A stretch of 64,000 nucleotides of DNA from Gemmatimonadota bacterium (GTDB lineage: Bacteria; Gemmatimonadota; Gemmatimonadetes; Gemmatimonadales; GWC2-71-9): assembly GCA_039591655.1 (NCBI GenBank), contig JBDHDE010000015.1:1-64000 (forward strand). Direction: 5' to 3'. Of the stretch, positions 1-64,000 are shown piece after piece. Position numbers and translations under genes: made by a program. Each line of letters begins with the position of its first letter. The stretch's first letter is position 1. The notes under the pieces were generated by a model that was given only the letters and a program-made list of their open reading frames with translations, did not search any database and was not told the DNA's origin.

Positions 1-1
1 C

Positions 2-796
2 AGGGCCATGGCTGTGTTGGAGCTCGAGAACGATCTGCGGGGAGCCTTGGAGCAGGATCAGTTCTGCCTCGAGTACCAGCCCGTGGTGTCCCTCCTCGGC
101 GAGGACATCTTGGGTTTCGAGGCCCTGGTGCGTTGGAGGCATCCGGAGCGGGGCCTGATCCCGCCGGACGAGTTCATCCCCATCGCCGAGGAAACCGGTT
201 TGATCGTACCGCTCGGCCTGCGCGTGTTGCAAGAGGCGTGTGGACGGATGGCAACGTGGATCCGGGAGCCACCCGACCTGCCGGACCTCTTCGTGAGCGT
301 CAACCTGGCGGCGAAGCAGTTGCAGCAGGCGGATCTGTTAGAGCGCGTAACGGCCGTACTGCGGGAGAGCGGACTGGACCCGCATCGCCTCAAGCTCGAG
401 ATTGCCGAGACGGTGCTCATGGACGACCCCGACTTCAACCTGGCTGTCGTTCGGGATCTCGCCGACCTCGGCGTGCAAGTGCAGATAGACGACTTCGGGA
501 CCGGTTACTCGTCGCTGTCGTACCTCAATCGGTTCCGCATCGACACACTGAAGATCGACCGGTCGTTCATCAGCAAGTTGAGCAGCGCTCACGACGAGAA
601 GTCGATCGTCGCCGAGGCCATCATCAAGCTGGCACGGGACCTGGGGATTCGGGTCATCGCCGAAGGCGTGGAGACCGAGGAACAGTCGCACAGCCTGCGA
701 CAGCTACGCTGCGAGGAGGCGCAGGGCTTCTTGTACTCGCGTCCGGTGGACGGGGAGAAGGCGGCTGCCATGCTCAAGGAGCGGGCGCGCCGTTAG
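2..796 (+). CDS. EAL-domain c-di-GMP phosphodiesterase, C-terminal part (gene begins upstream of the window)
   Basis: Motifs YQP, EALVRW, SVN, DDFGTGYSSLSYL, LKIDRSF, AEGVET, QGFLYSRP; frame is open to the window edge. Confidence 0.93.
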   Translation, partial: RAMAVLELENDLRGALEQDQFCLEYQPVVSLLGEDILGFEALVRWRHPERGLIPPDEFIPIAEETGLIVPLGLRVLQEACGRMATWIREPPDLPDLFVSVNLAAKQLQQADLLERVTAVLRESGLDPHRLKLEIAETVLMDDPDFNLAVVRDLADLGVQVQIDDFGTGYSSLSYLNRFRIDTLKIDRSFISKLSSAHDEKSIVAEAIIKLARDLGIRVIAEGVETEEQSHSLRQLRCEEAQGFLYSRPVDGEKAAAMLKERARR

Positions 797-1519
797 ATGC
801 ACCCCGACGGTCCCTCCTACGAAGTCATCACGTTCGACTGCTACGGCACCCTCATCGATTGGGAGACTGGGATAAGTACGGCTGTCGCCGCGGCGGCCAG
901 TGCAGCCGGTGTCGAACTCGGTCGCGAGGACATCCTCCAAGTTCACGCCGAGGTCGAGCCCGCCGTTCAGCGGGGCGTGCATCGATCGTATCGGGAGGTG
1001 CTGGAGCTCGTGGCGTTGGCTGCCGCTGAGCGCCTGGGCTTCCCGCTTGCCCCCTCGTCGTCATCGTTCCTGCCAGAGAGCCTGCCCGGGTGGCCGGCCT
1101 TTCCCGACACCAACCCGGCCCTGGAGCGACTGAGAGCCGCGGGCCTGAGGCTGGGGATCCTCTCAAATGTCGACAACGATCTGCTTGCCGGCACGCTGCG
1201 GCACTTCACGATCGACTTCGACTTCGTGGTCACGGCGCAGCAAGTGCGGTCATACAAGCCCGCCGCTCCCCACTTCCTGCGTGCTCGGGAGTTGATCGGT
1301 GAGGCACGCTGGCTCCACGTGGCTCAGAGCTACTTCCACGACGTCGAGCCGGCCTGTGCCCTCGACATTCCCGTGGCGTGGGTGAATCGCAAGGCCGAGT
1401 CACCCACTGGGAGTGCAAGGCCCGTCGTGGACCTGGAGACCCTCGGGGAATTGGTGCACTGGCTCGAGGCTCCGCCACCGCGCCAGATTGACGGGGCGGT
1501 GCCGGGAGGTGGGGATTAA
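797..1519 (+). CDS. HAD-superfamily hydrolase (haloacid dehalogenase type II-like)
   Basis: TFDCYGTLIDWE, LSNVD, SYKP, HVAQSYFHD motifs; ATG directly follows the previous stop. Confidence 0.9.
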   Translation: MHPDGPSYEVITFDCYGTLIDWETGISTAVAAAASAAGVELGREDILQVHAEVEPAVQRGVHRSYREVLELVALAAAERLGFPLAPSSSSFLPESLPGWPAFPDTNPALERLRAAGLRLGILSNVDNDLLAGTLRHFTIDFDFVVTAQQVRSYKPAAPHFLRARELIGEARWLHVAQSYFHDVEPACALDIPVAWVNRKAESPTGSARPVVDLETLGELVHWLEAPPPRQIDGAVPGGGD

Positions 1520-1608
1520 GGATGCGTTCACCGCGGGCCTGCGGTACGCGGACCTACAGAATTCGAGCATCCTTGACTGAGTTGGAGCATCCTTAGCGGA
1601 GGGAAGAG

Positions 1609-1995
1609 ATGGCACGCATTGTCTTGATCATCGCCGCCATCATTGAATTCGTCTTCCGCGGGCTCCCTGGCTTCTTTGGTTCCGAAGCCATCGCGAACCT
1701 GTTTGGACTCGAGTACATCGAAGCGGCTCTGGTCTATGTCCACCCCATGGGTGCGTTGATGCTGACGTTCGGGGTGATGTTCTTCCTTGCATCGAGGGAT
1801 TCGACGAAGTACAAATTCGTGATTGACATCGGGATCCTCCGGTACGCGCTTGCGATCGGTTCATACATCGTGACGATGGTGATGATGGGATCGCTCACGC
1901 TGTTCTGGTGGATCCACTTGGTTCTAGACGTGATCCTGTTGGTGCTGTTCATCGTATCGCGGCCCAGGACGCCGGCACCAGCACCGGCAGTATAG
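1609..1995 (+). CDS. Small four-TM membrane protein of unknown function
   Basis: 128 aa with four hydrophobic segments; GGAGG RBS upstream; visibly lower GC than neighbours. Confidence 0.75.
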   Translation: MARIVLIIAAIIEFVFRGLPGFFGSEAIANLFGLEYIEAALVYVHPMGALMLTFGVMFFLASRDSTKYKFVIDIGILRYALAIGSYIVTMVMMGSLTLFWWIHLVLDVILLVLFIVSRPRTPAPAPAV

Positions 1996-2058
1996 GCAGT
2001 CCAGGTTCCCCGAACGCAGGCCCGCGGGCGGATGCACCTGAGGGCTTTGGAGCAGGCG

Positions 2059-2631
2059 ATGCGCCAACGCTGTGCCTGGTTGGGTGATAACCCGCTCATG
2101 CTGGTGTACCACGATGAGGAGTGGGGGGTACCCGTCCATGACGACCGGAAGCACTTCGAGTTCCTTGTCCTGGACGCCTTCCAGGCAGGCCTGAGCTGGG
2201 CCATCGTGCTCAAGAAGCGGGAGCACTTCCGCAAGGCCTTCGCCGGGTTCGACCCGGAGAGAATCGTCCGTTACAGCAGCCGCAGCGTAGAGCGCCTCCT
2301 CAAGGACCCCGGCATCATCCGCAACCGGCAGAAGATCGAGGCCACGATCGGCAACGCCAAGGCTTTCCTGCGGCTCCAGGACGAGGTCGGGTCGTTCGAC
2401 GAGTTCGCGTGGCAGTTCGTGGACGGGCGCACAAAGCACAACCGCTGGCGTACCCTGAAGCAGCTCCCCGCCAAGACCAAGGAGTCAGACCGCCTGAGCA
2501 AGGCCCTCAAGGAGCGGGGCTTCAAGTTCGTCGGCTCCACCATCTGCTACGCCTACATGCAGGCGGCGGGGCTGGTGAACGACCACATCGTGGCGTGCTT
2601 CCGATGGGGGGAGTTGGGGGGCGGCAGGTAG
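2059..2631 (+). CDS. tag: DNA-3-methyladenine glycosylase I
   Basis: RCAW...YHDEEWGVP, FQAGLSW, IIRNRQKI, GFKFVGSTICYAYMQAAGLVNDH...C. Confidence 0.96.
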   Translation: MRQRCAWLGDNPLMLVYHDEEWGVPVHDDRKHFEFLVLDAFQAGLSWAIVLKKREHFRKAFAGFDPERIVRYSSRSVERLLKDPGIIRNRQKIEATIGNAKAFLRLQDEVGSFDEFAWQFVDGRTKHNRWRTLKQLPAKTKESDRLSKALKERGFKFVGSTICYAYMQAAGLVNDHIVACFRWGELGGGR

Positions 2632-2663
2632 GGTAGGGAAACTCCCGAGGACTCCCCGCCGCC

Positions 2664-3059
2664 CTACGGTCCGGGAAGCGCCTGCCGGTCCTTCGCGCGG
2701 GCCAGGACCCGCTCCATGAAGTCCACCCGCTCGCCCAGCTCGCCGATCTCGGCGCGCACTGTGTCCAATTCCTCCAGTACCATCTCGAACTGAGGGCCGA
2801 GCTGCTCCGGCGAGACGCCGACGGGGCTGGTCTCCCACCAGCGCCAGACGCGCTTCTCGTCGACGTCCCTGAAGGAACCGGATATCAGGAGGATCATGTC
2901 GTAGAGCCACCAGATCCCGAAGCCGCCGACGGTGGCGAGCTGGAGGATACCGGTGGCGATCTTGCCCGTGTAGAACCGGTGCGCTCCGAAGACTCCGATG
3001 GCGCTGCCGAGAATCAGGGCGACACCGCGCGAGCGATCGGAGATCTCGGTGGATTCCAT
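2664..3059 (-). CDS. TM2-domain membrane protein with C-terminal coiled coil
   Basis: GVFGAHRFYTGK...LQLATVGGFGIWWLYD TM2 signature; start chosen at MESTE (3059). Confidence 0.85.
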   Translation of the reverse strand: MESTEISDRSRGVALILGSAIGVFGAHRFYTGKIATGILQLATVGGFGIWWLYDMILLISGSFRDVDEKRVWRWWETSPVGVSPEQLGPQFEMVLEELDTVRAEIGELGERVDFMERVLARAKDRQALPGP

Positions 3060-3284
3060 TGGGCGACTCCACGTTGGGAGATCGTTGAAGCTACCGGGCC
3101 CTACGCCCGGGGCGGGGCCCCGGTTTCGATCGAGCCCCCTCATTGGTACAGCGGGGAAGCAGTCGGCGCCAGCACCGGGCGGGGAGCCACGGCCTCGATG
3201 CGCCGTGCCGTAGGGTGATGTCCGGCTTGCGTCCGGCGCCGGGGACTGATGATATTTGGTCGCCGGCCTCCGAGCCGGGACCGT

Positions 3285-3356
3285 GGCGGTATCGTCTAGG
3301 GGTTAGGACGCAGCCCTCTCAAGGCTGAAACACGGGTTCGACTCCCGTTACCGCTA
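3285..3356 (+). tRNA. tRNA-Glu (anticodon CTC)
   Basis: Acceptor GGCGGTA/TACCGCT, anticodon arm CAGCC-CT CTC AA-GGCTG, T-arm GGTTCGACTCC; CCA not encoded. Confidence 0.96.
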
Positions 3357-3374
3357 TGCTGGACGCTCCTGCAA

Positions 3375-3446
3375 GCCCCCATCGTCTAGCGGTAAGGACA
3401 TCACTCTTTCAAGGTGAAGACAGGGGTTCGACTCCCCTTGGGGGCA
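3375..3446 (+). tRNA. tRNA-Glu (anticodon TTC)
   Basis: Acceptor GCCCCCA/TGGGGGC, anticodon arm TCACT-CT TTC AA-GGTGA, T-arm GGTTCGACTCC; CCA not encoded. Confidence 0.96.
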
Positions 3447-3455
3447 TCACCTCGC

Positions 3456-5582
3456 TCAGAAGCCTCCCACCCAGGATACCCCGGCCCAGACGTGCCGCCC
3501 GGGGCTGTCCACGCCGCTGGCGTGACTGCGGTAGAGTGCGTCTGCCACGTTCTCGAACCCGGCGGAGACGTCGAGCTGCCTGGCCAGACGCGCGCCGGCC
3601 CGGAAGCTGTGCACGGCGAACCCCGGCGTGCCGCCCACCGAGATCCGCGGGTCCTGGAGGTCGCGAGAGCCCAGGCGCTCCTGCGGAGCAGCCCACCGGA
3701 GCAGGTACTCGATCCACACCGGCCGTTGGGGCGCAGTCCAGCGCAGGCTCGCGTGCCCGCCTAGCGGCGGGATCTTGGACATCGGTTCCTCCACGCCGTC
3801 CTGGCCTTGCTGCTCGCCGTAGGTGTACAGCAGTGTGGCCCGGATGCGTAGAGCCCCCAGGACCTCGACGACCTCGGCCTCGATACCCGTGAGGCGCGCC
3901 GTCCCGACGTTCCGCCCCTGGAAGACCCGCTCACCGTTGAACAGCGTGTCTCCCTGGAACTCACCGGGGACGCGGTCGATGAAGTCGGTGATGCGGGTGT
4001 AGTAGCCCGTGACGTCGAAGGCCGTCCTCGAGGTCGCGTAGCGCACCGCCAGCTCGCCACCCAGCGAGCGCTCCGGCCCGGCAGCGGTATTCGGCATCGC
4101 GATGCCTCCCGGCACTGGCCCCGCCCGGGTGAGGTCGTAGAGGTTGGGCGCCCGGAAGCCCCCGGCCAGCCGGGCCACGAGGCGCCATGATGCGGCGGGG
4201 GTGACGACCACCCCCAGTTGGCCCGTGAGGGCGGAGTTGCTGTTCTCGACGGCTCCTCCGAGTTGCGTCCCCACATCGGCCTCGTTGTGGAACCACCCCC
4301 AGCGCCCGCCCACGGAGAGCCGCACCCTGGAACCCAGGCCGCGCTCGACGGCAAGGAACACGCCCAGCCTGTCGGCGTTGGCCCCATCGGGGAAGTTGCC
4401 GGTGGGGATGGGCCCGGCGGCCGTCTCCCGGAACAGCGGTGTGAGCGCGTCGGTCTGGAGGTCCTCCTCGAACCCCTCGCTCGACAGGGCGTCGTGGTAG
4501 TAGTCGGCGCCCCACGTGAGCGTCAGCGGCTCGCTGCCCAGCATCACCATGCTCGAGCCCACCAGGCTCAGTCCGGGGGTGTAGGCGTCGTCGCGCCAGC
4601 GAGTGCGAGTGTTGGCGGTGTCACCCGTATCCAGGAGCCTGACGCGGGCCCGGCCCTCGCGCTGAATGGAGAGGCTTGCAGTGGCCTCGAGTCGCGCGAG
4701 CGCCGGCGTGCCCGGCATGTAGGTGTAGCGTGCGTAGGCGAGCTGCCGGGTCTGGGGTTCGAACAGGTGCTCGGCGTCCGGTCCGGGGGCCGGAGCGCGA
4801 AAGTCCACGTAGCGGTCGTAACGCGGCACGCCGTGCATGGCGAAGTGCTGCACGACGCCCTCGAGTAGATGACGGTCGTTGACGTGATACGTCAGCTCCG
4901 CGTCGAACCCCTCGGCGTCGAACCCAGTCGGAACCTGAGGGCCGACCTCCCCTGCCCGCAAATCTCCGGCGGACACCAGGGTGCCGCCCAGGGCGACGCT
5001 GAAGCGAGGGCCGACGAGCCCCCCCGACACTCGGCCACGCACGCCGTTGTCGGCCGACGACGCGGCACCGGCCAATCGTACGCTGCGTGCACCCTGGAAC
5101 GGGTGGGGGCGGGTGATGATGTTGACTACGCCGCCCTGCGCGTCGGAGCCGTAGAACACCGAGGCCGGACCCCGGACTACCTCGATGCGCTCGACGGTCT
5201 CGGGATCGATTGTGGCTAGATACTGTCCGGGACCGTCCCGATACGTACCGTTGTTGAGCGGCACGCCGTTCACCAGGAGCAGGACCTGGTTGCCGATGAG
5301 GCCTCGCAGGATCACCGCGCCCTGGCCGGCCGAGGTCTGTTGGACCCGCACCCCGGCAACGTCCCGCAGGAGGTTGGCGGTCTGTGTGCCGGAGCTGCGC
5401 TCGCTCAGGCTGGGGGCGACGTACGACAGGGCGGCGGGTTGGTCCAGCCGCACGGTCTCACCCGAGCGGGTGCCGCTGACGACCATCTCCTTCAGCAGTA
5501 TGACCGTGTCGCGCACGGCAGAGGTATCCTGCTGTGCGAGCGCAATGGTCGAGACGGCGAGTAGCGCCGTAGGGATCGTCAT
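3456..5582 (-). CDS. TonB-dependent outer-membrane receptor
   Basis: Signal peptide; TonB-box-like EMVVSGTR; plug motif VERIEVVRGPASVFYGSDAQGGVVNIIT; FRAPNL; ENVAD..Y; C-terminal Phe. Confidence 0.93.
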   Translation of the reverse strand: MTIPTALLAVSTIALAQQDTSAVRDTVILLKEMVVSGTRSGETVRLDQPAALSYVAPSLSERSSGTQTANLLRDVAGVRVQQTSAGQGAVILRGLIGNQVLLLVNGVPLNNGTYRDGPGQYLATIDPETVERIEVVRGPASVFYGSDAQGGVVNIITRPHPFQGARSVRLAGAASSADNGVRGRVSGGLVGPRFSVALGGTLVSAGDLRAGEVGPQVPTGFDAEGFDAELTYHVNDRHLLEGVVQHFAMHGVPRYDRYVDFRAPAPGPDAEHLFEPQTRQLAYARYTYMPGTPALARLEATASLSIQREGRARVRLLDTGDTANTRTRWRDDAYTPGLSLVGSSMVMLGSEPLTLTWGADYYHDALSSEGFEEDLQTDALTPLFRETAAGPIPTGNFPDGANADRLGVFLAVERGLGSRVRLSVGGRWGWFHNEADVGTQLGGAVENSNSALTGQLGVVVTPAASWRLVARLAGGFRAPNLYDLTRAGPVPGGIAMPNTAAGPERSLGGELAVRYATSRTAFDVTGYYTRITDFIDRVPGEFQGDTLFNGERVFQGRNVGTARLTGIEAEVVEVLGALRIRATLLYTYGEQQGQDGVEEPMSKIPPLGGHASLRWTAPQRPVWIEYLLRWAAPQERLGSRDLQDPRISVGGTPGFAVHSFRAGARLARQLDVSAGFENVADALYRSHASGVDSPGRHVWAGVSWVGGF

Positions 5583-5708
5583 GCCGACAAGAATGTACAA
5601 GATCGCTGTCCCCGGTGCGTGTATTGTACCACCAGAGGCACAGGATGTTGCGGGCGGCTCTAGCGGCCTGGGAGACATGCAGCCGGCCAAAACGGGTCTG
5701 TTGCGGCC

Positions 5709-5737
5709 TTGCATCCGGGGCGGGCCGCGGCGATAAT
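5709..5737 (+). promoter_or_regulatory. sigma70-like promoter of tRNA-Lys
   Basis: TTGCAT-N17-GATAAT ending 8 nt before the tRNA 5' end. Confidence 0.6.
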
Positions 5738-5745
5738 TACCCCGC

Positions 5746-5818
<73 letters not shown>

Positions 5819-5858
5819 TGCGACGAAACGGTTGTAGGTCAACAAGTTCGAGATTCGA

Positions 5859-5891
5859 AAGGTCGCTCTTCGGAGCGGCCTTCTTCGTCTT
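5859..5891 (+). terminator. Intrinsic terminator-like hairpin after tRNA-Lys
   Basis: AAGGTCGCTC-TTCG-GAGCGGCCTT followed by pyrimidine-rich CTTCGTCTT. Confidence 0.7.
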
Positions 5892-5926
5892 GGGACCCCA
5901 AATGGTACCCCAAACTCGGTGAGTCT
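5891..5926 (+). repeat. 36-bp imperfect direct repeat, copy 1 (contains tandem 12-bp TGG(G/T)ACCCCAAA units)
   Basis: TGGGACCCCAAATGGTACCCCAAACTCGGTGAGTCT; 30/36 identical to 10020-10055. Confidence 0.8.
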
Positions 5927-6023
5927 CACGCTCACAGCACCTATATCGCATCTTCTAACGAGATGACTGACCTCCTCGACCGTCTCAAAGGGAGTGGACA
6001 GCCCCTTCGTCGTCTTGGATGGG

Positions 6024-6050
6024 GGAAACCTTCTGTTTGGTTTCCCCGTA
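6024..6050 (+). promoter_or_regulatory. ECF (sigmaW-like) promoter candidate upstream of the efflux module
   Basis: GGAAAC-N17-CGTA, resembling the TGAAAC...CGTA consensus. Confidence 0.5.
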
Positions 6051-6111
6051 TGTTTATCTGGTACGGAGTCATACCCAACGCGTTGACGAATAGGAGAATG
6101 GAGTAAGCTGA

Positions 6112-7368
6112 ATGATGAAGAGGAAACGCCTATGGATCGGTGCCGCGGCTGTCGTGGTCGTCGGCCTTGTTGTTGCGGGCCTGGCCGGGCGGGGTGGTGG
6201 AGATGAGCCCCTGGCCGTACAGACCGCGAAGGTCGATCGGCGGAAGATCGTGCAGAAGGTCAGCGCCACCGGGAAGATCCAGCCGAAGACCCAGGTAAGG
6301 ATGAGCGCCGATGTGAGCGCAAAGATCACGAGGCTGGCCGTTGTGGAGGGTCAATGGGTGGAGGAGGGGGAATTCTTGGTGGAACTGGACCGGGAGCGCT
6401 ACATCGCTTCGGTCGAGAGTGCCGAGGCCAGTGTGCGGTCCGCCCAGGCCAACGCCACACTGGTCCGCCAGAACATGGAGAGGAGCGAGAGGGAATACAC
6501 TCGGTCGCAGGAACTGGTGGGACAAGATCTGGAGTCGCAGGCCGTCTACGAAGACAAGGAGGCGGCTTACCAGGTGGAAGTGTCGCGCCATGAGTTTGCC
6601 ACGAATCAGGTGGAGCAGGCCGAGGCGGTATTGAAGCAGGCCCGCGACGATCTCTCCAAGACCACCATCTATGCGCCCATGTCCGGGACCATCAGTGACC
6701 TGAACAAGGAAGTCGGCGAGATCGCCATCGGCTCCCAGTTTCAGGAGGATGTCATTCTCGTGATCGCTGATCTCTCGGAGATGGAGGCCCAGGTCAATGT
6801 GGATGAGAACGACATTGTCTCCATTGCCATCAACCAGGTGGCGGAAATCGAGGTCGACGCGTTGCTCGATCAGGTGCTCAACGGCGTTGTCTACGAAATC
6901 GCCAGCAGCGCCAATGTCGCCGGCGCGGGCAGCTCAGAACAGAAGACTGAGTTCGAGATCAAGATCAGCATTACCGATCCCCCGGAGACGCTGCGCCCGG
7001 GGATGACGGCGAGCGCGGATGTCTTCACCAAGACCAATGAAAGCGCGCTGAGCGTTCCCATTCAGAGTGTCGCGGTCCGAACCGTGGATCAGCTCACGAT
7101 GGAGGGCGAGAATCGCGAGGACGCGGAAGAGCGCTACACGGCGGACCGGGAGGGGTTCGTGGAGGTTGTGTTCTGCATCGAGGACGGGAGGGCGATCGCA
7201 AAGCAGGTCAGGACGGGCATTCAGAGCGATGAGTATATCGAAATTCTCGAGGGCCTGGAGGAAGGCGATGAAGTTGTCACCGGCAGCTATCGCGCCATCT
7301 CGAGGGACCTCGAAAACGGTGCTGTCGTGACCATCGACAACGATGCAGTGGAGTCCGATGGAGCCTAG
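6112..7368 (+). CDS. MacA/HlyD-type periplasmic adaptor (membrane fusion protein)
   Basis: N-terminal TM, VSATGKIQP, coiled-coil hairpin, TTIYAPMSG, VDENDI, LRPGMTA, GLEEGDEVVTG. Confidence 0.93.
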   Translation: MMKRKRLWIGAAAVVVVGLVVAGLAGRGGGDEPLAVQTAKVDRRKIVQKVSATGKIQPKTQVRMSADVSAKITRLAVVEGQWVEEGEFLVELDRERYIASVESAEASVRSAQANATLVRQNMERSEREYTRSQELVGQDLESQAVYEDKEAAYQVEVSRHEFATNQVEQAEAVLKQARDDLSKTTIYAPMSGTISDLNKEVGEIAIGSQFQEDVILVIADLSEMEAQVNVDENDIVSIAINQVAEIEVDALLDQVLNGVVYEIASSANVAGAGSSEQKTEFEIKISITDPPETLRPGMTASADVFTKTNESALSVPIQSVAVRTVDQLTMEGENREDAEERYTADREGFVEVVFCIEDGRAIAKQVRTGIQSDEYIEILEGLEEGDEVVTGSYRAISRDLENGAVVTIDNDAVESDGA

Positions 7369-7419
7369 TCGTTTGGATCACGCGGAAACGGATATGACGC
7401 CGGCTAGGGAAGAGGCTCT

Positions 7420-8658
7420 ATGAGTCGGGCGCTTGATCTGGGGGAGTCGTTTCGGATCGCGTTGGGCGCAATCCGCGCCAACAAGGGCCGCGGTGCACTG
7501 ACCACACTGGGCATCATCATCGGCATTGTCGCGGTAGTTCTCACCATGACCGCCGCCAACGGGCTGCAGAACGCGGCCCGGCAGGGGTTCTCCGCCGTCG
7601 GCACGGACGTGTTCTACGTCTCCCGCATGCCCTGGATCATCATGAGTGATTTCTTCCTCTTTCGGAATCGTCCCAACATCGAACTCAAAGAGGCTAGGGA
7701 GCTGGAGTACAGACTGCACGGCAGAGGCATCGTCAATCCCACGATGGATACGCGCCGGGACGTCAAGTACCGATCCGAGGTCATGGAGGGCGTGAGGATT
7801 GTCGGCACCACCGAAAAACAGACGCTGGTGTCCAGCGCGCAGCCGCAGATGGGCCGGTTCATGATGGAGTTCGACGTCACCTACAAGAGGAACGTCTGCA
7901 TCATCGGGACCGATGTTCGGGATGGCCTGTTCGGAGCGGCGAACCCCATCAACAAGAAGATAAGAATCGGGCGCACGGATTTTCGCGTCATCGGCGTCAT
8001 GGAGGAGCAGGGCGGTAGCTTTCTCGGCGGTCCGAACTTCGACCGGCAGGTTTTCATTCCTATTACTTCCTACGTAAAGGCATTTGGCGGACACCATGGA
8101 CGCGAGGATGTGGGCATTGCTGTCAAGGCGCCCACGCAGGAAGCAATGGAGGAGCTCGAGTTCGAGGTGATCGGGCAGATGCGGAAGATCCGCAAATTAC
8201 GTCCCATGGAATCCGACAACTTTTCCATCAACAAGCTCGAAACGCTGATGGGGGCGTTCAACAACGTGATGGGTGTGGTGCTTCTTGTGGGACTGCTCGT
8301 CACCAGCATATCGCTGTTCGTCGGCGGGGTGGGGGTGATGAACATCATGTTCGTCTCCGTCACGGAGCGCACTCGTGAGATCGGTATCCGCAAGGCCATT
8401 GGCGCCAAACGGCACAATATCCTGTTCCAGTTTCTCTTCGAAGCGTGCGCGATCTGTCTGATGGGTGGGGTGATCGGGATTGTGCTCGCGTCGCTATTGA
8501 CTGCCGTCATCAACGCCGTGCTGATGCCGGCGAGTGTGAACCTGCCCATCCTGATCACTGCTGTTCTCGTTTCCGTGTTCGTCGGCACTCTGGCGGGTTT
8601 CGTGCCGGCCTGGAGGGCTGCCAGGCTCAATCCGATTGAGGCGCTTCGTTATGAGTAG
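7420..8658 (+). CDS. MacB/FtsX-family ABC transporter permease
   Basis: LTTLGIIIGI, GGVGVMNIMFVSVTERTREIGIRKAIGA, ARLNPIEALRYE. Confidence 0.95.
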   Translation: MSRALDLGESFRIALGAIRANKGRGALTTLGIIIGIVAVVLTMTAANGLQNAARQGFSAVGTDVFYVSRMPWIIMSDFFLFRNRPNIELKEARELEYRLHGRGIVNPTMDTRRDVKYRSEVMEGVRIVGTTEKQTLVSSAQPQMGRFMMEFDVTYKRNVCIIGTDVRDGLFGAANPINKKIRIGRTDFRVIGVMEEQGGSFLGGPNFDRQVFIPITSYVKAFGGHHGREDVGIAVKAPTQEAMEELEFEVIGQMRKIRKLRPMESDNFSINKLETLMGAFNNVMGVVLLVGLLVTSISLFVGGVGVMNIMFVSVTERTREIGIRKAIGAKRHNILFQFLFEACAICLMGGVIGIVLASLLTAVINAVLMPASVNLPILITAVLVSVFVGTLAGFVPAWRAARLNPIEALRYE

Positions 8659-8681
8659 GTCCGAGCCGGAGAGTAGTTGCC

Positions 8682-9929
8682 ATGCGTCCCCTTGACACAC
8701 TCGTCATGTCCTTTGGGTCGATTCTCAGCCACAAGCTGAGATCCATACTGACCCTGGTGGGGATCGTCGCAGGGATCGCGTCGATCATCGCCGTGATGAC
8801 GGCCATATCCGTAGTGCAGGCCACCATAGAAAAGGAAATGAGCGTGCTGGGCGCGCAGACTTTCCAGGTTCAGAAATGGCCGGCCGGCGGATTCAATTCG
8901 GCGGAGGAACGACGCAAGGCGATGCTCAGGCCACCGGTCACCGTCGCGCATGCCAACGCGATCCGGGAACAGGTCGGGACCGTCGATCTGGTAGGGGCGG
9001 AGCTGTGGGACGGTGGCTACACGGTGGAGTACCGGGGCGAGTCCACCAACCCCAATGTCACGATCTGCGGCGGTACGCCGGAGTACCCGCCCAACAACAC
9101 GCACTACGTAGGACTGGGACGCAACCTCTCGCAAATGGATATCAGGAGCGGCCGCTACGTGGCTGTCATCGGTCATGCGATCGGGCAGAAGCTGTTTCCT
9201 TTCGTCGATCCCATCGGCAAGGAGATCCGTCTGGACGGGCGCAAATACGAAGTGGTTGGCGTTTTCGAAGAAAAGAAATCGGCCTTCGGAGGAGGCTTCG
9301 ACAACTATGTGCTGATCCCCATCACGACATATCTGGACATCTACGGCATGATCGATCGCAATGGCTTTTCCCGCTCGGTAAACATAACGGTTCGCGCTAA
9401 GTCGCCGGAACTCATCGAGGATGCGATTGAGGAAACACGCCAGGTGATGCGGCGCGAGCGGGGTGTGAGAGCCAACGAAGAAGACAACTTCGACTTCTTC
9501 AACAGCGAGAGCCTCATTACCGAGTTCAATAGAATGACACAGGGCGTCAAGATCGCGGCCTTTGTGATCGGCATTATTGCGCTTGTCGTTGCCGGTATCG
9601 GCATCATGAACATCATGCTGGTGTCCGTGACAGAGCGAACGAAGGAAATCGGTATTCGGAAATCTCTCGGCGCCAGACCGAGAAGCATCCTCACGCAGTT
9701 CCTTCTGGAGGCCGTCACTCTCTGTAACATCGGGGGTGTGTTCGGTGTCCTGGTGGGGTTCGGTCTGGGAAACGCCATAACTTTCTTCGTTCCCTTTGAC
9801 AACAATGTTCCCATGGAATGGGCCGTCATCGGACTTCTCTTCTGCTCGGCGGTCGGAATTGCCTTTGGTCTCCTGCCCGCCATCCGGGCCTCCAGACTCA
9901 ATCCCGTCGACGCACTCGGCTACGAGTAG
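8682..9929 (+). CDS. MacB/FtsX-family ABC transporter permease (second paralog)
   Basis: HKLRSILTLVGI, GIGIMNIMLVSVTERTKEIGIRKSLGA, SRLNPVDALGYE. Confidence 0.95.
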   Translation: MRPLDTLVMSFGSILSHKLRSILTLVGIVAGIASIIAVMTAISVVQATIEKEMSVLGAQTFQVQKWPAGGFNSAEERRKAMLRPPVTVAHANAIREQVGTVDLVGAELWDGGYTVEYRGESTNPNVTICGGTPEYPPNNTHYVGLGRNLSQMDIRSGRYVAVIGHAIGQKLFPFVDPIGKEIRLDGRKYEVVGVFEEKKSAFGGGFDNYVLIPITTYLDIYGMIDRNGFSRSVNITVRAKSPELIEDAIEETRQVMRRERGVRANEEDNFDFFNSESLITEFNRMTQGVKIAAFVIGIIALVVAGIGIMNIMLVSVTERTKEIGIRKSLGARPRSILTQFLLEAVTLCNIGGVFGVLVGFGLGNAITFFVPFDNNVPMEWAVIGLLFCSAVGIAFGLLPAIRASRLNPVDALGYE

Positions 9930-10019
9930 CACTCTGGACGCTGGGCCGGAGTACCCCGCTTCGAGCCCGCCCGGGGCGGGTGGTCGCATCTAAGGTGCGG
10001 CATCCAGCTTCCCTACGGA

Positions 10020-10055
10020 TGGGGCCCCAAGTGGTACCCCAAACCGTGCGAGTCT
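10020..10055 (+). repeat. 36-bp imperfect direct repeat, copy 2
   Basis: TGGGGCCCCAAGTGGTACCCCAAACCGTGCGAGTCT; matches 5891-5926. Confidence 0.8.
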
Positions 10056-10325
10056 GAGTGAATCTGCGCTTAGCTCCGGGTACGTTGGGGCCCGTTTGGA
10101 CGGACCTACTACCAGTTCGACATGGTGTTCTTCGAGGAAGTCGAGGACGAGAACGGTAACGCCTTCTATGAGGTCGTGGACAGCCCGGATGGGGCGGACG
10201 TGGTGGAGTTGGAGGCGAGCTAGCGCCGGCCTGGTTTGGCCCAGCCTCCTGGGCGTGGATGAAGCCGGCCGGGTGTCTCTGCTCCTCATGACACGCACGC
10301 CCTGACATGCTATCATTCCGGCAAC

Positions 10326-11057
10326 GTGGCTGAGCACTATCTGCTGGTCACCGACCCGCCCCACCGGGACGCGGACCAGGAAACCGCCGCAAAGTGCCTC
10401 GGGTGGTCCGTGGCGGAGGTCCGCGCGCGGTTGCCCCACCCCGCTCCGGAAATCTGGCATGCCGAGTTGGACGCCGACGGCGCCCGCGACAAGGCCAAGC
10501 TCCTCATCGGCGCCGGCTTCAAGATGGCGCTGGTTCGGGGTCAGGTGCTGGCCGCAGTGCCGGCCGCGGATCCGGTGAGCGCCATCTCACTCTCGGATGG
10601 GGGTTTCTCGCTCGCCACGTCTTCGGGCACTCTGGAAGTGCCGCGGGAGGCGCACGTTGTGGCGGTGGTGGCGCACCCCAAGGAGGTGCTTCCGGAGACG
10701 CTGCACCCGGGAGAGGATGAAGTGCCGGCGGCCCTGTTCGTGGACGTCTACGTCCAAGCCGGAAAGCGCTGGCGCGCAGGGCGGCTCGAGGCCACCCACG
10801 TCGAGTTCTCGGGTCTCGGAGTGCTGAAGCAGGCCACCGCAGCAGCCAACGTGCGGATCATCACCGACGAGCTGGAGGCCAGGTTCTCAGACGCGCAGGT
10901 GGACCAGCGCCTGATGCACGTGAACTACCGCCACGCCAACGTCAGCGGCCGCACGATGCCGGAGCTCCTCACTGCAATCTCTCCCAAGCTCCAGGAGTGC
11001 GGCCGCTTCGACCTCGCCTCCCGCCTCGTATTCCTCACGGCGCTGACGGCGAAGTAG
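10326..11057 (+). CDS. Hypothetical protein (243 aa)
   Basis: Long ORF with host-like GC-rich third positions filling the gap; GTG start; no recognised motif. Confidence 0.7.
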   Translation: MAEHYLLVTDPPHRDADQETAAKCLGWSVAEVRARLPHPAPEIWHAELDADGARDKAKLLIGAGFKMALVRGQVLAAVPAADPVSAISLSDGGFSLATSSGTLEVPREAHVVAVVAHPKEVLPETLHPGEDEVPAALFVDVYVQAGKRWRAGRLEATHVEFSGLGVLKQATAAANVRIITDELEARFSDAQVDQRLMHVNYRHANVSGRTMPELLTAISPKLQECGRFDLASRLVFLTALTAK

Positions 11058-11118
11058 CCGCCGGCGTCTACGAGTCCCGACTGAATCGCTCCCGAGAGGC
11101 ACACAGCAAGCGAGCCCG

Positions 11119-12639
11119 CTACTCCTGTCGCTCGAACCTCCCGAAGCCCTGCACCTCCACCGCCGCCACCTTGCCACTGCGGTTCACGTGGAAGCTCACG
11201 AAGTCCTCGCCCAGGTACCTGTCCCGCCAAGTGGCGCGAAACGTGTTGTAGTGCCAGTGCTCGAGGTCCCCCACGAAGTAGGGCCCGACATGGATCACGA
11301 GCCCGTCGCCCGCTTCCTCGACGACGGCGGTGCCGTAGAGTTCACTCTCAAAGGTGCCGGCGTAGTCGCCAATGGGATGGGTCGGCTCCGTCTCAGCGGC
11401 GCGTTCGCTCTCCCGGCTCTCCCGCGCTGAGTCAGCCCGCGCTCTCGACCTTTCCGCCGCCGCGAGGTACACCTCGTTCCAGTCCTTGTCCTGGGGGCCG
11501 AGGTAGGCGTCTACCACGTGCCACACTATAGCCTGGGGCACTCGGCCCTCGTTGACGTTGGTGATGGCTACGATCCCGAGCTGCTCCTCGGGAACCAGGA
11601 GCACGTGGGTGCGCATGCCATCCAGGGCTCCACCGTGCCGCACGATCAGGCGCCCGCGGTAGTCCATGAGTCGCCAACCGAGACCATAGGCGCTGAAGTG
11701 GGTCTCGGGGAACATCTCCTCGTCCCGCGTGCTGCGGCGCACGATGGTCTGGGGGGTGTGCATCTCCTTGATCACGCTGTCTGAGATCAGGCGCTCTCCC
11801 TCGTACATCCCCTCGCCCAGCTGGAGCCGGATCCACTGCGCCAGGTCGAGCACGCTGGAATTGATGGCGCCGGCGCCGCCTAGGTTGTCGAAGTTGCGCC
11901 AGGCAATCGGGGTCACCTCGCCGTCGATCTTGCCGTGGGGCGTGGCGACATTGGACCCGCCTTCCAGGTCGCGGATGGTGGTCATCGAGTTTCGCATGCC
12001 CAACGGAGTGAAGATCCGCCGGCTCACGAACTCGTCCCAGGTGGTGTCGGTGACGGCGTTGATGACCTCGCCCGCCGTGGTGAACATGATGTTCTGGTAG
12101 CCGTAGCGTGCGCGGAAGCTCCACGAGGGCTTCAGCTCGCGGACCTGGTGTATCACCTCATCGCGCTCGAGGGGCGAGGCGTACCACAACAGATCGCCCC
12201 TCTGCAACCCACTCCGGTGGCTGAGCAGATCCCGCACCGTCATCTCCCGTGTCACGTACGGGTCATGGAGCCGAAAGTCCGGAAGGTGGTCGATCACGCG
12301 ATCGTCCCAGCGCAGCCGGCCGGCGTCCACCAGCATCCCGAGGGCCGCCGCGGTGAACGCCTTGCTGGTGGAGGCAATGGCGAACACGGTCTCCTCGTCC
12401 ACTGGCTCTGCGCGGCCCAGCTCCCGGACGCCCCATCCTCGCGCGAGCACCACGCGGTCGTCCTTCACGACGGCGACGGCGATGCCGGGAGCCTCCCAGT
12501 CGCCAATCACCGTGCGCACGTACTCGTCCAAGTCGTCGAGGGGGCTCTCCTGAGCACGGCCATCGTGAGGCACTACGGCGAGGAGTCCCAGGCATCCCAT
12601 GACCGTCGCCGTGAACCGCGCCAGTGTGCGGATCGACAT
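11119..12639 (-). CDS. Exported serine hydrolase, beta-lactamase/AmpC-like family with DUF3471-type C-terminal domain
   Basis: Signal peptide; SxxK (IASTSKAF), LLSHRSG, YxN (YQN), HGG; GDYAGTF..ELYG. Confidence 0.92.
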   Translation of the reverse strand: MSIRTLARFTATVMGCLGLLAVVPHDGRAQESPLDDLDEYVRTVIGDWEAPGIAVAVVKDDRVVLARGWGVRELGRAEPVDEETVFAIASTSKAFTAAALGMLVDAGRLRWDDRVIDHLPDFRLHDPYVTREMTVRDLLSHRSGLQRGDLLWYASPLERDEVIHQVRELKPSWSFRARYGYQNIMFTTAGEVINAVTDTTWDEFVSRRIFTPLGMRNSMTTIRDLEGGSNVATPHGKIDGEVTPIAWRNFDNLGGAGAINSSVLDLAQWIRLQLGEGMYEGERLISDSVIKEMHTPQTIVRRSTRDEEMFPETHFSAYGLGWRLMDYRGRLIVRHGGALDGMRTHVLLVPEEQLGIVAITNVNEGRVPQAIVWHVVDAYLGPQDKDWNEVYLAAAERSRARADSARESRESERAAETEPTHPIGDYAGTFESELYGTAVVEEAGDGLVIHVGPYFVGDLEHWHYNTFRATWRDRYLGEDFVSFHVNRSGKVAAVEVQGFGRFERQE

Positions 12640-12672
12640 CGGGTGTCCTCCTGCGAGAGACGGGGCGATGCG

Positions 12673-12700
12673 CGAGAGGGCGAGCTCGCTCGCCCTCTCG
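12673..12700. terminator. Perfect GC-rich inverted repeat between two minus-strand genes
   Basis: CGAGAGGGCGAGC-TC-GCTCGCCCTCTCG; no clear U-tract. Confidence 0.45.
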
Positions 12701-12733
12701 GCCTGTGGGATCGGATGGAAGATACTTCGCCGG

Positions 12734-13297
12734 CTAGAACTTGCCGAACTTGAGCTGGACGACGCCGGTGAAGGAGTCGAGGTCGTTGGAGCGTAGCGCC
12801 GGCGTATCGATGTCGGTCACCCAGAGGTAAGTGCCGCCGATGGCGAGCCGCATGAACGGCGCCACGTTGAGCTCGAGGTTGAGCGCCGGCTCTAGCACGA
12901 ACACCGCGTCAGTGGGCTCGAAGTACGGCGTCACGCCGCCCCCTCCTATCAGGGCACCGAAGGTCGCGTGCACCAGGCTGTTCGACAGCACGATGAACTC
13001 GAGGTCGAGCCCGCCGTAGCCGAACTCCAGCTGGCGACCTACGAACCGCTGGTCGAGCCGGATGTCGCTGGCCAGACCGTAGCCTCCGGCCCCCAGCACG
13101 ACCGTGTGATTGATGATCCAGCCGCCGCGCCCACCTGCGTACACCGCGAACTGGTCCACGGCGCTGGCGAACTTGACCACCGGCGCGCCGAAGCCGCCGG
13201 ACTCAATGCCGCCGCCGACCAGCGTTTGCTCCTGCGCTGCCGCAGGAAGTGCCACTACGGCTGCCAACACGAAGGAAATAAGCACGCCTCTCATCAC
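12734..13297 (-). CDS. Small outer-membrane beta-barrel-like protein
   Basis: Signal peptide (AAA-QE), alternating Gly/aromatic strands, C-terminal FGKF. Confidence 0.75.
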   Translation of the reverse strand: MMRGVLISFVLAAVVALPAAAQEQTLVGGGIESGGFGAPVVKFASAVDQFAVYAGGRGGWIINHTVVLGAGGYGLASDIRLDQRFVGRQLEFGYGGLDLEFIVLSNSLVHATFGALIGGGGVTPYFEPTDAVFVLEPALNLELNVAPFMRLAIGGTYLWVTDIDTPALRSNDLDSFTGVVQLKFGKF

Positions 13298-13436
13298 AGC
13301 TCCTTGCTGAGGCCCCCGGTTGCAGCCCCCCGTATGGCGCCTCTACCCCCGGGGTGCGGAAAAGTGTCAGCGGTCGGCCGACGCCAAGCGTGAGCATGAT
13401 CGGTGCAGCCCGCGCGGGACGGACCGGGTCAATCTT

Positions 13437-13530
13437 ATGGCAATATCGGATGTCCCGAGCGTTCTGAATTCCGCATTGATTGGTCGGTATTCCCTCGAGA
13501 GCGTCGTAGGCCACAGGGCGGCCCCCCCTA
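13437..13530 (+). pseudogene. 5' remnant of a Ser/Thr kinase gene
   Basis: MAISDVPSVLNSALIGRYSLESVVGHRA resembles the starts of the kinases at 14391 (LAGRYSLERELGRGG) and 36298 (LADRYALERIVGRGG), then similarity stops. Confidence 0.55.
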
Positions 13531-13550
13531 CCTCCCGGAGCCGAATAGCG

Positions 13551-13583
13551 GGCAGCCGGCCCGCGTGGTGCGAGCCGGCTGCC
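13551..13583. terminator. Strong hairpin downstream of the 13633 gene
   Basis: GGCAGCCGGC...GCCGGCTGCC 10-bp perfect arms; a second hairpin follows at about 13587-13615. Confidence 0.45.
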
Positions 13584-13632
13584 TTAGCTCGGGCGCGTCT
13601 CCCCCGCGCGCGAGCCCCCGTTTGCCAGGCGA

Positions 13633-14257
13633 TTAGAACGCGAACATCAAGCCGCCCGACACTTCACCTTGGCTGATGAGGGTCCCGGTGGTACTCACGA
13701 AGCAGCCCCCGGGGACCGTGCAGAACCACTCGCTCCCGCTCGAGAGGAAGGTGAACCACCAGCGGGCCTGGGCCCGGATCCCCACCCGCTTGGTGGGGAG
13801 GATCTTCACGCCCGCGCCGAGGCTCCCGGAAAAACGCCACTCGCTGGAGCGCCCCGCGGTCTTGGGGTCGTACCACGTCAGACCGAAGGTGAGGGCGGCA
13901 AAGGGCTGCGCCGGCCCCCGCACCGGTGCCACTCCCATGCCTCCGACCTGGAAGTAGTTGACCGCCAGGCCGCCCAGTGAGCTGTCGGGGCCGACACGGT
14001 CGGTGAGGGTCGCCTCGGTGTCCTGCCGGAGATACAGCAGCACGATCTCGCCGCCCCGGCGCGCCACGATGTCGATCTCGCCACCGTAGCTCAGGTCGGG
14101 CTCGATCTTGATGCGACCGCGGCCGGTGTTGAGACTGCCCCGAGATGTCGCCCTTGCGCCCCGGCTCCGCCGGGCGCACGCCCCGCCACTGCGCCCAGGC
14201 ATCGGTGGGGATCATCAGGATCGCGAGCGTGACGACCAGCAGCGATTTCCCCTTCAT
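13633..14257 (-). pseudogene. Outer-membrane beta-barrel protein, frameshifted near 14138-14141
   Basis: RBS plus signal peptide MKGKSLLVVTLAILMIPTDAWAQ in one frame; barrel body (SLNTGRGRIKIEPD...GGLMFAF) in another. Confidence 0.7.
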
Positions 14258-14390
14258 GCGGCTCCCTCCCATATTCCGGACTGTGTACATCTGAAACGCG
14301 CCCGCGCATGATGGCGTAATGGAGGCGGAAGCACAATATGTCACGTGCCAGCGCTGAAGGAGCACAAGTGAGCAGTAGCAGGGCACCGAG

Positions 14391-15943
<1,553 letters not shown>

Positions 15944-15947
<4 letters not shown>

Positions 15948-16738
15948 AACTCCTCTCTCTCAAACCTCCACAGCGCCACCAGCACGCACAGCAGCGTCCA
16001 CAGCACCGTAGTGATCACGGGCAGGTACCAGCCGTCCGGCAGCGACCGCTCCATGCCGGCGAGGGCGGCGAGGCTGGGAAGCGCCCAGGGCAGCCACTCC
16101 ATCAGAGACGGGAAGAAGTTGGGCAGGATCAGCCCGGCAAAGAGGAACCCGATGGCTACGCCCGAGATGGCGCCGCGCCCGCGGAACAGGGTGCCCAGGA
16201 CCAGCGTGAACGCCAGGTAGAACGTCAGGTGCAAGACGTGGAGCGACAGGCCCCCCAGGAACGGCACGAGCGGTGGCTGCATCCACGCATGCAACAGGCT
16301 CTGGAGGTAGAGCACCACGGTGGGGATGACCACGGCGAGGAACAGGAACGATAGCCCGTTCACCAGCAGCTTGGAGAGGAGGAACGCCGGCCGAGTGAGG
16401 GGCTTCGAGAGCACCCACTCTGCCGTGCCGAGTTGACGCTCTCCCAGCACGGCACTCTGCGTGGAGACCACGACGCCGATCGTGGCGAACAGTCCCCCCA
16501 CCCGCAGGAACACCTGGATCAACTCGGCCAGCGTCTCGTAGGGGTTGTGGCCTCGGGCGACGGATTCGTCGGTCCCCACCAGGAACAGGAAGGCGTTGAT
16601 CACGGTCAGCCATAGCAGCAGGTGGACCAACCCGCGGCGGGTGCGCCACCAGGAGGCGTACTCCTTGTCCACCATGTTGCCGAAGCCGACGAGCCACCCG
16701 CGGTCGGTGACCGGCTCCAGCGGCACGCTAACTGCCAT
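15944..16738 (-). CDS. ABC-2 type transporter permease
   Basis: Six hydrophobic segments; GERQLGTAEWVLSKPLTR..FLLSK; C-terminal WRFEREEF; overlaps the ATPase stop. Confidence 0.9.
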
Positions 16739-17684
16739 TGCCGTTCCCCTCCACGAGGTCCATGAAGACGTCCTCGAGCTTGTAGGTGAGCCGGCCGAAC
16801 CGGGTCACGGTGGTTTGCTCGTCGGCCAGCATGAGTCTCAGTAGCTGCTCCTCGGCGGCCCTGTCGTCGGAGACCGACACATGCCACTCCACCGTGTCCG
16901 TGTCCGGGACCACGTGGATGTCGGCCACCCAAGACTGGTCCCTGAGGCGCGCCCGGGCAGCGGCCGCATCGCCCCGCAACTCGATGGCGTAGACTGTCCC
17001 GCGGCTCCCGGCCAGCAACTCCTCGATGGATGCTTGTGCGATCAGCTCGCCTTCGTTCAGGATTGCGACCGTGTCGCTCACCCGCTGCACGTCGTCCAGG
17101 ATGTGGGTGGAGTAGAACACGGTGGAGTGCTCCCGCAGCTTCTCCATGATTGCCAGGACGTCCCTACGGCCCATGGGGTCTAGGGAGGCCGCCGGCTCGT
17201 CGAGGATGAGCAGGTCTGGCTTGTTGACCTGCGCCTGGCCGATGCCCAGGCGCTGCCGCTCGCCGCCCGAGAAACCCTCGATGGGGCGGTCCGCCTTGTC
17301 GGCCAGGCCCACGAGTTCGAGGGTGTCGCTGACCCGCTCCGCGATGCTCTCCTTGGGGCCCTCGTAGAAGAACCTGGCTGTGAAGCGGAGGATCTCCCGG
17401 GCCGACATGTACTCGTAGTAGTGAGGCTCCTGGACCAGGTACCCGATGCGCCGGCGCACGTCGATGGTGTCTCCCACGATGTCGTGATCGAATACCGCCG
17501 CCGAGCCACTGGTGGGTCGCACCAGCCCGAGGAGCAACTTGATGGTCGTGGTCTTCCCGGCGCCGTTGGGACCCAGGAAGCCGAAGATCGAGTTGCGCGG
17601 CACCTCCAGGTCGAGGGACTTGAGTGCCTGCACGCCGTTGAAGGACTTGGTCAGCTTCTCGGTTCGGATGACCGTATCGGACAC
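16728..17684 (-). CDS. ABC transporter ATP-binding protein
   Basis: Walker A GPNGAGKTT, FSGGERQR, LILDEP, STH. Confidence 0.96.
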   Translation of the reverse strand: MSDTVIRTEKLTKSFNGVQALKSLDLEVPRNSIFGFLGPNGAGKTTTIKLLLGLVRPTSGSAAVFDHDIVGDTIDVRRRIGYLVQEPHYYEYMSAREILRFTARFFYEGPKESIAERVSDTLELVGLADKADRPIEGFSGGERQRLGIGQAQVNKPDLLILDEPAASLDPMGRRDVLAIMEKLREHSTVFYSTHILDDVQRVSDTVAILNEGELIAQASIEELLAGSRGTVYAIELRGDAAAARARLRDQSWVADIHVVPDTDTVEWHVSVSDDRAAEEQLLRLMLADEQTTVTRFGRLTYKLEDVFMDLVEGNGNGS

Positions 17685-17914
17685 TGCGCGCTCCTTGGTC
17701 GGGTGGGACAGCCGGGGGCAGCACCCCCTTGCAGAGTGCTACGGGCGGGGTCGGGCGGAGGTTTCGGGCGGCTTCGGCCCCGGGAGGGCGCCCGGTGATT
17801 GCCGTCACGGTCGGTTGGGGGCCGCCCGCGATCTTGGGGCAGCGCTGAATGGCCCCGGGGTCCGTGGGCGGACCCCGGGGCTCGTAGTCACCATTCTAGA
17901 CGGGGACGGAGCGT

Positions 17915-18595
17915 ATGGCGGATCGTGCCAAGGCGGCCCTGATGGTCGGCCTCGTCGCCGCGGTGGCCGGCGGCGTGATCTGGGCGCTGATCGTGGTGTC
18001 CACCGGGTACGAGGTCGGCTGGGTGGCGTGGGGCGTCGGCGGCTTGGTCGGTGGGGTGATGGCATGGGCTGCCCCTGTGCGGAGCCGGGCCCTGGGGGTT
18101 CGGGCCGGGGTGCTGGCAGCGGCGGGGCTCATCATCGGCAAGTGGCTGATTGTGGAGATCGGGGCGCCGTCCCAGCTGCAGTCCGAGATCATGGCGGACT
18201 CGTCGCTGCTGGCCCAGGCGGTCTTCATCGACATGATTGCCCACGAGGAGCTTCCCCCGGAGGTCCTCGAAGGCTTCGAAGCGGTGGACGAAGACGAAGT
18301 GTTGCCCGACAGCCTGGTCAGCCGCATCCACGAGGCGGTGGCCGAGCGCTCTGCCGGCATGAGCTATCAGGAGAAGGACTCCATTGCGGCGTTCTACGCG
18401 CATGTCGCCATTGCGGATCTGGGATTCGTGGAGCGAATCCTCGCCACCATGTCCGCGTGGGACCTGTTGTGGTTCTTCCTGGCCATCGGCACGGCCTGGA
18501 AGCTCACGACCGTGACGGCCACCCGGGAGGAGAAGGGGGTGGTCGCGGTGCGCGCCGCGGAGCCCGAGCGAGAGGAGCCGCCGGTGGGATCCTGA
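17915..18595 (+). CDS. Hypothetical membrane protein
   Basis: Three Gly-rich N-terminal TM segments (GGVIWA...GYEVGWVAWGVG) and C-terminal DLLWFFLAIGTAWK; GGAG RBS. Confidence 0.8.
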   Translation: MADRAKAALMVGLVAAVAGGVIWALIVVSTGYEVGWVAWGVGGLVGGVMAWAAPVRSRALGVRAGVLAAAGLIIGKWLIVEIGAPSQLQSEIMADSSLLAQAVFIDMIAHEELPPEVLEGFEAVDEDEVLPDSLVSRIHEAVAERSAGMSYQEKDSIAAFYAHVAIADLGFVERILATMSAWDLLWFFLAIGTAWKLTTVTATREEKGVVAVRAAEPEREEPPVGS

Positions 18596-18626
18596 GCCGG
18601 TTCGGTCCCCAGCACTACACAAAACG

Positions 18627-18653
18627 AACGCGGCCCCGAAGTGGGGCCGCGTT
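18627..18653 (-). terminator. Intrinsic terminator
   Basis: AACGCGGCCCC-GAAGT-GGGGCCGCGTT, followed on the minus strand by CGTTTTGT; lies between convergent genes. Confidence 0.75.
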
Positions 18654-18705
18654 GCGCTCTGGTATGGCCTTACCTACCTCCAGCGTGTGCCGGCCCGCGC
18701 CGCGC

Positions 18706-19356
18706 TCAGCGCTCCTCTTCCGCGGGGGGCGTCTCGGCCTGGCCGGCCTCGGCGCCCGCCGGCGCTCCGCCCAGGGAATCCCCTGCGCCCGGCACCCCCA
18801 GCGCCCCCTCACCCTCGCCCTGTGCCGCCCCCGCAGCCGGTGCCGCCGCCGCGGCGGCGCTGCACGACCAGAACGCCTGGTTCTTGGCATAGCCTACCCG
18901 GGGCAACAGCACCCCGGCGGTCAGGATGCCGCCCCAGGCGACTAGGGCCAGGGCGACGACGTGGGCGACGGGCTGGCGGCCCACCCACGAGCCCGCGACG
19001 GCCCAGACGGCCGACGCCAGTACTACGGCGACTCCGAACATATACGCGACCGTTCCGAAGCCGCAGTCGTGGGCGTAGGGCCACTGTGTGATGGCCACGC
19101 CCATGAGGATGCCCAAGGCCACCCGGCCCCACACCGCCGCCGCCGAGAGCCTGGGCACGAGCCGCATGGACCCCGGGGTCGCTGCCCGCATGGTGCCGCC
19201 GGGCGTCGCCGCCTGGAACATGGGCGGCGTGGGCTTGGTCCTGAACTCGGCGCCCTGGAGGCTCGGGTCGGCGTGGGGGAGCTTCTTCAGGAGGCGGTCG
19301 ACCATCTCGGCCTCGCTCTCCTTGCGGCGCTCCCTCGGCTTCTTCTCCTTTGGCAC
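18706..19356 (-). CDS. Hypothetical membrane protein (three TMs, charged N-terminus)
   Basis: GTG start with GGGGGAG RBS; DRLLKKLPHADP, QWPYAHDCG, LLPRVGYA. Confidence 0.75.
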   Translation of the reverse strand: MPKEKKPRERRKESEAEMVDRLLKKLPHADPSLQGAEFRTKPTPPMFQAATPGGTMRAATPGSMRLVPRLSAAAVWGRVALGILMGVAITQWPYAHDCGFGTVAYMFGVAVVLASAVWAVAGSWVGRQPVAHVVALALVAWGGILTAGVLLPRVGYAKNQAFWSCSAAAAAAPAAGAAQGEGEGALGVPGAGDSLGGAPAGAEAGQAETPPAEEER

Positions 19357-19396
19357 CCCGCTCCCCCTCGCTGCTCTGACGTGGTCTAGGACGAAC

Positions 19397-20161
19397 CTAC
19401 AACCTACGGCTCCGCACGCGGAAGTCCACGTTGTCCTTCACCCAGCGCCAGAGGTCCTCTTGGGCGTCCACCGGAGCGCCCGCCACCACCTGATCCCGCC
19501 AGCCGACCATTACCTGGTCGTCCACCGTCCACATCCGGACGCGGTTCCGCTCGATCTGCCGCTCCCAGTTCACAGACACCGTGGGGGTGGCGTACAGCAG
19601 GCGCACCGTCACGCTGCGGGAGATGTACTCCAACGGGTCGAGCACGATGGCCGCGTACCGCTCAGCCTCGGGCTGGCCCGCCTGGCTCGGCGCGTCGGGC
19701 ACGCCGTCGCTCAGGAGCACTACGTTCAGGGGCGCGAGGGTGAGCCCCTGCCGCTTAACCAGCGTCGCCACCCGGTCGAAGAAGATATTGAAGTCGGTGA
19801 ACGACTCCTCGGAGGGGTATAGCTCCCTCAGGTGCGTGGCTATCTCCGCCACGCTCTTGTTCTCGAAGGCGTGGATCGGCTGGAAGGACTTGGACTCGCC
19901 GGGCCGCTCGCCCCCCACCGAGCCGACGAATACCGCCGAGGGAGCGCTCAACTCCCCCAGGGCGTTCATGTGCCCGTACAGGTAATGCGCCGCGAAATCG
20001 ACGGCCTCGTCGTAGTGGTGTCGGAACGAGCCGCTCACGTCGATGCCGATGACGAGGGTCGAACGGGGTACGCCGGGGCGCTCAGAGGGGGCAGCGCACG
20101 CCGCGAGGACGGCGACCAGGGCCACGGCAACTCCCGCCTTCCATGGCTGGCCGGGTCTCAT
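19397..20161 (-). CDS. vWA-domain lipoprotein
   Basis: Lipobox LAAC; MIDAS DVSGS, FTD, VLLSDG; ATGA overlap with upstream gene. Confidence 0.8.
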   Translation of the reverse strand: MRPGQPWKAGVAVALVAVLAACAAPSERPGVPRSTLVIGIDVSGSFRHHYDEAVDFAAHYLYGHMNALGELSAPSAVFVGSVGGERPGESKSFQPIHAFENKSVAEIATHLRELYPSEESFTDFNIFFDRVATLVKRQGLTLAPLNVVLLSDGVPDAPSQAGQPEAERYAAIVLDPLEYISRSVTVRLLYATPTVSVNWERQIERNRVRMWTVDDQVMVGWRDQVVAGAPVDAQEDLWRWVKDNVDFRVRSRRL

Positions 20162-21402
20162 CGGGCACCTCCGAAATCGGAAAGGGTCTCCGGCTCACCC
20201 GAGGACCCAAACCGTGTCACGGCGAGGGCGTCGTCGATGCTGGTGAACGGGAGCCGGAAGAGCGGTTGCGAGCGGATCAACACCACGATCATGTTCACCG
20301 CGGCTGCAAAGAGCTGCATCACCGGCAGGGTGATCAACTCGAAACCCCGGCGCGCCTCCGCCTTGAACCACTCCACCTCTTCCTTGAGCGCTCGCACGGG
20401 ACCCCGCCACAGATCCGCCTCGGGCGCCGACGGCATCGCCGAGATCGGCGCGCCTTCCTTGATGGTGTCGCGGGCGAGGACGGCCAGCACTGCAGGCGTG
20501 CCGTAGCGTCCGAACAGGAACCAGGTCATGCCCCGGACGCCGACCCACCCGAACGAGGCCAGCGCGAGCGTCGACACGAGTCCGAGACGCACGCCCTCAT
20601 TGGTCTGCTGCGCGATCCAGGGTGTGATGGCATCGATCAGCTCGCGATACAGGAAGATGACCTCGAAGAACATCACCGATAGCTCTACGAGGACCATCTG
20701 GATGATCTCGCCGACCTTCCTGCTCGCGATGGCTTGTTGCAGCACTTGGATGCACGCGAAGCTGCCCAGGATCAGGAAGTACAGGAAGATCCAGAGCAGG
20801 GGTGCCACGAGCCGCGGGTTCGGCTCGTAGCCGGTGATCCCGGCCAGCACCTCCGACAAAGTCGGGCTCAGGGTGTACATGAAGATCGTGGCTTCCACGG
20901 CGCACCACACCATCAGCGCCATGAAGGCGACCCACGGCACCCCGGGCTTGAAGTAGTTGCGCGATGTCCAGTCGAGGAACGCCAGCGGCGAGCGGAACGT
21001 GCCTTTGATGCCGGCAACCAGGAGCTGGACCGCCAACCGTATGGTTGCCCAGATCCACCCGAGCAGCACGAAGGCGAACCGTAAGAGGCCGGCCCAGAAG
21101 AGCCAGATGCTCCGGCCCACGTCCCACCACCCCAGGAGGAGCGCGGTGAGGAAGCCTCCCCGCCTGGAGCGGAACGGGATGGTGTAGAGCGACACCATGG
21201 TGGACCACACCGCCGCCATGAGGAGCAGGATCGGCAGCATGATGAGCACGCGCTTGAGCATCACCTCGCCCAGGGTGTCGCCGTACCAGGCGAAGTTCAC
21301 CATCCGGGTGTGCCAGCCCGGGACCCACGCGATTGGCGTCAGCAGCAGATCAATGGTGCCGCGCCACTCGTTGGGGACGAAGTTCTGCGTCATGAAAAGC
21401 AT
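20158..21402 (-). CDS. Polytopic membrane protein of unknown function
   Basis: AAGGAG RBS before MLFMTQNF; multiple Trp-rich TM segments. Confidence 0.8.
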   Translation of the reverse strand: MLFMTQNFVPNEWRGTIDLLLTPIAWVPGWHTRMVNFAWYGDTLGEVMLKRVLIMLPILLLMAAVWSTMVSLYTIPFRSRRGGFLTALLLGWWDVGRSIWLFWAGLLRFAFVLLGWIWATIRLAVQLLVAGIKGTFRSPLAFLDWTSRNYFKPGVPWVAFMALMVWCAVEATIFMYTLSPTLSEVLAGITGYEPNPRLVAPLLWIFLYFLILGSFACIQVLQQAIASRKVGEIIQMVLVELSVMFFEVIFLYRELIDAITPWIAQQTNEGVRLGLVSTLALASFGWVGVRGMTWFLFGRYGTPAVLAVLARDTIKEGAPISAMPSAPEADLWRGPVRALKEEVEWFKAEARRGFELITLPVMQLFAAAVNMIVVLIRSQPLFRLPFTSIDDALAVTRFGSSGEPETLSDFGGAR

Positions 21403-21500
21403 TTGAGCCCACTCCTTGTCGGGAGAGTGCGCGTACGGCGCCGGAGAAGGTGCTCGACCGAAGGGGCCGGGTCCGGCACTGGCGCGCCAGCCCACACCCT

Positions 21501-21578
21501 GTCATGGCCCCGTGTGGTGTACTATGACGCGCATCACAGGTCATGGCCCTTTGTGGGGTACTATGACGCGCCTCACAG
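21501..21578. repeat. Tandem 39-bp repeat (2 units), each with a CRP-like box TATGA-N6-TCACA
   Basis: GTCATGGCCCCGTGTGGTGTACTATGACGCGCATCACAG / GTCATGGCCCTTTGTGGGGTACTATGACGCGCCTCACAG in a divergent intergenic region. Confidence 0.85.
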
Positions 21579-21715
21579 GACAAGAGGCACCAGGCGTAGA
21601 GCTTTGTCAACGAAGGGGTTACCCCGGCCGAGGGGTGCCGCACGGTGGACCTGGTCGCGCATCCGGACCACCCCTGGTTAGCTTGCTGCTTCACGCCCGG
21701 TCACGGAGGTCACTG

Positions 21716-22363
21716 ATGCGAAGTTGGGGATACTCGTTCGGCGTGCTGCTGCTCGTGGGCGCCGCACCGCAAGCCTGGGGCCAGGAGGAGCGGCCCCATC
21801 ACGAAGCCCAGGAGCCTCAGATGCGGCAGCGGATGGAGCGCATGCACCAGATGCGTCAGCATGTGGAGCCCATGGTCCACGTGCGCGCGTATGCGCCGCC
21901 GCACCTGCTGGAGCGCCGGGAAGTCCTGGAGCTATCGGATGAGCAGGTGAGCCGGCTCGAGGCCTTTGCCGCTGAGCTGGAGGAGGCTCACGGTGCCGCG
22001 CAGGCAGAGGCCGAGTCGCACCACGCGCAGCTCATGGAGCTCTGGGAGGCGGATGCGCCGGACGTGGACCAGCTCCGCGCCCACGCCGAGGCCGCCATGG
22101 AAGCACAGCACCGGGCCCACCTGGCGGTGCTCACGGCGGCGGCACAGGCCAAGGGGCTGCTGACCGCCGAGCAGCGGGGGCGCGTCGCCGGGTGGCTGGA
22201 CGGCTGCCAGATGATGATGCACCAGCGCATGCAGCAGATGCACGGCCGCATGCAGATGATGCAGGGCATGCACGGACGCATGGAGGGGATGGAGGGCCAC
22301 ATGGAGCGCATGCAGTGCTGCATGGAGGAGCACCGGGAGACGGACCCCGAGCACCGGCAATAG
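21716..22363 (+). CDS. Spy/CpxP/ZraP-like periplasmic protein with Met/His-rich termini
   Basis: GGAGG RBS, signal peptide, LTxxQ motifs (LSDEQ, LTAEQ), M/H-rich tail ending MQCCMEEH. Confidence 0.8.
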   Translation: MRSWGYSFGVLLLVGAAPQAWGQEERPHHEAQEPQMRQRMERMHQMRQHVEPMVHVRAYAPPHLLERREVLELSDEQVSRLEAFAAELEEAHGAAQAEAESHHAQLMELWEADAPDVDQLRAHAEAAMEAQHRAHLAVLTAAAQAKGLLTAEQRGRVAGWLDGCQMMMHQRMQQMHGRMQMMQGMHGRMEGMEGHMERMQCCMEEHRETDPEHRQ

Positions 22364-22382
22364 GAAGGGTACGGTGCCTGGC

Positions 22383-22973
22383 ATGACTCGGATCTTTCTA
22401 GCCGGTCTGGCGCTCGCGGCCCTGGCCGTCACCGCGCCGGCCGCAGCGCAGGAGGGCACGCCCCAACCGCTGGCCGTGGGGACCGTGGCGCCCGACTTCG
22501 AGATCCCCGGCGCCACCCGCTACGGTGTGCTGCGGGATCCCGTGCGACTCAGCGACTTCCGTGGCAAGACCGTGGTTCTGGCCTTCTTCTTCCGCGCCCG
22601 GACGCCTGGCTGAACGATCCAGATGCATGCGTACCGTGACCAGTACGCACAGCTGTTTCGGGGCGGGCGCGACGTCGTGCTGATCGCCATCAGCACGGAC
22701 CCGGCGGAGGCCCTCGCAGCCTGGGCCCGGGACGACCAGCTCCCCTTCCTGTTCGGCAGCGATGAGGGCGCCGCGGTGGGACGGAGCTACGGGGCCTTCA
22801 TCGACCGGGCCAGCGGCCCTCTGGACAACCGCACCCTCTTCGTGGTGGATCCAGAGGGGCGAATCGCGTACCGGGCAGCCCCGTTCCGGGAGATCGATCC
22901 GATGGCCTATGAGGAGTTGGGAGCGGCGATCGGGCGGATCGCGCCGCCGCCGGAGGACGAGTCGGGGAACTGA
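22383..22973 (+). CDS. Exported selenocysteine-containing peroxiredoxin (AhpC/TSA, BCP-like); UGA at 22611-22613 read as Sec
   Basis: ORFs 22374-22613 and 22623-22973 share a frame; joined they read APDFEIPG...RLSDFRGKTVVLAFFFRARTPG-U-TIQM...LIAISTD...RTLFVVDPEGRI, with UGA at the peroxidatic Cys position; SECIS-like hairpin follows. Confidence 0.88.
22620..22655 (+). promoter_or_regulatory. Bacterial SECIS-like stem-loop
   Basis: Upper stem TGCGTAC/GTACGCA, loop CGTGACCA (G at position 2, then T) starting 21 nt after the UGA; lower stem CAG.TG/CA.CTG. Confidence 0.75.
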
Positions 22974-23003
22974 TTCGCGGGGCTGCCGCGCCGGAGGCGG
23001 CTG

Positions 23004-23522
23004 CTACCCGCCGACGATCCGCTCCAACGCCGCCACGAGGTCCTGCTGTTCCCCCACGCCGGTGTAGGCCACCCGGCCGTCGGCATCGAGGATGACGACG
23101 TAGCCGGTGGTCGGTGCCCGGTAGGCCCGCACTGCCGCACCCGTGACATCCCAAACCACCGGGTAGGGTACGGGGTGCTGCTCCAGGTAGCGCCGTACCG
23201 AGCGGGGCGTCTGGTTCACCGCCACGGCTACAGCGACGAACTCCACCCGCCCGGCGAAGCGTGTTGCCGCCTCCCCCAATTGCGGCCGCAGCGCCTCGCA
23301 CACGGTGCACCACCTGGCCCAGAATTGTAGCAACACCGGTCGCTCCCCGATCGACACCGCCAGGGAGACGGTGTCCCCATCCAGGCTCTCGACCTCCACC
23401 GCGGGGGGCGTGGCACCGATGGGAATCCCCACTTCCTGTGCATCCGCAGGCGGCGCCCAGCAGACGGTGCAGAGCGCCGCTACCGACACGGAAAACCGGG
23501 CGCATGCGCGGTCCGGCGTCAC
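23004..23522 (-). CDS. TlpA/ResA-family thiol:disulfide reductase
   Basis: SLDG...PVLLQFWARWCTVC, YPVVWD, VILDADGRV; GTG start overlaps the ccdA stop. Confidence 0.88.
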   Translation of the reverse strand: MTPDRACARFSVSVAALCTVCWAPPADAQEVGIPIGATPPAVEVESLDGDTVSLAVSIGERPVLLQFWARWCTVCEALRPQLGEAATRFAGRVEFVAVAVAVNQTPRSVRRYLEQHPVPYPVVWDVTGAAVRAYRAPTTGYVVILDADGRVAYTGVGEQQDLVAALERIVGG

Positions 23523-24238
23523 AGCGTCATCCCGGTCTGGATGAAGTAGTACTCGGCCATGGCCAGCATCACGACTCCTGCAGCTCTCTTGATCCACGTC
23601 ATCCATGGTCCTGCCTGGGGCAGTGCCACCAGTGTTCCGGCGGAGAGCCCCACGGCCACCAGCAACGCCGTCATCCCCAGGGAGAACACCATCAGATAGA
23701 TGAACCCCAGCACGACACTCCCCGTCGTGGAAACCCAGGTGAGCACCGCCGCGAAGGCTGGCGCTCCACAGGGAGCGGCGACGATTCCCGACGTGGCGCC
23801 GAGCAGGAAGACTGCCGGGTACGAGCCGCCCCGGAGACCTCCGGCCCAACGCACCACGCGCCGCGGCGCGGACAGCGGGATGACGTCCAGCATGGCAAGG
23901 CCGAACAGCAATAGCAGGTTCCCGATGACGAAGCGGGCCCACGGGCTGGACGACACCGTCCCGAACAACGAGCCCGTGAGCCCCGCGACGAGCCCCAGGA
24001 TTGCGTAGAGCAGCGCGAGGCCCGAGACGTAGGCCAGTGTGAGGCCGACGGTGCGACGGCGTGACTGCCGTGGTCCCGAGCTGCCCGCCAAGATGCCCGC
24101 AGTGATGGGAATCATCGGGTAAATGCACGGTGTGAGGCTCGTGATCAGACCTGCCCCGAACATGGTCACCAGCGCCACGAGCGGTTGGTGCTGCAGCAAC
24201 TCGGCGATTCCGGACTGGGCGGCGAGCGGGATGATCAT
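23519..24238 (-). CDS. ccdA: CcdA/DsbD-core transmembrane electron transporter
   Basis: AGLITSLTPCIYPMIPIT and AAPCGAP redox Cys motifs; six TMs. Confidence 0.92.
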   Translation of the reverse strand: MIIPLAAQSGIAELLQHQPLVALVTMFGAGLITSLTPCIYPMIPITAGILAGSSGPRQSRRRTVGLTLAYVSGLALLYAILGLVAGLTGSLFGTVSSSPWARFVIGNLLLLFGLAMLDVIPLSAPRRVVRWAGGLRGGSYPAVFLLGATSGIVAAPCGAPAFAAVLTWVSTTGSVVLGFIYLMVFSLGMTALLVAVGLSAGTLVALPQAGPWMTWIKRAAGVVMLAMAEYYFIQTGMTL

Positions 24239-24321
24239 GTCGCCGTAATGATAACCATCCGTATATTCTGGGCACCGCGTGACGCTGCACTCTGGGTGGT
24301 AGGCAACGGAAAGGAGCGGTA

Positions 24322-24972
24322 GTGCAGGGGACTCATCGAGCAGGAGGGATCGCCGCCCTCTGTGCCGCAGCCATGCTCCTCGCGCCTGGGCCGGCCCGCG
24401 CCCAGGAAGCCTCGGGCTCCGGTTGGTCCGCAGTTGGTGGTGGGGCCTTGGGGCTCTACTCCGGCGCCGTGCTGGGTTCCATGGGCTCCTGGGTACCCTG
24501 CAATCGAACCTACTACAGCCTCACCTGCGTGCGGGTGGCGACGGCACTGGGAGGCGCCGTCGGGTTGGCCGGGGGGATCGCCCTGGGGGATGCCGACAGC
24601 GAGCGCCTGGGAGACGCGGCCATCGCCGCCGGCGTTGGGGTCCTCGTTGGTGCTGCGGCCGGGATCGTCATGAAGCCGCACCTTCAGCGGTTCAGCTGGC
24701 TCGATGTCGCCGCCGTAGGAGTGATGGGCGGTGCCGTCGGCGCCTCGGCGCCCGGCTCGGCCATCGGTTTCGGGGCCGGCGCGCTGGTGGGGTTGGTGTT
24801 GTGGCGCGCGGCTCCCGGGTTCGAGCTGTCCGACGCCATCGGCCTGAGTCTCGTGGGGTTGGCAGCGGGCGGCCTCGCGGCCTGGGTGTACCGCGGGATC
24901 GACGCGCAGTCCAAGGCCGATGCCCCGAGCCAGCAGCTGTCCGTTCCCATCGGCCTCACACTCACGTTCTAG
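24322..24972 (+). CDS. Gly/Ala-rich exported or membrane protein of unknown function
   Basis: AAGGAG RBS, signal peptide (ARA-QE), glycine-zipper-like segments, C-terminal LTLTF. Confidence 0.7.
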   Translation: MQGTHRAGGIAALCAAAMLLAPGPARAQEASGSGWSAVGGGALGLYSGAVLGSMGSWVPCNRTYYSLTCVRVATALGGAVGLAGGIALGDADSERLGDAAIAAGVGVLVGAAAGIVMKPHLQRFSWLDVAAVGVMGGAVGASAPGSAIGFGAGALVGLVLWRAAPGFELSDAIGLSLVGLAAGGLAAWVYRGIDAQSKADAPSQQLSVPIGLTLTF

Positions 24973-25136
24973 GCCCGGCGACGGCGCCACGCGGTGCCGG
25001 ACCGCCACTCACAGCGACCCGGTCCCGCATACTGGACATTGCCGGGTCCTCGCCGCATTAGAGATGGACCCGTACATGGCGAGCAGCGACGCGCTCAACT
25101 CCGGTTTCTTGCACAGCCAGAAAGGTGACGAGCCCC

Positions 25137-26528
25137 ATGACACCAGCGTCACGCATCTCGAGATCCATGGTCGGTCTGTTGGCCCTGCTTGCTGGGGCGG
25201 CATCGGCGGCCGCCGCCCAGGACGCCCACTACTGGACCAATCAATACGGCACCCGCGGCAATCTCTTGGGTGGAGCGGTGGTCGGGAGCGTGGTGGACCT
25301 CAGCGCGGTGTACTACAATCCCGGCGCGGTTAGCCTGATCCAGGATCCCGACGTAATAGCGACCTCGAAGGTGTTCGAGTTGACCGGTGTGCGGGTGAGG
25401 GGATCGGGGGATCTCGATATTCGGCTCGACGATCAGACGCTGGGTGTGGCCCCGGGGTTCTTTGCCGGCCTTGTGCCCCTCAAGCTCTTTGGCAAGCACG
25501 TGCTGGGGTACTCGTTCCTCACCCGCTACAAGTTCGACGCGACCCTCCGGGCAGCCGGTGTTGGAACCGGAGATATCCTCGTTCCCAACCCCCCACCGGA
25601 GGACTTCTACGCGGAGTTGATGTTCGACACCAGGCTGAACGAGTCGTGGGGTGGTCTGACCTGGTCGTATCCCCTGGGGCAGAGATTCGGTATCGGCGCG
25701 ACGACGTTTCTCGCGATACGCAGCCAGCGGTCGCGCACTTCGATCACCGGCCAAGCCTTCGAGCCGGTCACGACAACCGGCGGGATCACTCTCACCGACG
25801 TCGGCTACAAGTACAGCCACTACCGGCTGCTGTGGAAGCTAGGCGTCACGTACGACTGGCTGGGGTTCAGCCTGGGGCTTACGGTCACTACGCCGGAGGT
25901 GAGGCTGTTCGGCTCCGGCGAGACGACGGTGAACCGGGTCGTCGTGGGGCAGGATATCGATGGTGACGCCATCCCCGATCCGCGGTTCATCGCCGACGTA
26001 CAGCAGGATCTCAAGGCCACGTACAAGTCGCCGCTGTCCATCGCAGGCGGGGCATCGTACTTCATCGGGAGGAACACGACCCTCCACGCAGCCGCCGAGT
26101 GGTTCGACAAAGTCGAGGGGTACGAGGTCCTGGCGACCGAGCCGTTCATTGGACAGAGCACCGGCGACACCCTGATTCTCAGGGTCACCCAGCAGCTCAA
26201 CTCGGTGTTCAACTGGGGCATCGGAGTCGAAGAGCAGTTGACGCCGGGCTTCTCCATGTCGGCCAGCTTCAGGACCGACCGGACCGCGATCGACAACTCG
26301 CAACGCAGCGACGTCTCGGTCGCCGCATGGAACGTCTTCTTCGTGACTGTGGGCACCAGCTTCCGGCTGGGCGGCGGCGAGTTCACCGTCGGCCTGGCCT
26401 ACGGCTTCGGGAGTGAGCAGGTCGACACGCTCTTCGAAGACGTAGATGACGAGATCATTGAGCCGCTGCCGGACGACGCGGAGCTCAAGTACCGGGCGTT
26501 ACGGCTCATAATCGCGTTCGGGTTCTAG
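25137..26528 (+). CDS. FadL/OmpP1-like outer-membrane channel
   Basis: Signal peptide; GTRGNLLGGA...DLSAVYYNPGA hatch-like motif; beta-strand pattern; C-terminal Phe; start uncertain. Confidence 0.72.
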   Translation: MTPASRISRSMVGLLALLAGAASAAAAQDAHYWTNQYGTRGNLLGGAVVGSVVDLSAVYYNPGAVSLIQDPDVIATSKVFELTGVRVRGSGDLDIRLDDQTLGVAPGFFAGLVPLKLFGKHVLGYSFLTRYKFDATLRAAGVGTGDILVPNPPPEDFYAELMFDTRLNESWGGLTWSYPLGQRFGIGATTFLAIRSQRSRTSITGQAFEPVTTTGGITLTDVGYKYSHYRLLWKLGVTYDWLGFSLGLTVTTPEVRLFGSGETTVNRVVVGQDIDGDAIPDPRFIADVQQDLKATYKSPLSIAGGASYFIGRNTTLHAAAEWFDKVEGYEVLATEPFIGQSTGDTLILRVTQQLNSVFNWGIGVEEQLTPGFSMSASFRTDRTAIDNSQRSDVSVAAWNVFFVTVGTSFRLGGGEFTVGLAYGFGSEQVDTLFEDVDDEIIEPLPDDAELKYRALRLIIAFGF

Positions 26529-26684
26529 AGGCCACTTGCCTCGCCCTTGTGCCGCCCGCGGCAGACGGGCGATCATATCTACTGGCCGCCGGCCCGGGCT
26601 AGGTGGAGCCGCGGGCAAGCATACCTGCTGACCGCCGCCCCGCGTGAGCCCGTGCAGCCATCATTTGATTAGTGGGGATCAGAG

Positions 26685-28844
26685 ATGCGGAAAGTCCCGA
26701 CTGTCACGGGCACACTGCTGGCCGCGGCGCTGCCAATCGTCGCCCTTGCGCTGGCGTTGGGTGCCAGACAGGGAGAGGAGCCCGAGAATGAGGGTTGGCC
26801 GCGCCGGATCGAAACCAACCGAGGGGACGTAGTCATCTACCAGCCCCAACTGGAGGAGTTCGAGGGAGACCGCCTCTCGAGTCGGTCTGCCGTCTCCGTG
26901 ACAGCGGCTGAGACTGAGGAGCCTCTGTTCGGCGCCGTGTGGTACGAGGCCCGGGTAGCCACAGATCGGGACGAGCGCACCGTTGAGATCGTGGATCTCT
27001 CCGTCCCCCGGGTGCGATTTCCCAACCTGAGCCCCGAGCAGCAGGACACGCTGGCCCGCTTCCTCGAGCAGGAGATTCCCAAGTGGGAGCTGACGCTGTC
27101 GCTGGATCGCCTGCTCACCAGCCTGGCGCTGGTAGAGGAACGGAGAGCGACGTCCGAGAACTTGAACAACGATCCGCCGGCCATCCTGGTCGTCAATGAG
27201 CCGGCCGTGCTCGTCACGATCGAAGGACCGCCGCGGATGCAGGCCGTCGAGAACTCGGAGTTGATGCGGGTGCTCAATACGCCATTCACCATCCTCTACT
27301 CACCGGACAGCCGGACCTACTACCTCTTTGCCGGTGAGGACAGTTGGTACGTGGCGGATGCCATTGATGGTGAGTGGCAGCTGACGGACGCAGTCCCGCG
27401 TGAGGTGGTGGCGCTGACGCCCCAGGAGCCTGAGGAGACCGAGCCCGAAGCACAGGATAGCGTAGCGGCCGAACCGGGACCCCCGCCGACCATCGTCGTG
27501 GCCACCGAGCCCACGGAGTTGATCGTCCTCGAGGGGGATCCCCAGTACACGCCCGTCGATGCCACGGACCTGCTGTACGTAGCGAACACGGAGAGCGACG
27601 TCCTGCTGGAGATCGACACGCAGCGTTACTTCCTGCTGCTGTCGGGAAGGTGGTACGCCGGCGAATCCCTGTTCAGTGGACCCTGGTCGTACGTAGCCGG
27701 TGAGGATCTGCCGGAGGATTTCGCCAACATCCCGCCGGAGTCCGACGTTGGGCACCTGTTGGTCTGGGTGCCGGGGACTGAGCTGGCGGAGGAGGCCCTG
27801 CTCGACAACCAGATTCCCCAAACGTCTGCCATCAAGCGGAGTGAGGCGCAGCTGGAGGTCACCTACGACGGGGCACCGGAGTTCGAGCCCATCGAAGACA
27901 CGGAGATGGAGTACGCTGTCAACACCGCCTCCCAGGTGATCAAGGTCGGCGAGAAGTACTACGCCTGCGACCAGGCGGTCTGGTTCGTGGCGGACCGACC
28001 CAGCGGCCCCTGGGTGGTGGCCGACTCGGTGCCGCCGGAGATCTACACGATTCCGCCCACCAATCCGGCGTACAACGTCACGTACGTGTACGTCTATGAA
28101 TCGACCCCCGAGGTCGTGTACGTGGGCTATTATCCCGGCTACTCGGGCAGCTACGTGTACGGGGGCACCATCGTGTACGGGACCGGCTGGTACTACCCGT
28201 CGTGGTACGGCGCGTACTACTACCCGCGGCCCGCGACCTGGGGCTTCCACATGCGCTGGAACCCGTGGTACGGCTGGAGTTTCGGGTTCAGCTACAGCAC
28301 GGGGCCCTTCACGTTCCACATCGGCTTCGGAGGTTGGCGCGGTTGGTGGGGGCCCGCGGGTTACCGCGGCTATCGCCACGGATATCACCGCGGATGGCAC
28401 CACGGATACCACGCCGGCGCCCGCGCGGGGTATCGGGCGGGGCAGCGGGATGCCTACCGACGGAACAACATCTACGACAAGGCCGGGAATCGGGCCCGCA
28501 ACGCCCCGCGGGCGGAGACCCGGGACCGCCAACGCCCCAACGTGGATCGGCAGCGGGAGAACAACGTCTACACCGACAGGGACGGCAACGTGCACCGGCG
28601 GAACCAGGACGGTAGCTGGCAGCAGCGGGACCGCGATGGCTGGGGTGAGCGCCGGGAGTCTGCTCCCAGCCAGGGAGGCGACCGCGCGGAGGGTCGCCAG
28701 CCTTCCACCCGCGATCGGAGCAGCAGCGGGATGAACCGCGACTATCAGGCTCGTCAGCGGGGATCACAGCGGACGCAGAACTACAGCAGCCAGCGGAGCC
28801 GCCCATCCGGTGGGCGGACGGGCGGCCGCCGCGGGCGGCGGTAG
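26685..28844 (+). CDS. Large exported hypothetical protein with Tyr/Trp/Gly-rich segment and disordered Arg/Gly-rich tail
   Basis: Signal peptide; WPR...IYQPQ; YGTGWYYP; low-complexity basic C-terminus. Confidence 0.8.
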   Translation: MRKVPTVTGTLLAAALPIVALALALGARQGEEPENEGWPRRIETNRGDVVIYQPQLEEFEGDRLSSRSAVSVTAAETEEPLFGAVWYEARVATDRDERTVEIVDLSVPRVRFPNLSPEQQDTLARFLEQEIPKWELTLSLDRLLTSLALVEERRATSENLNNDPPAILVVNEPAVLVTIEGPPRMQAVENSELMRVLNTPFTILYSPDSRTYYLFAGEDSWYVADAIDGEWQLTDAVPREVVALTPQEPEETEPEAQDSVAAEPGPPPTIVVATEPTELIVLEGDPQYTPVDATDLLYVANTESDVLLEIDTQRYFLLLSGRWYAGESLFSGPWSYVAGEDLPEDFANIPPESDVGHLLVWVPGTELAEEALLDNQIPQTSAIKRSEAQLEVTYDGAPEFEPIEDTEMEYAVNTASQVIKVGEKYYACDQAVWFVADRPSGPWVVADSVPPEIYTIPPTNPAYNVTYVYVYESTPEVVYVGYYPGYSGSYVYGGTIVYGTGWYYPSWYGAYYYPRPATWGFHMRWNPWYGWSFGFSYSTGPFTFHIGFGGWRGWWGPAGYRGYRHGYHRGWHHGYHAGARAGYRAGQRDAYRRNNIYDKAGNRARNAPRAETRDRQRPNVDRQRENNVYTDRDGNVHRRNQDGSWQQRDRDGWGERRESAPSQGGDRAEGRQPSTRDRSSSGMNRDYQARQRGSQRTQNYSSQRSRPSGGRTGGRRGRR

Positions 28845-28855
28845 AGGGGCAACGG

Positions 28856-30046
28856 ATGATCGTGAGACACCCCAGACTCTGGAGAGCCCCGCACAGTTCA
28901 CTTCTGACGGCCGCGGTCGGCGTGATCACCGTTTCCTGCGTGAGCATTCCCACGCAGACGCCCACCATGAAGCGGGTAGGAGTCGAGACGGTCACGGCGA
29001 CCCAGCTCAGAGAGATGGTGCTGCAGTACGCCACGGACTTCGGTCAGGCCGTGGAGGCGTTGGCGGACAGCATCCGAAACGCCAGCCCAGATCCCGAGGT
29101 TCAGTATCGGGCCCTGCTATGGAAGTCCGTCTCTGTCACGACCATCCGCGAGGCCGCGCTGCTGTCAGATCCGCTCCTGGCCCTTGTGGATGCCTGGTTG
29201 TACACAGTGCAGCTGCACGCGTTCGTCGAGTCGCCGCCGCCGCGCTACGACATCCTCCCCGGGGGTCATCGAGCCGCTGCGATCCAGTTGATCGCGGAGC
29301 AGGAGCGGAAGGCGCGCGATCTGGCCGTCCGGATTGTCGGAGAGGAGAAGGTGGCCGCATTCGAGCCGCGGTTGATGCGGTTCGCCGCTGAGCACCCCAT
29401 CGATCCGATCACGCTCAATCGCACATCGGTGATGGCGGCCGATACGGCGACGCTGCGGGATGTGGGCGGTGGCATCGGCGGCGCCATCGGGGCGACCTAT
29501 TGGAGCATGCGGGACGTGGCGGACCGCGCCGGCGCCATCAACGACGCTCTGGGGAAAGAGCTGCGCTGGAATGTCGAGCTGATCGCCCATGAGATCGCGC
29601 GCATGTCGGTGGTGGACAGCACCCTGACCAGCGTCCGCACTTCGCTCGACCGCATCGCCTCGCTGGCCGACACGCTGCCTACCCTGGTGAGTGGCGAGCG
29701 GGCCGTCGTGCTCGAGACGCTGCGCGCGGAGCTGATGACCCTCACCCGTGCCATCGACGCGATGCGGCTGGAGACGCTGGACGCGGTTCGGGCTGAGCGG
29801 CTCGCGGTGCTGGAGGCCGTCACCCTGGAGCGCATCGCGGTGCTCGGAGCCATCCGCCAGGAGCGGCTCGCCGTCCTGGCGGCCCTCGACTCCACGCTGT
29901 TACGCGCCATCGACCACTCCGAGAATCTCGTGGATCACATCTTCTTGCGTGTGATCCAGCTGCTCGCGCTGCTCGTGGTGGTGGTGGGCGTGCTCGTTTG
30001 GCTGGTGCTGCGCGGGCGGCGTCGGCAGGGAGCGGATCTGGCCTAG
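28856..30046 (+). CDS. Putative lipoprotein with 11-residue repeats and C-terminal TM anchor
   Basis: Lipobox-like TVSC; ERxAVLxAxxx repeats; hydrophobic C-terminal helix followed by RGRRR. Confidence 0.75.
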   Translation: MIVRHPRLWRAPHSSLLTAAVGVITVSCVSIPTQTPTMKRVGVETVTATQLREMVLQYATDFGQAVEALADSIRNASPDPEVQYRALLWKSVSVTTIREAALLSDPLLALVDAWLYTVQLHAFVESPPPRYDILPGGHRAAAIQLIAEQERKARDLAVRIVGEEKVAAFEPRLMRFAAEHPIDPITLNRTSVMAADTATLRDVGGGIGGAIGATYWSMRDVADRAGAINDALGKELRWNVELIAHEIARMSVVDSTLTSVRTSLDRIASLADTLPTLVSGERAVVLETLRAELMTLTRAIDAMRLETLDAVRAERLAVLEAVTLERIAVLGAIRQERLAVLAALDSTLLRAIDHSENLVDHIFLRVIQLLALLVVVVGVLVWLVLRGRRRQGADLA

Positions 30047-30156
30047 CGCTCTTCCGGCGTGCGAGCTTGCGCGCCCCAGTCCCCCGGTGAAGATTCGCGC
30101 GGCGCCCTGCCACGGGGCGTGAGGTGGTGCGGCGGATCCGTCCCCGAGGAGTCCCG

Positions 30157-32106
<1,950 letters not shown>

Positions 32107-32114
32107 GTCGGCGG

Positions 32115-32840
32115 TTGGTCCCGCTCACACTCACGCAGATCGCCCTGGCTGCCGGCGCGGTGACCGTCGGTGCCACGCTGCAGGGCTCCATCGGGTTCGG
32201 GCTCGGGCTCGTCGCGGCGCCCCTTCTCGTGCTCATCGATCCTCGGTTCATCCCCGCGCCGTTGCTGCTCGCGTCCGTCGTCCTGACCGTGCTGCTGACA
32301 CACAGGGAGTGGCGCTCCGTCCAGTTCCGCGATCTGGGATGGGCTATCGGGGGCCGCATGGTCGGCATCGCCGCCGCTATCGCCGCGCTGCTGCTGATCT
32401 CCCCGAACCGGATCGCGCTGTTCTTCGGAGTGCTGATCCTCCTGATGGTGGGGCTCACCGCATCGGGTCTCCACCTCCCGCCCACGCCGCGCACGCTGCT
32501 GGGAGCCGGTATGCTGTCGGGCTTCAGCGGCACCGCGGTGTCCATCGGAGGGCCGCCCATGGCGCTCGTGCTCCAGCGGGAGTCCGGCGCCCGGCTCCGG
32601 GGCACCCTGTCGGCGTTCTTCGTGGTGGGTATCTCGATGTCGCTGGTCGGTCTGCGCATCGCCGGGCGGCTGGGCCGGACCGAGCTCCTGCTCTCCCTGG
32701 CGCTCCTTCCGGGCATCCTGCTGGGATATTTGATTAGTCGTCACACGGCCCGCTTGCTGGACCGCGGGTACACGCGCAGCGCGGTGCTCGCCGTCTCGGG
32801 GGCGGCCGGAGTGGTGGTGATCATCAAGCAGCTGATCTGA
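32115..32840 (+). CDS. TauE/SafE-family (sulfite exporter-like) membrane protein
   Basis: QGSIGFGLGLVAAP, SGFSGTAVSIGGPP; start codon uncertain (TTG 32115). Confidence 0.85.
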   Translation: MVPLTLTQIALAAGAVTVGATLQGSIGFGLGLVAAPLLVLIDPRFIPAPLLLASVVLTVLLTHREWRSVQFRDLGWAIGGRMVGIAAAIAALLLISPNRIALFFGVLILLMVGLTASGLHLPPTPRTLLGAGMLSGFSGTAVSIGGPPMALVLQRESGARLRGTLSAFFVVGISMSLVGLRIAGRLGRTELLLSLALLPGILLGYLISRHTARLLDRGYTRSAVLAVSGAAGVVVIIKQLI

Positions 32841-32848
32841 GGCGGGGA

Positions 32849-33955
32849 GTGTTTCGCAACAGAGTAGAGCGGCTGCTGTCCTACGCGGATGTCCGGGTCG
32901 ACGGAGACCGTCCCTGGGACATCCACGTACACAACGACGCGCTCTACCGCAGGGTGCTGGCGCACGGGGCCTTGGGCGCGGGCGAGTCGTACGTGGACGG
33001 TTGGTGGGACTGCGACCAACTGGACGAGTTCTTCCACCGGGTCGCGGCAGCCGATCTCGAGACCAAGATCCGGCCGGCAACAGAGCTACTCCGGGTCCTC
33101 TGGGCTAAGCTGGCGAACCTCCAGAAGCCGTCGCGGGCCTTCCAGGTTGGGCGGCGGCATTATGACATTGGCAACGAGTTGTACCGGCACATGCTCGGGG
33201 AGCGCATGATCTACAGCTGCGGCTACTGGAGGGACGCCACGACGCTCGATGAGGCGCAGGAGGCGAAGCTCGATCTGGTGTGTCGGAAGTTGGGCTTCCA
33301 GCCGGGGATGCGGGTCTTGGATATCGGCTGTGGTTGGGGAGGCGCCGCGAAGTTCGCCGCCGAGCACTACGAAGTGGAAGTTCTCGGCATCACGGTTTCC
33401 GAAGAGCAGGCGCGCTACGGGATGGAGCTGTGCCGCGGGCTTCCGGTCGAGATCCGGCTGCAGGACTACCGTCAGCTGGATGGGTCCTTCGACCGCGTGT
33501 TCTCGCTCGGCATGTTCGAGCATGTCGGCCTTAGGAACTATGGTACCTTCATGCGCATCGTGCGCGATTGCCTGACACCCGACGGGCTGTTTCTGCTCCA
33601 CACCATCGGATCGAACCGCTCCGTAAACCGGGTCGATCCGTGGACCGAACGCTACATCTTCCCCAATTCCATGTTGCCTTCGGCCAAGCAGATCACCTCG
33701 ACCATTGAAGGACTGTTCGTTCTGGAGGATTGGCACAGCTTCGGCACGGACTACGACAGGACCTTGATGTGCTGGTTTCGCAATTTCGACGAGCACTGGA
33801 GTGAGCTGAGCGCGGACTACGATCGACGATTCTATCGCATGTGGAAGTACTTCTTGCTGTCCAGCGCCGGCAGCTTCCGCGCGCGGAGAAACCAGCTGTG
33901 GCAGATCGTTCTTTCCCCCAAGGGAGTTCCGGGCGGTTATTGCCCGGTGCGCTGA
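32849..33955 (+). CDS. cfa: Cyclopropane-fatty-acyl-phospholipid synthase
   Basis: GESYVDGWW, HYDIGN, YSCGYW, VLDIGCGWG, GMFEHVG, YIFPN. Confidence 0.96.
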   Translation: MFRNRVERLLSYADVRVDGDRPWDIHVHNDALYRRVLAHGALGAGESYVDGWWDCDQLDEFFHRVAAADLETKIRPATELLRVLWAKLANLQKPSRAFQVGRRHYDIGNELYRHMLGERMIYSCGYWRDATTLDEAQEAKLDLVCRKLGFQPGMRVLDIGCGWGGAAKFAAEHYEVEVLGITVSEEQARYGMELCRGLPVEIRLQDYRQLDGSFDRVFSLGMFEHVGLRNYGTFMRIVRDCLTPDGLFLLHTIGSNRSVNRVDPWTERYIFPNSMLPSAKQITSTIEGLFVLEDWHSFGTDYDRTLMCWFRNFDEHWSELSADYDRRFYRMWKYFLLSSAGSFRARRNQLWQIVLSPKGVPGGYCPVR

Positions 33956-33966
33956 AGGAGACGAAG

Positions 33967-36018
33967 ATGCTTCGAGGTATCGCTTCCTGCGTGTGCGTCG
34001 TTGTCGCGACCGCGACTCTTCCCCAAGCCGCTGCGGCTCAGCAACGCCACCCCTTCACTGTCCACGACCTGGTGTCCATGGACCGCATCGGGGATCCCCA
34101 GGTGAGCGCGGACGGCGAGTGGATCGTGTTCGTGAAGAGCTCCCTGGATCTGGAGGCCAATCGGCGGCGCAGCGATCTGTGGCTGGTGCACGCCGACGGG
34201 ACGGGGCTGCGTCGGCTCACGACGGATCCAGCCGGGGACTTCAATCCCCGCTGGTCACCCACCGGCGATGCCGTCTACTTCCTGTCGACTCGGTCGGGAA
34301 GCTCCCAGGCCTGGCGCGTCATGGTCGAGGCTGGCGGGGTCGCGCAGGTAACCGACCTGCCGTTGAGCGTCGGCAACCTGGCGCTCTCCCCGGACGGCCA
34401 GCTGCTGGCCTTCACTCTGGATGTCTTCCCCGACTGCGAGACCATCGACTGCACGGTGTCGCAGTTGCACGACCGCGAGCAGCTGGTCACCAGCGGCGTG
34501 CTGTACGAGCACATCTTCATCCGTCACTGGGACACGTGGAAGGACGGCCGGCGCTCGCACCTGTTCGTGATGCCGGCGGCGGGCGGCGATGCGGTGGACG
34601 TGATGGCTGGGATGGACGCCGATGCGCCGTCCAAGCCCTTCGGGGGCCCCGAGGAGTTCACATTCACGCCCGACTCCCGCGGCCTGGTGTTCACCGCCCG
34701 GGTGGCCGGTCGCGAGGAGCCGTGGTCCACTGACTTCGATCTGTACTTCGTACCGATCGACGGCTCGGCGGCCCCAGAGTTGATCACGACCGAGAATCGT
34801 GCCTGGGACACGAGCCCGGTGTTCTCACCCGACGGCCGGACGCTGGCCTACCTGGCCATGGCCCGGCCGGGGTTCGAGTCGGACCGCTTCCGCATCGTGC
34901 TGAAGCGCTGGCCCGATGGGGAGCCGCGAGTGCTCACGGAGAACTGGAACCGCTCGCCGGGAGGCTTCGTGTGGTCGCCCGACGGGCACGCGCTGTTGGC
35001 CACGGCAGGCAACATCGGCAACGTAGCTCTCTTTGCCGTGGATGGGCGCTCGGGTCGGGTGCGGGCCATCATCGACGAAGGCCATGTCCGCTCGCCCCAG
35101 TTCGCCCGGGACCGGATCGTATTCGGGCGGGATCACTTCCAGTCACCGGTGGAGCTCTACTCGGCTCGGCCCGACGGCTCGGACATCCGTGCGATAACCC
35201 GGGTGAACGCCGATCGTCTCTCCCGGGTGCTATTGGGCGAGTCGGAGCAGTTCTCGTTCCAGGGCTGGAACGATGAGACGGTGTATGGGTGGCTGGTGAA
35301 GCCGGCGAACTTCGACCCGTCGCAGACCTACCCCGTCGCCTTTCTCATCCACGGCGGCCCCCAGGGCTCGTTCGACAACGACTTCCACTATCGCTGGAAC
35401 CCGCAGATCTATACCGCGGCCGGCTACGTAGCGGTGATGATCGACTTCCACGGCTCCACCGGCTACGGCCAGGCGTTCACCGACGCGATCACCGGCGACT
35501 ACGGTGGCAAGCCTCTCGAGGACCTGCAGAAGGGACTCGCCGCCGCCCTGGCGCGCTATCCCTGGATGGACGGCGCGCGTGTGTGCGCGTTGGGGGCCTC
35601 GTACGGTGGGTACATGATCAACTGGATTGCCGGCAACTGGCCGGACCGGTTCCGCTGCCTGGTGAACCACGACGGCATCTTCGACGAGCGGATGATGTAC
35701 TACGCCACCGAGGAGCTATGGTTTCCCGAGTGGGACATGGGGGGGCCGTACTGGTTGAATCCCGAAGGCTACGAGAAGGACAACCCCGCCAACCACGTCG
35801 ACGAATGGCGGACTCCGATGCTGGTGATCCACGGGGCGCTGGACTACCGCGTGCCGCTGGAGCAGGGGATCGCCACGTTCACGGCACTCCAGCGCAAGGG
35901 TATACCCAGCCAGTTCCTGTACTATCCGGACGAGAACCACTGGGTCTTGAGCCCGGCGAACAGCATCCAGTGGCACGAGACGGTGCTGGCGTGGCTGGCG
36001 CGCTGGCTCGGAGAATAG
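33967..36018 (+). CDS. S9-family exported peptidase (dipeptidyl/acylaminoacyl peptidase-like)
   Basis: Signal peptide; PD40-like propeller repeats; IHGGPQ, GASYGG, DYRVP, ENHW triad motifs. Confidence 0.95.
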   Translation: MLRGIASCVCVVVATATLPQAAAAQQRHPFTVHDLVSMDRIGDPQVSADGEWIVFVKSSLDLEANRRRSDLWLVHADGTGLRRLTTDPAGDFNPRWSPTGDAVYFLSTRSGSSQAWRVMVEAGGVAQVTDLPLSVGNLALSPDGQLLAFTLDVFPDCETIDCTVSQLHDREQLVTSGVLYEHIFIRHWDTWKDGRRSHLFVMPAAGGDAVDVMAGMDADAPSKPFGGPEEFTFTPDSRGLVFTARVAGREEPWSTDFDLYFVPIDGSAAPELITTENRAWDTSPVFSPDGRTLAYLAMARPGFESDRFRIVLKRWPDGEPRVLTENWNRSPGGFVWSPDGHALLATAGNIGNVALFAVDGRSGRVRAIIDEGHVRSPQFARDRIVFGRDHFQSPVELYSARPDGSDIRAITRVNADRLSRVLLGESEQFSFQGWNDETVYGWLVKPANFDPSQTYPVAFLIHGGPQGSFDNDFHYRWNPQIYTAAGYVAVMIDFHGSTGYGQAFTDAITGDYGGKPLEDLQKGLAAALARYPWMDGARVCALGASYGGYMINWIAGNWPDRFRCLVNHDGIFDERMMYYATEELWFPEWDMGGPYWLNPEGYEKDNPANHVDEWRTPMLVIHGALDYRVPLEQGIATFTALQRKGIPSQFLYYPDENHWVLSPANSIQWHETVLAWLARWLGE

Positions 36019-36089
36019 GATCACACCGCGGATGACGCTGGGCTGACCGGGGCGGCCGGTCTGTCGCAGCAGGGGTGACATAATTGAGA

Positions 36090-36272
36090 GAGCGGGCGGG
36101 TCACGCGAAAGACCGCCCGCTCATCACGTAGGCTCCGTTCTTGCGTACCCGACGACTAGAAGCTCAACGTGGCCCGGAGACGCCCTGAAGCAGGGGGGTG
36201 AGGGCTAACGAGCTGTGCCAGAGCAGCTTGCGGTATTTGAGGACCCCTGCGTCCCGGAACCGATGTCTGCCG
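36090..36272 (+). ncRNA. Candidate structured non-coding RNA, family unassigned
   Basis: Non-coding gap with TGnCATAAT upstream and at least five nested helices, several with G-U pairs favouring the + strand. Confidence 0.35.
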
Positions 36273-36297
36273 ACCGTTGTTTCTGGTCGTGGGTCCA

Positions 36298-38658
36298 ATG
36301 GCTGACGAATTCGAGCGACTGAGGGCCGCACTGGCCGACCGCTACGCTCTCGAGCGCATAGTGGGGCGAGGCGGAATGGCGACCGTGTACCTGGCGGAGG
36401 ACATCAAGCACCGCCGGCGGGTCGCCGTGAAGGTGCTGCGTCCGGAGGTGGCGGAGGCCGTGGGCCCCGAGCGCTTTCTGCGTGAGATCGAGATCGCGGC
36501 CCAGTTGGCACATCCCCACATCCTCCCCCTGCACGACTCCGGTGGGTCCGGCGGCTTCCTGTACTACGTCATGCCCTACGTCGAGGGCGAGACCCTGCGC
36601 GAAGTTCTGCAACGCGAGCAGCGGGTTCCCCTGGAGGATGCGCTGCGCATCGCCCATCAGGTGGCGGGCGCCCTCGCCCACGCGCATCGCCAAAACTTCG
36701 TGCACCGGGACGTCAAGCCGGAGAACGTGCTGCTCTCCGAGGGCCACGCGCTGGTGGCGGACTTCGGGATCGGCAAGGCGGCGTGTGCAGCGTGTGAGGA
36801 CGACCACCTCACGATCGCCGGGGTGTCCATCGGCACGCCAGCGTACATGAGTCCCGAGCAGGCGATGGGTGAGCCGGTGGATGCCCGCAGTGACATCTAC
36901 AGCCTCGCGTGCGTCGTCTTCGAGATGCTCACAGGGAATCCGCCCTATCGCGGTCCCACGCCGCAGGCCACGCTGATGAAGCACACCGTGAGTCCCATAC
37001 CATCTGTGCGGGATGTCGACCAGGCGGTTCCCGCGTTCATAGACGAGGCGCTGCAGCGGGCGCTCGGCAAGGAGCCCGAGGACCGCCATTCCACTGTCGC
37101 GGAGTTCGCGGAGGCGTTGGGCACGCTGAGCCCCACCGCCGTCGGGGTCCGAGGGACCGCGCCGACGCCCATCGTGCGTGAACGGTGGCTGCCTCCATGG
37201 CGCGCGGCGGCTCTCGGTGGTGTGGCGGCCGTGGTGGCGATGCTCGGGGCGTGGTGGCTGGCGAGCGGGCCCGCCGCAGGAGCAGGGCGGGTCCGGTCGC
37301 TGGCGGTGCTTCCCCTGGCCAACCTGTCGGCCGACTCCGGGCAGGTTGCCTTCGTGGACGGTATGCACGATGCCCTGATCGCGGAGGTAGCCCGGATCCG
37401 GGAGTTGGCGGTCATATCCCGCACGTCCGTCATGCGCTACCGGGATACCGCGACCCCGATAGCCGAGATCGCCCGGGAGCTGGACGTGGACGCCGTGCTG
37501 GAGGGTTCGGTGTTCCGGAGCGGTGATTCCGTGCGGATCACCGCTCAGCTCATCGCGGTGGCACCGGAGCGCCACCTCTGGAGCGGCAGCTACGAGCGTG
37601 AGCTGCGCTACGTGCTCGGAGTGCACGCCGAGGTGGCGGAGGCGATTGCCGGGGAGATCGAGGCCGAGCTGCGGCCGGGGGGAGATGCCGTGGCGGCGGA
37701 CGACCGCAGCGTGGATCCGGTGGTCGTGGACCTCTACCTCGAAGGGCGATTCCACGCCTCCCGGGGCTCGGTGGACGGGTTCCGCCTTGCGATGCGGTCG
37801 TTCGAGCGCGCGATCCATCTAGACCCGCAGTTTGCGCCGGCGTACTCCGCCATCGCGCTGTCGATCCATCTCCTGGGGTTCTACGGCGGCATGCCGCGGC
37901 GGGTGGCGGAGCCCCGGGCAAAGGCCATGGCGCAGCGGGCCCTGGCCCTCGACAGCGGGCTGGCCGAGGCGCGCGCGGTCCTGGCGGGAATCCGGGCCAT
38001 GTACGAGTGGGATTTCGCCGGTGCGGAGCGTGACTACCGCTTGGCGGTTGCCCTGGACCCCAGCTCTCCCATTGCCCGGCAGTGGCACGCGTACTTCCTG
38101 ACATCCGTGGCGCAGCACGATGAGGCGGTGGCCGAGGCGGGTCGCGCGCTCGCGCTGGATCCCTTCAACCCGACCGCCAGGGTGGTGCTCGCAGACCAGT
38201 TGGTGCATGCACGGCGGTACGGTGAAGCCATCATCGAGCTGGAACGGGTGCTCGAGCAGGCGCCGGATTTCCGGAGGGCCCGTGGGCTACTGGAGGACAC
38301 GTACGCCCTGGCCGGCGACTACGACGCAGCCGTTGCGGTGCGGCGGGCCGACCCGGATGCCGAGGGAGGCGATCCGGCTGCCCTGTCGATGGCCGACCGC
38401 GGAGCGGATGCGTCGAGGTACTGGCGCTGGCGACTCGCCGAGCTCGAGCGCACCGCTGCGCTGCGCTACGTGCCGCCCCACCGGTTCGCCAGGGTGCTGG
38501 CGGCCCTGGGGGAGTCTGAGGCTGCCCTGGATTGGCTCGACCAGGCCTACGAGGAGCGGGATCAGATGGAGCTCTTGAAGGTCTCGCCGTACTACGACTC
38601 TCTTCGGTCCCATCCGCGCTTCCGGGAGCTCCTCGAGCGGGTGGGGCTGTCCGACTGA
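36298..38658 (+). CDS. Ser/Thr protein kinase with TM, TolB-N-like and TPR domains
   Basis: GRGGMA, VAVK, HRDVKPEN, DFG, GTPAYMSPEQ; SLAVLPLANLS; TPR-like helices. Confidence 0.95.
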   Translation: MADEFERLRAALADRYALERIVGRGGMATVYLAEDIKHRRRVAVKVLRPEVAEAVGPERFLREIEIAAQLAHPHILPLHDSGGSGGFLYYVMPYVEGETLREVLQREQRVPLEDALRIAHQVAGALAHAHRQNFVHRDVKPENVLLSEGHALVADFGIGKAACAACEDDHLTIAGVSIGTPAYMSPEQAMGEPVDARSDIYSLACVVFEMLTGNPPYRGPTPQATLMKHTVSPIPSVRDVDQAVPAFIDEALQRALGKEPEDRHSTVAEFAEALGTLSPTAVGVRGTAPTPIVRERWLPPWRAAALGGVAAVVAMLGAWWLASGPAAGAGRVRSLAVLPLANLSADSGQVAFVDGMHDALIAEVARIRELAVISRTSVMRYRDTATPIAEIARELDVDAVLEGSVFRSGDSVRITAQLIAVAPERHLWSGSYERELRYVLGVHAEVAEAIAGEIEAELRPGGDAVAADDRSVDPVVVDLYLEGRFHASRGSVDGFRLAMRSFERAIHLDPQFAPAYSAIALSIHLLGFYGGMPRRVAEPRAKAMAQRALALDSGLAEARAVLAGIRAMYEWDFAGAERDYRLAVALDPSSPIARQWHAYFLTSVAQHDEAVAEAGRALALDPFNPTARVVLADQLVHARRYGEAIIELERVLEQAPDFRRARGLLEDTYALAGDYDAAVAVRRADPDAEGGDPAALSMADRGADASRYWRWRLAELERTAALRYVPPHRFARVLAALGESEAALDWLDQAYEERDQMELLKVSPYYDSLRSHPRFRELLERVGLSD

Positions 38659-38669
38659 CGGTCCGCCCG

Positions 38670-39263
38670 CTACTGGCCGGGCTCGGCGGCAGGCCGTCCC
38701 CGGCCGGTCCAGTACACCAGCGCCACGAAGTCGTACAGGGCGTGCGCCACAATGGCCGGCAACAGGTTGCCAGTGGCCATGGTGATCGCGCCGAGGTAGA
38801 GACCCAGGACCCCCGCCAGCAGGGCATATGTCGGGGTCACCAGGTGTGTGAGCCCGAAGAGCAAGCTGGCTCCCAGGAGTCCCACCGCGGGGTGAACCGC
38901 CTCACCCAACGCCGTCTGGATCACGCCCCGGAAGAGCGCCTCCTCGCCCACGCCCGCGGCCAGGGACACGAGGGCTAGGGCCAGGGGTGGGCATCCGGCG
39001 AAGAGGGGCGCGACGGTCTCCTCGATCTCCCGGGAGAGGCGGCGCAGCGGCTCCCACGGCAAGTCGGCCACCAGGTGCATGGCGATCAGGAGAGGCACCG
39101 TGGCTGCCACACCCCAGGCGGCGGCTCGCCAAGTGAGGCCCAGCGCTCCAAGAGCCGGAGTGCCGAGGATCCAACCCAGCGCCCATGCCACCCCCAGGAG
39201 CCCCCCTTCGAAGGCGACAGCCAGTGGGGCGATTGTGCAAGCGAGCCTGCGAGTTAGCGACAC
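38670..39263 (-). CDS. CPBP (CAAX/Abi) family intramembrane metalloprotease
   Basis: EEALFRG, FGLTH, AHALYD. Confidence 0.92.
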   Translation of the reverse strand: MSLTRRLACTIAPLAVAFEGGLLGVAWALGWILGTPALGALGLTWRAAAWGVAATVPLLIAMHLVADLPWEPLRRLSREIEETVAPLFAGCPPLALALVSLAAGVGEEALFRGVIQTALGEAVHPAVGLLGASLLFGLTHLVTPTYALLAGVLGLYLGAITMATGNLLPAIVAHALYDFVALVYWTGRGRPAAEPGQ

Positions 39264-39427
39264 CCCGACACGGTAGCGCGCCGCCCAGGGCTCGGGAAGG
39301 CGGAGACCGCGCCGGGGTTGCGGCCCGCCTCCGTGCGGCGAGATTGGAGCGCTGGGAGTCGTCGTCGTGGGGTGCAGGTTGTCGGGATGGGTGGTCCGAA
39401 TCCCTTACGCCGGGGAGGGACGCAGAC

Positions 39428-40498
39428 ATGAGGCATGCAGTGGTTCTCATGGTGGTCGTCGCGGCGCTGGCGCCGGCATCCGCAGGGGCCCAGGAGCAGG
39501 CCCCGGACTCCGGTCGCAGGGCGGCGCCCCTCTTTGTCTCGCAGGGCATCCTGGAGTTGCGACTGGAGGCTCCCCTCACCAGTGTCCTCCGGGACCGCGG
39601 CAGCCGTAATCCGCGGGAGGCCACGCTGAGCTACGAGGATCCCGCGTCCGGGCCGGTGGCGCTCCCCGTCACGGTCCGAATGTATGGCAACTTCCGCGCC
39701 GATCCCGACAACTGTGATTTCCCGCCGCTGCGCATGGACCTCGATTCGACCCAGGCCACGCAGACGGCGTTCGCCGGCCTGGACAAGCTCAGGCTCGTCG
39801 CCCACTGCCGGGACGGTGAACCGGAATATGAGCAGTACGTGCTCCGTGAGTACCTGGCGTACCGGATCTACAACCTGCTGACCGAGGTGAGCGTGCGCGC
39901 GCGCCTCGTCCACGTCACGTACGTGGACACGGAGAGTCGGCGGGCGACGCTCACCCGCTACGCCTTCTTCGTGGAGGACTACAACGATACCGCGGCGCGG
40001 AACGGCTGGCAGGTCCTGCCGGTGAAGAACGTGGCGCCTACTCAGTACGATCAGCAGCAACTCAGCCTGTTCGAGGTGTTCCAATACCTCATCGCCAACA
40101 CCGACTGGGCCGTCGTGGCGGGCGAGCCGGGAGCGGACTGGTGCTGTCACAATGCCGTGCCGGTCGGGACATGGGCGGGCCCGGTGCTGCCCCTGCCGTT
40201 CGACTTCGACTGGTCGGGCATCGTGAACGCCCGCTACGCCAGTCCGAGCTCCCGACTCCGCATCCCGTCGGTGCGGGTGCGGCGTTTCTGGGGCCTGTGC
40301 CGGCCGCAGGACGAGCTCGAAGCGGTCTTCCCACTGTTCGAGGATCGTCGGGAAGCGATCTACGACCTGTTTCGGAACCAGGACGGCCTCGACTCACGCT
40401 ATCTGCGGGAGACGCTGGAGTACCTCGACGAGTTCTACGCCGTCCTAGGGGATTCCGAGGCCGTCAATAAGGAGATGACCCGCCGGTGCCGGGGGTGA
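39428..40498 (+). CDS. Exported CotH-like atypical kinase-fold protein (paralog 1)
   Basis: Signal peptide; YGNFR, CDFPPLR, KLRLVAHC, EYLAYRIY, FQYLIANTDW, HN, PFDFD. Confidence 0.7.
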   Translation: MRHAVVLMVVVAALAPASAGAQEQAPDSGRRAAPLFVSQGILELRLEAPLTSVLRDRGSRNPREATLSYEDPASGPVALPVTVRMYGNFRADPDNCDFPPLRMDLDSTQATQTAFAGLDKLRLVAHCRDGEPEYEQYVLREYLAYRIYNLLTEVSVRARLVHVTYVDTESRRATLTRYAFFVEDYNDTAARNGWQVLPVKNVAPTQYDQQQLSLFEVFQYLIANTDWAVVAGEPGADWCCHNAVPVGTWAGPVLPLPFDFDWSGIVNARYASPSSRLRIPSVRVRRFWGLCRPQDELEAVFPLFEDRREAIYDLFRNQDGLDSRYLRETLEYLDEFYAVLGDSEAVNKEMTRRCRG

Positions 40499-40577
40499 AG
40501 CGCTGATCCGGGTGGGGAGCGGCCGCCGCCGCGACCGCCGGGCGATGGCCTTCCTGGGCTGTCGAGGGTGGGGGTGG

Positions 40578-41654
40578 ATGGTCGGATCGGTCCTGTTGCT
40601 GGCGGTCGGGACGGCGTGCCCCGTGGCTGGGCAGCAGGTGCAGCGCCCGCTCGAGGGCGAGACCGCTGCACCGGCTCCGCTGTTCGCGTCGCACGAGGTG
40701 CTCACCCTGAATCTCGAGGCGCCACTGGCGTCGCTCCGGGACGACCGGGGTGAGGACCCTCCGGAGCGGGACGCGGTGTTGATGTACTTCGACGGTCTGG
40801 GGCAGCCCGTGCGGCTGGACGTGCAGCTCCGCACACGAGGCCACACCCGACTGCTCCGCCAGATCTGCGACTTTCCTCCCCTGCGGGTGAACTTCCGCCG
40901 GAGCCAGGTCGAGGGCACGGTCTTCGAGGGCCAGAACAAGCTCAAGCTGGTCACCCACTGCCAGGATCGCCAACTCGAGTACCAGCAGTACGTGCTGCTG
41001 GAGTACCTCGTGTACCGCGCGTATGGCCTCTTCACCGAGGCGGGCTTCCGGGTACGCCTAGCGTGGATCACGTACCTGGACCCGGATACGGAGCGCGATC
41101 CCTACTCCCGGTTCGCCTTCTTCATCGAGGAAGAGGAAGACCTGGCGGAGCGGAACGGCTGGGAGGTGATCAAGGTCGAGAGGATCCATCCGTACGACCT
41201 ACAGGCCGGCCAGCTGCGCCTCTTCGAGGTGTTCCAGTACTTGATCGGCAACACCGATTGGTCCGTGGTGGCGCGGGAGCGGGGCAAGACCTGGTGCTGC
41301 CACAACGCTCGGGTGATCGGCAACCTGGCCGGGGTGGCGCTGCCGGTGCCGTACGACTTCGACATGGCCGGCATCATCGATACGCGATACGCGACGGCGG
41401 ATACGAGCCTGGGTATTCACAGCGTGCGGCAGCGCCAGTTCATGGGGTTTTGCGCGCCGCGGGAGGAGCTCGAGGCGGTTTTCTCGTTGTTCAACGAGCG
41501 GCGAGAGGCTGTCTACGCCGTCTTCCGAGATCAGGCCGGGTTGAGCGAGCGGAGCGTGCGTCGCACGATGGGGTATCTGGACGATTTCTACGACATCATC
41601 AACGACCCGGGCGCCGTCACGCGAGAGATGATCGAGCCCTGCCGCGAGCTATGA
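40578..41654 (+). CDS. Exported CotH-like atypical kinase-fold protein (paralog 2)
   Basis: Signal-like N-terminus (start uncertain, 40512-40578); RGHTR, CDFPPLR, KLKLVTHC, EYLVYR, FQYLIGNTDW, HN, PYDFD. Confidence 0.7.
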   Translation: MVGSVLLLAVGTACPVAGQQVQRPLEGETAAPAPLFASHEVLTLNLEAPLASLRDDRGEDPPERDAVLMYFDGLGQPVRLDVQLRTRGHTRLLRQICDFPPLRVNFRRSQVEGTVFEGQNKLKLVTHCQDRQLEYQQYVLLEYLVYRAYGLFTEAGFRVRLAWITYLDPDTERDPYSRFAFFIEEEEDLAERNGWEVIKVERIHPYDLQAGQLRLFEVFQYLIGNTDWSVVARERGKTWCCHNARVIGNLAGVALPVPYDFDMAGIIDTRYATADTSLGIHSVRQRQFMGFCAPREELEAVFSLFNERREAVYAVFRDQAGLSERSVRRTMGYLDDFYDIINDPGAVTREMIEPCREL

Positions 41655-42416
41655 TCGGCCGGCTGCGGCCTCCAGTCCCGACCGGTTGCGGATCGTGATG
41701 GTGCGGCGGGAGACCTCCACGAGTTCCTGACCGCCCGAGGGACGCCCCGTGCGCGGGGACCGGCGGCGGTTGGGAATAGTCATCGTCTGCCGCGTGACCT
41801 CCACGAGCCCCTGAGTGGTCAGATCGCCCATCGCCCGGGATACCGTCTCGCGGCTCGAGCCCACCATCTGCGCGATGAGGTGGTGGGTGAGCTGCTGGGA
41901 GATGTGCACGCCGTCGTTCTGGTCGGCCAGATCGAGGAGCAGGCCGGCCACCCGAGCAGGCACGTCCTGGAGCACGAGGCTGCTGATCTTGCTGTCCGCC
42001 TGGCGGAGGCGCTTGCAGAATGCCCGCAGGAGACCGAACGCCACTTGCGGCATCTCCTCCAGACACCGCTGGAAGTCCTCACGGTGCAGAATCAGCAACT
42101 CGGAGTCTTCCATGGCGATGACGTTGGCCGAGACCGGCTGGTCGTCGATCAGCGACATCTCGCCAAAGAAGTCCCCTTTGGTGCGGGTGGAGAGGATGAC
42201 CTCCCGCCCGTCCTCGGCCGTGAGCACGATCTTGACCTGACCCGACAGCACCACGTAGAGCGCCTCACCAGGGCGGTCCTCGAACGCGATGATGCTGTTG
42301 CGGGCGTACGCGCGGGTATGGGCTGCCTCGGCGATCTTTTGAAGATCGCCTCCGCGGAGCTGTGTGAACAGCGGAACGTCTCGTAGAGCGTCGGAGACTG
42401 TAGCAGTGTTCGTCAT
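41649..42416 (-). CDS. Crp/Fnr-family transcriptional regulator
   Basis: cNMP-binding fold (GDFFGEMSL), HTH with IAQMVGSSRETVSR. Confidence 0.95.
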   Translation of the reverse strand: MTNTATVSDALRDVPLFTQLRGGDLQKIAEAAHTRAYARNSIIAFEDRPGEALYVVLSGQVKIVLTAEDGREVILSTRTKGDFFGEMSLIDDQPVSANVIAMEDSELLILHREDFQRCLEEMPQVAFGLLRAFCKRLRQADSKISSLVLQDVPARVAGLLLDLADQNDGVHISQQLTHHLIAQMVGSSRETVSRAMGDLTTQGLVEVTRQTMTIPNRRRSPRTGRPSGGQELVEVSRRTITIRNRSGLEAAAGRS

Positions 42417-42440
42417 AGTAGACTCGGCTGCTGTCGCGTC

Positions 42441-42469
42441 AAGCTAAAGCGAGCCGGGCCGTAGGTCAA
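42441..42469 (-). promoter_or_regulatory. sigma70-like promoter of the Crp/Fnr gene
   Basis: TTGACC-N17-TAGCTT on the minus strand, 25 nt upstream of the ATG. Confidence 0.5.
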
Positions 42470-42572
42470 TCACCTCGGCGGCGGATGTTGCCCCGGCGCA
42501 TCACCGGGGCTCGACATCGAGCCCCTCAATCTGAATAATGGGGCGGCTCACCAGGGAGGGGGGAGGCCCAGC

Positions 42573-43013
42573 ATGACCGAGATCAAGTTCCGGGTCACCG
42601 GGTGGAAGGCCGTCATCGTGCTGATCGCCGTGGCGGCCTTCCTTGGCTACCGGTACAATGCGCTGCGGACTACGCTCGCCACGGAGGCTGCCGATGAGCT
42701 GCGGTTTTGGCTCGCCGCCGAGTACATGGCGCAGGGCCTCCCGACGCTGGAGGAGGCCCTGGAGCGCGGCGACGAAGCCGCAGCCGAGCTCCAGGCGCGG
42801 GAAATCGTTGCCCGGGACCGTATCGAGTTTCCCCAGCTCAGCGCCCGGGGAGACCCGGAGGACGTGGTGGTCCGGGCCGAGATCCTGGTGGATGGCGGGA
42901 CCCCTCCGGATGGCCGGAGCGTGCGCTACTTTCGCATGCGGCACTCGATGGTGACCGGGTGGCGCATGCGGTACGAAGCACACGCGGTCTCGTACTACCT
43001 GAAGTTCTTCTAG
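42573..43013 (+). CDS. Hypothetical single-TM protein
   Basis: GGAGG RBS; N-terminal TM; 146 aa with host-like codon usage. Confidence 0.75.
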   Translation: MTEIKFRVTGWKAVIVLIAVAAFLGYRYNALRTTLATEAADELRFWLAAEYMAQGLPTLEEALERGDEAAAELQAREIVARDRIEFPQLSARGDPEDVVVRAEILVDGGTPPDGRSVRYFRMRHSMVTGWRMRYEAHAVSYYLKFF

Positions 43014-43031
43014 CGGTCGGACCGCCCCGCC

Positions 43032-46000
43032 TCACTTGCAGGGCAGGAAGCGAACCGTCGTTTCCATCTCTTCGAGTACCTGAGCCAGGGCGGACACCGT
43101 CTCGTCGATGTCATGCTCCGTGGTTTCTGACGAGAGGGAGAAACGCACTGCGCAGTGCACCGCCTCCTCATCGCGGCCCATCGCGATGAGCACGTGCGTG
43201 GGTTCGGGCGAGCCGGACTTGCAGGCCGACCCGGAGGACAGCGAGATCCCGTGCTGATCGAGAGCCACGACGAGTGACTCGCCCCTGAGACCGGGCAGGG
43301 TCAGGTTGAGGGTGTTGGCGAGCCGTTCGTCGGCGTGGCCGTTCAAGACCGCCTGGGGGATCAGCATCCGAATGCCGGCGGCCAGCTTGTCCCGCAGCCG
43401 CTTCGTCTCCTCGCTGTCCCGCACCGCCTGCAGGGCGAGCTGGGCGGCCTTCCCCATCCCCACGATGGCCGGCACATTCTCGGTCCCTGCGCGCAGCCCC
43501 GCCTCCTGCTTCCCGCCATGGACGAGCGGCGCCAGCTTCACGCCGCGCCTCACGTACAGGGCCCCGACCCCCTTGGGTCCGTGGAACTTGTGCCCGGAGA
43601 GGGTCAAGAGGTCGGCCCCGAGGGCGTTCACGTCGATGGGGATCTTCCCCGCCGCCTGCACGGCGTCGGTGTGGAACAGGGCGCCGTGCTCGTGGGCGAT
43701 TGCGCGGAGATCGGCAATCGGCTGGATCGTCCCGACCTCATTGTTGGCCATCATTACGGAGACGAGAACGGTGTCGGCAGTGAGGGCCCGGCGCAGCGTC
43801 TCGGGATGCAGCACTCCGTCTCGGTCCACCTCACAGTAGGTCACACGGTAGCCGATATCCTCCAGAAACCGGCACGTCTCCAGGACTGCGGGGTGCTCGA
43901 TCGCACTCGTGACGATGTGGCTCCCGGGGCCGCCGTTCGCGAATGCAATCCCCTTGATGGCGAGGTTGTCGCCTTCGGAGCCGCCGCCGGTGAAGATGAT
44001 ACGCCGGGGGCGGGCGTTGATGAGTCGCGCCACGTGGCGCCGGGCGGTTTCGATGCCCTCCCGGGCGTCCCGGCCCACCCCGTGGATGCTCGAGGGGTTC
44101 CCGTGGCTGGCTGCGAGGTAGGGGAGCATCGCCTCCCGGGCCGCGTCGGCCACACGGGTCGTGGCGTTGTTGTCGAGATAGATCCGCCGCGGCGGTGCCT
44201 TGGCCCGGGCTGGCGCGCCCAGCACGACGGGTCCGCAGGCCTCGGCGGCGCGGTCGGCGCTGCGGCGGGTGGACGGCGTCCCCGCCTCGACCTTCGCCAC
44301 GTCGCACAGCAGCGCCTTGTAGACGGGGAAGCCTGAAATCTCGTCGCAGTTGTCGAGGTCGGTGAGCTCGTTGACGTTCCAGTCCTGCCACGCCTTGGAT
44401 CCCACGGGCGTGCCGCCTCCCATGTTGCACTCGATGGCGCCGGCAACGATGTCGTCGGTCACCCGCGCCCTGAACGGCACGCTGCCGCGGAGGGTGCGCA
44501 CCTCGACCAAGTCCCCGGTGCGGATGTCGCGCCGGGCGGCATCGGCGGCGCTCAGCTCCACCGTGGGCTCCGGGTTGTCCTTGGCCAGGCCCGCGATGCC
44601 GTGATGCTGGGACCGGAAGTCGGTGTGAGGCCTGGCGCCGGAGTTGAACACCAGTGGGAACTGCTCGCCGAGGTCTGGCCGGCTGACTGGGCCTTCGGTT
44701 GGCTCGGTGTACTTCGGGAGCGGCTCGTGGCCGTACTCCTCCAACAATGTGGACCAGATCTCGAACTTGCCGGTGGGGGTGTCGAAGCCGGACTCGCCGT
44801 CCTGCCGCAGGCCGCCCTTCTCCCACTTCCTGTAATCCATCATGGGGGTGGGGGTCTTCACCCAACCACCGGATTCCCTGACGTCTTCCAGAGTGTGGCC
44901 CGAGCCCTCCAGGGCGAAGCGGATCATCTCCTCCTCGCTCTGGGGGTAGAGTTGGCCGTACCCGAGGCGCCGGGCCAGCTCGGCCATGATGAGGTAGTCG
45001 TTGCGGGCCTCTCCCACCGGCTCGACGAGCTTCTCCCGCAGGCGGAATATCGGGCCGTACACCATGTACGAATCGATCTCGAACATGGTGGTGGCGGGCA
45101 GCACGACGTCGGCGTAGGCAGCGTCGGCGGTGAGCTGCCGGTCGATGCAAACCAGGAAGTCCAACGCGCGCAGCGTGTCGCGCCACAGCGCTGTCTGCGG
45201 CCAGGAGGTGAGCAGGGACGCCCCGTGCACGATCAGCCCCCGGATGCGGTAGGGTTTGCCCTCGAGCACGGATGTGACCAGGCCGCTGGCGTGCGACTCG
45301 CCCCGGAGGTTGCTGTAGATGGGGAACTTCTCCCGAGCGACCGCGCGGTCCAGGTCGGGGTTCTCCTGGTTGCAGGATCGGTTGATCGGAAAGTGCGAGC
45401 CCAGCATCGCCAGGCCGATGCCGCCCGGGACATCCAGCTGCCCCGCCAGCGCGAACAGGGTCAGGACAGCGCGGATGGCCTGGATGCCGCTGTTGGAGTA
45501 CTCCAGGCCGGTGTACATGACGGGGCAGGCGCCCGTTGCGTTGCAGATGCGCCGCGCCAGCTCCCGAATGGTATCCGCCGGCACCCCGGTGATCGACTCG
45601 GCAACCTCGGGGCGGAAGTGTTGCACATAGGTCCGGAGCTCCTCGAAGCCGTGACACCACTGCTCGGCGAACGGTTCGTCGTAGAGTTCCTCGTCGATCA
45701 TGACCTCGATCAGGCTGAGCGCGAGGGCGCCGTCGGTTCCCGGGCGGATGGGGACCCATTGGGCTCCAGTCCGCGCGACCGTCTCCGTGCGGCGGGGATC
45801 GATCACGACGATGTCGGCGCCCCGCCTGGCGGCCGCCTCCAGCCGATGCATGTCCAGAGGCGGGGAGTCTGTGGCCGGATTCGCCCCCCACACCACCAGC
45901 ATTTCCGCGTTCTCCATGTCTGTGAACATGTTGACCAGCATCCGTCCCATGGTGACGAAGGGTGCGATCATGGCGAAGGACACGTAACAGAGCGCGCCCA

Positions 46001-46439
46001 CACCCATGGTGTTGGGAGAGCCGAACGGGAACAGCATGTTGGAGGCCGAGGATACCGCCACGCCCTTGGGTTGGAACATGTCGCACAGGGAGAGTTCGAA
46101 GGCCCCACGGCCTGTGTAGATCGAGACGGCCTCCGGACCGGATTCGTGCTTGATCGTGTTGAGGCGCTCGACGATGAGGTCGTACGCCTCGTCCCACGTG
46201 ATGCGCTCGAACTCGAGCGTCCCCTTCGGGCCGACGCGCCTCAGGGGATGCCTGAGGCGGTGCTCCGAGTAGATGATCTCGGGGGCGTGGGACCCGCGCC
46301 GGCAGATCATGCCGAGCGGGTGACCGGTGTCCGCCCGGATGTCCTCGATCTTCCTGTTCCGCATCCCCACCTCGACCCAGCATCCCGCGGGACAGATGCC
46401 GCAGATTCCCTTCTTCCAGTCGAGCTGCTGCTGAGCCAT
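43032..46439 (-). CDS. Fusion: DMSO-reductase-family molybdopterin oxidoreductase plus IscS/NifS-type cysteine desulfurase
   Basis: N-terminal CGICPAGC...C cluster motif, RLRHPL, WGANP, IRPGTD, ADVVLPA, molydop-binding domain; C-terminal IYLDNNATT, GNPSS, FHTDAVQ, SGHKFHGPKG, SSGSAC. Confidence 0.93.
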   Translation of the reverse strand: MAQQQLDWKKGICGICPAGCWVEVGMRNRKIEDIRADTGHPLGMICRRGSHAPEIIYSEHRLRHPLRRVGPKGTLEFERITWDEAYDLIVERLNTIKHESGPEAVSIYTGRGAFELSLCDMFQPKGVAVSSASNMLFPFGSPNTMGVGALCYVSFAMIAPFVTMGRMLVNMFTDMENAEMLVVWGANPATDSPPLDMHRLEAAARRGADIVVIDPRRTETVARTGAQWVPIRPGTDGALALSLIEVMIDEELYDEPFAEQWCHGFEELRTYVQHFRPEVAESITGVPADTIRELARRICNATGACPVMYTGLEYSNSGIQAIRAVLTLFALAGQLDVPGGIGLAMLGSHFPINRSCNQENPDLDRAVAREKFPIYSNLRGESHASGLVTSVLEGKPYRIRGLIVHGASLLTSWPQTALWRDTLRALDFLVCIDRQLTADAAYADVVLPATTMFEIDSYMVYGPIFRLREKLVEPVGEARNDYLIMAELARRLGYGQLYPQSEEEMIRFALEGSGHTLEDVRESGGWVKTPTPMMDYRKWEKGGLRQDGESGFDTPTGKFEIWSTLLEEYGHEPLPKYTEPTEGPVSRPDLGEQFPLVFNSGARPHTDFRSQHHGIAGLAKDNPEPTVELSAADAARRDIRTGDLVEVRTLRGSVPFRARVTDDIVAGAIECNMGGGTPVGSKAWQDWNVNELTDLDNCDEISGFPVYKALLCDVAKVEAGTPSTRRSADRAAEACGPVVLGAPARAKAPPRRIYLDNNATTRVADAAREAMLPYLAASHGNPSSIHGVGRDAREGIETARRHVARLINARPRRIIFTGGGSEGDNLAIKGIAFANGGPGSHIVTSAIEHPAVLETCRFLEDIGYRVTYCEVDRDGVLHPETLRRALTADTVLVSVMMANNEVGTIQPIADLRAIAHEHGALFHTDAVQAAGKIPIDVNALGADLLTLSGHKFHGPKGVGALYVRRGVKLAPLVHGGKQEAGLRAGTENVPAIVGMGKAAQLALQAVRDSEETKRLRDKLAAGIRMLIPQAVLNGHADERLANTLNLTLPGLRGESLVVALDQHGISLSSGSACKSGSPEPTHVLIAMGRDEEAVHCAVRFSLSSETTEHDIDETVSALAQVLEEMETTVRFLPCK

Positions 46440-46602
46440 CGAGCCGTCCAGTGAGCTGCGAGGTATGTCTTGGCTAGGGTGCGTCTAGCCGTACCGGCCG
46501 GTGCACGGCCTGCCGGCCGGTCCTGCTCTCGAGCCTGCGTTGCACGGTGGTTTCCTGCCTAGTACTCCGCCGCAGGGTGGCGGATCCCCCGGCGGCGGAC
46601 CG

Positions 46603-47229
46603 TCACTCGTCTGCCACGTAGGCGCGGGTGATGATCACGGGCTCCACTGGCACCGCTTCGTGCCGGCCTCGGCGCTGAGTGGGCACCGCGGCGATTGCAT
46701 CCACGGCATCCATGCCCTCCACGACCCGTCCAAACACGGCGTAGCCCCAGCGCCCCGCGGCGCTGTCGTAGTCGAGTCCGGCGTTGTCCACGAGGTTGAT
46801 GAAGAACTGCGTCGTGGCGCTATGAGGATCGTTGAGCCGGGCCATAGCGACGGTTCCGCGAAGATTCCTGAGCCCGTTGGCAGCCTCGTTGTGCACTGAG
46901 CCTGCGGAGCTCGAGCGCCCCCCCATCTCGGCGGTGTATTTCCCTGCCTGGATCATGAACCCCGGCCTGACGCGGTGGAACGTCAGGCTGTCGTAGAAGC
47001 CGACCTCCACGTGGCCCACGAAGTTGGCGACGCTGAGCGGCGCCCTCTCGCGATCGAGCTCAACCACGATCCGGCCCTTGGTCGTCTCCAGCACGACGGT
47101 GGGGGAGGGATCGGCCGCCCGTTCGGCGGCGGTTCCGCGCTCCCCGTCGCCGTTCCCGTCGGTGGACTGGCACGCGGCCAGCAACAGGATGAGCGGCATC
47201 CCGGCGGATATGCGGCGAACGGCTCTCAC
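46603..47229 (-). CDS. Cyclophilin-type peptidyl-prolyl isomerase, lipoprotein
   Basis: Lipobox LAAC; FHRV..GFMIQ, RGTVAMAR, SATTQFFINL, YAVFGRV. Confidence 0.95.
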   Translation of the reverse strand: MRAVRRISAGMPLILLLAACQSTDGNGDGERGTAAERAADPSPTVVLETTKGRIVVELDRERAPLSVANFVGHVEVGFYDSLTFHRVRPGFMIQAGKYTAEMGGRSSSAGSVHNEAANGLRNLRGTVAMARLNDPHSATTQFFINLVDNAGLDYDSAAGRWGYAVFGRVVEGMDAVDAIAAVPTQRRGRHEAVPVEPVIITRAYVADE

Positions 47230-47392
47230 GTGATGCCCCCTTGTGGTGATGCCCGGGCGGGTTCGCTGCGCTGCCCCGGATGCGGCAACAGCAAGGGTTC
47301 GCCACCGGACCCCGGCTCGTCAAGGGGCCCGGGGGAGCCGCTCGCGCCCTGCCGCGGATCGACTAGTTTATATGATCTCGTGAGGGGGTGAT

Positions 47393-49678
47393 TTGAGCCC
47401 GACCGATCGCGCGACCAATACGGCCTTCATCGCCGCGGTGGTGACCGCAACCGCGATGATCGCCTTCCAGATGGCGGCCAAGGCGACGAGGGATGCGCTG
47501 TTCCTGTCCACCTTCGACGTCTCCGCCCTTCCCCGGATGGTGATCGTCGCGGCGTTGGTCGCGGTGGGCGTGGCCCTACTGGCATCCCGGTGGATGACGG
47601 CAGTCGGGCCCGGACGTCTGGTGCCCGCAGCGTTCGCACTGAGCGCCGCATTACTGTTGGCGGAGTGGGCCCTGATTGGCCCGTTTCGCCGCGGGGTGGC
47701 CATCGCCCTCTACCTGCACTATGCGGCGCTGGGCGCGGTGCTGATCTCCGGCTTCTGGTCCGTCGTGAACGAGCGTTTCGATCCGCGCACCGCGAAGCGC
47801 TACGTGGGCCGGATCGCCGCGGGCGCAACCGTGGGCGGTGTGCTGGGCGGCCTCCTGGCTGAGCGGGTCGGTGCGACCCTCTCCATGGCGGCAATGCTGC
47901 CGATCCTCGCGGGCATCCACTTCCTCTGTGCCTTCGTGGTGAACGGTGTGCCGGCAGAGCGCCGACCGGCGCCGCAGCGGCGCTCGCGCCGGAGCGTCGG
48001 ACGGCCCCCGGAGCGCTCGGGGCTCAAGACGCTGGCCAATACCCCCTATCTCCGTGGATTGGTGGCGCTGGTCCTCCTCGCCACGATCACGGAGGTCCTG
48101 ATCGACTACGTCTTCAAGGCACGAGCCACGGGGGCGTTGGGGAGCGGCGAGTCGCTGCTGCGGTTCTTCGCCGCCTTCTACACCGGTGTTTCCCTGCTCA
48201 CCGTGCTGGTCCAGGCGGCAGCCAGCCGGGTGACGCTGCAGCACCTGGGGCTGACCCGCACAGTGGCCCTGTTGCCGGCGGTCACGGGCCTGGGGAGTGT
48301 GGGGGCGCTGGCCTTCCCTGGGCTTGCCAGTGCGTCTGCGGCGCGGGGATCGGAGCAGGTCCTCCGCAACGGGCTCTACCGCTCTGGCTATGAGCTGCTG
48401 TTCACCCCGCTGCAGCCGGAGCAGAAGCGCGCCACGAAGACTCTGGTGGACGTTGGCGTCGTGCGATTGGGAGACATCCTCGGGGGGGCGATCGTTCAGG
48501 TGCTGCTCCTGGTGGCGGTAGCCGGGGTGAGCCGCTTGCTCCTGGGTCTCGCCGCGGTGATCTCCGTGGTGGCCGTGGTCGTCGCACTGGGGCTGCGCCG
48601 GGGGTACATGAACACCCTGGAACGCAGCCTGCTGTCGCGGGCCGTGGAGCTCGACCTGGAAGAGGTGGACGACATCACCACCCGTACCGCGGTGCTCCAC
48701 AGCACGGGGACGTTGGCGTTGGGCCTGACGGCGGCTCACCCGACCCCGACGCTTGATCATGCGATCCCGACGCCCGCGATGGGCGTCAAATCGCCGGTTG
48801 CCGCGGCGGAAGTGCCGGGGCGGGAAAAGGTAGCGACGCCGGCGACCCCGCTGGACCCGGAGGTGGCCTTGATCGTGGAGCTTCGGTCACGGGACGCCCC
48901 CCGCGTGATCGCCGCGTTGGGAGCGGGGCGTCTCACGCCGACCGTTGTGCCCCACGTGATCCCGCTGCTCGCCTGGGACGAGGTCGTGGCGGACGCGCTC
49001 GCGGCACTGCGTGAGGTGGCGCACCAGGTCACGGGGCAGCTGGCGGACCGCCTGCTCGATCACGGCGAGGAGTTTGCCGTGCGCCGGCGTCTCCCCCTCG
49101 CGCTCGTGGCCAGCCCGACGGAGCGCGCGCTCGACACCCTCTTCCGGGGGCTCGACGATCCGCGGTTCGAGGTGCGCTATCGTTGCGGGCGGGCGCTGGT
49201 TCGCCTACTGGAGCTCAACCCCAAGCTCCGGGTGGAAGAAGAGCGCGCCTACGCTGCGGTGCTGGGGGAAGTGGCAGTGGACAAGGGTGTGTGGGAGAGC
49301 CACCGGTTGCTCGACAAGATGGAGGACGAGGAATGGTCCCCTGTGATGGACGAGGTGTTGCGCGAACGGGCGAACCGCAGCCTGGAGCACGTGTTTACCG
49401 TGTTGTCCCTGGTCCTGCCGCGCCAACCTCTCAAGATCGCGTTCCGCGGACTTCACGCCAAGGACGCGATCCTTCGAGGTACGGCGCTGGAGTATCTGGA
49501 GAGTGCGTTGCCGGAGCATGTACGGGTGCAGCTCTGGCCCTTTCTCGAGGATACCCGTCCCCGCCGGCGGGAGTCCCGGACCACGGATGAGGTGCTGCAG
49601 GACCTGTTCCAGTCCAACCAGTCCATCGTGATGAACCTCAAGGAGCTGCGGAAGCAAAAGAAGGAGGAGTCGGGGTAG
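47393..49678 (+). CDS. TLC/Npt (ATP/ADP translocase-like) MFS domain fused to HEAT repeats
   Basis: KATRDALFLS, FWSVVNERFDPRTAKR, ELLFTPL...KRATKTLVDV..RLGD; C-terminal LDDPRFEVR, LRGTALEYL. Confidence 0.8.
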   Translation: MSPTDRATNTAFIAAVVTATAMIAFQMAAKATRDALFLSTFDVSALPRMVIVAALVAVGVALLASRWMTAVGPGRLVPAAFALSAALLLAEWALIGPFRRGVAIALYLHYAALGAVLISGFWSVVNERFDPRTAKRYVGRIAAGATVGGVLGGLLAERVGATLSMAAMLPILAGIHFLCAFVVNGVPAERRPAPQRRSRRSVGRPPERSGLKTLANTPYLRGLVALVLLATITEVLIDYVFKARATGALGSGESLLRFFAAFYTGVSLLTVLVQAAASRVTLQHLGLTRTVALLPAVTGLGSVGALAFPGLASASAARGSEQVLRNGLYRSGYELLFTPLQPEQKRATKTLVDVGVVRLGDILGGAIVQVLLLVAVAGVSRLLLGLAAVISVVAVVVALGLRRGYMNTLERSLLSRAVELDLEEVDDITTRTAVLHSTGTLALGLTAAHPTPTLDHAIPTPAMGVKSPVAAAEVPGREKVATPATPLDPEVALIVELRSRDAPRVIAALGAGRLTPTVVPHVIPLLAWDEVVADALAALREVAHQVTGQLADRLLDHGEEFAVRRRLPLALVASPTERALDTLFRGLDDPRFEVRYRCGRALVRLLELNPKLRVEEERAYAAVLGEVAVDKGVWESHRLLDKMEDEEWSPVMDEVLRERANRSLEHVFTVLSLVLPRQPLKIAFRGLHAKDAILRGTALEYLESALPEHVRVQLWPFLEDTRPRRRESRTTDEVLQDLFQSNQSIVMNLKELRKQKKEESG

Positions 49679-49702
49679 GGGCCCCCTTGGGCACAACGGG
49701 CA

Positions 49703-49738
49703 CCGGCCCTCAGCGCCCGTCGGGGTGCTGAGGGCCGG
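49703..49738. terminator. Long hairpin between convergent transporter genes
   Basis: CCGGCCCTCAGCGCCC-GTCG-GGGTGCTGAGGGCCGG (16-bp stem with one G-U). Confidence 0.65.
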
Positions 49739-49746
49739 CCTCGTTT

Positions 49747-51237
49747 CTAGAGCGTGGCTGCCGTCAGCCGGTCGTAGCGGCGGCCGATGAACACCGCCAG
49801 CGTGAGCCAGCAGAGCACCAGCACGACGTTCACCATGGCGAAGCCACCCGTGCTCAGCACGAGCAGATTGGCGCCCGCCGCGACGACGGCTGCCGATAGC
49901 AGGTCGCCGGCGCGCCAGAAGAACGAGTCGATGGCCTGCTTGGCCTTGTATTTCTCTTCCCGCGTGGTGGGCAGGAAGAGCGCGTGCCGCACGGTGTTGT
50001 TGAGCGAGTAGTCGGTAGCGTTCTCGGCGGTCTTGATCCAGCGGATGACGCCGAGGATCGGCACGAAGGCGATCGCCGCATACCCCAGGAGTGCGATCAC
50101 CGGCAGGAAGAGCAGAGCGCGGCGAACGCCGGCGTACTTGAAGACCCGGGAGACCACGAACGCCTGGAGCAGCAGCCCCAGGACGTTGACAACCGTGAAG
50201 AAGTTCGAGTAGAAAGCGGCGATGCGGTCCGTGACTTCCGCCGCGCCACCCCCCTCGGCTGCCACCGTCTGCTCCGTGAGGGCCTCCACGGCACGCCCCA
50301 GGATGTACTCGCCGTTGGTATTGACCCAGTTCAACAACATGATCAGTACGGCGATCGCCAGCAGGTAGCGGCTGCGCAGCACCAGCTGGAACGCGCCGCC
50401 CTCCGACTCGGGTTCCGGCGGTTCGACCTCGGGCTCCGGCGGTTCGACCTCGAGCTCCTCGCCGGGCTCCACCTTGAACACGCCGCTCTCCCGCTTGTAC
50501 TCCGGTTCCGGGATCTTGAACTCTCCGGTGGCGGCCCGGAACTGCCCGGTGGCCGCCGGTATCGTACCGGTGGTGAACGGGCCGGGCAGGTATGCCTCGG
50601 TGCGGCGCCGCTCCCGCGTGTCCACCACGTTCGTCATGACGGCCGCGATGATCAGGAACACGCCTGCGAGGATGAAGAGCTGGTAGATCCCGATGCCGCT
50701 CATGAGGTTGGGGATGTAGCTGCCGACCACCGCCCCGGCCGACGCGCCGACCCCCACGATGGGGAACAGCCGCTTGCCCTCGTCAGTCGTGTACACGTCG
50801 TTGGCGAACGCCCAGAACTGGGCGATCATCATGTTGTTGAAGATCCCGACCCACACGAAGAACGCGACGCCCAGGCCGAACCCGGACACCCCGATCTGCG
50901 CCACGATGTAGAACACCGCGAGGCAGGCGACGAAGAACGCCGTCACCCAGTTGATCAGCGTGCGCCGCGGAACACGGGCCGCTATGGCGCCGTAAGTGGG
51001 TACCATGACCGCCAGCAGCAGCACCATGCCGGCGGACGTGTAGCTCTTCACCTCCGCCGTGGCCCCGCCGAGGATCAGGGCCTCCCGCACCACCTTCAGC
51101 ACGTAGTAGGCGCTCAGGATGAGGAACACATTGAGCGTGAGGAGCAGCGCGTTGACGCTCTCTCCCGGGTGTACCTCGGTGAAGAGGCGCAGGAACCGGT
51201 CGACGGGACCCGGACGGTACGAGTTGGTCATGGTCAC
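49747..51237 (-). CDS. TLC/Npt-family nucleotide (ATP/ADP) transporter
   Basis: YYVLKVVREAL, QFWAFANDVYTTDEGKRLFP, DYSLNNTVRHALFLP...KYKAKQAID...RAGD. Confidence 0.88.
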   Translation of the reverse strand: MTMTNSYRPGPVDRFLRLFTEVHPGESVNALLLTLNVFLILSAYYVLKVVREALILGGATAEVKSYTSAGMVLLLAVMVPTYGAIAARVPRRTLINWVTAFFVACLAVFYIVAQIGVSGFGLGVAFFVWVGIFNNMMIAQFWAFANDVYTTDEGKRLFPIVGVGASAGAVVGSYIPNLMSGIGIYQLFILAGVFLIIAAVMTNVVDTRERRRTEAYLPGPFTTGTIPAATGQFRAATGEFKIPEPEYKRESGVFKVEPGEELEVEPPEPEVEPPEPESEGGAFQLVLRSRYLLAIAVLIMLLNWVNTNGEYILGRAVEALTEQTVAAEGGGAAEVTDRIAAFYSNFFTVVNVLGLLLQAFVVSRVFKYAGVRRALLFLPVIALLGYAAIAFVPILGVIRWIKTAENATDYSLNNTVRHALFLPTTREEKYKAKQAIDSFFWRAGDLLSAAVVAAGANLLVLSTGGFAMVNVVLVLCWLTLAVFIGRRYDRLTAATL

Positions 51238-51247
51238 CGACTCCTAA

Positions 51248-52708
51248 TCAGTGATTGCCACTCGGCGGCGCATGGACGGGCGCGCCCACCCAGAGCTTGG
51301 TAGAGGACTCCACCACGCTCTCGGTCGTGCCGACGACCGCGGCGGGTTGTTGCGCCGGGAGCAGAAGGCGTCCGCCCACGAATGCCAAGGTAGCGGCCAC
51401 GGCCGTGGCGGCCAGCACGCCGAGCTTGGCGACGCCCAGGAGGTCGGGGTCCTGGAAGGCCAGCTCGGCGATGAAGATGGCCATGGTGAACCCGATGGCT
51501 GCGGCGAAGCCGACTACCATCATGCCGCGCCAATCCACGCCCTGGGGCAGCACGCACAGCCGGAGTTTGATGGCGAGCCAGCTGAACGCCAGCACGCCGA
51601 CGGTCTTCCCGACCAGCAGCCCCAGGATGATCCCACCGAGCACCGCCATCCCACCGGGCTCGGCAAAATCGATGCCGCCGAGCCGCACGCCTGCGTTGGC
51701 CAGGGCGAAGAGCGGCATGACCCCGAAGGCCGTCCACGGATGCAGCAGCGCCTCCAGGCGCACTGCGGGAGCGATGGCCTCCCGCTGGGCAACGGCGATC
51801 TGCTGCAGCGGCTCGATCAGCTCGGGGTCGGACTTGCCGTCCGCGGCTCGCTCGCGGAACTCGTCGAGGGCCCGGTGCGCCGTCATGAGAAAGCCCTCTC
51901 GCCCGTACCACGCCCGGGCCGGCGCCAGGAGGCCGATCATCACGCCGGCAATCGTGGGGTGGATGCCGGCCCAGTAGAGCCCCGCCCACGCCAGCAGGAA
52001 GGGCAGGGGTGCGACCCCGGGCTTCACACCCATCTTCAGGAGCAGCCACCCCAGGCCCAGTCCCGCCAGCGCCAATAGCAGTCCATTGACCGCGAAGCCG
52101 CTGGCGTAGAAGATGGCGATCACCAGGATTGCCCCGATGTCGTCGATGATCGCAAAGGCCAGCAGCAGCACCCTCAGGGCGGGGGGAACCCGCTTGCCCA
52201 GGAGAGTGAGCACGCCCACCGCGAAAGCGATGTCGGTGGCCATGGGCACGCCCCAGCCGTCGGCACCGGGCCCCGACACGTTCATGGCGGCGTAGATCGT
52301 CGCCGGGACCAGCATCCCACCCACTGCTGCGGCGAGGGGGAGGGCGGCCCGCTTCACGTCCGACAGGGCGCCGTCCACGATCTCCCGTTTGATCTCCAGG
52401 CCGACCACCAGGAAGAACACCGCCATGAGGAGGTCGTTGATCCAGAAGTGGAGCGACTTCTCCATGGTCCAGTCGCCGATCCCGATGCGGAACGGCGTAT
52501 GCCACAGTGCGTCGTAGCTGTCGGCCCAGGGGGAGTTGGCCCAGATGAGAGCCACGGCGGCGGCCCCGATGAGTATGATCCCACTCGCCGCTTCGATGTG
52601 AAGGAAACGCTCGATGGGCCGGCGCACGGCCACTGCGACACGCCGGGCGGGTAGCCAGGCCCAAGGTGGGATGGTGGGAGTACCGCTCGTGGACTCGGGG
52701 TCCTTCAC
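51248..52708 (-). CDS. nhaA: Na+/H+ antiporter NhaA
   Basis: WINDLLMAVFFLVVGLEIKRE, GWGVPMATDIAFA, AIIDD, PLFALANAG, IGFTMAIFI; start uncertain. Confidence 0.95.
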   Translation of the reverse strand: MKDPESTSGTPTIPPWAWLPARRVAVAVRRPIERFLHIEAASGIILIGAAAVALIWANSPWADSYDALWHTPFRIGIGDWTMEKSLHFWINDLLMAVFFLVVGLEIKREIVDGALSDVKRAALPLAAAVGGMLVPATIYAAMNVSGPGADGWGVPMATDIAFAVGVLTLLGKRVPPALRVLLLAFAIIDDIGAILVIAIFYASGFAVNGLLLALAGLGLGWLLLKMGVKPGVAPLPFLLAWAGLYWAGIHPTIAGVMIGLLAPARAWYGREGFLMTAHRALDEFRERAADGKSDPELIEPLQQIAVAQREAIAPAVRLEALLHPWTAFGVMPLFALANAGVRLGGIDFAEPGGMAVLGGIILGLLVGKTVGVLAFSWLAIKLRLCVLPQGVDWRGMMVVGFAAAIGFTMAIFIAELAFQDPDLLGVAKLGVLAATAVAATLAFVGGRLLLPAQQPAAVVGTTESVVESSTKLWVGAPVHAPPSGNH

Positions 52709-52866
52709 GCCGCTTGTCCTCAGGGATTTGCGGGGAGGAATGGCGTCGGCCGGTGGACCGCCCCGCCGGCGGTCCACGACAGAGACAATACCCGTCACCC
52801 GGGAGCGCGCAACCCGCCGCCGGTTCCCCTGTCCGGCCGAGGGGTGCTACTCTTGATGCACCAGCC

Positions 52867-54471
52867 ATGACCGCCCCGCCCTTGCTCGACGCGCAAATAC
52901 GGACGACGCCCGGAGGCGCCGGCACGCTGCCTCTCGATATGATCCAGGCCGCGTCACGCCGCCTCGGGATCGCGGCTCTGGTGTGGGCATTCCTGTGGGC
53001 CTTCTCCCTGGTGATGAACAACCTGGTGAGCCCCATCCTCTCGCCAGGTACGCCGCTGGACGACGCATGGCCGTGGCCCGGCAACCCGGTGGCACTGGCG
53101 GTCATTCTGGTGTCCCTCGGTCTGTTTGCGTACACCCGCTGGCACGCGTGCGACTGCCAGTTCTCCCTGGACCTCGGGCTGGCGTACGAGGTCTTCCTGG
53201 CCTTCGCCATCGGGCTCGTGAACCAGTGGACCCCCAACACCGTGGGGCTGTCGTGGATCTGCGTGCTGGTTCTCGTGCACGCGATGATAGTGCCGAATAC
53301 CCGGGGCAAGACGCTGGCGGCAGCCCTATTGGCAGCGTCGATGGATCCGGTGGGCCTCGCCATTACCGCCGCGCGGGGAGTACCCGTGCCGTCGGCTCCC
53401 GTCATCCTCTGGACGTATCTGCCCAACTACATCTGCGCACTGCTGGCCGTGATCCCGGCGCAGATCATCACCAGGCTCGGCAGCCAGGTGCGGGACGCCC
53501 GCGCGCTGGGGAGCTACCAGTTGGATGAGCTGCTGGGGCGGGGTGGGATGGGAGAAGTCTACAGCGCGCGGCATCGGCTGCTCCATCGCCCGGCGGCGGT
53601 CAAGCTGATCCGGCCGGATACGCTGAGCTCCCGCGACGGTGAGAGAGCCGACACCATCGTGGCCCGGTTCAAGCGAGAGGCGGAGGCGGTCTCGAGCCTG
53701 CACTCGCCGCACACCATCGCCCTGTACGACTTCGGGGTTACGGACGAAGGCAATCTGTACTACGTGATGGAGTTGCTGCGGGGGCTCGACCTGGACTCGC
53801 TGGTGGAGCAGTTCGGGCCGGTGCGTCCCCCCCGCGCGGTGCACCTGCTGCGGCAGGCCTGCCACTCCCTAGCCGAGGCGCACGCCGGGGGACTCATCCA
53901 CCGGGACGTCAAGCCGGCAAACCTCTACTCCTGTTGGGTGGGGTTGGAGGCGGACTTCGTGAAGGTCTTGGACTTCGGCCTGGTGAAGCCACCTGCGGAG
54001 CAGGAGGCGGAACAGGTCAGGCTCACTGCCCCCGACCTGACCACCGGCACGCCGGCGTACATGGCTCCCGAGCTGGCCCTGCGCCAGGATCCGGACTGGC
54101 GGGCCGACATCTACTCCTTGGGCTGCGTGGCGTACTGGTTGCTCACCGGTCGGTTGGTGTTCGATGCGCCGACTCCCATGAAGATGATGGTCCAGCACAT
54201 CGAGACGCGGCCCCTGCCGCCGTCGCGCTACAGCGAGTTCCAGATCGGGGCCGATCTGGACGAGCTGGTGCTCGCCTGCCTCGAGAAGGACCGACGCCGG
54301 CGCCCGTCCGACGCTCGCCAACTGGCCCGGCGGCTGGCCGAGTGCGAGGTGGGAGAGTCGTGGACGCCGGAAGTTGCCGAGCGTTGGTGGCGTGCCCACC
54401 TGCCCGAGCTCGTGCCGGCGCAGGCGCGGCGGGCGTCGCAACCGGGCGTGCCGGTGACGGAAGAGGTCTGA
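52867..54471 (+). CDS. Ser/Thr kinase with N-terminal polytopic membrane domain (paralog A)
   Basis: Several TMs, then LGRGGMGEV, AAVK, HRDVKPAN, KVLDFGLVK, GTPAYMAPE. Confidence 0.93.
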   Translation: MTAPPLLDAQIRTTPGGAGTLPLDMIQAASRRLGIAALVWAFLWAFSLVMNNLVSPILSPGTPLDDAWPWPGNPVALAVILVSLGLFAYTRWHACDCQFSLDLGLAYEVFLAFAIGLVNQWTPNTVGLSWICVLVLVHAMIVPNTRGKTLAAALLAASMDPVGLAITAARGVPVPSAPVILWTYLPNYICALLAVIPAQIITRLGSQVRDARALGSYQLDELLGRGGMGEVYSARHRLLHRPAAVKLIRPDTLSSRDGERADTIVARFKREAEAVSSLHSPHTIALYDFGVTDEGNLYYVMELLRGLDLDSLVEQFGPVRPPRAVHLLRQACHSLAEAHAGGLIHRDVKPANLYSCWVGLEADFVKVLDFGLVKPPAEQEAEQVRLTAPDLTTGTPAYMAPELALRQDPDWRADIYSLGCVAYWLLTGRLVFDAPTPMKMMVQHIETRPLPPSRYSEFQIGADLDELVLACLEKDRRRRPSDARQLARRLAECEVGESWTPEVAERWWRAHLPELVPAQARRASQPGVPVTEEV

Positions 54472-54479
54472 CTGGCCGC

Positions 54480-56195
54480 CTAGCGCTCCACCGCCACCAC
54501 CCGCCCGCTGGCCCGGGCGAGATAGACCACCACTGACGAGCTCCAGCCCTCTCCACGATCCACCTGCAGCTCGATCTCCAAGAAGGGGTGATCCCCCAGC
54601 GATGCCGTTCCAACTGTGGGGCCGCCGGCGGCATCCAGGTCGATGGCCCGTTCCGCGGTCTCCAACCACTGGGTGCGGCCCGCCGGCTGGCGCTCCGGGG
54701 TCACCGCTGCGACTCGGTAGCGATACCGTGCGGTCTGTCCGGGGTAGACTCCCCGCTCGGCGCCGAGGTCGTGGAATCGCATGATCCCCTCGGCATGAGT
54801 GAAGAAGTCCAGCGGGACCACCCGGTCGAAGAAGAACCGTCCGATCCGGTCGCGGCGCTCCCCCAGGATCCGCGTGATGTAACGGGCCACCTCCGGCCGC
54901 GGATAATGGCCCTCGGCCACGATGGTCTCGAGGTGCCGGTCGGTGAAGGCCGTGATGATCTTGGCCGCCCAGTAGGCGTCCCGTTTGGTGAGGTTAGCGA
55001 AGGCCGTGTTCGGCTCCAGCGGCTTGAAGGCCATGGGCTCGAACCTCTCGCTCTCGAAGTAGCCCACTTCCTCGAGCCCCTCCGGGGGATCGAGCCGCCG
55101 CCAGACGTCCTGCTGCGTACCGAGTGCCACGGCGCGTGCCAGGATGCGGACCAGGTCCAACGTGTACTCGTGACACGCCATGGGGTACGGGCCCAGTGCC
55201 CCGGCCCCCAGGCTGCTGGCGAAGTCGATCAGGTAGTGTCGGATGAAACGCCGCCCGTCCTCCTCCACGTACATGTCCAGCGTGTTGCCCTGCTTCGTGT
55301 CATAGTGACACAGCCACGCAGAGAGAATCCGCAGGCCCCGGAGCTCGCGGCGGTCCTCGTGGTTCACGCGGTCGTTGGGGTCGTCCTGGCGTCGCCCCTT
55401 CCAGTCGAACGGTCCCATCCAGTTCCCGCCGAGGAGCCGGCTCGCCAGGGCGCGCCAGGAGCCGTCGGGCAGCCGATCAACGCGGGCCAGCACGCTATCC
55501 AGATCGGCCGCCGTCATGATGCGCTCGTTCCCGTCCGGGTCCGTGAAGTCCACATCGTCGGCGAGCACGAGCCGCTCCCGGGCGAACGTCACCACGAAAT
55601 CCTCCGGAACGTTGTAGCCCGCGGTGTGGAAGATGCGGCCGGAGATGACACCTGCCGCCGATGCCATGCCGAGGTAGCCCGGCGGATCGAACTTGATGAA
55701 GTAGGTGTCCCCCCTTCCGTCCTCGATGGTGAACCCCGGCGTCACACCCTCCGTCTTGGCGCCCACCACCGTCCAGGACGTCGAAACGTCGGGCCCCGCC
55801 ACAGTGAGTGGCCCGCGCGCTGCCGTCTCCGGATCCATGGGGAAGAGACCGATCCGGTTGGTGAACCACGCGGAGTTCGGTACCTCGTCCAGCGTGTTCA
55901 CGTTGACGGCCGGAGCCACGTGATCGCCGCCGGCGATGCCGCCGAGGCCTCGTACGAGCCGCGCTGGGTTGAGCATGCGGTCCAGCGGCCGGAAGATGGA
56001 GGCCTCGGCCCCCGAGCGGATGATGTTGGGGTCTCGCGGCTCGGGGGCCGGGATGTCCCGGCGGTCATCGGCGTGCCACGTCACCGGTGCATCCCGCAGC
56101 GGCGGCCCGCCGCCCGAGGCGGCCAGGCCCGCGAGGGCGCACAGGGCTACGGCGCTCGCGCGCCGGCTACCGCGGCGGAACCGGATCCTTCCCAT
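54480..56195 (-). CDS. Probably exported atypical kinase-fold protein
   Basis: Basic then hydrophobic N-terminus; AKTEGVTPGF, YFIKFD, HYDTKQGN, YLIDF; start overlaps the upstream barrel gene. Confidence 0.7.
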   Translation of the reverse strand: MGRIRFRRGSRRASAVALCALAGLAASGGGPPLRDAPVTWHADDRRDIPAPEPRDPNIIRSGAEASIFRPLDRMLNPARLVRGLGGIAGGDHVAPAVNVNTLDEVPNSAWFTNRIGLFPMDPETAARGPLTVAGPDVSTSWTVVGAKTEGVTPGFTIEDGRGDTYFIKFDPPGYLGMASAAGVISGRIFHTAGYNVPEDFVVTFARERLVLADDVDFTDPDGNERIMTAADLDSVLARVDRLPDGSWRALASRLLGGNWMGPFDWKGRRQDDPNDRVNHEDRRELRGLRILSAWLCHYDTKQGNTLDMYVEEDGRRFIRHYLIDFASSLGAGALGPYPMACHEYTLDLVRILARAVALGTQQDVWRRLDPPEGLEEVGYFESERFEPMAFKPLEPNTAFANLTKRDAYWAAKIITAFTDRHLETIVAEGHYPRPEVARYITRILGERRDRIGRFFFDRVVPLDFFTHAEGIMRFHDLGAERGVYPGQTARYRYRVAAVTPERQPAGRTQWLETAERAIDLDAAGGPTVGTASLGDHPFLEIELQVDRGEGWSSSVVVYLARASGRVVAVER

Positions 56196-57621
56196 GAAAC
56201 AGCCCCTTGGTCCACTGGAAGATCTGCTCGCTCTTGAGCCGGAACATCGATTGCTCACTGCTCCGGGCGAACTCCACCCGCAGCAGGAACCCCTGTCCGT
56301 CCACCAGTCGCAGACCCAGGCCGTAGGAGAACGTCAGGTTGTCCAGGTTGATCTGGTCGAGCTCGTCGAAAACCTGACCTAAGTCGGCCAGGATGTAGAT
56401 GTCGAGCCCTGCCGCCGCGGCGTGCTGGAACGCCCACAGCGGCCAGCGATACTCCGCGCTGAGCACGGTGATTCCCCTGTCCCGCCACCGGAAGTCGTTG
56501 TAACCCCGCATGAGATCGGGGTCGTCGTTGGTGAGGAGCCGCTGAAACGGGATATCCGTCGTCTGCCCCATCGGCTCGATCCACGACAGGTACCACCGCA
56601 GGGCCAGTGCATGGTAGTTGTACCATAGAGGAATGAACTGCTGCAGCTCCGCCCGAAAGGTCCAGAAGTCAATGTTGTCCTCGGGGTCCGTGCCGAGGAA
56701 GTACGACGCGCGGAGCTGACGCAGGCCTCCGCGGGTCGGCCGGCCCGTCTCCTCGAAATCCGCGTGACCCAGGAGAACCTCCAGGCTCACACCGTCGGAG
56801 CGCTCACCGAAGCCGGAAGGCAGATCGTCGGCGAACCGCTGGCTGAGCGAGGGCTCGAAATCCCCACCCGGCTCGCCGGCGCTCACTCCGGTGTAGAGTA
56901 GCTTCCCCCGAAGCAGGAAGTTGCCGATGCGTTGCCGGTAGCTCGTGCCGAGCCAGGTGAGCCTCTGCCGGTAGAACGATTCGTCGAACCGGCTGGTCTC
57001 CGGCCCGTTGCCGAAGTAGCGGGCGTTGGCCCGGTCGCGGAACCCGGCGCCGAAGCCCAGCATGCCGCCCCGGCCGATGGGGAACTGCGCGCCGCCCGTG
57101 ATTCTCTGGTCGCCCCGCACTGTGGTGTAGGCGCGGAGGCGCAGCTCGTTCCCCGGAGCGCCGACGTGATTGTGTTGGATCGAGAGGCCACCGCCGAACC
57201 CCGAGAGCCCGCCGGCGGTGATCTCCGGAAAGAGCTGGATGTTCCCCGGTGGGCGGATGAAGATGTCGAGTATCTGTTTGTCGTCCATGAACTCGACGGT
57301 CGCGAGGATCCCGGCACCTACGGCTCTGAAGGGGAAGGTGATCACGCGATAGGGGGAGACCAGCACGGCCTCCCAGAAAGACGCCGGACGGTTGGCGAAC
57401 CGGGCGGTGGCCGAGTCGGTGGGTGCCGGGATCTCGCCCCAGTAGCTCACCCCGATGCCGGTGCCCTGGAGCCGTGCCGCACTGTCGGGAACCTGGGAGC
57501 GCTCCTGCGCCGCCGCCGTGTCGACACTAGCCGAGCCAGCCAGCGTGGCACTGGTGAGAGCGAGGAGTCGCAGGCGGCGGTGCCAGCTCGCACCGCACGG
57601 CCGGGAGGGAAGGCGGTGCAC
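56167..57621 (-). CDS. Omp85 (BamA/TamA)-type beta-barrel protein without evident POTRA domains
   Basis: Signal-like N-terminus; PTRG, MRGYNDFRWRD (VRGY-like), SAEYRWP, ADLGQV, SYGLGLR; start uncertain. Confidence 0.8.
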   Translation of the reverse strand: MHRLPSRPCGASWHRRLRLLALTSATLAGSASVDTAAAQERSQVPDSAARLQGTGIGVSYWGEIPAPTDSATARFANRPASFWEAVLVSPYRVITFPFRAVGAGILATVEFMDDKQILDIFIRPPGNIQLFPEITAGGLSGFGGGLSIQHNHVGAPGNELRLRAYTTVRGDQRITGGAQFPIGRGGMLGFGAGFRDRANARYFGNGPETSRFDESFYRQRLTWLGTSYRQRIGNFLLRGKLLYTGVSAGEPGGDFEPSLSQRFADDLPSGFGERSDGVSLEVLLGHADFEETGRPTRGGLRQLRASYFLGTDPEDNIDFWTFRAELQQFIPLWYNYHALALRWYLSWIEPMGQTTDIPFQRLLTNDDPDLMRGYNDFRWRDRGITVLSAEYRWPLWAFQHAAAAGLDIYILADLGQVFDELDQINLDNLTFSYGLGLRLVDGQGFLLRVEFARSSEQSMFRLKSEQIFQWTKGLFHGKDPVPPR

Positions 57622-57634
57622 GGTCGGCCTCGGA

Positions 57635-59068
57635 TCACTCCATTTCGAAGACCACGAACCGGAGCTCGCCGCGTCGGTCCACATGGAGGACGACCGGGTC
57701 GCCCCGCGCGAGAGAGCCCAGCATGTTGGAGAGCTGCCCCACACTCACCACGTCTTGTCCGTTTACCGAGTAGATCACGTCGGCGATCTGCAGGCCGGAG
57801 GCCACCGACGGGACCCCGGCTGCCTGCGCGACCACAGCCACGCCGCCACGCTGCCTGAGCCAGGGTAGCATTGCCGAGATCTCGTCGTCCACCTCGACGG
57901 CCAGGATACCGAGCTCGCGAATGAGGTTGCGCTCCCGGCCCACCACTTCGGCGAAGGCACTGGGGTCGTTGGCCCGCTCGGCGACGGACACCTGCATGGT
58001 CAGGCGGTTGAGGCCCCGCCGCACTTCCAGCGTGACGACATCGCCGACCCGGCGCTGGTAGACGTTGACGTCGAACTGCCGGGCGTTCTCCATTGGCTTG
58101 CCGTCCAGCGACACGATGACGTCTCCCACTTGGAGGCCGGCGCGCGCCCCCGGCGAACGGGGATAGACGTCGGACACGACGACGCCCCAGGTGCGGGTGA
58201 GACGCAACCCCACCGCCAGGGTCGGCGTGATGGTCTGTGCGTTCACCCCGATCACGCCGCGGCGGACCCGGCCGCTCTCCCGGATCTGCTCGAACACGGC
58301 GCGCACGATGTTGCTGGGCGAGGCGAAGCCGATGCCCTCGCTCCCTCCGGACTGGGACAGGATCAGGGTGTTGATCCCGATGACGTGACCGCGGGAGTTC
58401 ACCAGCGGCCCCCCGGAACTGCCGGGGTTGATGGGAGCGTCGGTCTGGATGTAGGCCATCGGATGGTCGGGCTGGAGCTGCCGTCCCACGGCGCTCACCA
58501 CCCCCATCGTCACGGACGCCTCGAGGCCGAGGGGGCTGCCGAACGCAAACACGATGTTCCCCGGGCGCACCTCGTCTGAGTCGCCCAGCTCGAGGTAGGG
58601 CAGGTCGGTACCCTCGATCTTGATCACCGCCAGGTCGGTCTCGATATCCGTGCCCACTATGCTCCCCTCGGCCCGCCGGCCCACCGGTTTCACCAGCGAC
58701 CGAGCTGGGACGTCGTCAGCAGCGGGCACGGCCAACACCACGTCGAGCTGCCGGGCGCCCTCAACGACGTGGTTGTTGGTGACGATGTACCCGTCGGCGG
58801 AGACGATGACCCCGGATCCACCGCGGCGCTGGCGTCCGAGAGCCGGCGTCACACCCCGCGCTTGGCCCTCCACGGGGCCGATGGCGGTGACGTAGATCTC
58901 CACCACTGCGCGGCCCACTTGCTCCGTGAGCGCGCCGACGTACGCGCTCATATCAACCAGCACCGCCGGCGGCTCGACGGTCGGTTCCTGTGCCAGGCCC
59001 GGCGCCGACCAACCCAGGAGAGCGGCGGCGGCGAGCCACGTGGCGGTGTGGGCGGTCCTGAACTGCAT
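57635..59068 (-). CDS. HtrA/DegP-family serine protease with two PDZ domains
   Basis: Signal peptide; GSGVI, TNNHV, DLAV, IQTDAPINPGSSGGPL; two PDZ-like repeats. Confidence 0.94.
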   Translation of the reverse strand: MQFRTAHTATWLAAAALLGWSAPGLAQEPTVEPPAVLVDMSAYVGALTEQVGRAVVEIYVTAIGPVEGQARGVTPALGRQRRGGSGVIVSADGYIVTNNHVVEGARQLDVVLAVPAADDVPARSLVKPVGRRAEGSIVGTDIETDLAVIKIEGTDLPYLELGDSDEVRPGNIVFAFGSPLGLEASVTMGVVSAVGRQLQPDHPMAYIQTDAPINPGSSGGPLVNSRGHVIGINTLILSQSGGSEGIGFASPSNIVRAVFEQIRESGRVRRGVIGVNAQTITPTLAVGLRLTRTWGVVVSDVYPRSPGARAGLQVGDVIVSLDGKPMENARQFDVNVYQRRVGDVVTLEVRRGLNRLTMQVSVAERANDPSAFAEVVGRERNLIRELGILAVEVDDEISAMLPWLRQRGGVAVVAQAAGVPSVASGLQIADVIYSVNGQDVVSVGQLSNMLGSLARGDPVVLHVDRRGELRFVVFEME

Positions 59069-59115
59069 CTGGTGAGTCCTCTCGAAGCTTCTGGTTTCGG
59101 AGTCGCGCCCGGTCA

Positions 59116-60726
59116 TCAGGCGGAGATGGCGGGTGCCAGCTCCCCCTTGTCGCACGCAGCGAGCTCGGGGCCCTCGGGAAGATGCGCGTCCCACCAGCTG
59201 CGGGCCCGCTCGGCCGTCCACCGCTCCGGGAGATCGAGCGCGTCGAGCCTCCCGCCCACCTCCTCCGCCCCTGCCGGTCGGTCGCTCGGGTCCTTTGCGA
59301 GGCACTGCAGCACGAGCTCATCGAAGGCCGGCGGGATGGCGAGCTCGGAGCGCTTGGACGGCGCCTCCGGCTCGTCCGAGATGTGTCGGTGCATCATCTT
59401 GATGGGGTTGTCCGCCTCGAACACGAGCCGTCCGCTGACGAGCCAGTAGAGCACGCAGCCCAGCGCATACACATCCACCTGTTGATCCGCGCTACGCTCG
59501 CCCATGGCGAGCTCCGGCGCCATGAATGCCGGCGTCCCAGTCGTCATGTGGGGCTGCGTGAGCATCGTCTGCTCCCGGCTCTGATCAGCCTTGACCAGCC
59601 CGAAATCGAGCACCTTCACGAAGTCCAGGGAAAAGCCCATGCGGCACGTGTGGAGGTTCGACGGCTTTATGTCACGGTGGATCAGCCCTTTGGCGTGCGC
59701 CTCCGCCAGGGACTCGCACGCCTGGCGCGCCAGGTGCGCCGCCCGCTCCGGGGGAATCGGTCCGAACCGGTTCACCAGCTCCTCGAACCCGGCGCCGTCC
59801 AACAGCTCCATCACGTAGTAGAACGCACCGTCCTCGGCGACGCCGAAGTCGTACAGCTCGATGGTGTGCGGCGACCGGAGGGTCGCGGCGGCCTGCGCCT
59901 CCCGCTTGAACCGCTCCACCGCTACGTGCTGTTGAGCGGCTGTGCTCGCCCCGAGCACCTCTGGCCGGATCAGCTTGATCGCCGCCGGCCGCGCCAGGAG
60001 ACGGTGCTCGGCGTGGAACACCTCTCCCATTCCGCCGGCTCCCAGGCGATCACCCAGTTTGTAGCTGCCCAGCTCCCGTGCCTGGCGCACCTGGCGGCCG
60101 AGTCCGCGAATGATCTTCGCGGGAAGGACGGCCAGCGCCGCGGTGAAGTACGTGGGTGCGAACGCGAAGACGGCCTCGGCTGCGCCCATGGTGATCTCCA
60201 CGCCGCGCAGCTTGGCGATGGCGAGACCCACGGGATCCATCGACGCCGCGAGCAACGAGGCGACGAAGATCTTGTGGGGTGTGTTGGGCGCGATGCTCGG
60301 GTAGACCAGGATGACGATCGCGATCCAGGACAGTCCGTCAGTTGGGGAGGGGGCCCACATTTGGAGGACCCCGATCAGGAAGGCGGTCACCACCTCGAAC
60401 CCCAGGCCCAGGTCGAGCAGCAGGTTGGGCCGGTGGTGCAGCCGCGCGGCAACAAACACCATCGCCACCGACAGGACGAGCCCGGTGCCGGCGATCGCAT
60501 TGCCCGGCATGGGCCACGGTCGGTCGCTCATGAGCATGGGGGTGTCGACGAACCGCGTAACGGCGTTTGCCAGGAATAGGCCGAACGCCCACAGCGAGGC
60601 GACTGCCAGGCTCGCGATGCCGACCCGCCTGCACGACTGGGAGAGCAACTCGGTGGGCAGGGACATGCGCCCGCTGCGGGTGGAGCCCGACGGCGTCGCC
60701 GCCGCGTGGATTCTCTCAGCACTCAT
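59116..60726 (-). CDS. Ser/Thr kinase with N-terminal polytopic membrane domain (paralog B)
   Basis: Same architecture as 52867; LGAGGMGEV, AAIK, HRDIKPSN, KVLDFGLVK, GTPAFMAPE. Confidence 0.93.
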   Translation of the reverse strand: MSAERIHAAATPSGSTRSGRMSLPTELLSQSCRRVGIASLAVASLWAFGLFLANAVTRFVDTPMLMSDRPWPMPGNAIAGTGLVLSVAMVFVAARLHHRPNLLLDLGLGFEVVTAFLIGVLQMWAPSPTDGLSWIAIVILVYPSIAPNTPHKIFVASLLAASMDPVGLAIAKLRGVEITMGAAEAVFAFAPTYFTAALAVLPAKIIRGLGRQVRQARELGSYKLGDRLGAGGMGEVFHAEHRLLARPAAIKLIRPEVLGASTAAQQHVAVERFKREAQAAATLRSPHTIELYDFGVAEDGAFYYVMELLDGAGFEELVNRFGPIPPERAAHLARQACESLAEAHAKGLIHRDIKPSNLHTCRMGFSLDFVKVLDFGLVKADQSREQTMLTQPHMTTGTPAFMAPELAMGERSADQQVDVYALGCVLYWLVSGRLVFEADNPIKMMHRHISDEPEAPSKRSELAIPPAFDELVLQCLAKDPSDRPAGAEEVGGRLDALDLPERWTAERARSWWDAHLPEGPELAACDKGELAPAISA

Positions 60727-60845
60727 GGATGGGCCTTCCCGGACGAACCTTACGGGATGATCTCGAAGACTATCATACGGCTGGGGGGTTGGAAAGTTCG
60801 AGCGTTGCGGCCGGGTGGGTAGAGCGCAAAGAATCGAGCGGTGGG

Positions 60846-61694
60846 CTAGCCTGCCTTCCGCCGCTTCGCTGCCGTCTTCTTCTTGGCAGCGCGCTTGACC
60901 TGCTTCGGCGCAGGCGCCGCGTCGCCCTTGGCCAGGCTCGCCTTCAGCGCCTCCATGAGATCGATGATCTGTGTTTGAGGCTCCTCCGCCGGCGCGGCGG
61001 TGATCTCCTCGCCCTCGATCTTGCGCTGGATCTGCTCCAGCATGCGCTTGCGGACGTCGTCCTCGTAGTTCTCGGGCTTGAACTCGTCGGAGGCCGCCTG
61101 CCGGATGAGCTGCACTGCCAGCGTGAGCTCCTCATCCTTCACGCTGCCCTCCCCGATGGGGACCTCCGAGAACGAGCGCAGCTCGTCGGCGTAGTGCAGC
61201 TGTTCCATCACGAGGCCCTCGCCCATGGGCCGCACCAGGACGAGGTACTGCTTGCCGCGGGCCGCGTAGCGGGCGAGGGCCGAGAGGCCGGCTTCCTGCA
61301 TCGCCTTGCTCAACAGCCGGTAGGCCCGCTCGCCGCCCTTGTCGGGACCCAGGTAGTAGATCTTGCTGAGATAGCGCCGCTCCACCTGCTCGGCGGGGAC
61401 GAACTCGGCGATGTCGACCGACTCAGTGGCCTTCTCCTCCACCGCCTTGAGCTCCTCGGGCGTGAACAGGACGTACTGATCCTTGGCGAACTCGTAGCCC
61501 TTGACCATGCCCTCCCGGTCCACGATCTCGCCGTCGGTCTTGCAGACGTATTGCTGCTTGAGGCGGGAGCCGCAGTCCCTGTGGACCCAGTTGAAGCTGA
61601 CCTTGGTCTTGGGCTCGGCCGACGAGTAGAGCTTCACCGGGACCGAGACCAGGCCGAATGACACCGTGGCAGAGCCGATGGGGCGTGCACTCAT
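60846..61694 (-). CDS. ku: NHEJ DNA end-binding protein Ku
   Basis: SFGLVSVPVKLYSS, VKGYE, YYLGP, LHYADE, IIDLMEALKASL, basic tail. Confidence 0.96.
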   Translation of the reverse strand: MSARPIGSATVSFGLVSVPVKLYSSAEPKTKVSFNWVHRDCGSRLKQQYVCKTDGEIVDREGMVKGYEFAKDQYVLFTPEELKAVEEKATESVDIAEFVPAEQVERRYLSKIYYLGPDKGGERAYRLLSKAMQEAGLSALARYAARGKQYLVLVRPMGEGLVMEQLHYADELRSFSEVPIGEGSVKDEELTLAVQLIRQAASDEFKPENYEDDVRKRMLEQIQRKIEGEEITAAPAEEPQTQIIDLMEALKASLAKGDAAPAPKQVKRAAKKKTAAKRRKAG

Positions 61695-61724
61695 GGGGTA
61701 CCTTGCCAACCCGTAAGGGGCGGA

Positions 61725-61753
61725 ACTATAAGGACTTCCGGCCCGTGTCGCAA
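61725..61753 (-). promoter_or_regulatory. sigma70-like promoter of ku
   Basis: TTGCGA-N17-TATAGT on the minus strand. Confidence 0.5.
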
Positions 61754-61841
61754 GCCGCCGCACCGGCGCGATACGAGCTAACCCGATGTGCCGTAAGCCG
61801 TTAGAATGCGCAACTTGATGGGGAGCGTTCCACTCGGGTAA

Positions 61842-61871
61842 TTGCGACGTGCCAGTTGGCCTGCGTATGAT
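61842..61871 (+). promoter_or_regulatory. sigma70-like promoter of ligD (very short leader)
   Basis: TTGCGA-N18-TATGAT ending 10 nt before the ATG; no SD sequence. Confidence 0.5.
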
Positions 61872-61881
61872 ACGCCGTCAC

Positions 61882-64000
61882 ATGCCCAAGAAACCAAGCG
61901 CCGCCACCGGCTCCAACCGCCTGGGTGCCTATCGCGCAAAGCGCTCGGCCGACCGAACGCCCGAGCCCTCGGGCGCGGTCGTCGAGGGCGGGAGCCGGCT
62001 CTTCGTGGTCCACAAGCACGCGGCCCGGCGGCTGCACTACGACCTGCGCCTCGAGATGGGGGGCGTGCTGGAGTCGTGGGCCGTGCCCAAGGGCCCCTCG
62101 AAGAACCCCACGGACAAGCGCCTGGCAGTGAAGGTCGAGGACCACCCCCTGGAGTACGGCGATTTCGAGGGCGTGATCCCGGAAGGCAACTACGGGGCTG
62201 GGGCGGTGATCCTGTGGGACCGTGGTGTGTGGGTCCCGGTGGAGGACGTCGGGGAGGGATTCGAGAAGGGCAAGCTCCTGTTCGAGCTCCGCGGCTACAA
62301 GCTGCGCGGGCGCTGGACACTGGTGAAGATCAAGAAGAGCGAGAAGGAATGGCTCTTGATCAAGGAGCGGGACGGGTTGGTCTCGGAGGAGGGCGACGAC
62401 TTTCCCCAGGACTCCGTGCTCTCGGGGCTCACCGTCGAGGAGCTGCGGGACGGCAGCGACCCGGCAGCGGCGATCGTGGCCGATCTCGCAGGCTCCGGCG
62501 TGAAGCGCCGGGCCGTGCAGCCGGCGGAGGTGAAGCCGATGCTGGCCGAGACCCGCGAGAAGCCGTTCTCGAAGGCAGGCTGGATCTTCGAGATCAAGTA
62601 CGACGGCTACCGCATGATCGCCGGGCTGGAGCGCGGCGAGGCGCACCTCATCACCCGCAACGGGCACGATGCCACGGCGAGCTTTCCCGAGGTTGCGCGG
62701 GCGCTCGAGGCGCTGCCGTTCGAGCGGCTGGTTCTCGACGGAGAGGTGGTGGTACATGACGAGTCAGGCCGGCCGAACTTTCAGCGCCTGCAGAAGCGGG
62801 CGCGCCTCACCCGTGCCGTCGACATCCGACACGCCTCGGTCGAGCTGCCGGCGACCCTCTATCTGTTCGATCTCCTGGGACTCGCCGAGTGGGACCTGCG
62901 CCAGCTTCACCTCGTGGAGCGCAAGGCGGCCCTCCGGCGGGTGCTCCCCAGCGTGGGGCCGTTGCGCTACTCGGACCACATCGAGGAGCAGGGCGAGGCG
63001 TTCTTCGCCAGCGTGAGCGAGATGGGGCTCGAGGGGCTGATTGCGAAGAAGGCCGACAGCACGTACCGCATGGGCCGGTCGAGTCATTGGGTGAAGGTGC
63101 GGGCAGACAAGACGGGCGACTTCGTGGTGGTCGGGTTCACGGCGCCCAAGGGCTCGCGGGGCGGCTTTGGGGCGCTGCACCTCGCGGCCCACACCGGTGG
63201 CAAGCTGGTGTACGTGGGGCGGGTGGGGAGCGGGTTCACGACGGCCGAGCTGAAGGCGGTCGGCGAGGTGTTGGAAGCGGCGCGACGCGACGATGCGCAG
63301 TGCAGCGGGGTGCCGGTGGGCAGCGAACACCGGTGGGTGGCGCCGGCGCTCGTGTGCGAGGTGCGCTACCGCGAGTGGACCGAGGACGGTCTGCTGCGCC
63401 ACCCCGTGTTCTTGCGGTTCCGGGACGATAAGCCGGCGGCGGAGTGCGAACACCCGGGGAAGGGGGAAGGGGGAAGGGAAGAGTTCCCGGAGCCGGCCCT
63501 TGCCGCTTCTTCCTCCACGCCTCCCGATCTCCAGCTCACCAACCTCGACAAGGTCTTCTGGCCCGATGAGGGCTACACCAAGGGCGACCTGATCGAGTAC
63601 TACCGGGCGATCGCGCCATGGATCTTGCCCTACCTCCGGGATCGCCCCGTCGTGATGACGCGATTTCCCGACGGCATTGACGGGAAGTCCTTCTTCCAGA
63701 AGGACGCGCCGGGGTTCGCTCCGGATTGGATACGCCGGGAGCGGATGTGGAGCGAGGACACGGAGCGCGAGCTGAGCTATTTCATCGCCGACGACGAAGC
63801 CTCGCTGCTCTACATCATCAATCTGGCGTCGATCCCGCTGCACGTGTGGGCGAGCCGCGCGGAGTCACTGGAGCGCCCCGACTGGTGCATCCTCGATCTG
63901 GATCCCAAGGATGCTCCCTTCGCCCACGTGGTGCAGATCGCACGGGCGCTCAACCGGCTGTGCGAGGAGATCGAGCTGCCCAGCTTCATCAAGACCAGCG
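61882..64000 (+). CDS. ligD: NHEJ DNA ligase D (phosphoesterase-ligase-polymerase order), truncated by the window end; absent from the ORF track because it has no stop
   Basis: Own translation: YRAKR..TPEP, FVVHKHAARRLHYDLRLE, SWAVPKGPS; FEIKYDGYR; LTNLDKVFWP..TKGDLIEYY, RFPDG, LDLDP. Confidence 0.96.
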   Translation, partial: MPKKPSAATGSNRLGAYRAKRSADRTPEPSGAVVEGGSRLFVVHKHAARRLHYDLRLEMGGVLESWAVPKGPSKNPTDKRLAVKVEDHPLEYGDFEGVIPEGNYGAGAVILWDRGVWVPVEDVGEGFEKGKLLFELRGYKLRGRWTLVKIKKSEKEWLLIKERDGLVSEEGDDFPQDSVLSGLTVEELRDGSDPAAAIVADLAGSGVKRRAVQPAEVKPMLAETREKPFSKAGWIFEIKYDGYRMIAGLERGEAHLITRNGHDATASFPEVARALEALPFERLVLDGEVVVHDESGRPNFQRLQKRARLTRAVDIRHASVELPATLYLFDLLGLAEWDLRQLHLVERKAALRRVLPSVGPLRYSDHIEEQGEAFFASVSEMGLEGLIAKKADSTYRMGRSSHWVKVRADKTGDFVVVGFTAPKGSRGGFGALHLAAHTGGKLVYVGRVGSGFTTAELKAVGEVLEAARRDDAQCSGVPVGSEHRWVAPALVCEVRYREWTEDGLLRHPVFLRFRDDKPAAECEHPGKGEGGREEFPEPALAASSSTPPDLQLTNLDKVFWPDEGYTKGDLIEYYRAIAPWILPYLRDRPVVMTRFPDGIDGKSFFQKDAPGFAPDWIRRERMWSEDTERELSYFIADDEASLLYIINLASIPLHVWASRAESLERPDWCILDLDPKDAPFAHVVQIARALNRLCEEIELPSFIKTS

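Follow-up and report, generated by a model that had tools for sequence, protein, structure and literature searches.

The core of the locus described here is an Omp85 barrel and a predicted exported atypical kinase (XK), with an NTT (TLC/Npt-family) carrier close by or elsewhere in the genome. A previous, sequence-only reading of the window, i.e. the whole 64,000 nt Gemmatimonadota stretch that was analysed, had treated a composition of seven genes as the unit. Evidence for the smaller core comes from the anatomy of the genes, the adjacency of barrel and kinase, the co-occurrence of the carrier and the conservation of catalytic residues. With about even confidence we propose that the barrel-kinase pair forms one envelope unit, in which a periplasmic XK would phosphorylate envelope targets using NTT-delivered ATP.

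Judged from gene order and strand, the locus is several transcription units; one operon of all seven genes was rejected given three orientations and a hairpin. An NTT carrier fused at its C-terminus to HEAT-like helices (761 aa; 47393..49678, plus strand; PF03219 38.9 bits, E 6e-10) has about 10 hydrophobic segments and a HEAT_2 match below cut-off (E 2.5e-4), and a search for a cyclic-nucleotide-binding domain in it found none. Convergent with it, and merely 22-24% identical, lies a stand-alone NTT carrier (496 aa; 49747..51237, minus strand; PF03219 47 bits, E 2e-12) with a Thr-rich repeated insertion (PAATGx) within its central loop. The PF03219 matches bear out the previous identification of two TLC/Npt-like genes, one HEAT-fused and one stand-alone. 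A 16-pair GC-rich hairpin between them (49703..49738, from a consensus scan only) is likely a terminator common to both carrier genes, and a promoter scan of the locus stayed at chance level.

The minus-strand run opens with STKb (59116..60726; PF00069 E 1e-41), a polytopic Hanks-type Ser/Thr kinase belonging to a set of 7 genomic paralogues. It is followed after 47 nt by an HtrA/DegP protease (57635..59068, minus strand) that begins with a signal-peptide-like segment, keeps its His/Asp/Ser motifs intact and has two PDZ domains, and after a further 13 nt by the barrel gene (56167..57621, minus strand), whose end is overlapped by the XK start (54480..56195, minus strand) by 29 nt. The compact run claimed previously holds for these four genes; the whole set does not form one unit, since NhaA intervenes and the carriers are convergent. 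This Na+/H+ antiporter gene (51248..52798, minus strand; PF06965 E 1e-132, TIGR00773 above cut-off), between STKa and the carriers, had been left out of the gene list. STKa (52867..54471; PF00069 E 1e-37), another polytopic Hanks-type Ser/Thr kinase with intact kinase motifs and about six hydrophobic segments, is paralogous to STKb (52% identical), but it does not close the run as proposed: it lies on the plus strand, convergent with it. Its reading frame opens at 52666 and the likely start is the ATG at 52867.

XK (571 aa) comprises a signal-peptide-like segment (residues 1-29), a predicted kinase fold (~127-463) and an FnIII-like domain (~458-563). Its sequence has no useful match in Pfam, NCBIfam or the PDB sequences, so it was placed by structure comparison only. 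The top match of the structure model (pLDDT 93, pTM 0.93) is CtkA (Z 13.4, rmsd 4.0, 225 aligned residues), with Fam20C (Z 12.8), PI4KIIa (Z 12.0) and CotH (Z 11.7) behind it; the 14 best rows are all atypical kinases (Z 13.4-9.2) and the best non-kinase row reaches Z 8.4. XK is accordingly modelled, in line with the kinase-like fold expected beforehand for this gene, as a predicted member of the atypical protein-kinase-like superfamily (CtkA/Fam20C/PI4KII/CotH-type) with an FnIII tail. The kinase motifs read earlier from the letters occur in order, KTEG (147), IKFD (167), HYDTKQGN (297) and LIDF (322), and their conservation exceeds chance. Among 150 representatives at <50% identity, K168 is kept in 93%, D299 in 93%, N304 in 93% and D324 in 98%, with their roles (beta3 Lys, catalytic Asp, Asn, metal-binding Asp) assigned by motif order and not by residue-level superposition. 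The full K/D/N/D set is retained in 253/292 aligned sequences, which argues for phosphotransfer as the predicted activity. The family is large (1741 clusters at 50% identity, E up to 1e-30) and its export signal is predicted to be family-wide: by a hydrophobicity heuristic, 134/142 relatives have a hydrophobic N-terminal stretch vs 31/1533 internal windows, and 53/142 have a lipobox-like N-terminus.

Fam20C and Fam20B kinases act outside the cytosol, ATP must be imported for them, and their catalytic loop motif is DRHHYE. XK shares with them (PDB 5yh0, 5xom, 4kqa) an atypical kinase fold class (Z 12.0-12.8) and a signal peptide, both predicted in the case of XK, but is bacterial, 8-11% identical, has an Omp85 barrel partner and a C-terminal FnIII domain, and carries DxxxxN in the loop. 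Membership of the Fam20C family was rejected: there is no Pfam match, PF06702 included, the Atlas lead is 0.81 and the likeness is one of fold only. Bacillus CotH, which acts on envelope structure, also has the atypical kinase fold and keeps Asp/Asn/Asp equivalents without a DFG motif (PMC12189002, accessible text); XK differs in having DF[GA], in the lack of any PF08757 match among 33 members (E up to 1) and in belonging to a diderm envelope with barrel and carrier, and the CotH family was rejected too. The best structural matches (H. pylori CtkA (3akj), HipA/HipT, actin-fragmin kinase, PI4KII and Legionella MavQ; Z 13.4 to 9.2) differ from XK, which has no antitoxin neighbour, an export signal, environmental hosts and a fixed barrel partner. 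A HipA toxin, suggested by weak HipA_2 matches in 10/33 family members (best E 1.4e-4), was rejected given the family-wide export signal and the barrel gene directly upstream in 109/111 loci with enough flank.

The top match, titled a proinflammatory kinase of Helicobacter, is itself secreted, which favours an alternative that we regard as unlikely: the barrel would pass XK to the surface or beyond (two-partner or PlpD-like), XK would use outside, host or prey ATP, and the carriers would import scavenged nucleotides. Two-partner barrels recognise cargo through POTRAs, whereas no POTRA was detected on this barrel in Pfam or NCBIfam, and 53/142 XK relatives are lipoprotein-like. Two-partner secretion proper (TpsB/TpsA) was rejected, as neither barrel nor XK has a POTRA or TPS-domain match and the XK model is without a beta-helix. 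The overlapping order of barrel and passenger does resemble two-partner operons (PMC11358297, accessible text). The barrel (484 aa) has no Pfam match, its NF047779 match (E 1.5e-15) is below cut-off and its length leaves little room for an N-terminal domain; from its sequence it is probably a POTRA-less barrel of noNterm type. It displays the lid-lock motifs MRGY (371) and LADLG (411), with conservation of 90% or more in the RG and DxG columns among 91 relatives. In the accessible text of PMC4104836 and PMC11358297, the noNterm Omp85 subfamily has no POTRA and has lid-lock motifs, defined as (L/M)RG(W/Y) and FxDxG in PMC11358297; it is described as similar to the 'Metallo' subfamily, whose PF00149 domain turns up repeatedly here, encoded by a gene of its own in the neighbourhood. 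No word starting with 'kinase' occurs in the main text of either paper, and no NTT link is reported in their accessible text.

Both carriers pass the PF03219 cut-off (47 and 38.9 bits vs 21), with 10-11 hydrophobic segments in keeping with an MFS-like topology, and fall far under that of TIGR00769 (37.4 bits for the stand-alone carrier and 32.9 for NTT-HEAT, vs 387.2), which by profile scores places them in the NTT/TLC family outside the canonical ATP/ADP translocase clade. Among PDB sequences the stand-alone carrier matches only plant and chlamydial NTT1 (E ~1e-5). Its basic residues K48, R51, K429, K431 and K433 are retained by 91-98% of 46 stand-alone relatives and match basic positions of solved NTT1 in the first and last charged segments, of which the first aligned below threshold; in the 'ELWG' segment of NTT1, the Glu is paired with Gly131. 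K155, E245 and K527 are needed for binding and exchange in canonical translocases (PMC3306366), in a numbering irreconcilable with that of the PDB chains. The accessible text of PMC5381601 describes NTT and NTT-HEAT architectures, the two found here, in free-living bacteria including Gemmatimonadetes, where their function is unknown, suggests that they serve uptake or ATP transfer at the thylakoid or between cells, and reports no kinase or barrel neighbours such as those seen here. Characterised NTTs import nucleotides, the cargo of some includes NAD or other nucleotides, and one did not transport nucleotides (same source). Import speaks against the envelope unit proposed above and fits the secretion alternative, and the varied cargo fits another one, slightly less probable still, in which barrel, kinase-fold protein, phosphoesterase and NTT would together take up a phosphorylated solute or nucleotide, XK binding or transforming the solute and the NTT importing the product, with no ATP export. 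Metallophosphoesterase genes within 5 kb of XK in 11/40 loci agree with such scavenging, as do degenerate XK copies persisting beside barrels (39/292 depart from K/D/N/D). Against it stand the majority with a full catalytic set, the absence of recurrent solute-specific enzymes among clustered neighbours, and the description of lid-lock Omp85 barrels as handlers of proteins and not as pores for solutes (PMC4104836, PMC11358297, accessible text).

An NTT lies within 5 kb of XK in 22/40 fully flanked loci (none that close in 18/40) and is the next gene in 18/108. All 45 XK genomes of the GTDB locus set have an NTT, within the locus in 20/45 and elsewhere in the other 25/25. In Gemmatimonadota, an NTT is found in 19/19 XK genomes vs 80/181 in the background (44%), and in an Acidobacteriota-centred sample in 23/28 vs 39/122 (32%); Fisher p-values overstate this co-occurrence, as the sampled genomes are related by descent. 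Weak or short XK matches (G193, G003 and seven in the Acidobacteriota-centred sample), a weak fusion match (G135), two unpublished genomes (G057, G274) and the DUF4956 match of G182 were left out of the counts; the denominators 200, 181 and 131 still include G182 as a single non-carrier row. The linkage of carrier, kinase and barrel, which had been expected beyond the source genome, recurs with varied gene orders and NTT subclades in Gemmatimonadota, Acidobacteriota, Eisenbacteria, Krumholzibacteriota, Rhodothermales and one Fibrobacteraceae-labelled bin. Fold, export signal and linkage had been named beforehand among the points that could refute the sequence-only reading; all three were examined and none did so.

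Three of the five NTT-less XK genomes of the Acidobacteriota-centred sample have a degenerate kinase (catalytic-loop or metal-binding Asp lost), which speaks against a secreted effector, and 23/23 NTT-bearing ones keep [DE]..[NQ]..D, a definition of 'intact' chosen after the data were seen; the strict K/D/N/D criterion gives no difference (14/23 NTT-bearing vs 2/5 NTT-less). The complete sister genomes G313 and G373 keep barrel and intact K/D/N/D kinase with no NTT found, counterexamples that favour both secretion and the least probable of the readings, which we doubt: barrel and kinase are a real module, and NTT genes accompany it only by way of mobile or clustered DNA, in lineages rich in both. 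The high NTT background, the relatedness of the loci and the local co-travelling of NhaA, PPIase and Ku fit this reading as well. It is countered by the recurrence of NTT linkage across phyla, whereas NhaA and PPIase are found almost solely in Gemmatimonadota. NTTs without XK or the fusion described below are common (54/200 Gemmatimonadota genomes), and 12 loci of distant NTTs had no common neighbour. For the most part, HtrA and the Ser/Thr kinases are additions at the level of one lineage (Gemmatimonadota): among 18 fully flanked non-Gemmatimonadota GTDB loci, HtrA occurs in none, a polytopic kinase in 2 and an exported metallophosphoesterase in 8. NhaA is near XK in 5/45 GTDB loci, all Gemmatimonadota, and both HtrA and NhaA were rejected as core parts.

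A second exported protein, in which a domain with a DWDRH motif is fused to an Omp85 barrel, takes the place of the XK-barrel pair: in 12/13 genomes with a close-clade NTT but without XK, the same STK-NTT-NTT/HEAT cassette holds this fusion. The exchange of one exported, barrel-linked enzyme for another within the cassette argues against mere co-travelling, and the covalent link to its own barrel against a secreted effector. From motifs and weak leads, the N-terminus of the fusion may be kinase-like; Foldseek rows for the fusion are all barrels, Pfam has nothing relevant in 18 N-terminal domains, Atlas leads are <0.9, and profile comparison detected no homology with XK (probability 1.9%). Longer forms (1477-4215 aa) were searched for and none found, which is weak evidence. 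Within 10 kb of the fusion, 15/69 genomes have a close-clade NTT, 33/69 DUF4956 (often with PPK1), 0/69 both and 21/69 neither. Such mutual exclusivity is expected if either partner supplies a phosphoryl donor, although the fusion tree reduces it to ~1-3 switches, and there is no overall genome-level association of fusion and NTT (36/69 vs 62/131). A PF03219 search returned 0/34, with a profile insensitive as a genome query (3/5 positive controls recovered), and our own NTT profile on 14 of 33 fusion-bearing genomes gave no match in 13 and a weak one in 1. For XK itself a DUF4956 or PPK link was rejected (0/124 loci, profiles from 3-5 Gemmatimonadota sequences).

In the favoured mechanism of periplasmic phosphorylation, XK would be held in the periplasm, docked beneath the POTRA-less barrel, a linked NTT would move ATP outward in exchange for ADP, and XK would use it to phosphorylate envelope targets. 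We favour barrel-handled proteins as the substrate, though a glycan or a lipid would be roughly as probable. We infer the outward supply of ATP to a periplasmic kinase with a confidence close to one half. The earlier premise of a periplasm without ATP was too strong, as, according to the accessible text of the review PMC7432876, ATP is present at micromolar levels in the E. coli periplasm and gets there by an unknown route. A nearby exported metallophosphoesterase would undo the phosphorylation, in Gemmatimonadota a polytopic Ser/Thr kinase might regulate the carrier via its Thr-rich central loop (a weak lead), and HtrA and NhaA would be extras.

Each part belongs to a known family, and the assembly as a whole was not found in the literature searched, a scope that excludes most subscription papers. 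More tentatively, many uncultured diderms may run dedicated periplasmic phosphorylation with Omp85-docked atypical kinases and exported phosphatases, supplied over the inner membrane by interchangeable donor modules, with ATP through an outward-running NTT ATP/ADP exchanger or with polyphosphate through PPK1/DUF4956. One cloned cassette makes two questions testable, the role of NTTs in free-living bacteria (PMC5381601) and the crossing of ATP through the inner membrane to the periplasm (PMC7432876), as posed in their accessible text. If true, the system would add a class of bacterial kinases working outside the cytoplasm, with the 1741 clusters above, orphan POTRA-less Omp85 barrels would gain a role as enzyme platforms, and the ATP exporter would be useful for periplasmic engineering. 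Such a system would parallel, in bacteria, the phosphorylation of the secretory pathway and provide a first function for the NTTs of free-living bacteria.

All of the parts named in the sequence-only reading, i.e. two TLC/Npt-family carrier genes (NTT, PF03219), a kinase-motif protein, an Omp85 barrel, HtrA and two polytopic Hanks-type Ser/Thr kinases (STKs), are present in the window, whose source genome has 3.3 Mb, is 95% complete and has nearest relatives carrying the label Gemmatimonadota. A HEAT-fused carrier (NTT-HEAT, 47393-49678, plus strand) converges with the stand-alone NTT (49747-51237, minus strand) across a 16-pair hairpin; an NhaA gene missing from the earlier list (51248-52798, minus strand) and STKa (52867-54471, plus strand) follow. 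On the minus strand, STKb (59116-60726), HtrA (57635-59068), the POTRA-less Omp85 barrel (56167-57621) and the orphan gene XK (54480-56195) are spaced by 47, 13 and -29 nt and read as one unit by gene spacing. Both STKs had been grouped with this run, which holds for STKb, inside it, and not for STKa, which is convergent with it.

The same genome has seven paralogous STKs (two on this contig, C15, two on C23 and one each on C10, C40 and C71) sharing an N-terminal membrane domain of 5-6 helices with no Pfam match. Ku and LigD, of non-homologous end joining, directly adjoin the cassette (60846-64000), and Ku is near XK in 5/45 GTDB loci, one of them a Polyangiaceae bin. On the other side lies a gene (43032-46439, minus strand) whose 1135-aa product joins a molybdopterin oxidoreductase and a class-V aminotransferase in one chain, with related genes in 6 loci; we take the aminotransferase part to be a NifS-like cysteine desulfurase.

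Searches of XK against Pfam, NCBIfam and PDB sequences returned no useful match, and its family comprises 4671 clusters at 50% identity (E up to 0.001), or 1741 at 1e-30. A structure model built from 146 sequences (pLDDT 93, pTM 0.93) was compared with 48,161 solved chains and the 14 top structural rows are all atypical kinases, in agreement with the kinase-like fold expected earlier: CtkA (Z-score 13.4), Fam20C (12.8), Hydra Fam20 (12.6), PI4KIIa (12.0), CotH (11.7; described in PMC12189002), actin-fragmin kinase (11.3) and HipA (10.0). The last 100 residues resemble fibronectin-III domains (Z about 8). Among the best 150 representatives, K168, D299 and N304 are each conserved in 93% and D324 in 98%. 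The export signal also anticipated for XK is found family-wide by a hydrophobicity heuristic, other than SignalP: 134 of the 142 relatives having an N-terminal extension present a hydrophobic N-terminal stretch (internal windows, 31/1533), and 53/142 a lipobox-like motif. XK is thus a predicted exported atypical kinase; since its structural matches span protein, glycan and lipid kinases, the substrate is not readable from the fold. A catalytically degenerate clade of XK relatives (P0166, P0176, P0263) has long C-terminal extensions (to 1158 aa), for which Pfam searches gave no useful match.

We studied 124 XK loci, 45 from GTDB and 79 retained from the 578 that were confirmed in the portion of the metagenomes scanned. 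The barrel, which retains the Omp85 lid-lock motifs (as defined in PMC11358297), is immediately upstream of XK in 109 of the 111 loci with enough flank and nearby in the remaining two; barrel and kinase are the core of the module. Of the 40 loci flanked by 5 kb on both sides, 22 have an NTT within that distance of XK, 11 a metallophosphoesterase, 9 a polytopic STK and 7 HtrA; these are non-independent draws because some loci are near-duplicates. Outside Gemmatimonadota, the corresponding numbers for 18 fully flanked GTDB loci are 7, 8, 2 and 0. The proposed linkage of NTT, kinase and barrel is therefore conserved in other genomes. XK or barrel-XK units are also duplicated, in tandem or inverted (L031, L036, L039, L041-L044, L072, L110, L135), with a phosphoesterase between the copies in several Acidobacteriota.

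At genome level, each of the 25 GTDB genomes whose fetched XK locus lacks an NTT carries an NTT in another place (best E no higher than 2e-86). Among 200 Gemmatimonadota, 19 have a strong XK and all of these an NTT (18 by single query, the 19th, G060, by profile), compared with 80/181 of the others, a background that may be underestimated because only the single query was used there. Similarly, in an Acidobacteriota-centred sample of 150 genomes an NTT is found in 23/28 XK genomes vs 39/122 others, and a full rescan for NTT in the five exceptions was still negative. In three of these five, which belong to two lineages, XK has lost the beta3 Lys and, in addition, either the Asp of the catalytic loop or the one that binds metal; G060 likewise has a degenerate XK, its sole NTT being distant and long (probably fused). 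In all 23 NTT-bearing genomes (one copy examined per genome) XK keeps [DE]..[NQ]..D, a criterion chosen post hoc; the strict combination of beta3 Lys, catalytic Asp, Asn and metal-binding Asp gives 14/23 vs 2/5. The sister genomes G313 and G373, single contigs both, keep an intact kinase and returned no NTT when searched, a real counterexample, and probably one event. The converse fails: 54/200 Gemmatimonadota have an NTT without either kinase type, and 12 distant-clade NTT loci showed no common neighbour. Hitchhiking, in which the NTT simply co-travels with the barrel-kinase pair, we regard as the least probable of the readings considered. The Omp85 barrel and the predicted exported atypical kinase form a widespread, real envelope module linked to NTT beyond background. 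None of the listings from our literature searches, which cover few subscription papers, described such a barrel-kinase-NTT assembly.

Both carriers are NTT-family by Pfam, but TIGR00769 does not place them in the canonical clade of ATP/ADP carriers. Among PDB sequences they match only the NTT1 proteins of plants and chlamydiae; in the aligned charged segments, 91-98% of 46 stand-alone relatives retain the basic residues, and one NTT1 Glu aligns to Gly. Because the net direction of an exchanger is set by gradients, we infer export by NTT: high cytoplasmic ATP with a periplasmic ADP source would drive ATP outwards. Our best reading, one on which we would place an even bet, is that the exported ATP feeds a kinase in the periplasm. 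In E. coli, PMC7432876 reports micromolar periplasmic ATP and calls its entry route unknown. Secretion of the kinase combined with nucleotide import by the NTT seems unlikely to us, and solute scavenging somewhat less probable again. According to PMC5381601, some NTTs carry NAD, one member failed to transport nucleotides, and the NTTs and NTT-HEAT fusions of free-living bacteria, Gemmatimonadetes included, are listed with function called unknown.

In Gemmatimonadota carriers, the central loop of the stand-alone NTT presents a Thr-rich repeated insertion (window 50370-50640, TTGTxPAATGQF..ATGEF..SGVF), a candidate phosphorylation site. The PAATG insertion occurs in 30/46 stand-alone carriers, and an STK is detected in the locus for 22/30 carriers with it vs 2/16 without; as lineage confounds this association, STK control of the carrier via the loop is only a lead.

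Where a close-clade NTT occurs without XK, 12/13 genomes carry instead an 850-aa signal-bearing protein in an STK-(HtrA)-NTT-NTT/HEAT cassette, often accompanied by an exported metallophosphoesterase. In a structure model (pLDDT 92) the C-terminal half of this protein forms a BamA/TamA-type barrel (Foldseek E 7e-11), and its N-terminal domain, with a Gly-rich loop, FRSxDK strand, DWDRH and DRD, we read as a putative second atypical kinase from these motifs and weak CotH/HipA leads. No homology between this fusion and XK was detectable. The arrangement may correspond to the 'Metallo' Omp85 type of PMC4104836, split in two. The source genome itself has a second such module, a lipoprotein-like metallophosphoesterase followed by an 855-aa fusion (C5:32585-36246; L145:4586-8247), with no adjacent NTT or DUF4956. 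At C31:1408-4287 and 4297-10127, a DUF4956-like membrane domain fused to PPK1 (959-aa frame) is convergent with a second PPK1 and with candidate Ppx/GppA, SixA and CHAD genes, these three read by eye. An SdiA-regulated (PF06977) propeller recurs near the fusion in DUF4956-type loci (L146, L148, L149, L162, L164).

The fusion is present in 69/200 genomes, 33 of them without NTT, and in NTT-less genomes it adjoins DUF4956, often with PPK1. Within 10 kb of the fusion, 15 genomes have a close-clade NTT and 33 have DUF4956; none has both, and 21 have neither. In a tree of 64 fusion copies the two contexts fall into few clades, so that the 48 cases count as between one and three switches. These contexts fit a picture in which exported kinases would need a donor supply, the NTT being one route.
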